A stretch of DNA of 18,796 nucleotides from the NCBI GenBank assembly GCA_052168235.1, contig JBQLZK010000018.1, forward strand, positions 85,943-104,738. Reading direction: 5' to 3'. Every line of letters starts with the position of its first letter. Positions within the stretch are counted from its first letter, which is position 1. Made by a program: the position numbers and the translations under genes. The notes below the pieces were generated by a model that had not been told where the DNA came from, did not search any database, and worked only from the letters and a program-made list of their open reading frames with translations. Of the stretch, positions 1-18,796 are shown piece after piece. This DNA comes from Thainema sp. (GTDB taxonomy: Bacteria > Cyanobacteriota > Cyanobacteriia > Phormidesmidales > Phormidesmidaceae).

Positions 1-1284
1 TCCAATCAGCCGATAGCGTCGTTGTGCCTGTTGGGTTTCCAACCAACTGGGCTGTATGCGCTCAATCAGTAGCTCTACCGTGTTGGTTTGCTGCAACTGC
101 CGTGCCAGCCAGCGGAGTGTTCGTTCGGTTTGTCGCCAGTTGGGTTCTTGGTCAGGTGTTTTGTATGCCCAATCTCGTTTTTCTAGGTCATTTCGGCGCA
201 CTTTCGGCGATATCTGCCGATCAATGTACTGGTTCAGCAAATCTGCTTTGGTTTTAAACGGATGCTGCGGGTCATAAACCTCGGCTGCCAGATTCACAAA
301 CAGCGGAATCCGCAACAGTCCTGGCTCACCGTCTGGGGTTGGTTCCAAGAACTTTTGCAATTCTGGGCTTTTCTGAATCACCGACCACAGTGGCGACTGT
401 TGTGTTTCTAAATAGGCTTGGATTTGCTCGTCTGATAATGGCTGTAGGCTTACGGCTCCCCGCAGCGTATTGAGCTTGATATTAGCCTGGGTAAATTCCT
501 TTACCCGACAGCACACCACCAGTTTGGGATAGTGCTTGGCAAATTCATTCAGCTTCAGCATACATTTCTGCTGTCGCACCAACCCCAACTCATCTAAACC
601 ATCCATCAGCGGCAGCAGCACTTCCTGATCCAACCATTGTTCGTAAATCTTGGCTTTGCGATTGCCGTTGTGCTGCTCATAGAGCTGTTCAATCAGCCAA
701 TCGCGAATGCTCTGGTTGTCGTTCCGCCAGGTCGAAAGTTCAAACAGCACCGGAATCACCGTTTGCGGTTTCGCCAATGCTCCACAGACGAGCTGTTCGG
801 CTAAGCTCAGCAGTGCTGTGGTTTTACCCGCTCCTGGTGTACCCAAAATCAGCAGCTTGCCAGCAATATCTTCTCGGCCAAAGGTTTCAATCAAAAGCTG
901 TCGCGGGTCAATTTCGCCCTGTGGTTCTCCCTGTACCTGCAACTCTCGCTTCGCTTCCAGCAGAGAACGCCCCACACAATCCATCTGCTCGTTCAGGTCA
1001 ATCGGAATTAAGGCTCTATCTCGCCCCAGGGTATCCATCAACCGCTTATGAATTTCCGGCAGTTGCTTGTCCTGAAGTAGCTGATGCGCCCACCGCCAGT
1101 TAACTTCAGACGATGCAGTCTGACCACCAAACCATCTCAGAATGACATTGGTGATGGTGATTTGATTATCGTGGCTATTTTGAAAACTAAGGGTGTCTCG
1201 TCCCGCCTGAGTGAGTTGAATTTGGCTGTCTGCAATCTGGCTGTTCTCAATGTTCTGATCCTGATTCTGATCCTGTGATGCCAT
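1..1284 (-). CDS. NACHT-family (NLR-like STAND) NTPase with Q/N-rich N-terminal motif; 3' end lies outside the window
   Basis: Not in the ORF track. Manual translation from ATG 1284 gives 428 open codons: MASQDQNQDQNIENSQIADSQIQLTQAGRD... It has Walker A LLILGTPGAGKTT (GTPGAGKT at 820-843), IPVLFELSTW, Walker B LLPLMDGLDE (~589-618), VVCCR, LQPLSDEQI, LRIPLFV and ELLIERIQPSWL, all typical of cyanobacterial NACHT proteins. Confidence 0.92.
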   Translation of the reverse strand, partial: MASQDQNQDQNIENSQIADSQIQLTQAGRDTLSFQNSHDNQITITNVILRWFGGQTASSEVNWRWAHQLLQDKQLPEIHKRLMDTLGRDRALIPIDLNEQMDCVGRSLLEAKRELQVQGEPQGEIDPRQLLIETFGREDIAGKLLILGTPGAGKTTALLSLAEQLVCGALAKPQTVIPVLFELSTWRNDNQSIRDWLIEQLYEQHNGNRKAKIYEQWLDQEVLLPLMDGLDELGLVRQQKCMLKLNEFAKHYPKLVVCCRVKEFTQANIKLNTLRGAVSLQPLSDEQIQAYLETQQSPLWSVIQKSPELQKFLEPTPDGEPGLLRIPLFVNLAAEVYDPQHPFKTKADLLNQYIDRQISPKVRRNDLEKRDWAYKTPDQEPNWRQTERTLRWLARQLQQTNTVELLIERIQPSWLETQQAQRRYRLIG

Positions 1285-1326
1285 GTTCTGCGGGTATCCT
1301 GCACACCATCTCTTTGCTTAAATCGC

Positions 1327-1797
1327 TCACACCCCAAAAAAGGCTGCCGCAACGCCAATCCAGGGGGCAACGGCTTTAAAGATTTCTGCTCCGGTTTGCC
1401 ACAGACTTTTACCTGCTTCGCTGGTTTCCTGTAAGGTCTTTATAGTTTCACTAACCTGCTTCAGGTTTTGTCCCACCAGTTCTTTTTGCGGATTTTCCTT
1501 GGCCGCTTCCCGCTTGGCCGGACGCAAATAGTCCAGCAGTTCATCTCGTACAGCCCCATCAATCGCTGCGCCTTTGATTTCTGCCTCCAACTTGTCTAGT
1601 AAGCTCACAACTTCAGCACCCGTAATGCTTTGCTGAGTTTGCAAATCCCCGGATTGATTCTGCTGCAAATCTCGTCCCGCTTGTCCCATTTGCACCATGC
1701 CGCCCGTAATACTTGTGCCGCTGATACTCTGCGATTGGTCGGGCTTACCCGATTTTGATGGTTCTGGAGGCTGTTTACCAAACAATTTGCCAATCAT
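1327..1797 (-). CDS. Small protein with N-terminal Q/S/G-rich QAGRD motif and C-terminal helical domain ending in a hydrophobic helix; putative NACHT partner/effector
   Basis: ORF track 1327..1854. ATG 1797 (MIGKLF) is preferred; ATG 1842 is possible. It ends 42 nt before the NACHT ATG on the same strand. C-terminus is LWQTGAEIFKAVAPWIGVAAAFFGV. Confidence 0.8.
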   Translation of the reverse strand: MIGKLFGKQPPEPSKSGKPDQSQSISGTSITGGMVQMGQAGRDLQQNQSGDLQTQQSITGAEVVSLLDKLEAEIKGAAIDGAVRDELLDYLRPAKREAAKENPQKELVGQNLKQVSETIKTLQETSEAGKSLWQTGAEIFKAVAPWIGVAAAFFGV

Positions 1798-1914
1798 GTT
1801 TTTCTTGCCAAACGATTTTTGTCCATCATAGGCAACGGCCATCGGAAGTGCCAAAGATAATTCGCAGTGTTAACCTTCAGCCTTTTTTGATTCAGCCTTA
1901 AACTTAAGCAGCGA

Positions 1915-2439
1915 TTAATACAGCCAGCTTTGATACTCCAGTGCTTCCTCTTTCATGTCCTCATAAAGCCACACCATCCGGTCGAGAAACCACAGTTTAC
2001 CTGCATAAATCAAGCCGCTGCCAAACAGCGTCGGCCAAATTTGTAGTGCCGCCACGCCCCAGACTAAAAACGGGATGCCCAGCGCCGCCACTAGATTGAG
2101 GATGGTTGCCATTTGTTGATGATGAGCCGGAATTGGAACTTGGTCTTGATTTAATAGCACTCGTTCCCCAAGCACTGCTTTAGAAGCCCAGTTATCCGTC
2201 GATATAGGCCGCTCGAACAGCCTGGGATTGAGCCACATCCAGAATAATGCTGCTGCGATCGCAAAAATCGACCATATTCCCAACCATATCCGCGACCACA
2301 GAGCCAAAATCAATAGGGGTAAAACAGTGTTTCGCGTCCAAACACTCCAAGGATTAGCGTGCCGCTGCCATACTTCATCCGACATCGCAAAAGAAGCTGC
2401 TATTTGCTGACGCAGGCGGTGTCCAAGTGTTTTAGCCAT
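1915..2439 (-). CDS. DUF6653-like integral membrane protein
   Basis: Motifs MSDEVWQRHANPWSVWTR, WLNPRLF, NWASKAVLGER and GKLWFLDRMVWLY, plus several hydrophobic helices; family recognised from memory. Confidence 0.75.
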   Translation of the reverse strand: MAKTLGHRLRQQIAASFAMSDEVWQRHANPWSVWTRNTVLPLLILALWSRIWLGIWSIFAIAAALFWMWLNPRLFERPISTDNWASKAVLGERVLLNQDQVPIPAHHQQMATILNLVAALGIPFLVWGVAALQIWPTLFGSGLIYAGKLWFLDRMVWLYEDMKEEALEYQSWLY

Positions 2440-2717
2440 TATTCAAATACCCTAAATCAACTGAATCCTGTGTATAGCTGCGTTCTAACGGTATGACCAA
2501 CAGGAATTGAACCACGATGAAGCAGATCTACAACTAAAGACATAGGTTGTGGCCCAGTTATGCATTTACATCGCCACAAGATCTACCTTTCGACGAACGC
2601 CATAGGTGAATAGCATTGTTAAGTTTTATGTTGTGTTGCTCATTTGCGGTCATACCGAATGAGTAGTGCGCTCACCAGATAGATATGAAGCGTAAACATC
2701 GTTTAAGGACATTTTTT

Positions 2718-3377
2718 ATGAAGCGACTAGCAACCACAGCGGTTACCAAAAAAATCTTAGCCGGAATTTTAACGCTCGGCACCGTAGTTACAGTGTCAGC
2801 TTGCGCATCAGAGCAGGATACAGTCACGACTGCTCCTACAACTGAGGATCCTGCTGCAGTTGATGATGCAAATACAGCAGAAGAGCCAATGGCTAGCGAT
2901 ATGGAGACCGATGCCGCGGCCAACGGTTCGATTGTTGAAGTTGCATCCAGTGCAGGATCATTCAATACTTTAACGCAGGCTATTGAGGCTGCTGGGCTGA
3001 CTGAAACCCTCTCTCAAGATGGTTCTTCCTATACCGTGTTTGCCCCAACGGACGAAGCCTTCAATCAACTGCCGGAAGGAACGCTGGATCAACTGCTACT
3101 GCCAGAAAATCAGGAGCTACTCCGTCAGATTTTAACCTACCACGTTGTGCCGCAGGCAGTCACGTCCAGTGAAATCCAACCTGGCGAAGTTAGCACCGTT
3201 GAGGGTTCTCCAGTTAACCTCCAGGTTGATGGCAGCAGTGTCATGGTCAACGAAGCAATGGTAACTCAACCAGACATTGAAGCTAGCAATGGTGTAATTC
3301 ACGCCATTGATCAGGTCATTCTGCCACCACAGATTGCTGCTCAGTTAACGGGAGCAGGCGCAGGTAGCGAAGGATAA
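2718..3377 (+). CDS. Fasciclin (FAS1) domain lipoprotein
   Basis: FAS1 motifs YTVFAPTDEAF, ILTYHVVP and ASNGVIHAIDQVILP; signal peptide with lipobox VSAC; acidic linker. ATG 2718 follows AAGGA (ORF track start is 2685). Confidence 0.92.
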   Translation: MKRLATTAVTKKILAGILTLGTVVTVSACASEQDTVTTAPTTEDPAAVDDANTAEEPMASDMETDAAANGSIVEVASSAGSFNTLTQAIEAAGLTETLSQDGSSYTVFAPTDEAFNQLPEGTLDQLLLPENQELLRQILTYHVVPQAVTSSEIQPGEVSTVEGSPVNLQVDGSSVMVNEAMVTQPDIEASNGVIHAIDQVILPPQIAAQLTGAGAGSEG

Positions 3378-3411
3378 GCTCTCTACTAGCTTGGCACTCC
3401 TCAATGAGTTT

Positions 3412-3440
3412 AAAAGGCACGCAGAGCGTGCCTTTTTCTT
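3412..3440 (+). terminator. Intrinsic terminator of the fasciclin gene (possibly bidirectional)
   Basis: AAAAGGCACGC-AGA-GCGTGCCTTTTTCTT hairpin with T tract, 35 nt after the stop. Confidence 0.85.
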
Positions 3441-3481
3441 TATATAGCTATAGCTGTAGTTCAACTCTGTTGGAGCGTGGA

Positions 3482-3518
3482 CGTTGTTGTAGCGTGGCCA
3501 AGTCGCGCTACAACAATG
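3482..3518. repeat. REP-like palindromic element
   Basis: TTGTTGTAGCG (3484-3494) and CGCTACAACAA (3506-3516) are perfect inverted arms, with a GTAG...CTAC signature. Confidence 0.5.
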
Positions 3519-3743
3519 ACTGAACCAGTATGACTAGTTATCGCTTTTGCGATCGCTCATATTCAACCGTGCATTTTCATCGTTGGAGAGATGGTAGTTG
3601 TCTCACTGTCTCAGTTTTAAGGTGTGGTAGGCATAGCTCCACCCTACTTCGTGGATTTTAGGTTAGAGCACAGATTGTTATGAGCTGTGCTGTGCAATGA
3701 CTTGTATAGGAGAGTCTGGCTATCGTGCGGCAAGAACAACACT

Positions 3744-3789
3744 AAAAAAGCGAGGGGAATGCGTCTTTGAGACGCATTCCCCTCGCTTT
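3744..3789 (-). terminator. petBD intrinsic terminator / 3' stem-loop
   Basis: Perfect 20-bp inverted repeat (3747-3766 / 3770-3789) with a 3-nt loop, ending in T6 on the minus strand, 27 nt downstream of petD. Confidence 0.88.
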
Positions 3790-3816
3790 AGTTGCAAGTT
3801 TAATTATGATGACTAC

Positions 3817-4299
3817 TTAGAACAAACCCAGGGTCAGAGACTCTCTGATGGGGAATGTTGCGCCAATTCCGAGCCACAGTGTTACCAACGTACCAAACAT
3901 GAATACGGTGGTCGCAACTGGACGACGGAATGGATTTTGGAACTTGTTGACATTCTCAATGAATGGTACAAGCATCAGACCTAGAGGAATTGCAGTTTGC
4001 AACGCAATTCCCAGCAGCTTGTTAGGAACAATCCGCAGAATTTGGAAAGCGGGATAGAGATACCACTCTGGCAAAATCTCTAGCGGTGTTGCAAACGGGT
4101 TAGCTGGCTCGCCCACCATTGCAGGATCAAGTACAGCTAAGGCTGTAACACAAGCAATCGTACCCAGAATAACGACTGGGAACACGTACAACAAATCGTT
4201 GGGCCAAGCTGGCTCACCGTAGTAGTTGTGACCCATACCACGCTTTAGCTTCTCGCGTAGTTTCGGATCAGCTAAATTCGGCTTTTTCAAAGTTGCCAT
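3817..4299 (-). CDS. petD: Cytochrome b6f subunit IV
   Basis: [27 protein letters not shown] and NPFRRP; 160 aa; downstream of petB. Confidence 0.99.
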
Positions 4300-4418
4300 A
4301 GCTTATTCGGTGTTCTCCTTAAAGACCAGTAGGACGAAATAAACGCGCTTCATAAGCTGATTCGTTTCTTAAAGCGTACAGATCTCTCAACAGGAATCTG
4401 CTCGCTGGTAACCGTATT

Positions 4419-5087
4419 TTACAAGGGACCGGAGATGCCTTGCTTACGGATCATCAAGAAGTGAAGCAGCATAAAGACTGCGATCAGCCAGGGCAATACA
4501 AATGTATGCAGGCTGTAGAAGCGGGTTAAAGTCGGCTGTCCGACGCTGACACCACCACGCAGCAGTTCAACCATGAACGAACCCACAAATGGAATCGCCT
4601 CAGGTACACCAGATACGATCTTGACCGCCCAGTAACCAACTTGATCCCAAGGCAAGGAGTATCCAGTTACACCAAAGGAAACCGTGATGACAGCCAGGAT
4701 GACGCCAGTAATCCAGGTCAACTCACGGGGCTTCTTGAAACCACCCGTCAAGTAAACGCGGAAAACGTGCAGGATCATCATCAGCACCATCATGCTGGCT
4801 GACCAGCGGTGAATGGAGCGAATGAGCCAACCGAAGTTAACGTCGGTCATCAGATATTGGACAGAAGAAAATGCTTCGGTGACGGTCGGCTTATAGTAGA
4901 ACGTCATAGCGAAGCCCGTTGCAAATTGGATGAGAAAACACGTTAGCGTAATTCCACCCAAGCAGTAAAAAATATTGACGTGGGGAGGAACGTATTTGCT
5001 AGAGATATCATCCGCAATGGCCTGAATCTCTAGGCGTTCCTGAAACCACTGATAGGGTTTTGAATCTGTAACCTGCTTTGTAAACAT
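4419..5087 (-). CDS. petB: Cytochrome b6
   Basis: [15 protein letters not shown] (heme cn Cys), [17 protein letters not shown] and RKQGISGPL; 222 aa. Confidence 0.99.
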
Positions 5088-5490
5088 GAAGCGAGCGTTC
5101 CGAAGAAATCATTGCTGTTCAGTAAAAATGTAACATAGCTCAACGCTAAATGAATGCGAAGTCAGTCCTTGATTTACGCGGCTTGTATCAAGGCATATCA
5201 GCGTTGCACTAGCTTATTTGTACTCCGCTTATGTAAAGACATGACTGCTCAAAACCCGTCAATATAGTGCTCCAGCAACCTTGACAAACTGCTCAAACTC
5301 GTGACGGAGTAGACGTTTGCAAGGATTTTAAGCAAAATTAAGGAATCTAATTTTTCTCATAAACGCACTCATTTGTTAACACTACTTAACAGTTTGAGCG
5401 CTGCATGGTCTTGTTTGCGCCTTCAGCGGTAGCTTGTCCATTGCATCTGAGCTGTTTGGGAAGAGAATTAAACAGGTTAAGATCGTCAGC

Positions 5491-6732
5491 ATGATTAGGA
5501 AACTGCTTCATACCGGACTTTTAATATTCCTTGTTGCGCTCTGTTCGTGGGGATGGGCAACGCCGTCAGCTTTGGCCTTTACAGATGAGCAAAAGCTAGT
5601 GTCTGAGGTCTGGCGGATTGTGAATCGGGCTTATTTAGACGAAACATTCAACGGTCAGAACTGGTGGTTTGTGCGCCAGCGGATGTTACGCAAGTCAATG
5701 CGCGATCGCGAAGAGGCTTATGGGGTGATTCAGGACATGCTGGCGATGCTGAATGACCCCTATACGCGTCTGCTCAAGCCCAAGCAGTACCGGACGCTGC
5801 AAACAAATACCTCGGGAGAACTCACTGGGGTTGGGTTGCAAATTGCCCAGGATGATGAGGGCTATTTGCGGGTGATTGCGCCGATTGAGGGGTCGCCCGC
5901 CGAGGATGCTGGGATTCAACCCCGCGATCGCATTACTCAAATCAATGGCTTTCCAACCCGCAACTTGACGTTAGATGAAGCGGCGGATCGGATGCGGGGG
6001 CAGGTTGGCACGATTGTGACGCTGACGGTGGAGCGAAACGAGCAGGCTCCGTTTGATGTCAATCTCAAGCGCGATCATATTGTGCTGAATCCGGTTTACG
6101 CTGATTTGCGATCGCAGTCGGACGGCAGCAAGATTGGCTACATTCGCCTGAATCAGTTCAACGGCAATGCGGCCTCGGAAATGGCCAGTGCGCTGTCTGA
6201 TTTGGAAAAACGAGGGGCAGAATCCTACATCTTGGACTTACGCAATAATCCAGGCGGGTTGCTCCAGGCGGGGGTTGAAATTGCTCAGCTTTGGCTGGAT
6301 GATGCGCCAATTGTGTACACCGTGAATCGTCAGGGCATGATGGGCAGTTTTCAGGCAGCTGGTCAGGCGGCAACCCATGCGCCGCTGGTTGTCCTGGTCA
6401 ACGGTGGCACCGCCAGCGCCAGTGAGATTCTGGCTGGAGCACTACAGGATAACGGGCGAGCGGAACTGGTTGGTGAAACGACATTTGGGAAAGGTCTAAT
6501 CCAGTCGCTGTTCGACCTTTCCGATGGGGCGGGTTTAGCGGTGACGATTGCCAAGTATGAAACACCTAGCCATCGCGATATCAATAAATTAGGCATCACG
6601 CCGGATCATGCTGTGTCGTCAGAGCTGATCAGTCGCGCTCAATTTGCCACACCGGACGATCCGCAGTATCAGGCCGCTGTAGACCTGTTAACGGAAAAAT
6701 CTCTCGTTGCTGCGGAGCCAGCGTCACGCTAA
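5491..6732 (+). CDS. ctpA: Carboxyl-terminal processing protease (S41A; D1-processing CtpA type)
   Basis: Signal peptide, PDZ region (GVGLQI), LDLRNNPGG, catalytic TASASE and TFGKG; divergent from petB as is common in cyanobacteria. ATG 5491 is preferred over TTG 5434. Confidence 0.9.
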   Translation: MIRKLLHTGLLIFLVALCSWGWATPSALAFTDEQKLVSEVWRIVNRAYLDETFNGQNWWFVRQRMLRKSMRDREEAYGVIQDMLAMLNDPYTRLLKPKQYRTLQTNTSGELTGVGLQIAQDDEGYLRVIAPIEGSPAEDAGIQPRDRITQINGFPTRNLTLDEAADRMRGQVGTIVTLTVERNEQAPFDVNLKRDHIVLNPVYADLRSQSDGSKIGYIRLNQFNGNAASEMASALSDLEKRGAESYILDLRNNPGGLLQAGVEIAQLWLDDAPIVYTVNRQGMMGSFQAAGQAATHAPLVVLVNGGTASASEILAGALQDNGRAELVGETTFGKGLIQSLFDLSDGAGLAVTIAKYETPSHRDINKLGITPDHAVSSELISRAQFATPDDPQYQAAVDLLTEKSLVAAEPASR

Positions 6733-7991
6733 TGAAACCCATCCAGAGCCGCACCTATCACGACCCGTTACATGGTGCGATCGCACTGGATGGTAGTGAC
6801 CCCACCGAAGCGCTAATTATTCAACTGATTGATACGCCTGCCTTTCAGCGACTGCGGCGCATTCGCCAGTTGGGGCCAGCCAGTTTTACCTTTCATGGAG
6901 CTGAAGCGTCACGGTTTACTCATTCTCTGGGAGTGATGGCCGTGGCGCGTCGTGCATTTGACGGCATTGTTGAACGCTATCCGTCTCTCAAACCCCATCG
7001 CGCTACCGTTCTCTGTGCGGCATTGCTGCATGACGTGGGGCACGGGCCGTTTAGTCACACGGCTGAAGATGTGTTTAGTACGGAACATGAACACTGGACA
7101 GCCCAGATTTTGCAGCATTCGCCGCCCGTGCGCCAGCTGCTCGACCAGTTTTCCCCTGGTTTATTAGAATCCATTCTCCAGGTTTACCAGCATCAGCATT
7201 CTGTGCCGCTGGTCTGGCAGCTGGTGTCCAGCCAGTTGGACTGCGATCGCTTGGACTATCTCATGCGCGATAGCTACTTCACCGGGGCTGCCTACGGTCA
7301 GCTTGATCTAGACCGCATCCTGATGGCGATGCGCTACGACCCGGTGAGCCAGCAACTGGCGGTTGCCCAGAAGGGACTCGCGGCGATTGAGCACTACCTG
7401 ATGGTACGGCACTTTATGTACGCCCAGGTCTATAGCCATCCCAAAAACATTGCAGCAACCTGGATGCTTTGCCAGTTATTTAATCGGGCGCGATCGCAAC
7501 TCCAGTCCGGCCAGTTAGACACCGACGAAACGATGCGGGCCTGGATGCAGCAGCCCCAGCAGTCGCTGAGCCTCAAACACTATTTAGCTGCCGATGACAT
7601 GGTGTTGCTCTACCATCTGCACCGCTGGCAGCAGCATGCCGATCCGGTCTTGTCGGATCTCTGTCGGCGCTATCAAGACCGAGATTTGTTAAAGGCCAAG
7701 GACATTACCCATCGCTCACTGGCGGATCAGACGGCACTGCTCCAGCAGGTTTACCGCGAACTAGAGCAGCGAGGCTGGTCGGCTAAGTACTACGCTGGAC
7801 TCCAGCAGTCTCTCAGTCGGGGCTACACGCTGTATCACCACGGGATTAAGGTGCAGACTCCGAGCGGGCTACAGGAGCTGAGTCTGCTGTCTAAGATTGT
7901 CCATACGCTGGCCCAACCGATTCATCGCACCTGGTTGATTTATCCGCGTGAGGTGGAGAGTAAATTGACGGGACTGTTGCGGGATTATTAG
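6732..7991 (+). CDS. HD-domain phosphohydrolase, SAMHD1/YwfO-like dNTP triphosphohydrolase family
   Basis: DPLHG, FQRLRRIRQLG, SRFTHSLG, LLHDVGHGPFSH, EHE and QLDCDRLDYLMRD; TAATG overlap with ctpA. Confidence 0.9.
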   Translation: MKPIQSRTYHDPLHGAIALDGSDPTEALIIQLIDTPAFQRLRRIRQLGPASFTFHGAEASRFTHSLGVMAVARRAFDGIVERYPSLKPHRATVLCAALLHDVGHGPFSHTAEDVFSTEHEHWTAQILQHSPPVRQLLDQFSPGLLESILQVYQHQHSVPLVWQLVSSQLDCDRLDYLMRDSYFTGAAYGQLDLDRILMAMRYDPVSQQLAVAQKGLAAIEHYLMVRHFMYAQVYSHPKNIAATWMLCQLFNRARSQLQSGQLDTDETMRAWMQQPQQSLSLKHYLAADDMVLLYHLHRWQQHADPVLSDLCRRYQDRDLLKAKDITHRSLADQTALLQQVYRELEQRGWSAKYYAGLQQSLSRGYTLYHHGIKVQTPSGLQELSLLSKIVHTLAQPIHRTWLIYPREVESKLTGLLRDY

Positions 7992-8011
7992 TATCATAAA
8001 TTCTCAAATCC

Positions 8012-8704
8012 CTACAGTAAGGGTGTTTGGGTGCGGAGCTGCTGGAGGTTGAGTTGGGCAAGTTGGGTGTAGGCATCTGCGATCGCAGCTTCGCCGCGCA
8101 GGAATCCGGTATTGGCACCGGGACAAATCCACTGCAAGGTTTCAGACGAAAACTCGTTGAGAATCCGCTCAACCTGCTGAAGCTGGCGCGGCCAGTGAAA
8201 GGTTTTGGCGATGCGCAGGGGTTCTGGAGCACCTTTACGATTGGGCAGCAGATGCCGTCCGGTGAATAGAATGCCGCCGTAACGGTTATAAAAGACGCAG
8301 GCTGAACCGGGTGAATGTCCGGGTGTCCAAAAAACGCGGACGGTATCCGTCACCGGAAATTCTTGCTCAAAGCTTGTAACAGTCAATCCCGGCAGAAGGT
8401 AAGCCTCTTGCTCTTGCACCACAATTTCGCACTGGAAGGCTTGTTGCAGAGCCGCCACCTTGCCATGTCCGCCCCGATGGGTGAGAACCAGCCAGCGCAC
8501 TCCCCCCTGATTGTGCAAGAATTCCCATATCTGCTCATTCTCAGCCGGACAGTCAATCAAGACATTGCCAGTATTGCCTAAAATAAGATAGGCGGTTCCT
8601 CCCATCGTGTCGCGATTGGGTGGAAAAGAATAAACCAATTCAAAAATTGGGCGCGGCAGTTTTCCTTTAGCTGATGCGGAAGTTGAGGATGGGGTGACGG
8701 ACAC
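8012..8704 (-). CDS. Metallo-beta-lactamase-fold protein (cyanobacterial type, degenerate metal motif)
   Basis: FPPNRDTMGGTAY, NVLIDCP, LVLTHRGGH, WTPGHSPGS and LFTGRHL. Start uncertain: GTG 8704 chosen, ORF track gives 8791. Confidence 0.8.
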   Translation of the reverse strand: MSVTPSSTSASAKGKLPRPIFELVYSFPPNRDTMGGTAYLILGNTGNVLIDCPAENEQIWEFLHNQGGVRWLVLTHRGGHGKVAALQQAFQCEIVVQEQEAYLLPGLTVTSFEQEFPVTDTVRVFWTPGHSPGSACVFYNRYGGILFTGRHLLPNRKGAPEPLRIAKTFHWPRQLQQVERILNEFSSETLQWICPGANTGFLRGEAAIADAYTQLAQLNLQQLRTQTPLL

Positions 8705-9329
8705 AAGCGACCTTGATAACTCGTATGGAACATCCAGTTGAAAAACCCAATGTTTAGTGTGCAATGCGTAGATGACGCGCATGTTGCACACAGGTTAGGT
8801 TTCACAAGCGGATTCTGTATCAGTATACAGTCAGGTTTTGCCTCCAGGTTTGGCTCAGTTAATGTAGGTTGGATGTGATTTTGAATGAGTGCGGCATTAA
8901 TGCTAAAGCGAGGAGCAGCTAGTGTGACAACGTTAAGCAAAAAGCAAGCTAAGTGACGGATAACGAGAAAGTGCGCTGTTTTTGATTAAAATGTGAGCAT
9001 TTTGCAGTGACATCTAATTCATCGAACGCCTTATCTAAAATAAAGTCTTATCTAAATCTTCTATAAGTAGAACTTTTACAAGTAGAACGTAGCTATTCGG
9101 TGACTTATCCAAACTGTATTCAACAACACAACAGTCTATAGAACAGCTTATAGATTACGTCTGATTAGAAGACATACGTCAAAATAAAAGAGAAGCTGCC
9201 ACACTATCAGCCTGTATGAAGCCCAAAATTAATTTCATTTGTGCCAGTTTGTCCCCTAGCGTTTCGTTCGTCCAGCCCCATACGGGAGCATGTAGTTGCT
9301 ATTTTCCGAGAGTGCCTAAGGTTTAAGTC

Positions 9330-10808
9330 ATGATTTTTTTAATATTGCTGCTCTTACTCGGAATATACGCCTACGTGATTGTTTGGCGCAGCTTTTCGCA
9401 GCTAACCCGGACTCCTATCTGGTTGCTGTGGCTGGTGATGATGATGCCTGCGTTGGTGCTAATGGGTTGGGCGATCGCAAATGGCGACAATCAGCAATCC
9501 TTTCCACTGCCGCTGTTGCTGGGCCTGCTGATTCTCTGTCCGACCCTGTTCTGGTTTTTGATCCAACTGGGGCGAGTCTCGCCGGAACAAATTCGTCAGT
9601 TTCAGGAGCAGCAGCAGCGAGAAATTGCTGAAAAGCTGGCGGAAAAACGGCCCAAAGTTAAACCAATCAATCGAGAAGAAGAAGCGAGCCTGCGCCACTG
9701 TTTTCCTTGGACGGTCTATTACCTGCAAAACTTAGAGTATCGGCCTCAAGCCGTGATCTGCCGGGGACAACTCCGATCGTCGCCTGAAATTGCCTATCGC
9801 ACGATTCGCGAGAATATCGAGGCAAAATTTGGCGATCGCTTTTTGGTGGTGTTTCAAGAAGGCAATAACCGCAAACCCTTTTTTGCGCTGGTTCCCAATC
9901 CCCAAAGCCAGTCCAAGTCGGCTAAACAGCAGCAAACCTTAACTCGTCCCGGTCTAGCTCTGGGTTTGCTGGCGATCACTTTGATTACAACCGCCTGGGC
10001 AGGCATGCAGATTGCAGGTTTTACTCCTGCCGAATTTCAGGATAATCCAGGCTCAATTCAGCAGGGCATTCCCTATGCACTGGCCCTGATGACGATTCTC
10101 GGCATTCACGAGATGGGGCATTATCTGGCGGCCCGCTACTACCGCATTCAAACCACGCTGCCCTACTTCATTCCGTTTCCGTTTTTCTTAGGCACGTTTG
10201 GCGCATTTATTCAAATGCGATCGCCAATTCCCAACCGTAAATCATTATTTGACGTTGGCCTGGCAGGGCCTCTATCCGGCTTCATTGCCACGCTGCCGCT
10301 GCTGTTCTGGGGACTCGCCCATTCCGAAGTAGTGCCAATGTCGGATGAGGCCAGTTTGCTAAATTTTGAAGCATTTAATCCCGGTAACTCGCTACTCATC
10401 GGTGTACTGACTAAACTGGCTCTCGGCAGCGCAATCACGGCTGAGCAAGCGATTTATTTACATCCGGTTGCCATAGCCGCCTGTTTGGGCCTAGTCGTCA
10501 CAGCACTCAATTTGATGCCTGTCGGTCAGTTAGACGGTGGTCACATTGTTCACGCGATGTTTGGTCAAAAAGTTGGCGCTAGAATTGGTCAGACGGCTCG
10601 CTTTTTGATGCTGGGTTTATCGTTTGTCCAGCGTGAGTTTTTCCTATGGGCAATTTTGCTCTTTTTGATTCCGGCTGTGGATGAACCAGCCTTGAATGAT
10701 GTGAGTGAGCTAAATGATCAGCGCGACTTTTTGGGACTACTGGCACTGACGATTTTAGTTTTGATTGTTTTGCCGATTCCTCCAGCGCTGAAATCAATCC
10801 TATTCTGA
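9330..10808 (+). CDS. Site-2 (M50) intramembrane zinc metalloprotease, EGY-like
   Basis: HEMGH, GTFGAFI, FDVGLAGP and LNLMPVGQLDGG; multiple TM helices. Confidence 0.93.
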   Translation: MIFLILLLLLGIYAYVIVWRSFSQLTRTPIWLLWLVMMMPALVLMGWAIANGDNQQSFPLPLLLGLLILCPTLFWFLIQLGRVSPEQIRQFQEQQQREIAEKLAEKRPKVKPINREEEASLRHCFPWTVYYLQNLEYRPQAVICRGQLRSSPEIAYRTIRENIEAKFGDRFLVVFQEGNNRKPFFALVPNPQSQSKSAKQQQTLTRPGLALGLLAITLITTAWAGMQIAGFTPAEFQDNPGSIQQGIPYALALMTILGIHEMGHYLAARYYRIQTTLPYFIPFPFFLGTFGAFIQMRSPIPNRKSLFDVGLAGPLSGFIATLPLLFWGLAHSEVVPMSDEASLLNFEAFNPGNSLLIGVLTKLALGSAITAEQAIYLHPVAIAACLGLVVTALNLMPVGQLDGGHIVHAMFGQKVGARIGQTARFLMLGLSFVQREFFLWAILLFLIPAVDEPALNDVSELNDQRDFLGLLALTILVLIVLPIPPALKSILF

Positions 10809-10818
10809 GGTTTGGGTC

Positions 10819-11352
10819 ATGAATGAGCGACAACAGCAATCGTCAATGCAGCATGGGGTAGCCCAGTGGCTGGCAGAAATTAGGCTGTTGCAAAATCAGT
10901 TAGCGACTGCTCGTCAAGAACGGGATGAATCCTTAAAAAGTGCAGCCAATTGGCGACAGCTTTATGAAACGGAAGCTAAGCAGCGCCGCACGGATACAGC
11001 ACTGAAGCAGCAGCAAATTGATCAGCTTCAGGCTGAGCTAGCCCAGTATCACGGCAGTCACCATAACGGCAGTCAAGGCAGCCAAGCCGATGGTCAAGCG
11101 CGATCGCAACTGGAACTCGAACAGAACCTGGCTCATCTCAGCGATACCGATCTCAAACAGCGTCTAATTGAAGCCCTGCAAGATTGCGATCGCTTACGCC
11201 AAACTCTCCAAAAAGAACGGGACGAACATATTCAAACCCGCAAAAGTTTGACTAGTGCCCTGGGAGATGCGGTGGATCAGCTCACTCGCGCCCGTCAGCT
11301 CAATCATTCTGTTGCGACTCATTCCCTGAGTTCAGACCAATCGGCTGAGTAA
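10819..11352 (+). CDS. Hypothetical coiled-coil protein
   Basis: 177-aa Q/E/R/L-rich helical ORF starting 10 nt after the M50 stop; motifs WRQLYETEAKQRR and HIQTRKSLTSALGDAVD. Confidence 0.8.
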   Translation: MNERQQQSSMQHGVAQWLAEIRLLQNQLATARQERDESLKSAANWRQLYETEAKQRRTDTALKQQQIDQLQAELAQYHGSHHNGSQGSQADGQARSQLELEQNLAHLSDTDLKQRLIEALQDCDRLRQTLQKERDEHIQTRKSLTSALGDAVDQLTRARQLNHSVATHSLSSDQSAE

Positions 11353-11370
11353 GTAGATTGGCATCAATCC

Positions 11371-14300
11371 TCAAGCGAAAAGCGTATCCACTGCATCCGC
11401 GCTCAGCGGTTTAGAAAATAAATAGCCCTGTCCAAAGTGGCAACCCAGTTGCTTGAGCTGGGCAAACTGCTGCTTTGTTTCAATGCCTTCTGCGATCGCA
11501 TTGAGTCCTAACTGGTGACTGAGAGAGATGATGGTCTTGGTGATTTGCAGATGAAATGGGTCATGAATATCCTTGACAAACGACTTGTCAATCTTCAAGT
11601 TGTTCACAGGCATCCGGTGCAGATAGCTTAGTGAAGAGTAGCCTGTGCCAAAATCATCAACGCTAATTTGAATGCCCAGATTTTGCAGTTGCTTGAGCTT
11701 GTCAATTAGATCGAGTGAGCTTTCAACTAATAAACTTTCGGTTAGTTCCAGCGCGACATAGTTCGGTGGTAGACCTGTGCGCTCCAAAATATCTTGAATT
11801 TGCGGCACCACTGCGGGCATTTTGAGCTGCCGAACCGATACATTGATGCTGATTTTGAGAGTATGGGCGGCTTTGTGTCGGCGTCGCCAATTCATCATTT
11901 GCTGACAGGCCGCTTCCAGAATCCAGAGGCCCAATGGCACAATCAGTCCTGTATCCTCGGCGACGGGAATAAAATCGGAGGGTGAAATGAGACCATGCAG
12001 TGGATGTTGCCAGCGCAGCAGCGCCTCAAACCCCGTCAATTCCCCAGATTCAATCGCCACAATGGGCTGATAGTGCAGGAAAAACTCGCCGTTTTCCAGG
12101 GCTTTACGTAAATCTGTTTCCAAATGGAGCCGCTTGAGGACAGTCGTGTGCATGGAGGGCGTAAACACCATGTAGTGGTTCTTGCCGTTTGCTTTGGCTT
12201 GATACATGGCCAAGTCGGCATCGCGCAGCAAACTCTGAGGGTTGTGATACGAGTCCTGACCATACACAATGCCAATGCTGACGGTTGCGAACAGTTCATA
12301 ATCCTCAACCAGGATGGGCTGTTGAAAGACTTGCGAGATTTGCTCAGCCAGGATCAACGGCTGATTTTGGTTATCGATAAAGGTCGATAGAATGACAAAC
12401 TCATCGCCTCCCAGGCGAGCTAGAAAATCATTGGCGGACACTAGGCTTTGCAGCTTGCGGGCAATCATACACAGCAGCTGATCGCCAACGGGATGGCCCA
12501 AGCTGTCGTTGATCACCTTGAATTCATCAATGTCTAAAAAAAGAACCGCAAACGCTTGGTCGGGATGAGTGGGTGATTGGGCAAGGGTTTGTTCGAGCCG
12601 CTCCAGTAAAAAACTACGGTTGGGTAAGCCTGTTAATGAGTCGTGGCGAGCGTCATTCAGGAGTTGAGTTTGAAATTTGACCCGTTCCGTTACATCGCGC
12701 GCCGTCGTTTGATAGCCCACAACTTGCTGGTCTGCGGCCAGAATGGGTTTGACCAGCGTTTCGAGCCAAATGTAGTCACCATTTTGGTGGAGCATTCGAT
12801 GGTAGGTAACGGGGGCGGATTCCTCGCCGACCGTTGCCTGTTGAATCGCTTGCTGTAGTGTAGGCCAGTCATCTGCATGACAAAATTTTGTGGGTTGCTG
12901 ATTAATGAGCTCCTGTGGGTTATATCCCAGTAGGGTTTGACAAGACGGACTGACGTAGCTGTAGCTGTTGTCCATGCGATGCAGGCAAACCAAGTCGCGC
13001 ATGTTGTCGGCAACAATCCGATACAGTAATTCGCTCTGACGCAGTGCTGCTTGAGTGAGCTTGTGTTCTGCGATCTCCATTTGGGCTTGCTGGTAGAGGG
13101 CAGCCTGATGAACTGCGATCGCAACTTGAGTGGCCAACTGCTGGAGCAATTCGCTTTCCCACGTTTGCCACTGACGGGAATGGCGGCACTGGTGAACAAC
13201 CAGTAATCCCCACAAATTGTCTTGATGCAAAATTGGCACGACTAGCTTTGACTTCACCTGGATGTGCCGCAGCGTTTCCCGCAGGCATTCCGACATCTCA
13301 TCCTGCTCAACGTCGGTCACACAGCGCACTCGACCCTGGCGATACATCTCGTAACACTCTAGCGGAAACATATCGGGCGGTAGCGGCTGGGGCAGAATGG
13401 CGGTGCAGTCTGCTGCCACTGATTCGGTGATTATCTGGCCTGCGCCATCCGGATTGGTGCGATAGGTGACAACCCGATCGGCCTGGAGAAGTTGGCGCAC
13501 TTCGGCCACGGTTGTATCGAGGATTTCGGTGAGATCTAGCGACTGGCGAATTCGATGTGCGATCGCATTGACGATCTGTTCCCGCTCTTGCTGTTTGCGG
13601 CGGAATTCCTCAGTCTGCTTCCGCTCGGTGATATCAACGCCAATGCCCGTAATTTCAAACAGTTCACCCTGCTTATTGAAATGATTGATCGAACTCCAGG
13701 CAATCACCCGCTTTTCCCCTTGCCGAGTCGTGATCGTCATCTCGTAGTTCGTGACTTGCCCTTGTTCAGCAAAGTCCCGATACATTTGCTCAACCTGGCG
13801 ATAGTCATCACCGGGATACAAAATTTGCAGCCAGTTTTGGCCCAGCAGCTCGTCTGCTGTGTATCCAGTTATTTCATAGGTTGCCGGATTGGCAAATTTC
13901 GTAGTGCCGTCCGGCGCAATGCTCGCAATCAAAAGCGGTGCTGTGGTCACAATGTGATCTGTAAACTCCCGCGCCTCCGCTAACGCGGTCTGGATCTGCT
14001 TGGCCTCCGTAATATCATGGCGAATTGCCACATACTGAACTGGCTGTCCTTGGTCATCGACAAACGGCACAATTGTGATGTCAACCCAGTAGTAGCTGCC
14101 GTCCTTTGCTCGATTTTTGATCTCGTTGTGCCAGACTTTTCCACTAGAAATGGTTTGCCACATGTCCTGGAAAAAGGCTTTGGCATGATACCCAGAATTA
14201 ATGATGCGATGGGTTTGCCCGATCAGCTCTGCTCGGGAATACTGGGAAATTTCGCAGAATTTGTCGTTGACGTAGGTGATCCGTCCGGCTGCATCCGTAA

Positions 14301-15246
14301 TCGCGACGATAGAAGACTGATCCAGCGCAAACTTAATATTCGATGCTTCTTGCAGCGATCGCTGCAACCGCGCCTCTGTTTGCTTTTGCTGCGTCACATC
14401 GCGTGTGATCGCCAAATGCGCCCAGCGCCCTTCAGGCATTATCGGCAAAGGCGTCGCATGAGTTGACATAGATCGCCGATTTCCGCGACAGGTAATAATG
14501 TCGAACTCCAGCGTGCCCGATTCACCCTGACAAATCCGCTGATTCAATGCCTTAAACGCAGCTCGATCTTCCGGTGCGATTAAGCAATAAATTGATTCAC
14601 CAATCACCTCTTTGGCATCGGTTGCCTCAATTAACGCTAACCCAGCAGGATTCATATCTAGCAGAATGCCATTGGCATCAATAATTTTGAGGCACTCTGG
14701 CTGATTTTCAATAATGTTATGAAGGCGTTTTTCTTGCTGCGCTAGGATAGCCGCGCGCTTACGCAATTCCAACTGACTGACGATTTGACGACTGAGAATT
14801 TGTAGCGTTTCGATCTGTTCAGCCGTGACTGTCCGGGGTACATAGTCCATCACGCATAGGGTGCCAATCCGACAGCCATTGGGTGCAACCAGTGGAATCC
14901 CTGCGTAGAAACGAAATGGCAGGTTCTCTGCAACGAGTGACTGGGACGCAAATCGCGAATCAATTGCTAAATTTTCGACAATCAGTGGCTCATCCGAGCG
15001 AATGGCATGGTGGCAGCAGGTTGCTTCTCTGGGCATTTCCGAATGATTGAGCCCAACTTTTGCCTTGAACCACTGACGAGTTTGATCCGAGAGGCTGATC
15101 AGCGCAATTGGTGTTTGACAAAAGGTGGCGGCCAAACGGGTGAGATCATCAAATTCAGGTTCCGCACCAGAATCTAAAACGTCGTAGTCACGGAGTGTTT
15201 GTTGCCTTTCTTGTTCTTCAAGATCGTTTCGAAAGGACATTGGCAT
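11371..15246 (-). CDS. Multi-sensor c-di-GMP cyclase/phosphodiesterase: GAF-PAS-PAS-PAS-GAF(cyanobacteriochrome)-PAS-GGDEF-EAL
   Basis: GAF (RFYAGIPL, GTLCVMD); four PAS/PAC units ending in DVT/DIT; second GAF (ADRVVTY, LWGLLVVHQC); HDSLTGLPNR and ARLGGDEF; EALLRW, DDFGTGYSS and AEGIE. Confidence 0.95.
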   Translation of the reverse strand: MPMSFRNDLEEQERQQTLRDYDVLDSGAEPEFDDLTRLAATFCQTPIALISLSDQTRQWFKAKVGLNHSEMPREATCCHHAIRSDEPLIVENLAIDSRFASQSLVAENLPFRFYAGIPLVAPNGCRIGTLCVMDYVPRTVTAEQIETLQILSRQIVSQLELRKRAAILAQQEKRLHNIIENQPECLKIIDANGILLDMNPAGLALIEATDAKEVIGESIYCLIAPEDRAAFKALNQRICQGESGTLEFDIITCRGNRRSMSTHATPLPIMPEGRWAHLAITRDVTQQKQTEARLQRSLQEASNIKFALDQSSIVAITDAAGRITYVNDKFCEISQYSRAELIGQTHRIINSGYHAKAFFQDMWQTISSGKVWHNEIKNRAKDGSYYWVDITIVPFVDDQGQPVQYVAIRHDITEAKQIQTALAEAREFTDHIVTTAPLLIASIAPDGTTKFANPATYEITGYTADELLGQNWLQILYPGDDYRQVEQMYRDFAEQGQVTNYEMTITTRQGEKRVIAWSSINHFNKQGELFEITGIGVDITERKQTEEFRRKQQEREQIVNAIAHRIRQSLDLTEILDTTVAEVRQLLQADRVVTYRTNPDGAGQIITESVAADCTAILPQPLPPDMFPLECYEMYRQGRVRCVTDVEQDEMSECLRETLRHIQVKSKLVVPILHQDNLWGLLVVHQCRHSRQWQTWESELLQQLATQVAIAVHQAALYQQAQMEIAEHKLTQAALRQSELLYRIVADNMRDLVCLHRMDNSYSYVSPSCQTLLGYNPQELINQQPTKFCHADDWPTLQQAIQQATVGEESAPVTYHRMLHQNGDYIWLETLVKPILAADQQVVGYQTTARDVTERVKFQTQLLNDARHDSLTGLPNRSFLLERLEQTLAQSPTHPDQAFAVLFLDIDEFKVINDSLGHPVGDQLLCMIARKLQSLVSANDFLARLGGDEFVILSTFIDNQNQPLILAEQISQVFQQPILVEDYELFATVSIGIVYGQDSYHNPQSLLRDADLAMYQAKANGKNHYMVFTPSMHTTVLKRLHLETDLRKALENGEFFLHYQPIVAIESGELTGFEALLRWQHPLHGLISPSDFIPVAEDTGLIVPLGLWILEAACQQMMNWRRRHKAAHTLKISINVSVRQLKMPAVVPQIQDILERTGLPPNYVALELTESLLVESSLDLIDKLKQLQNLGIQISVDDFGTGYSSLSYLHRMPVNNLKIDKSFVKDIHDPFHLQITKTIISLSHQLGLNAIAEGIETKQQFAQLKQLGCHFGQGYLFSKPLSADAVDTLFA

Positions 15247-15674
15247 TTACCCTAGGCGACGAAAACAGCCTATTTGCCTCAGAAGCTCCGGCAATACTAC
15301 TGATCGGCAAGTATGCTATCCCCTCATTAATCCCTATTTTTGCCTTGCTCCAACAGAACCATAAGACACTTAACAACGCCAACAGCTCACGCCTGGGGAT
15401 TGCGTCGTATTCTTACTCATATTCTTAATCGTATGCTGGGCCGTATAGCTTGCACCTGGCCAATTAACTCACAGGGTCGATCTCGTTCGATCACAAATGT
15501 AATCGGTAGACTACTCTCCTGTGCCTTGCTAGGCTAGAAGCCGAAACGGCCCTTTCGCGGGACACAGTGGAATAACCGTTTCATACACAATCTGCTGATC
15601 AAACCAGTTTTTATTTGGGTTTTTCTTTAGCTGAATTTAGATCCGCTTCTGATACAGGCTGTGAGTTGATAAAG

Positions 15675-17270
15675 ATGATTAACCGTCGCCGATTTGTACA
15701 ACTGTCTGGTGGTGCGGCTTTAGGCGTTGCCGGTTTGAGTCAGGTGAGCGTGGCTCAAACGACTTCGGAATCCAGCGTTATCCAAAACGAACCGATGCTG
15801 GAGATGCAGGCATGGCAGTTTGGTGGCAAACCCGTCAATAAGTCTCAGCTTGGGCGGCTTTATTTTCTAGATTTACAGGAAAATCCCCAGCGTCATCCGG
15901 TGCGCCAGGTGGAAGCGGGACGAGTGCGATCGCAACCGCCTGCGCTGCTACCGTGTGCAGTTGCTTTGAAATTACCAGTTGACGGCTTCGGCAATGTCAC
16001 GCTGTATGCGGACAATCAGGGCCAAGGCTACGATGTGACCGATTTCCCCCTGAATTTGAATCAGGCATTTGCTCAAACGCGACTGTACCGAGTTCGTCAG
16101 ACAGTTGAACAGTGGCAGCAGCAGGGTTTCGTCGTACCCGCCGCCACGCTACTGCGGCTTCAGCGGGCCGATGTTGCTTTGGGTCGGGGCAATCAGGCCA
16201 GCGATCTCAGTGAGCAACTGCACTGGTGGCAGGAATCTCTGCTGGACAGCCTTTGGGCTGGTGAAGAGGTTGCGATCGCACGGGCCAAACAGCGAATTGC
16301 CCAACAGGAACAACGTGCCGATTTTCTGTTTGGCGGCAACTTTTTTCGCTATCCCAGCGGCGGCGAAATTTATAATCAGCGCTTTCGCGACATCTTCAAC
16401 TATGCGACGGTACCCTTTTACTGGCGCTCATTTGAGCCAGAACCAGGACAGCCGGACTACCTCCGGATTGACAGTATGACCGCATGGCTACAGCAAGCAG
16501 GTATTGTGGCCAAGGGACATCCGCTGGTGTGGTTCCACCAGGCCGGAGTTCCTGACTGGATGCGGGATGTGTCCTTTGGCGAGATGCAGGACAAGTTGCG
16601 ATCGCGCATTCTCGATATTACGCAGCGCTACCGGGGTCGCATTGCGGCTTTCGACGTAATGAATGAGGCCAACAATGTGCCGTGGGCGAATGAGCTGGGT
16701 TATTCCCTCGATCAGCTCATGGAAATCACCGATCTGGCCTGCCGCACCACTCAACAGGGCAATCCTGATGCGACTCGGGTGGTCAACTACTGCTGCCTTT
16801 GGGCCGAAGAAGTGGCCGAGTCAGAAACTCCAGCGATCAGCCCCTATCAGTTTGTGCAAAACTGCTTTGCTGCCGACATTTCCTTTGAAGTGATTGGTCT
16901 TCAGCTTTACTATCCTCACCAGGATATGTTTGAAATTGACCGGATGCTGGATCGCTTTGGTCAGTTCGGCAAACCAGTTCACGTCACGGAACTAGGTGTG
17001 GCATCCGCAACCGAAAACGATATGGATGCCCTAATTCATAAACCGGGCGGACGCTGGCACGCCCCTTGGAGTCAGGCGGTACAGGCGGACTGGGTAGAGC
17101 AATTTTATACGCTGTGCTTCAGCAAACCTCACATTGAAGCCGTGAGCTGGTGGGATTTAAGTGACATCGGCAATTTTTGGCCGCATGGGGGCCTAGTGGA
17201 TGATGATATGCAGCCCAAGGAAGCCTATCGACGTTTACAGCAGCTTATTACAACATGGCGACAGCTATAG
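15675..17270 (+). CDS. Tat-exported glycoside hydrolase family 10-like protein with N-terminal extension
   Basis: MINRRRFVQ twin-arginine signal; KGHPLVW, FDVMNE (acid/base Glu), HVTELGV (nucleophile Glu) and PKEAY. ATG 15675 is preferred over TTG 15615. Confidence 0.85.
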   Translation: MINRRRFVQLSGGAALGVAGLSQVSVAQTTSESSVIQNEPMLEMQAWQFGGKPVNKSQLGRLYFLDLQENPQRHPVRQVEAGRVRSQPPALLPCAVALKLPVDGFGNVTLYADNQGQGYDVTDFPLNLNQAFAQTRLYRVRQTVEQWQQQGFVVPAATLLRLQRADVALGRGNQASDLSEQLHWWQESLLDSLWAGEEVAIARAKQRIAQQEQRADFLFGGNFFRYPSGGEIYNQRFRDIFNYATVPFYWRSFEPEPGQPDYLRIDSMTAWLQQAGIVAKGHPLVWFHQAGVPDWMRDVSFGEMQDKLRSRILDITQRYRGRIAAFDVMNEANNVPWANELGYSLDQLMEITDLACRTTQQGNPDATRVVNYCCLWAEEVAESETPAISPYQFVQNCFAADISFEVIGLQLYYPHQDMFEIDRMLDRFGQFGKPVHVTELGVASATENDMDALIHKPGGRWHAPWSQAVQADWVEQFYTLCFSKPHIEAVSWWDLSDIGNFWPHGGLVDDDMQPKEAYRRLQQLITTWRQL

Positions 17271-17281
17271 TTTTTGTAGCC

Positions 17282-17362
17282 TTTGTAAGTTGAGTACAAC
17301 GAAATGAAACCAACGATTCCGAGGAATTATTAAGTCTTGTATACTCGACGCCAACTTACAAA
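17282..17362. repeat. Degenerate REP doublet (REPIN-like) between convergent genes
   Basis: Terminal inverted arms TTTGTAAGTTG (17282-17292) and CAACTTACAAA (17352-17362). The left unit GTAAGTTGAGTACAACGAAATGAAACCAAC resembles the GTAGGTTGGG...GAAACCCAAC repeats I recall from cyanobacteria. Confidence 0.45.
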
Positions 17363-17412
17363 AGCGAAACTAGACCCTACAACAGAGTCTAGGAATATAC
17401 CCTGTTGTTAAT

Positions 17413-18096
17413 CTAAAATATTTGCTTTTTCAAATTTATTAGAGCATTTTCGGCAGCCTGTTTTTCCGCTTCTTTCTTATTTCGGCCTTTACCTTCACCA
17501 CAAAGTTTTTCATTTACGTAAACCTTAGCCGTGAATTCTGGTTCATGATCTGTACCACCTGTTTTTTCCGTTACATATTTAGGTGGAGAAGTTGCGCCAT
17601 TAGCTTGAGCAAGTTCCTGAAATTTGTTTTTAGAGTCTACGCTTGAACGTACTATAACAACGTTTTTAGGAACGGAATTGAATAATTCCTCTATAAGTGG
17701 ACGAAGCACTTCAATATTTTTATCGTGATCTAAATAATAGGCACCTACAACAGCTTCAAAGGTACAACTTAATAAGTTGGGATTGTGATAACCACCTTCT
17801 TTAATTGCACCCTGTCCTAGGCGCATTCTAAAATCTAGTCCAACTTCAGTTGCAAATCGAGCCAGCTGTTTTTCATCAACAAGAGCTGATCTCCGGCGAG
17901 TCATTTCATCTTCTTCCATCTCCGGATAAATTTTGTATAAATACTCACCGCTAATGAAATTCAAAATAGCATCGCCAAGAAACTCTAATCGTTCATTATG
18001 ACCTGCTTCTTCAGGATTTTCATTAACATAGGAGCGATGAGTCAATGCATGGCGCAATAGCTTCTCATCATTAAATTTCAATAGTTTGTGCATCAC
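17413..18096 (-). CDS. rnc: Ribonuclease III (probable accessory paralog) with dsRBD
   Basis: ALTHRSY, signature NERLEFLGDAIL, TFEAVVGA, and C-terminal dsRBD (KNKFQE...GKGRNKKEAEKQAA). Start at GTG 18096 or ATG 18093. Confidence 0.93.
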   Translation of the reverse strand: MMHKLLKFNDEKLLRHALTHRSYVNENPEEAGHNERLEFLGDAILNFISGEYLYKIYPEMEEDEMTRRRSALVDEKQLARFATEVGLDFRMRLGQGAIKEGGYHNPNLLSCTFEAVVGAYYLDHDKNIEVLRPLIEELFNSVPKNVVIVRSSVDSKNKFQELAQANGATSPPKYVTEKTGGTDHEPEFTAKVYVNEKLCGEGKGRNKKEAEKQAAENALINLKKQIF

Positions 18097-18124
18097 AGTT
18101 CCTGTTATTTCAATTTGTTGTATA

Positions 18125-18179
18125 GGTAGTGCTACATCCTCAATTACCTTATGGTTGGTTATAACACTACCAATCGAGG
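18125..18179 (-). promoter_or_regulatory. Structured leader of rnc with two overlapping alternative stems
   Basis: 12-bp stem 18171-18160 / 18136-18125 (2 G-U) and 8-bp stem 18179-18172 / 18145-18138 (1 G-U) on the minus-strand RNA. Confidence 0.5.
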
Positions 18180-18196
18180 TTGTTCAGCTTATCAGC

Positions 18197-18433
18197 TTAA
18201 TTGCTAATTGCTTTTGATTTTTTAGGAGGATATAGACTATCACCTCTAGATCTATTGCACTCTAGGCAGGAAAGACGGAGATTTTCTAAAGAGTTCGATC
18301 CACCTTTACTGCGAGGTACAAGATGATCCAGTGTCAATTTTTTGAGCGGTAAATGTATCTCACACCACCAGCAAGACAGCCCATATATACGAGCAAGATG
18401 CTGCTTTTTACCTTGTCTCCGCTTCGGATTCAT
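18197..18433 (-). CDS. Small HNH endonuclease (78 aa, zinc-binding McrA/HNH type)
   Basis: CWWC, TLDHLVPRSKGGSNSLENLRLSCLECNRSRG; ATG 18433 (ORF track TTG 18448). Confidence 0.9.
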   Translation of the reverse strand: MNPKRRQGKKQHLARIYGLSCWWCEIHLPLKKLTLDHLVPRSKGGSNSLENLRLSCLECNRSRGDSLYPPKKSKAISN

Positions 18434-18487
18434 ATTTCGCCATTCCAATGTTTAAGTGAACTAGCATCGGAATATCAATAAGCATGC

Positions 18488-18511
18488 AAAAAATGCGCTC
18501 CTTGAGCAACA
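18488..18511 (-). terminator. Putative weak intrinsic terminator/attenuator upstream of HNH
   Basis: Minus-strand UGU(U)GCUC-AAG-GAGCGCA followed by UUUUUU. Confidence 0.4.
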
Positions 18512-18524
18512 AATTATTTCTTGC

Positions 18525-18702
18525 ACTTAAAGTAAACGTCTCAAGCGCACTACCTCCAAGCCTCAAACCAGCGCACATCCAAGGTGCTGAGCCAGCCATT
18601 CATTTGAGAAATTTCTCTTGCTTAAACCAATGCCAGATCAACACACTGGACATGCATTAGTCTGAGGCGCAGAGGTAGTACCCATGAGACGAACACCTAA
18701 GC
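18525..18702 (-). ncRNA. Unannotated long rod-like RNA hairpin (~75-nt arms, 28-nt loop region)
   Basis: Arms 18702-18629 and 18600-18525 pair almost continuously on the minus strand with ~14 G-U pairs. Examples: CGUCUCA/UGAGACG, GUACUACCUCU/GGAGGUAGUGC, GCCUCAGACUA/UGGUUUGAGGC and UGCAUGUCCA/UGGAUGUGCG. Confidence 0.75.
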
Positions 18703-18796
18703 TTTAGATATTCGTCTACATGATTCCATCAAAGCATATGCATTGGTTCTTCCGGGTTTAAGGTGAATTTCGTATACTAGGCGACAACCAGTAGAC

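Follow-up and report, generated by a model that had tools for sequence, protein, structure and literature searches.

A conserved cyanobacterial gene pair in which a NACHT NTPase and a small four-helix-bundle protein share a putative amyloid-like N-terminal tag

In the fungal NWD2/HET-S system, as set out in the accessible part of PMC7889193, the N-terminal motif of an NLR templates the motif of an adjacently encoded helical protein, whose buried hydrophobic helix is then targeted to the membrane. Bacterial BASS motifs are stretches of about 20–40 aa in which Q, N, G, V and I are over-represented and K, P and L under-represented, and one of them, BASS1, is reported to be specific to Actinobacteria (accessible parts of bioRxiv 10.1101/2020.01.06.895854 and PMC7889193) and to form amyloid in vitro (Dyrka et al. 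2020, accessible part of bioRxiv 10.1101/2020.01.06.895854). In the validated amyloid-signalling pairs covered by the available sections of PMC7889193, the effector carries its motif C-terminal to a Bell or HeLo domain. A different type of coupling is provided by EAD1-10, small globular alpha or alpha+beta domains of which one copy resides on a core NTPase and another on the adjacent effector, and iSTAND, TRADD-N, FGS and NACHT proteins are core components of these conflict systems (Kaur et al. 2020, PMC7159879). The transmembrane bacterial NACHT proteins known as category 4 (Kibby et al. 2022, bioRxiv 10.1101/2022.07.19.500537) are a close known group for the NACHT protein described here, and the available part of that description mentions neither an N-terminal tag nor a partner gene.

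The window, i.e., the whole analysed stretch of 18,796 nt from Thainema sp., begins with two co-oriented genes on the reverse strand. The first 428 codons of a NACHT NTPase gene occupy positions 1..1284, after which the gene runs off the window end, and directly upstream lies a gene for a small partner protein (1327..1797, 156 aa from the ATG at 1797, stop included). A sequence-only reading had proposed that the two proteins share a motif of 21 aa and form an NLR-amyloid signalling pair, and its positional details are exact: the two motif stretches lie at 1257–1195 and 1731–1669, they align without gaps at 9/21 identities, and 42 nt separate the small-gene stop (1327) from the NACHT ATG (1284). 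This spacer (1285..1326, reverse strand) holds no terminator-like site, and its counterparts in 26 orthologous loci measure 22–419 nt with a median of 87.5. The 428-aa NACHT translation has the N-terminus MASQDQNQDQNIENSQIADSQIQLTQAGRD and includes the stretch QNIENSQIADSQIQLTQAGRD (1195..1257, reverse strand), which is conserved and co-varies with its partner, while the small-gene translation contains ...QSQSISGTSITGGMVQMGQAGRD... with the stretch QSISGTSITGGMVQMGQAGRD (1669..1731, reverse strand), whose QAG is invariant in 22/22 aligned homologues. The remark that the proteins show no other similarity did not survive a BLASTP comparison, which aligns 34 aa with 12/34 identities (E 0.003).

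Judged from the window alone, the 9/21 match is borderline, as at least nine identities are reached by 19/300 shuffles of the whole proteins and by 8/2000 shuffles limited to the N-terminus. The former figure would suit a similarity that arose by chance from two Q-rich low-complexity N-termini; the comparative loci, in which both the pair and the motif are kept, remove this doubt over the window match. The core is retained with matched substitutions in 32 pairs, and class-specific matching recurs in every one of the paralogous loci treated below, leaving chance a negligible probability.

The pair is widely conserved among cyanobacteria. Of 38 related loci, 34 have a NACHT homologue as the next gene downstream of the small gene, and in all 34 of these the motif is encoded in both genes, which supports the proposed arrangement of an adjacent NACHT and small protein with a specific N-terminal motif in common. 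Three of the remaining four loci are cut by a contig end, and one (L030) has the partner gene and truly lacks the NACHT neighbour. Both genes are intact in 31/34 pairs, the others bearing stop codons (L009) or frameshifts (L029, L037). No other gene is syntenic, the next commonest neighbour family being found in 7 loci. Between orders the pair is 50–80% identical, tracking taxonomy, and such vertical conservation across orders raises the question of a housekeeping role in cell death or membrane stress as against a fast-evolving phage defence. Identity of this level that follows taxonomy is atypical of a defence system.

The two tags also vary together. Motif identity is 9.81 within genomes and 8.87 across genomes, a value reached by 1/20000 permutations (n=32), so that the check suggested from the window, namely adjacent pairs with co-varying motifs, had a positive outcome. 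In 32/32 pairs the two partners agree in having either a hydrophobic residue or Q after VQ, with Q on both sides in 15/32, and in two loci (L034 and L036) both tags have been remodelled alike into GGSGQQVQAGRDAIATQ and GGDGQQTQAGRDAIALQ, with 19/34 and 15/34 identities. At identical residues the codon is the same in 132/312 comparisons within genomes vs 3539/8761 across genomes; gene conversion is therefore ruled out as a source of the similarity. Within the chromosomal family there are few independent co-variation events: just 2 changes on the tree suffice for the L/M-to-Q switch (2 independent pairs, sign test p 0.5), and the R/G position shows no co-variation, since of 7 independent pairs 5 are unchanged, about 2 change in parallel and 0 in opposite directions. 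In addition, two divergent NACHT types, that of L010-L012 and L028 and that of the window, adjoin a nearly identical partner tag, and specificity within class 1, the class in question, is therefore loose. Because the tag changes in step in both genes across many species, it is probably how the two proteins recognise each other in a pathway of cell death or defence comparable to the fungal and actinobacterial ones.

Pfam NACHT (PF05729) matches residues 145–293 of the window protein (E 1e-8, 35.6 bits vs a cut-off of 26.7) and also matches five orthologues. Within this match lies GTPGAGKT (residues 148–155, 820..843, reverse strand), which we take to be the Walker A P-loop, and profile and P-loop together identify the protein as a NACHT STAND NTPase. 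Its N-terminal tail, conserved at residues 5–48 (1141..1272, reverse strand) in an alignment of 26 sequences, consists of the shared motif followed by a segment SFQNSxDNQ[VI]TI, and in one orthologue (L001) residues 1–37 have a pLDDT of about 31 (AF2). A search with residues 1–60 for longer proteins returned no match, although it was weak and also missed known relatives of 806–817 aa. Since the window copy is cut at residue 428, the C-terminal features are taken from full-length orthologues of about 660–740 aa, the orthologues being 58–77% identical. All 23 full-length orthologues have 2–7 hydrophobic segments past residue ~410, most of them with many GxxxG repeats, so that glycine-zipper transmembrane helices appear to interrupt or follow the NACHT module; the presence of several such helices would place the NACHT protein in a membrane. 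Neither WD, TPR, ANK nor LRR repeats were found by Pfam, which gives NACHT alone in the full-length orthologues, and by this measure the protein would differ from an NLR sensu Dyrka 2020, in which a NOD is joined to a C-terminal repeat array.

The small protein most likely starts at ATG 1797 rather than at TTG 1854, because its homologues start there and a promoter-like TTGGCA-18-TATGAT lies upstream (1825..1854, reverse strand), a consensus match of a kind observed 2 times vs 2.2 expected from shuffles. It is a member of a conserved cyanobacterial family that neither Pfam nor NCBIfam covers with a model, and 197 homologues were found at E<=0.01. By AF2 and composition, residues 1–55 (1633..1797, reverse strand) are a disordered Q/S/G/N-rich N-terminus, pLDDT being <50 at residues 1–42 and 44–53. 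Residues 57–156 (1330..1629, reverse strand) are modelled as a four-helix-bundle (4HB) domain, also recovered by profile, with helices at 60–76, 81–98, 105–125 and 127–147 predicted at pLDDT >90. By hydropathy the protein ends in a hydrophobic tail IFKAVAPWIGVAAAFFGV (residues 139–156, 1330..1383, reverse strand), and the signature [PST]W[LI]G[VA]A..F[FL]G is conserved in the tails of 150 family representatives. The partner is thus modelled as a disordered motif followed by a confident four-helix bundle and a hydrophobic C-terminal tail.

Several known identities were considered for this protein and rejected. As a HeLo, MLKL or Bab-like protein it failed in Foldseek against the PDB, which found generic or designed helical bundles (best E 0.42), and a profile search of PDB sequences likewise returned generic or designed bundles alone and no HeLo, MLKL or Bab-like match. 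A Bell assignment was dropped on the lack of a Pfam match and of a Bell hit by Foldseek. The Protein Atlas leads DUF4404 (0.90) and TCAD2 (0.89) received no confirmation from Pfam, and EACC1 (Kaur et al. 2020), which is mainly actinobacterial, consists of one transmembrane helix extended by alpha+beta elements. A complex prediction for NACHT(1-60) and partner(1-62) scored 0.02 and was counted neither way.

Set beside the BASS/Bell-NLR pairs (Dyrka 2020; PMC7889193), the locus shows the same adjacent, co-linear genes with a short Q/N/G-rich motif in common, one copy of which sits right at the N-terminus of a NACHT or NB-ARC protein and the other on a small helical bundle with a hydrophobic terminal helix; those pairs also occur in filamentous cyanobacteria, and the QAGRD core is common to BASS1. 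The order is mirrored, however. Here the bundle follows the motif and the hydrophobic helix comes last, whereas a Bell effector has its motif C-terminal, the NACHT protein has transmembrane segments instead of TPR or WD repeats, and the flanks of the core differ from those of BASS1. Hence the idea of an NLR-amyloid pair stood as regards adjacent genes and a shared, co-varying N-terminal motif, and fell as regards the Bell architecture and a likeness to RHIM; the topology is unlike that of every validated amyloid-signalling pair. The templating scheme of NWD2/HET-S is taken as our working model for the window pair, and no sequence or fold relation to NWD2/HET-S was found; in the accessible part of its description HeLo has an N-terminal transmembrane helix and a C-terminal prion domain, the opposite of the partner, and the HET-S motif is a double 21-aa repeat unlike the window tag. 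The Bab/Agp BASS11 antiphage system of E. coli (bioRxiv 10.1101/2024.11.07.622273) is likewise a two-gene system, of abortive infection, with an amyloid motif common to both proteins, although the available part of that report describes a TPR-PIN sensor instead of a NACHT protein and a C-terminal motif in Bab.

The composition of the tags (Q 21.6, S 12.6, G 12.4, V 7.5, N 6.7, K 0.8 and P 0.1%) fits the reported BASS bias with the exception of I, which is not enriched (4.7% vs 5.4%); L amounts to 6.2% in the tags vs 14.3% in the remainder of the proteins. Both tags are predicted by AF2 to be disordered beside confidently folded domains. Q/N/G-rich low-complexity sequence generally inflates similarity scores. 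The suggestion that QAGRD-like cores occur among BASS motifs proved right, since cluster C01 of the published BASS1 set has ...R[VI]YQAGRDQH[IV]TE, and exact QAGRD is present in 9 of the 36 C01 rows listed. Compared by pattern with the BASS1 core ...SG.GR[VI]YQAGRDQH[IV]TE, the tags share QAGRD and a hydrophobic residue at -2, and lack Y at -1 and the flank QH[IV]TE. Signature strings of the tag-4HB family are absent from the available portion of the BASS data file PMC8086366, and the tail GD.N.Q.N.F of the BASS3 C03 rows is absent from both tags. The supposed resemblance to RHIM was not borne out: at the corresponding position the partner reads G-M-V-Q-M-G, with one extra residue, and the NACHT side S-Q-I-Q-L-T, so that the core G-phi-Q-phi-G is not kept, glycines being missing on the NACHT side and the residue after VQ being Q in the 15 pairs already counted. 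RHIM, PP and BASS3 membership was rejected on the core and the C03 tail.

More distant relatives are borne on plasmids. In 12/12 plasmid-borne loci analysed, the motif class of the 4HB protein recurs at the N-terminus encoded by the following gene, and three classes can be recognized besides that of the window, namely VQIGGxAGRD, GGxQAAxGxxNxQ and VQGDNNRAVQGDNNQAVLGDNN. Across the four classes the same-locus Smith-Waterman score is 71.1 vs 39.2 (0/20000 permutations, n=18), and the matrix of tag scores forms blocks by class. A regex census of 125 family representatives, crude as it is, leaves 61 unassigned, many of them visibly variants of three classes. The tag-bearing partners encoded downstream include NACHT, iSTAND (then MoxR), FGE-sulfatase and TRADD-N proteins. 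The 4HB profile finds 283 representative proteins at E<=1e-3, with the module C-terminal in every case, and no Pfam family covers it. Among 55 long members it is fused behind the death- or defence-type domains CHAT (8), TIR (3), AbiTii (1) and TRADD-N (1) and behind pentapeptide repeats (19), and P0126 is a further protein with a fused module. In PADLOC, component B of the candidate system PDC-M14 matches the window partner at E 8e-8 and four fusion proteins at E 7e-10 to 8e-7, with the 4HB aligned to the C-terminal 100 positions and thus to part of the model; the NACHT protein matches none of the PDC-M14 component models.

These data bear on whether the tag is an amyloid-like element at all. 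It may instead be a specific non-amyloid coupler, i.e., a stoichiometric beta-roll or beta-augmentation complex that tethers the 4HB protein or the effectors to the NTPase with no prion-like templating, an alternative that we consider doubtful and nevertheless serious. The EADs (PMC7159879) have this coupling logic, with adjacent copies closest to each other and with the same core components, iSTAND, TRADD-N, FGS and NACHT, as well as CHAT, TIR and pentapeptide domains, in their partner set; the class-3 tag resembles a soluble beta-roll in its weak match to the model LbR_Ice_bind (E 3e-5, 24.4 bits, below the cut-off of 30), and strong purifying selection and vertical inheritance would suit a fixed interface. 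However, EADs are globular, whereas the tags here, though present as a duplicated adjacent pattern, are low-complexity stretches of ~35–45 aa that are predicted to be disordered; the Pfam EAD models match none of the scanned proteins, and the tag composition and QAGRD core fit validated amyloid-signalling motifs.

On balance we lean towards a two-gene signalling module in which a homotypic, probably amyloid-like motif couples an NTPase sensor to a membrane-directed partner. The downstream gene would encode a NACHT-type STAND NTPase in the membrane and the upstream gene a tag with four-helix bundle and hydrophobic tail, both proteins exposing, as a disordered cytoplasmic N-terminus, a Q/S/G/N-rich tag of ~35–45 residues with the core [VI]-Q-[LMQ]-x-Q-A-G-[RG]-[DN]. 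A membrane-associated stimulus may activate and oligomerise the NACHT protein and thereby cluster its N-terminal tags, which would fold into a beta-arch or beta-solenoid of amyloid-like, cross-beta type and physically recruit and template the partner's identical tag. This would cluster or remodel the four-helix bundle so that the hydrophobic tail engages the membrane or, in the paralogous systems, would instead bring together a fused CHAT, TIR or AbiTii domain, with growth arrest or regulated cell death as the presumed outcome.

The direction of this signal would be reversed if the small protein were a brake that keeps the NACHT tag capped with its own until it is displaced; toxicity would then reside in the glycine-zipper transmembrane region of the NACHT protein. 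The hydrophobic segments of the 23 full-length orthologues, the position of the partner gene upstream of and close to the NACHT gene, and the joint decay of both genes in L009, as for a toxin with its keeper, would agree with such a brake; yet tag-4HB fusions behind CHAT, TIR and AbiTii suit effector delivery better than inhibition, and the tag also occurs on downstream partners without transmembrane regions (FGE-sulfatase, iSTAND), making a brake unlikely. It is quite improbable, too, that both tags are recognised by some third factor, be it a protease, a chaperone or machinery for targeting or degradation, and co-vary by tracking it. Both proteins are likely membrane-associated, and a plasmid locus of Nostoc PCC 7120 encodes five consecutive class-2-tagged proteins, some with tags near their C-termini, which may mean a common handler. 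Against this, no third gene is conserved with the pair, and the several tag classes found within Nostoc, each matched inside its own locus, are not expected from one shared factor.

Returning to the coupling module, a wider reading may be put forward tentatively, in that the window pair could be the ancient chromosomal member of a second, undescribed cyanobacterial family of amyloid-type or 'mini-adaptor' modules centred on a new receiver. This role would fall to the tag-4HB-hydrophobic-tail protein, the reverse topology of HeLo and Bell, and short, beta-solenoid-like Q/N/G tags of at least four classes would serve as private address codes that connect it, alone or fused to CHAT, TIR or AbiTii, to the N-termini of NACHT, iSTAND, FGS and TRADD-N sensors. 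The window pair itself would be a vertically inherited, conserved cell-death switch that is triggered at the membrane via its helix-interrupted NACHT protein. Should the tags function in the proposed way, signalling by NLR-linked amyloids or homotypic tags in bacteria would depend neither on Bell domains nor on C-terminal motifs, the repertoire would gain a new receiver domain along with several new motif classes, and one module would join amyloid signalling to the conflict systems described by Kaur et al. (iSTAND-MoxR, TRADD-N, FGS and NACHT). Such a system would be tractable, given that Nostoc sp. PCC 7120, a model strain, carries a matching locus on its plasmid pCC7120epsilon.

In the window, three genes lie head to tail on the minus strand: a gene for a DUF6653 membrane protein (2439-1915; Pfam E 1.6e-62), directly upstream of the pair, a small ORF (1854/1797-1327) matched by no Pfam or NCBIfam family, and a NACHT NTPase ORF that runs from 1284 and leaves the window after 428 codons (PF05729, E 1e-8, 35.6 bits with a cut-off of 26.7; P-loop GTPGAGKT present). 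The small protein, here called the partner, is read as 156 aa because its homologues start at the position of the ATG at 1797, while the TTG at 1854 lies in a promoter-like site. A sequence-only reading had aligned a 21-residue stretch of the NACHT N-terminus (1257-1195) with one of the partner (1731-1669), gapless and with nine of 21 identities, and had proposed an NLR-amyloid signalling pair. These coordinates and identities are exact, as is the 42-nt spacer between the two genes, which holds no terminator-like site, and BLASTP aligns the two proteins over 34 residues (12 identical, E 0.003). Within the window alone this match is hardly above chance: shuffling the small protein 300 times gave nine of 21 in 19 cases, and 2000 shuffles with just the two N-termini compared gave it in 8. 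The case for a real pairing therefore rests on relatives. The rest of the window (2685-18096) carries ordinary cyanobacterial housekeeping genes, namely those for a fasciclin protein (2685-3377), petD (3817-4299, minus strand), petB (4419-5087, minus strand), an S41 C-terminal peptidase (5434-6732), an HD-domain protein (6732-7991), a metallo-beta-lactamase-fold protein (8012-8791), an M50 peptidase (9330-10808), a PAS/GAF/GGDEF/EAL protein of 1291 aa (11371-15246), a GH10 glycosidase (15615-17270) and RNase III (17413-18096).

The partner belongs to a conserved cyanobacterial family of 197 proteins (E<=0.01) of about 147-155 aa, and QAG is unchanged in all 22 homologues aligned. Scanning one genome per species yielded 38 loci, of which 34 have a co-oriented NACHT homologue (41-77% identity) as the immediate downstream neighbour. 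Three loci without this neighbour (L008, L032, L035) end less than 600 nt from the small gene, and L030 is a true absence with a convergent unrelated gene in the NACHT position. By ORF clustering the two families of the pair occur in 34 and 29 loci and the next commonest family in 7; no further gene is syntenic with the pair among the related loci, and the DUF6653 gene is so in 0 of 38. Both genes encode the motif in all 34 loci, 31 of which are intact. In L029 and L037 a frameshift separates the motif from the NACHT domain, and in L009 (6875-9600) in-frame stops interrupt both genes, at codons 15 (TAA) and 33 (TAG) of the small gene and at codon 17 (TAG) of the NACHT gene, which decays after about codon 522. 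Two of these three early stops sit at conserved Q codons within the shared motif, and the decay looks like a joint loss; the pair is kept or lost together. The NACHT tree tracks taxonomy (Nostocales form a single clade and so does Chamaesiphon), and thus the chromosomal pair looks vertically inherited. In L029 (5152-5450) and L037 (8250-8390) the tag-coding stretch is out of frame with the NACHT body, by frameshift or assembly error. In L016 (891-4561) one small gene is followed by two tandem NACHT paralogues, 62% and 42% identical to that of the window, and the second also begins with the tag (VQIAQAGENL).

Co-varying motifs in adjacent NACHT/small-ORF pairs, the check that the sequence-only reading had called for, were found among 32 pairs (the window and 31 loci). 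Mean motif identities are 9.81 within the same genome vs. 8.87 across genomes, the former being reached by 1 of 20000 permutations, or by 0 of 20000 with BLOSUM scores. In all 32 pairs the residue after VQ is of one kind in both partners, either L or M (I in one small protein) or Q, and in L034 and L036 both tags have been rebuilt alike (19/34 and 15/34 identities). When the motif is left out of the NACHT tree, two changes suffice for the L-to-Q switch and provide two independent pairs, a number too small for a sign test; on the same tree the R/G position shows no co-variation, and two divergent NACHT types adjoin an almost identical partner tag. That the likeness of the tags is a product of chance is, given the permutations, extremely improbable. 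Gene conversion as its cause is ruled out by codon identity at identical residues, which is 132/312 within genomes vs. 3539/8761 between them; being no higher within genomes, it indicates that tag similarity is kept by selection on the protein. Recognition of both tags by a shared third factor is a further reading, which we regard as very unlikely.

Paralogous systems are found on plasmids, where tblastn with the partner gave 16 records, of which 12 were fetched; those left out (H27, H29, H33, H35) come from strains or species represented among the fetched records and have similar scores. The next same-strand gene after the tag-bundle gene opens with the same tag class in 12 of 12 loci, across a gap of 4-13 nt in 11. 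A NACHT protein lies downstream in all loci of the VQIGGxAGRD class (L039, L040, L045, L050). The QGDNN-repeat class is joined by a NACHT protein (L042), a TRADD-N and pentapeptide protein (L043), a protein with no known domain (L044), FGE-sulfatase (L046, L047), a 43-aa fragment (L048), and iSTAND, with MoxR and a GUN4 protein after it (L049). The partners that bear the tag correspond to the NTPase or sensor cores of conflict systems. The GGxQAA class is represented by L041, plasmid pCC7120epsilon of Nostoc sp. PCC 7120, where five consecutive proteins (1536-11394) bear a GGxQAxQGxxNxQ tag: a pentapeptide protein, a NACHT protein, a small bundle protein and proteins of 325 and 1302 aa. The tag is near the C-terminus in two of the five, and in this model strain the locus looks more like a network than a simple pair. 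In a Smith-Waterman matrix of 18 systems (12 plasmid, 6 chromosomal) the mean score is 71.1 for the same locus vs. 39.2 across loci, with 0 of 20000 permutations reaching the former, and clear blocks follow the tag classes; the own partner ranks in the top five in 17 systems and first in only 6, because same-class loci score alike. In two Acaryochloris plasmids the NACHT gene is interrupted, by an in-frame stop just upstream of the tag in L040 (6366-6548; the annotated start lies downstream of the stop) and by a split into three ORFs in L045 (5380-7482).

A profile of the bundle alone, searched against 1.84 billion representative proteins, gave 283 matches at E<=1e-3 and 136 at E<=1e-10. Among the 150 matches listed, 96 are stand-alone (<200 aa) and 54 longer, and the bundle is C-terminal in all; the median number of residues after it is 2, exceeding 25 in a single protein (138 listed with a complete profile end). 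Domain scanning of 55 longer listed proteins (185 aa or more) identified N-terminal pentapeptide repeats in 19, CHAT in 8, TIR in 3, and AbiTii, TRADD-like N with HTH, PMT and a weak transglutaminase-like match in one each, with no known domain in 21. The tag-bundle module also delivers CHAT, TIR and AbiTii domains, and P0126 is an additional CHAT-tag-bundle protein. Throughout the listed family the 45 residues preceding the bundle are rich in Q (13.4%), S (13.0%), G (12.6%) and N (11.3%), with K at 2.9%, L at 2.8% and P at 2.3%. Their tags fall into the class of the window, SQSIsISGG..S..Q[IV].QAG[RG]D, and the classes VQIGG[IM]AGRD, GGISQ.VSGG...GGMQA.QGDNNQQT and GFSVGGSVGG.V.NVQGDNNRAVQGDNNQAVLGDNNQVTQ. 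The window bundle aligns with the C-terminal portion of PDC-M14B, a candidate defence protein of PADLOC (E 8e-8), as do all four fusion proteins scanned; this name was not found in the literature searched. P0179 and P0276 are chimeras of NACHT sequence with the tag plus the first half of the bundle, and may be deletion fusions of adjacent genes, or fragments.

BASS motifs are common to Bell C-termini and adjacent NLR N-termini and measure about 25 aa. They are enriched in Q, N, G, V and I, while K, P and L are scarce; BASS1 and BASS2 occur specifically in Actinobacteria, BASS7-10 in Cyanobacteria (consulted parts of Dyrka et al., 2020, bioRxiv 10.1101/2020.01.06.895854). The window's tags have such a composition. 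A QAGRD-like BASS core, mentioned in the sequence-only reading, does exist: in the portion searched of the data file of PMC8086366, a follow-up paper, cluster C01, taken as BASS1 because the set sizes match, has the core ...R[VI]YQAGRDQH[IV]TE, with exact QAGRD in 9 of 36 rows examined, and cluster C02 reads ...V[VI]QARD[IV]HGG. The flanks around QAGRD in C01, however, differ from those of the window family, and that portion contains no signature strings of either this family or the QGDNN class. The shared motif and the adjacent pair stand, and the earlier interpretation holds in part. Its RHIM likeness fails: the RHIM/BASS3 core G-phi-Q-phi-G is not kept in the window family, which excludes membership. 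The review PMC7889193, in the part consulted, stresses that such motifs occupy the N-terminus in NLRs and the C-terminus in execution proteins, whereas here the tag precedes the bundle and is central in fusions. No prior description of the pair or of the bundle domain was found in the literature searched, which took in few subscription journals.

Adjacent genes encode proteins that display the same class-specific tag on predicted disordered ends. In the partner (AF2, 41 homologues, pTM 0.60) residues 1-53 are predicted to be disordered (pLDDT <50) and residues 60-154 to form a four-helix bundle (pLDDT >90), for which Foldseek against PDB and a profile search of PDB sequences returned generic or designed bundles only; the last 18 residues (IFKAVAPWIGVAAAFFGV) are hydrophobic. 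Full-length NACHT orthologues are about 660-740 aa (two about 800 aa), and in all 23 the tag and NACHT domain are followed by 2-7 hydrophobic segments, with no WD or TPR repeats. GLIxGLIxGL glycine-zipper repeats abound in most of them, and repeat number and membrane-region length vary by species (L001:9840-10400 and other full-length orthologues). A strongly conserved ...GGRYRF[LI]H..L..HFA segment after the hydrophobic region resembles the winged-helix signature of STAND NTPases, and if it is one the membrane segments are inserted within the NACHT module. Such an arrangement is mentioned as category 4 in the consulted part of Kibby et al. (2022, bioRxiv 10.1101/2022.07.19.500537). The AF2 model of the L001 orthologue has a mean pLDDT of 60.9, about 31 in the first 37 residues and 75-89 in the NACHT core, and its membrane helices are uncertain. 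The cytoplasmic end segment, ...PWN.ARFL.YC.ERRLL.RVGGRYRF.H, is nearly invariant across orthologues.

These features are consistent with a mechanism in which the glycine-zipper helices would hold the NACHT protein in the membrane, where it would oligomerise on a membrane-linked cue. Its clustered tags could then fold into a beta-arch or beta-solenoid nucleus that captures the tag of the partner, and the bundle, clustered or opened, would let the hydrophobic tail act on the membrane. We lean slightly towards this amyloid-like version. The QGDNN-repeat tag (L042:6376-6580, L046:5376-5560) weakly matches PF21300, the grass antifreeze beta-roll (E 3e-5, 24.4 bits, below the cut-off of 30). The tags might also couple the two proteins as non-amyloid adaptors, which we consider doubtful; the tag-bundle systems share the grammar and partner domains of EAD coupling (Kaur et al., 2020, PMC7159879, in the part consulted), but EADs are described there as globular, and no Pfam EAD model matched these systems. 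That the partner serves as a brake appears unlikely. The chromosomal pair may have a conserved cell-death or membrane-stress role rather than one in fast-evolving defence, because its vertical conservation is strong.

Follow-up and report, generated by a model that had tools for sequence, protein, structure and literature searches.

A long RNA hairpin, a minimal HNH nuclease gene and an accessory RNase III gene form a horizontally moving cyanobacterial cassette

Near the end of an 18,796-nt stretch of Thainema sp. DNA (contig JBQLZK010000018.1; hereafter the window), we found a self-contained operon in which its own promoter is followed by a leader RNA of ~290 nt with a long hairpin, a gene for a minimal HNH nuclease and a gene for an accessory RNase III. 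The cassette is confined to cyanobacteria and moves horizontally. The travelling together of its three parts suggests a self-controlling circuit that was previously undescribed; in literature searches, none of the papers listed dealt, by title or abstract, with such an operon or hairpin. We propose, at what we consider an even chance of being right, that the leader acts in cis as a target of RNase III and so keeps down the levels of both the HNH protein, a putative nickase and potential toxin, and the RNase III. The finding also gives a "third" cyanobacterial RNase III a context in which its function can be tested, the multiple paralogs being poorly understood.

Composition and boundaries of the operon

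A sequence-only reading of the window had described three co-oriented minus-strand elements in an AT-rich segment free of the HIP1 motif. This description held: the RNase III gene, the HNH gene and the hairpin leader were all present (Table 1), the GC content was 0.37-0.39 in 17201-18400 against ~0.47-0.56 over the preceding 3 kb (roughly 38% versus 50%), and the last of the 21 HIP1 copies (GCGATCGC; 0.42 expected) ended at 16605, with none in the cassette segment. The module did not reach 18796 as had been assumed, because the last 52 nt are the end of a multi-copy repeat. No fewer than 12 other contigs terminate with the same ~52-55 nt, each next to a different flank. The contig stops at this repeat end, which abuts the module promoter and takes the place of its -35 region. 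In leader alignments, a TGnTTnnAT motif was conserved at the promoter position, and one locus (L052) carried a TTGACA -35 located 16 nt upstream. The HNH and rnc genes overlapped in 10 of 21 other loci, instead of being separated by a spacer. A search for tRNA and tmRNA genes returned none.

Table 1 Coordinates of the cassette features in the window
Feature	Position	Strand	Remarks
Intrinsic-terminator-like hairpin closing the operon	17370..17392	-	10-pair stem, then TTTCGCTTTT
Accessory RNase III gene (rnc), catalytic domain and dsRBD, 226-227 aa	17413..18093	-	ATG start; GTG at 18096
HNH-rnc spacer with modest hairpin	18097..18196	-	Arms 18122-18139 and 18157-18174; z -3.0
Minimal HNH nuclease gene, 78 aa	18197..18433	-	PF01844, E 1e-11
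Structured leader RNA, ~290 nt	18434..18721	-	Closed by helix P1
Candidate Shine-Dalgarno-sequestering hairpin	18440..18476	-	SD GGAAUGG 18440-18446; window fold
P3, short hairpin then U-run, terminator- or attenuator-like	18496..18508	-	
Long hairpin, 153 nt, ~52 pairs	18538..18690	-	Base GUCUCA/UGAGAC invariant
Candidate extended -10 element, TGC TTTGAT	18728..18736	-	Consensus match; predicted transcription start ~18721
End of multi-copy repeat (IS or MITE-like), outside the module	18745..18796	-	~52-55 nt shared with other contig ends

The rnc product was a class 1 RNase III (228.5 bits against the TIGR02191 cut-off of 166.25; matches to PF14622, PF00636 and PF00035). Among solved sequences its best match was Drosha (E 2.7e-35), with Thermotoga RNase III near-equal (1.2e-34). 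It was compared at the catalytic acidic residues of the E. coli enzyme (E38, E41, D45, D114 and E117): E34, E37, D41 and E113 were invariant and the dsRBD was retained, and Cys was found in the window at the D114-equivalent, where relatives have Ser. This change was rejected as a module-specific sign of an inactive enzyme, since the host type A paralog carries Ser too. This rnc is the third RNase III paralog of its genome, with two other RNase III genes elsewhere; cyanobacteria are described in the excerpted text of PMC10989914 as holding one to three copies.

The HNH protein followed the pattern CxxC...DH...N...CxxN, with a basic N-terminal helix before a beta-beta-alpha-metal core that appeared as a strand-strand-helix core in the predicted model. 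The catalytic His/Asn residues and the two CxxC-type pairs of PF01844 were present, and H37, N51, N60 and the Cys pairs were conserved across 21 HNH sequences. Its closest sequence likeness was to the HNH domains of IscB and Cas9; as had been anticipated, it was too small for IscB, scoring 36.6 bits against the NF040563 cut-off of 175 through the HNH domain alone. The retron-type HNH model TIGR02646 gave 25.9 bits against a cut-off of 52.15. In a fold search with the HNH model (pLDDT 76.5), no PDB entry was matched with an E of 0.001 or below, the nearest solved fold being, weakly, the Geobacter Gme HNH nicking endonuclease (E 0.08, TM 0.42, 35% identity over 74 columns). No HNH fusion longer than 138 aa was found at E up to 1e-10, a weak negative because this search missed the fusion at locus L035, where the HNH is joined in frame to a dsRBD after a deletion (166 aa) and the long hairpin is absent. 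Both proteins are under purifying selection, with dN/dS of 0.08-0.19 for the HNH and 0.04-0.13 for rnc.

Recurrence and horizontal transfer of the cassette

The linkage of the three parts in other genomes, on which the earlier proposal had been staked, was found at nearly every locus. An rnc match directly followed the HNH gene in 22 of 23 cyanobacterial loci, and a long hairpin lay upstream of it in 22 of 23 (21 by similarity, L032 by fold), while the flanking genes differed at every locus. In a sample drawn evenly from the phylum, the HNH family was present in 31 of 401 genomes; among the 19 loci with a close HNH outside the window's own genome, rnc was downstream in 16 and the long hairpin was present in 17. 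The 78 flanking ORFs contained neither a conserved partner nor a reverse-transcriptase family. RNase III is universal and occurs in one to three cyanobacterial copies, so an ordinary housekeeping rnc with chance neighbours had to be considered. This explanation is hardly credible: chance adjacency is refuted by linkage that recurs in 22/23 and 16/19 loci with unrelated flanks. In addition, two other RNase III genes are already in the genome, and a same-genus genome lacks the cassette.

The hairpin tracks the HNH gene more closely than it tracks the RNase III. All four BLAST matches of the hairpin in 400 genomes lay just upstream of an HNH match, the hairpin was single copy in its own genome, and it was never found apart from the HNH in either search. 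Two loci (L063 and L075) had the hairpin and the HNH with rnc absent, five (L022 and L054-L057) had rnc without the HNH and lacked the hairpin as well, and L053 retained rnc with a 49-nt leader remnant next to an HNH remnant.

The movement of the cassette could reflect a selfish element, in which the HNH would be a free-standing homing-type or nicking endonuclease spreading the cassette, and the hairpin and rnc would be cargo or expression control without host benefit. We consider this unlikely. The loci do show a cycle of invasion, decay and loss, the HNH being frameshifted or mutated in L042, L044 and L045, interrupted by a stop in L022, reduced to the remnant in L053 and fused to the dsRBD in L035. 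Moreover, the gene tree conflicts with host relatedness (the nearest rnc to that of the window is from Calothrix, at 83% identity), and the insertion boundary in this genome falls exactly past the stop codon of the neighbouring gene. However, no pair of target site and empty site with flanking homology was found, the cassette has no bounding terminal repeats, and rnc shares only 44-51% identity with those host type A paralogs that were compared (L010 and L057), too low for homing by homology. The purifying selection on the HNH is as strong as that on rnc, and the compensatory upkeep of a 50-90-bp RNA hairpin would be left unexplained.

The patchy, horizontally transferred distribution also bears on a defence or toxin-antitoxin-like role, in which the HNH would be the toxin and the RNase III a type V-like antitoxin cutting the toxin leader; phage dsRNA or loss of RNase III would de-repress the HNH, leading to DNA nicking and abortive infection. 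Such a role, which we hold possible but tentative, extends the proposed control of the leader by RNase III and does not contradict it. The close tracking of the HNH by the hairpin counts in its favour, as does the neighbourhood, where genes are often of mobile or defence types (BrnT, ParE, C5 methylase, DUF4238, integrases, Uma2, DUF5615 and transposases); this signal is weak, given that cyanobacterial genomes are rich in toxin-antitoxin genes in general, and many loci sit among housekeeping genes. At L080, a HEPN(Swt1-like)-RNase III-dsRBD protein is encoded between the HNH and rnc, and L068 and L069 match this gene order, by the order of tblastn hits only. In PADLOC, the HNH weakly matched PtuB of Septu (best E 1.3e-7, HNH motif only), whereas the RNase III matched no model. 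Against a defence role, the module was not found in the phage, plasmid or IMG/VR collections: plasmids gave no RNase III at E up to 1e-40, phages gave 12 records, each below 60% identity and none cyanobacterial, and IMG/VR gave only distant HNH matches (at most 55% identity over partial lengths).

The leader RNA and its possible role

The non-coding parts had been described as densely structured, which was true of the leader; the spacer between the HNH and rnc was only mildly so (z -3.0). The 291-nt leader (18431-18721) folded at -124.5 kcal/mol (z -10.25), none of 200 shuffles folding as well, and the whole of 18449-18796 folded at -132.3 kcal/mol (z -7.6). The consensus fold of 22 leaders comprised P1, P2 and the long hairpin. 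P1 pairs GAAUAUC (18707-18713) with GAUAUUC (18470-18476) and shows a compensatory change in L036; P2 lengthens the hairpin, whose inverted arms lie at 18537-18590 and 18638-18691, to ~18525-18702. The long hairpin, which spans 50-90 bp across the family, is a real RNA structure. In its alignment 94.6% of cells paired, against 28-44% when slid, compensatory changes were found at 29 of 59 pairs, and none of 500 shuffles matched the pairing support. Additionally, the sense strand folded more stably than the antisense strand in 23 of 24 cases (mean -21 kcal/mol, 8-18 G-U pairs).

The arms of the Nostocaceae-type variants were wholly different in sequence, with pairing and the GUCUCA/UGAGAC base retained; L062 carried GUCGCA/UGCGAC at the base, a compensated change. 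Replacement of the arms between subfamilies with pairing kept is as expected under selection by a generic dsRNA-specific enzyme, whereas the invariant stem base and the conserved bulge positions hint at a more specific recogniser than a generic dsRNA nuclease. Arm replacement between lineages offers a clean natural experiment on recognition by a bacterial RNase III or a partner.

At the 3' end of the leader, the 3' strand of P1 shares bases with the anti-SD sequence UUCC. The candidate helix that would sequester the SD was moderately supported in the alignment of 22 leaders, where 83.6% of cells paired against 23-58% when slid and two pairs had compensatory changes. A small hairpin (ACGAAUAUC/GAUGUUCGU) predicted by RNAalifold from a short alignment was dropped, as it had zero compensatory changes and uses bases that the covarying P1 and P2 occupy on the full leader.

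Rfam returned no family at gathering score for the whole window and, at E up to 10, only five sub-threshold, chance-level rows (snoRNAs, and MIR7724, which scored 29.6 bits where 100 are required). The rncO leader has an Rfam family; both rncO and HEARO were missing from the matches, including the sub-threshold rows. The leader therefore adds a large, strongly covarying RNA structure absent from Rfam 15. Among sequencing runs, none of the RNA runs contained the sequence, and seven DNA or metagenome runs matched with at most 0.24 of words each.

This anatomy, together with the tracking of the HNH by the hairpin, agrees with the idea that RNase III might gate a toxic HNH. In an intact leader, the 5' end would be held in P1 and the ribosome-binding site would be usable. 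Cleavage of the long duplex by RNase III would remove the 5' half and P1 would fall apart, upon which the freed UUCC would pair with the SD sequence and/or the message would decay, and less HNH would be made, as well as less RNase III, whose downstream gene is often coupled to it in translation. Such a loop would impose a low set point on the HNH, which is potentially harmful and probably nicks DNA, and its own RNase III would make the cassette independent of host enzymes. Titration of RNase III, for example by excess double-stranded RNA, would de-repress both genes. We infer the cleavage, the direction of its effect, and the activity and toxicity of the HNH. Among the points against this model, the duplex, at 50-90 bp, greatly exceeds the RNase III operators known so far in length, and the role of the HNH itself is left unexplained. 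Should the HNH turn out to be toxic and inducible by dsRNA, the cassette would represent a novel type of compact module for defence or addiction as well as a simple, portable dsRNA-responsive expression switch.

Titration might also be the very purpose of the cassette. As a stand-alone dsRNA sensor-effector, it would let the leader hairpin compete with foreign dsRNA, such as that from convergent transcription of phages, for the dedicated RNase III; once the enzyme is titrated, uncut leaders would yield HNH nickase and more RNase III, with a joint RNA- and DNA-level response or abortive infection as the outcome. We regard this as doubtful.

The hairpin may otherwise be the product, that is, a stable non-coding RNA or a small-RNA precursor acting in trans or as a particle with the RNase III and the HNH, which is very unlikely in our judgement. 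The terminator-like P3 and its U-run between the hairpin and the HNH in the window and L024 would suit a separate RNA, although the U-run is missing in L038-type leaders and L038 has no P3-like site. The length is like that of a pri-miRNA, and the sole near-match in Rfam, MIR7724, is a plant miRNA precursor. The in-frame fusion at L035 suggests that the HNH can work beside a dsRNA-binding domain, but that locus has no long hairpin. P1 links the 5' end to the region beside the ribosome-binding site, which is typical of a cis element, and the arms are unconserved between subfamilies, so that a fixed trans target cannot be carried. Of the interpretation first offered for this locus, the real module stood, and the processing of the hairpin into trans-acting small RNAs was unsupported. 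The suggested link to HEARO/OMEGA was likewise unsupported, as an Rfam match was lacking.

Comparison with known systems

The excerpted text of PMC5371410 states that the 5' UTR of the E. coli RNase III message contains a structure which the enzyme cuts, and that abundant targets can titrate the enzyme; it cites Bardwell 1989 and Matsunaga 1996 for the autoregulatory leader (rncO) of the rnc operon in that species. The cassette shares with rncO a structured 5' leader before an RNase III gene, an expected self-limiting cut and possible titration by dsRNA. It departs from rncO in the length of its hairpin, which at 50-90 bp is several-fold greater, and in the nuclease gene between the leader and rnc. 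Its rnc, moreover, is an accessory paralog that moves horizontally, its hairpin tracks the HNH and not rnc, and its leader has no sequence or Rfam match to rncO.

GhoS/GhoT is a type V toxin-antitoxin system in which the toxin gene is silenced by an RNase. B. subtilis RNase III silences the prophage toxins txpA and yonT, according to the excerpted texts of PMC5371410 and PMC10989914. Common to these cases and our proposal is an endoribonuclease that holds down the mRNA of a harmful protein. The cassette differs from them in that a downstream gene of the same transcript encodes the RNase, an RNase III, and in that its duplex is an intramolecular hairpin in the putative toxin's own leader and not an antisense pair.

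HEARO/OMEGA (IscB) likewise has a structured RNA directly upstream of an HNH-domain gene. However, IscB is a protein of ~400-500 aa whose split RuvC surrounds the HNH, whereas the cassette HNH is 78 aa long and lacks a RuvC, a bridge helix and a PLMP domain, and, unlike omega RNA, the cassette RNA is simply a long hairpin, with neither a guide segment nor an Rfam HEARO match. The Gme HNH nicking endonuclease of Geobacter metallireducens (PDB 4H9D) is also a stand-alone minimal HNH of ~80-100 aa, but the match is weak and the entry title names no RNA or RNase III partner. Septu differs in that the PtuA ATPase is lacking beside the cassette HNH, PtuB has ~200-300 aa, and rnc is the module's only other gene; retrons with an HNH effector, which combine it with a reverse transcriptase and an msr/msd RNA, differ in that no reverse transcriptase was present among the 78 flanking ORFs and TIGR02646 stayed below its cut-off.

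HEPN-RNase III-dsRBD proteins were predicted by Anantharaman et al. (2013) to be defensive "two-headed RNases" (PMC3710099, excerpted text). They share with the cassette a cyanobacterial accessory RNase III with a proposed action on dsRNA in conflict systems, and one lies inside the cassette at L080, with the same gene order at L068 and L069. The RNase III of the window, in contrast, has no HEPN domain, and the excerpted text of PMC3710099 mentions neither the HNH nor the hairpin.

Finally, pri-miRNAs cut by Drosha and Dicer substrates resemble the cassette RNA in being long, imperfect hairpins with regularly spaced bulges, here adjoining an RNase III gene. The likeness is an analogy only, the cassette having no Argonaute or other user of small RNAs. 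If the cassette does act as a dsRNA sensor-effector, it would parallel the dsRNA immunity of eukaryotes, as a bacterial counterpart that is built on RNase III and works without Argonaute.

Composition and surroundings of the cassette

The sequence-only reading had described three co-oriented minus-strand elements in an AT-rich segment free of HIP1 sites, and an RNase III gene (rnc), an HNH gene and a structured leader were located there. The RNase III scored 228.5 bits against TIGR02191 (cut-off 166.25), and the leader folded at -124.5 kcal/mol (z -10.25), a value equalled by none of 200 shuffles. The GC content was 0.37-0.39 in the module segment versus approximately 0.5 in the preceding DNA, and the window has 21 HIP1 sites where 0.42 would be expected, all of them at or before 16605. 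Therefore, the earlier observation was correct. The module had also been drawn to 18796; it is indeed present, but the last 52 nt of that interval are the end of a repeat.

Features of the window around the HNH-RNase III cassette
Feature	Position	Strand	Description
Sensor protein gene	11371-15246	-	1291 aa, with GGDEF- and EAL-like parts at the end (judged from the translation only)
Glycoside hydrolase family 10 (GH10) gene	15615-17270	+	551 aa; Pfam E 5e-24
Terminator-like hairpin behind rnc	17392-17370	-	
RNase III gene (rnc)	17413-18093	-	226 aa from ATG; catalytic domain and dsRBD
HNH gene	18197-18433	-	78 aa; PF01844, E 1e-11
Leader upstream of HNH, ORF-poor	18431-18721	-	folded region
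Long hairpin, core of the leader	18538-18690	-	153 nt
Repeat end	18745-18796		52 nt

The sensor and GH10 genes have a host-like GC content and carry HIP1 sites. In the same-genus genome G001, neither the HNH nor a module-type RNase III was found, and it ceases to resemble the window at 17271, the first base past the GH10-family stop codon. The gene that comes next in G001 is found at the end of another contig in the Thainema genome (G000), where an IS5-like transposase gene begins beside it; the module therefore lies at a site of insertion crowded with mobile elements. This transposase start occurs at the end of contig C54 (52333-52460) and on C167. Judged from these sequence comparisons, the module segment is an insertion.

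The window (C18:85943-104738 of G000) ends where its contig ends, and the terminal repeat also terminates at least 12 other contigs, with a different flank each time. The repeat adjoins the module exactly at the position occupied in relatives by the -35 box, and in the window it takes the place of the module's -35 region. It probably represents one end of an IS or MITE that was assembled without its interior. The repeat extends over at least 75 nt (starting GGTTCTTCCGGG...), and at least 13 G000 contigs, all differently flanked, have it at an end; besides the window, repeat-bearing contigs are C4, C47, C50, C64, C77, C126, C134, C135, C184, C188 and C200, and C184 has two copies 136 nt apart.

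Linkage and decay across cyanobacteria

The HNH protein combines a DH...N...N motif with two Cys pairs, and its N-terminal helix is basic. In structure it best matched, though weakly, a Geobacter Mn-dependent nicking HNH that stands alone, with Cas9 HNH domains next. The family comprises at least 283 clusters at 90% identity, annotated solely as "HNH endonuclease" or "McrA", and the named clusters are all cyanobacterial except one, a Methylacidiphilales-labelled MAG.

An HNH alignment scan with one genome per species yielded 23 cyanobacterial loci and six distant Bdellovibrio HNH loci. An RNase III match directly followed the HNH in 22 of the 23, three of them imperfect (L035, dsRBD alone; L034, frameshift-split; L025, truncated by the contig end), and in the 23rd (L039) the contig stops 80 nt past the HNH. 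The window hairpin sequence was matched upstream of the HNH in 21 loci and a different, even stronger hairpin (-113.7 kcal/mol, z -17.7) was present in L032, giving 22 of 23; no long hairpin was found upstream of the HNH in L035. Of the 401 genomes in the second sample, even across the phylum, 31 carried the HNH family, as did 20 of the 156 genera. In the close group of this sample (19 non-own loci, HNH identity of at least 53% over approximately 70 residues), rnc lay within 1.5 kb downstream in 16 (absent in L063, L066 and L075) and a long hairpin lay upstream in 17 (6 by profile and 11 by fold, with L066 weak and L079 outside the set folded singly). Thus, the co-occurrence of HNH homologs with rnc and an upstream hairpin, for which the sequence-only reading had proposed a search, held in the first sample and in the close group of the second. 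With the hairpin alone as BLAST query, matches were obtained in 4 of 400 other genomes, each in single copy and immediately upstream of an HNH match; the hairpin is also single-copy in G000.

The distant group of ten loci (L082-L091, HNH 44-54% identical) had no rnc within 1.5 kb downstream and, among the loci tested (L082-L088, L090 and L091), no long hairpin apart from a branched structure in L090 (z -9.3). Within it, L082-L087 (genus g37 and relatives) form a distant HNH subfamily (47-51% identity) with a conserved downstream ORF pair of approximately 207-231 and 221-237 aa, the second matching DUF1822 in L082, the one scanned. RNase III and hairpin are absent there, so this is a different operon.

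Of 21 loci, 10 have HNH and rnc overlapping by 8-23 nt, and in the others the genes are 2-156 nt apart. No neighbour was common to the 78 flanking ORFs scanned, which ranged from housekeeping genes through BrnT, ParE, C5 methylase, integrases, Uma2 and transposase. The dN/dS ratios were 0.08-0.19 for HNH (6 of 10 pairs, those with unsaturated dS) and 0.04-0.13 for rnc (9 of 10 pairs); by these estimates, both genes, where intact, are under purifying selection. In decayed loci, the HNH was frameshifted or mutated with the hairpin retained (L042, L044 and L045), or HNH and hairpin were remnants or gone with rnc intact (L022 and L053). Clade-member rnc genes stood without a trace of HNH or hairpin beside them in L054-L056, and hairpin and HNH stood without rnc in L063 and L075. 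Thus, it is the HNH, not the RNase III, that the hairpin accompanies. This decay pattern would fit a selfish endonuclease, an explanation that does not fit the RNA and that we regard as improbable. A side observation was a 166-aa in-frame HNH-dsRBD fusion, lacking the RNase III catalytic domain through deletion, in a Prochloron MAG (L035:4001-4501).

Architecture of the leader RNA

The consensus fold of 24 leaders contained 59 pairs, 29 of them changed on both sides. In total, 94.6% of cells were paired versus 28-44% with partners slid, and none of 500 shuffles reached any of five measures, a control inflated by the kinship of the sequences. The sense strand folded better than the antisense in 23 of 24 leaders (mean difference -21 kcal/mol; 8-18 G-U pairs); therefore, selection for the structure acts on RNA of the same orientation as the genes and not on DNA.

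In the full leaders (22 sequences), the helix P1 joins GAAUAUC near the 5' end to GAUAUUC approximately 20 nt ahead of the ribosome-binding site, with a compensatory C-G in L036. P2 is a covarying helix that lengthens the long hairpin (CG 11, UA 7 and AU 2 at one pair), and the long hairpin stands on an invariant GUCUCA/UGAGAC base. P3 is a variable hairpin that, in the window and L024 but not in L038, resembles a weak terminator. UUCC after the P1 3' strand is predicted to pair with the Shine-Dalgarno (SD) sequence via a small stem, with 83.6% of cells paired versus 23-58% slid and two pairs compensated. A putative switch between P1 and SD sequestration has moderate support.

In Nostocaceae-type and other variants, the arms are wholly different in sequence and length (128-186 nt; -45 to -97 kcal/mol, z -6.6 to -14.4), with pairing and base retained, the base being doubly compensated to GUCGCA/UGCGAC in L062 and L032. 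This replacement of arms under retained pairing and base is the most telling RNA result. A trans-acting small RNA released from the hairpin is hard to reconcile with such non-conserved arms and appears quite unlikely. One Nostocaceae-type leader (L070:~1250-1400) has an extra insertion of approximately 130 nt between long hairpin and HNH, itself folding into a hairpin.

RNase III lineage, candidate function and known systems

G000 has three RNase III genes, most of 40 relatives two. In a quick-search tree of 31 rows (L034, L035 and L039 excluded by the length filter or for having no rnc), 25 module RNase IIIs and three module-less long-branch relatives formed one clade (SH-aLRT 99), with the hosts' own paralogs (type A) outside it. 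The closest RNase III in the tree to that of the window was from a Calothrix MAG (83% identity), although the host genome belongs to the Leptolyngbya sp. BC1307 family. Module RNase IIIs retain E34, E37, D41, E113 and the dsRBD, and the equivalent of E. coli D114 is Cys or Ser, as in the host's type A paralog.

Additional RNase III genes were observed at some loci. In a Richelia MAG (L034:5089-5721), a second RNase III-like gene (210 aa, without dsRBD) directly follows the frameshifted module rnc. In G184, a 404-aa fusion of Swt1-like HEPN, RNase III and dsRBD (L080:1844-3058) lies between HNH and module-type rnc, so that this locus has two RNase III genes lined up behind the hairpin and HNH. 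The order of tblastn matches suggests the same arrangement in L068 and L069, with a type A-like rnc in between.

Passages of PMC5371410 describe how E. coli RNase III cuts a structure in its own 5' UTR, limiting its own synthesis, and how abundant targets titrate the enzyme away. By analogy, the leader may be an RNase III operator of the HNH-rnc operon, a proposal to which we give about even odds because selection in the arms acts solely on the long duplex, P1 locks the 5' end and is overlapped by the anti-SD segment, and the RNase III gene is on the same transcript. The autoregulation logic of the E. coli enzyme would here apply first to HNH; we infer the leader cleavage, the sign of its effect and the HNH activity. 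The operator model leaves the conserved stem base, the great duplex length and the purpose of the HNH unexplained. It could extend to a defence or toxin-antitoxin-like circuit, for which the mobility of the cassette, its neighbourhoods and the HEPN variant speak; the RNase III was without any PADLOC match, and we hold this extension to be rather doubtful.

Membership in IscB/OMEGA, Septu and retrons was rejected because their defining features, when tested, were not found in the module. A review of cyanobacterial RNases gives one to three RNase III genes per genome, and its relevant passages note no HNH link (PMC10989914); the portions of Anantharaman et al. 2013 bearing on the cyanobacterial HEPN-RNase III-dsRBD fusion give neither HNH nor hairpin (PMC3710099). 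A literature search outside subscription journals and supplements found no HNH-RNase III-hairpin cassette. The cassette rests on a new RNA motif. In its proposed working, it would be closest to rncO-type autoregulation and to toxin messages silenced by RNases.

Follow-up and report, generated by a model that had tools for sequence, protein, structure and literature searches.

A conserved rod hairpin at the core of the 5' leader of a cyanobacterial HNH-rnc operon

Results

The HNH-rnc operon

The window analysed here, a stretch of 18,796 nt of DNA from Thainema sp., is cyanobacterial in content, with petB and petD and 21 copies of the octamer GCGATCGC. Near its end the minus strand carries a small HNH nuclease gene (18197..18433, 78 aa; Pfam HNH PF01844, E 1e-11), the first gene of an operon, followed after a gap of about 100 nt by rnc (17413..18096, minus strand), whose product contains an RNase III catalytic domain and a dsRBD (Pfam PF14622, PF00636 and dsrm) and matched the NCBIfam equivalog TIGR02191 with 228.5 bits against a cut-off of 166. 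The start codon of rnc is likely the ATG at 18093. A consensus scan, the only evidence for this feature, placed a terminator-like stem with a T-run after rnc (17370..17392, minus strand). Both genes lie downstream of a long hairpin on the same strand, and the window ends 94 nt upstream of that hairpin.

The HNH protein is a member of a well-conserved family of cyanobacteria (23 database proteins with 26 invariant columns), and its nearest NCBIfam models were the HNH domains of IscB and Cas9d, both far below their cut-offs. HEARO, the omega RNA of IscB, is an HNH-associated structured RNA, and the locus resembles it in that a structured RNA immediately precedes a gene encoding an HNH domain that, among NCBIfam models, comes closest to that of IscB. 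The two differ in the protein, which in the cyanobacteria has 78 aa with neither RuvC nor bridge-helix parts, whereas IscB is a RuvC and HNH protein of approximately 400 aa. Identity with the IscB system and its omega RNA was rejected, with the IscB model reaching 36.8 bits against a cut-off of 175 and Rfam giving no match (HEARO being covered if it is in the release).

A long rod hairpin upstream of HNH

The hairpin (P1, 18525..18702, minus strand) was defined by its fold, its conservation, covariation and a covariance model. Folded as RNA, the minus strand of this interval formed a single rod at -96.2 kcal/mol. Shuffled versions averaged -51.5 kcal/mol (sd 3.6), giving a z-score of -12.42 with 0 of 200 shuffles as stable, while the plus strand reached -57.4 kcal/mol (z = -5.57). 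This comparison of both strands with shuffles had been proposed in a sequence-only reading of the same DNA, whose coordinates and strand for the hairpin were borne out. All of the helices listed in that reading, together with an apical GAGA/UCUC mini-stem, were present in the MFE structure, which contains 74 pairs (29 G-C/C-G, 29 A-U/U-A and 16 G.U). The reading was right about the hairpin and overlooked the larger conserved leader that contains it.

Oppositions between the arms were counted by aligning the 5' arm with the reverse complement of the 3' arm, a count that is neutral between strands. We found 56 Watson-Crick, 15 G.U-type and 2 A.C-type oppositions, with 10 transversion mismatches and 8 gap columns. 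An earlier tally by hand, with some 14 G-U to roughly one A-C, was essentially right, because the strand-neutral alignment gives 15 against 2.

No Rfam family matched anywhere in the whole window at the gathering threshold. With E values up to 10, positions 18200-18796 returned only miRNA and snoRNA look-alikes and no match to an rncO model. Two plant miRNA precursors were among these permissive matches, MIR7724 with 29.6 bits (gathering threshold 100) and MIR860 with 18.1 bits (threshold 89), and identity with either was rejected on these scores, far below threshold, as a resemblance of shape only. The term pre-miRNA-like, applied earlier to the hairpin, is a description of shape and assigns no family. 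Eukaryotic miRNA precursors share with P1 a rod-like imperfect hairpin of similar length and are themselves substrates of RNase III-family enzymes, but P1 has a bacterial host and no mature sequence conserved across lineages. The sequence-only reading had recognised no known family in the hairpin, and this held in Rfam and in the literature searched (openly accessible papers without their supplements), in which no description of the hairpin or of a cyanobacterial HNH-rnc operon was found. P1 was also rejected as an intrinsic terminator, as no U-run follows the long hairpin. An open reading frame at 18408-18599 (63 aa, no Pfam match) overlaps the 3' arm of P1 and was treated as mechanical.

Survey of related loci

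An alignment of the HNH protein was scanned against one genome per species, giving 74 loci, and the survey accordingly consists of loci with an HNH relative. Many filamentous cyanobacteria were among the carriers, which comprised Leptolyngbya-like, Chamaesiphon, Phormidesmis, Scytonema, Rivularia, Nostoc and Microcoleus genomes. An rnc-like sequence was observed downstream of HNH on the same strand in 71 of the 74 loci (tblastn); it was absent from L041, L061 and L073, the last of which is itself a doubtful HNH match from Bdellovibrionaceae.

We folded the 700 nt upstream of each HNH gene in sliding windows of 190 nt with a threshold of -70 kcal/mol or better, and 56 of the 74 loci passed, 55 of them with a fold ending 60-270 nt before the start codon. 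A strict test, requiring an unbranched rod of 50 or more pairs that ends no farther than 350 nt from HNH, was passed by 54 of the 74 loci, and the hairpin was positioned 40-260 nt upstream of HNH. Four further loci carry the element and fail the strict test, two by a branched apex (L013, L026), one with an unbranched stem part of only about 41 pairs (L049) and one through masking by an adjacent hairpin (L071). Shorter rods were observed in L027, L028 and L033 (115 nt), L066 (73 nt) and L041 (70 nt). The sliding fold found nothing comparable in L012, L035, L040, L045, L055, L063, L067, L070, L072 and L073, where the best 190-nt window was -66 kcal/mol or weaker. In L022 the best window reached -68.2 kcal/mol at 241 nt, with a 145-nt bracket and a branched fold, and the rnc match was cut by the contig end.

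A profile of the window and its closest relatives (class 1) gave sense-strand matches upstream of HNH in 34 loci and in the window, and an extra copy in L065 brought the class-1 family to 36 sequences. Both arms of the hairpin are strongly conserved in sequence within this class. The covariance model that had been proposed for the regions upstream of HNH homologs was built from these 36 sequences and scored them at 137-215 bits on the sense strand and 67-118 bits on the antisense strand, the window itself at 163.5 and 66.8 bits, respectively. Weaker sense matches of 19-56 bits were observed at the expected place in L041, L061, L013, L048, L015, L026, L017, L025 and L066; in L026 the antisense match beat the sense match (41.1 versus 34.7 bits).

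The Nostoc and Microcoleus loci have a hairpin at the same position with an entirely different interior sequence, and most of these hairpins retain the stem base GUCUCA...UGAGAC, which in the window brackets P1 at 18690-18685 and 18543-18538 on the minus strand. Lineages other than class 1 keep only this base and the rod shape. Scanning the 600 nt that precede HNH for the two halves of the bracket at a separation of 40-300 nt, we observed it in 55 of the 74 loci, with a spacing that is nearly constant within each class (approximately 154 nt in class 1, 186 nt in the Nostoc class and 160 nt in Microcoleus).

Covariation and strand bias

The consensus fold of the 36 class-1 sequences comprised 54 pairs, and compensatory changes were present in 28. 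Within the long stem alone (48 pairs), 95.5% of the 1728 cells formed standard pairs, and changes on both sides were observed in 28 of the 48 pairs (111 cells). None of 500 column shuffles of class 1 reached any of five measures, a figure that is no probability because the class-1 sequences are related; the weight is carried by controls with a slid partner and by independent pair types. When the partner was slid by 1-3 columns, pairing fell to 27-42% and compensated pairs to 8-13. In the Nostoc class, an independent set of 10 sequences, compensatory change was found in 19 of 72 pairs.

The sense strand was the more stable in all 54 rod-bearing loci, by an average margin of 17.6 kcal/mol. G.U-type oppositions outnumbered A.C-type in 52 of these loci and equaled them in the other 2, with totals of 540 and 187 that divide into 352:93 for 33 class-1 loci, 77:40 for 8 Nostoc-class loci and 111:54 for the 13 others. 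Part of this G.U excess could come from a transcription-linked C-to-T bias instead of selection. Such a bias cannot yield double changes, and it therefore does not explain the compensatory changes. The sequence-only reading had proposed selection at the RNA level, in the same orientation as HNH and rnc. The hairpin's conservation upstream of HNH-rnc across cyanobacteria, the compensatory changes, the greater sense stability in 54 of 54 loci, the G.U excess in 52 of 54 and a conserved promoter (see below) support this proposal, and we consider it highly probable that the leader hairpin is a functional RNA structure of the sense strand, whatever its mechanism.

The same data bear on the idea that the hairpin is a feature of the DNA with no RNA function. 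It could then be a palindrome in decay, a MITE, or a site that the HNH nuclease targets as a cruciform or uses for homing. A long inverted repeat does adjoin a nuclease gene here, the arms are nearly perfect in some relatives (L049, L066), as renewal of a palindrome would give, and the antisense strand also beats its shuffles (z = -5.6), as that of any inverted repeat does. Cyanobacterial miniature inverted-repeat elements, of which the Nezha MITEs are an example, likewise form long intergenic inverted repeats that give a hairpin on either strand. P1 differs from these in being single-copy at a fixed syntenic site and in its strand-asymmetric wobble and compensatory changes. Searches of 810,052 bases (the window and the 74 loci) by nhmmer and covariance model gave no dispersed copies beyond one per locus, bar the L065 duplicate, the class-1 model found no convincing extra copies in the same bases, and the 298-nt leader had no match in plasmid and phage collections. 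As far as it could be tested, P1 is not the multi-copy MITE that the sequence-only reading had named as a possible refutation, and identity with a MITE or other dispersed repeat was rejected on the lack of dispersed copies and on arm decay that is asymmetric between strands (15:2 in the window, 540:187 over the 54 loci). Further against a DNA-level feature, G.U exceeds A.C by about 3 to 1 across the loci and is fixed at set positions, for example at columns 85/138, where G.U is present in 34 of the 36 class-1 sequences, and the hairpin keeps a fixed place between a conserved promoter and a gene start. We regard an explanation at the DNA level as very improbable indeed.

The leader around the hairpin

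P1 forms the central helix in a structured and conserved 5' leader, approximately 290 nt long, on the HNH-rnc operon mRNA. Upstream of the class-1 hairpins, a TTGAC -35 box was found in 34 of the 36 sequences, 42-44 nt before the leader motif GAATATC in 27 of the box-bearing members; in L018, L023 and L069 the alignment shows a box at the same 42-44 nt position, where the script had picked a nearer one. A -10-like hexamer lies 17 nt past the box in the class-1 upstream regions, often with TG ahead of it. In the window the corresponding region lines up with the -10 stretch in 35 related upstream sequences and gives a predicted extended -10 element at 18728..18736 on the minus strand (TG at 18736-18735, hexamer TTTGAT at 18733-18728). 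Since the window keeps TGC and TTTGAT (18736-18728), transcription is predicted to start near 18721. The window's own TTGAC box was absent in the class-1 box scan, its site being degenerate, and a generic promoter scan of the window did not flag the predicted -10 site. The conserved elements in the aligned upstream regions point to a sigma-70-type promoter in the same sense as HNH and rnc.

Just 5' of P1 lies the near-invariant motif GAATATC (18707..18713, minus strand), with three of its seven positions invariant and four nearly so among the 36 sequences. It is the exact reverse complement of a second conserved heptamer downstream of P1, GATATTC (GAUAUUC in the RNA, 18470..18476, minus strand), and is also able to pair locally with GATGTTC. 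The long-range pairing GAAUAUC/GAUAUUC was present in the MFE structure of 15 of 33 leaders and the local alternative in 10 of 33. In the Chamaesiphon group the GAUAUUC element, read by eye, differs by transitions only and keeps its pairing with the leader motif. A further step that depends on sequence, for instance cleavage at a measured site or the binding of a protein, is suggested by the stem base, which does not vary, and by the pair of complementary heptamers.

Downstream of P1 is a short hairpin, P2 (18486..18524, minus strand), with the core UGCUCAAGGAGCG at 18508-18496, a stem extension that is A-rich on one side and U-rich on the other, and then a U-run. A hairpin of variable sequence was predicted at this position in related leaders. 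The scan flagged P2 as terminator-like in the window, and a U-run after P2 could end a short transcript in some loci. Such an ending would suit a role of the hairpin as a precursor that RNase III, or a HEPN-RNase III fusion, dices into trans-acting small RNAs, with the operon mRNA as a mere carrier, and the regular small mismatches of the rod, its weak match to models of miRNA precursors and the strong conservation of both arms within class 1 are in keeping with this role. The U-run is missing in most relatives, however, and the replacement of the interior between lineages leaves no conserved guide sequence. In the window, the search of the arms for targets that had been suggested earlier returned only chance matches of 8-15 nt (short-word blastn) and therefore no complementary target beyond chance, and no Argonaute-like partner is encoded beside the hairpin. 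We consider a small-RNA precursor improbable.

The third hairpin of the leader, P3 (18437..18478, minus strand), was predicted in the window and in most relatives, and in it UUCC pairs with the HNH Shine-Dalgarno GGAA (18446-18443). Partition-function folding of 25 leaders gave the Shine-Dalgarno a mean unpaired probability of 0.23. The UUCCGAUG...GGAA motif of P3 is retained in Nostocales loci without the long hairpin, and in L040 and L045 it survives where the long hairpin is mostly lost, with only the 3' base left. A switch model, in which GAUAUUC pairs with GAAUAUC until RNase III cuts P1 and the freed UUCC then hides the Shine-Dalgarno, was rejected as unsupported by folding: the mean of 0.23 did not differ between the complete leader and its 3' fragment, the unpaired probability was lower in the fragment for only 13 of the 25 usable leaders, out of 33, and the long-range helix was in the MFE structure of only 15 of 33.

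Association of the hairpin with RNase III genes

The hairpin tracks RNase III genes, with exceptions. Positions 3125-3320 of L065 (Rivularia) carry a duplicate set of promoter, hairpin, P2 and GAUAUUCC. It precedes a gene for a 207-aa protein with the RNase III catalytic domain only (PF14622, 6e-17; no dsRBD), and no HNH gene lies between this second hairpin and the RNase III-domain gene. L035 (Prochloron), with a direct fusion of HNH to a dsRBD, lacks both the catalytic domain and a long hairpin, and L067 shows the same tblastn pattern. In L041, which lacks rnc, the bracket has collapsed to 41 nt and the covariance model matched 5832-5914 with 55.7 bits. The counterexample is L061, which keeps a 182-nt hairpin and HNH and has no rnc within 6 kb, even with E up to 10. 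Full-length rnc with no long hairpin was observed in seven loci (L012, L040, L045, L055, L063, L070, L072), to which L022 is a doubtful addition because its rnc match is cut by the contig end.

These observations bear on whether RNase III is the partner of the leader at all. The leader might instead work without it, with the duplex, the stem base and the heptamers binding another factor, perhaps HNH or a dsRNA-binding protein, or with the structure stabilising or folding the mRNA and controlling HNH translation. The hairpin lies directly before HNH in all loci but one, so that control of HNH is not cleanly separable from control of rnc. The persistence of hairpin and HNH in L061 also fits such a role, as do a stem base and two flanking motifs conserved far past the needs of pairing and a Shine-Dalgarno predicted to be paired in most leaders, and the Prochloron fusion suggests that HNH acts on or beside duplex RNA. 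On the other side, the duplicated copy in L065 serves an RNase III-domain gene without HNH, and in L035 and L067 the hairpin was lost where the catalytic domain was lost and HNH was kept. A duplex of 70-90 bp, moreover, far exceeds the need of a protein-binding site or a 5' stabiliser, and its interiors were replaced between lineages while the rod was kept, which fits a need for any long duplex. We judge a leader independent of RNase III to be rather unlikely.

We lean slightly toward P1 being a cis-acting substrate of the operon's own RNase III that gives feedback control, a reading that draws on analogy with known systems. The sequence-only reading had found the dimensions of the hairpin fitting for an RNase III substrate, and the support for this comes from the gene context alone. 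This reading accounts jointly for three features, namely a need for a long duplex whose interior sequence is freely interchangeable, the tolerance of wobble pairs and not of A.C oppositions, and the company of genes for the RNase III catalytic domain. In the proposed model, transcription would start approximately 20 nt upstream of the hairpin from the sigma-70-type promoter, and the leader would form P1 as an imperfect duplex of 74 pairs, the short variable P2, and P3, which would hide the HNH ribosome-binding site. The long duplex of P1 is then the likely substrate of the operon's own RNase III, whose gene is the second one downstream of it. With plenty of free RNase III, the enzyme would cut its own leader and alter the fate of the message, either destabilising it, as happens in E. 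coli, or activating it; with RNase III engaged on other double-stranded RNA, the leader would stay intact.

Discussion

RNase III feedback through the enzyme's own leader is textbook knowledge for E. coli, and the duplex in the window is several times longer than that of rncO. The rncO element, in the leader of the E. coli and Salmonella rnc-era-recO operon, shares with P1 the presence of a structured element in the 5' leader of an RNase III operon, and in the window the hairpin does lie between a promoter-like element, with its predicted start, and HNH, with which the HNH-rnc operon opens. Rfam shows no sequence or structure homology between the two; the first gene of the cyanobacterial operon is a small HNH nuclease and not rnc, and the cyanobacterial leader adds two conserved hairpins, one of which would hide a ribosome-binding site. 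The leader hairpin is analogous to E. coli rncO and not homologous with it. A further likeness is a double-stranded region long enough for an RNase III cut, which would give a logic of negative feedback as the consulted parts of two sources describe it for rncO (PMC5829567; bioRxiv 10.1101/2022.06.06.494920). The same parts report autoregulation by RNase III through a cut in the 5' UTR in E. coli, S. aureus and S. coelicolor, with self-cleavage like that of rncO for S. aureus rnc and S. coelicolor absB (PMC5829567; bioRxiv 10.1101/2022.06.06.494920). In Synechococcus PCC 7002 such autoregulation was looked for and not observed, according to the part of the source consulted (PMC5829567), a result that would count against RNase III feedback here if PCC 7002 carries the leader.

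The hairpin leader is a new RNA family, in which a known regulatory principle would take a new form. The consulted part of a 2022 review of cyanobacterial RNA decay makes no mention of leader control of RNase III (PMC10989914), and the hairpin offers a conserved and easily recognised candidate for this missing feedback control in cyanobacteria. Few conserved single hairpins in bacterial leaders would be longer than P1, and it would provide a natural substrate for defining recognition by cyanobacterial RNase III enzymes. The survey also draws attention to a very tight and unexplained partnership, that of the 78-aa HNH protein with an rnc-like sequence downstream in 71 of 74 loci.

A further possibility is that the hairpin, the small Cas9/IscB-like HNH protein and RNase III form one functional module, going beyond a housekeeping operon that regulates itself, in which RNase III would either dice the hairpin into duplex RNAs used in trans or, by cleaving the leader, license or silence a potentially toxic HNH nuclease. 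A complex prediction for HNH with an RNase III dimer, run without controls, gave no verdict for or against binding (score 0.00, mark 0.32). In the Microcoleus loci a HEPN-RNase III-dsRBD fusion lies downstream, a fusion already described in the part of the source consulted (PMC3710099). We hold such a module to be a long shot. Were leader cleavage to license or silence HNH, the operon would sense the load of double-stranded RNA, such as phage or antisense RNA, and link this to a DNA nuclease, and the Prochloron HNH-dsRBD fusion would represent a streamlined form of the module.

Domain arrangements of the HNH and RNase III genes

The HNH gene (window 18197-18433, minus strand) is tightly linked to rnc, the RNase III gene downstream of it. 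The 78-aa product of the HNH gene came closest to two NCBIfam models of HNH domains, those of IscB (E 2.4e-9) and Cas9d (E 6.1e-8), with both matches falling far under the model cut-offs. At two of the related loci from our scan for HNH relatives (numbered with the prefix L), a small HNH domain was joined directly to a dsRNA-binding domain, namely in a 166-aa protein of Prochloron (L035 6001-6501; Pfam HNH and dsrm, the Pfam check covering this one of the two) and at L067 6205-6492. The RNase III catalytic domain, found between the HNH domain and the dsRBD in other genomes, was missing from both fusions, and this architecture hints that HNH acts on or beside duplex RNA.

HEPN domains were observed at other related loci. 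In Microcoleus, the gene after HNH encoded a HEPN(Swt1-like)-RNase III-dsRBD fusion, and a second, plain rnc came next (L030 6343-7545 and 7589-8281), an arrangement also observed at L036, L042, L043 and L052. HEPN was a separate gene in Okeania (L066 6430-7071 and 8070-8768). The HEPN-RNase III fusion itself is already in the literature (PMC3710099); no description of its location behind a hairpin-HNH leader was found in the portions of that article consulted.

Variation in the leader

Two near-invariant heptamers, GAATATC (window 18707-18713, minus strand) and its exact reverse complement GATATTC (18470-18476, minus strand), were observed on either side of the long hairpin and the short hairpin P2, with approximately 240 nt between them. 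Folding did not discriminate among a long-range helix, a local alternative and a protein site.

Near-perfect apical stems were observed at L049 (5713-5801) and L066 (5675-5747), with 35 and 27 Watson-Crick pairs, respectively, and no transversion mismatches in either. Their sequence was unrelated to that of close relatives. These observations suggest that the hairpin apex is renewed through palindrome-forming events. An otherwise typical leader at L074 was interrupted between P2 and the GATATTC motif (~5830-5950) by an insertion of ~110 nt, which carried an inverted repeat and a T-run of its own and may represent a small mobile element. At L071, the true leader hairpin was preceded, at a distance of approximately 130 nt, by a distinct 266-nt structure (183-448) of equal stability on the two strands (-114.7 and -110.6 kcal/mol), a symmetry that points to a palindrome or repeat at the DNA level.

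Other features of the window

A NACHT/AAA-type NTPase gene extending past the window start (1-1284, minus strand) and a 1291-aa PAS/GAF/GGDEF/EAL signaling protein (11371-15246, minus strand) are both ordinary for filamentous cyanobacteria. The probable petBD terminator is a perfect inverted repeat at 3747-3789 (20-bp arms, 3-nt spacer), which lies shortly beyond the 3' end of petD (3817-4299, minus strand).
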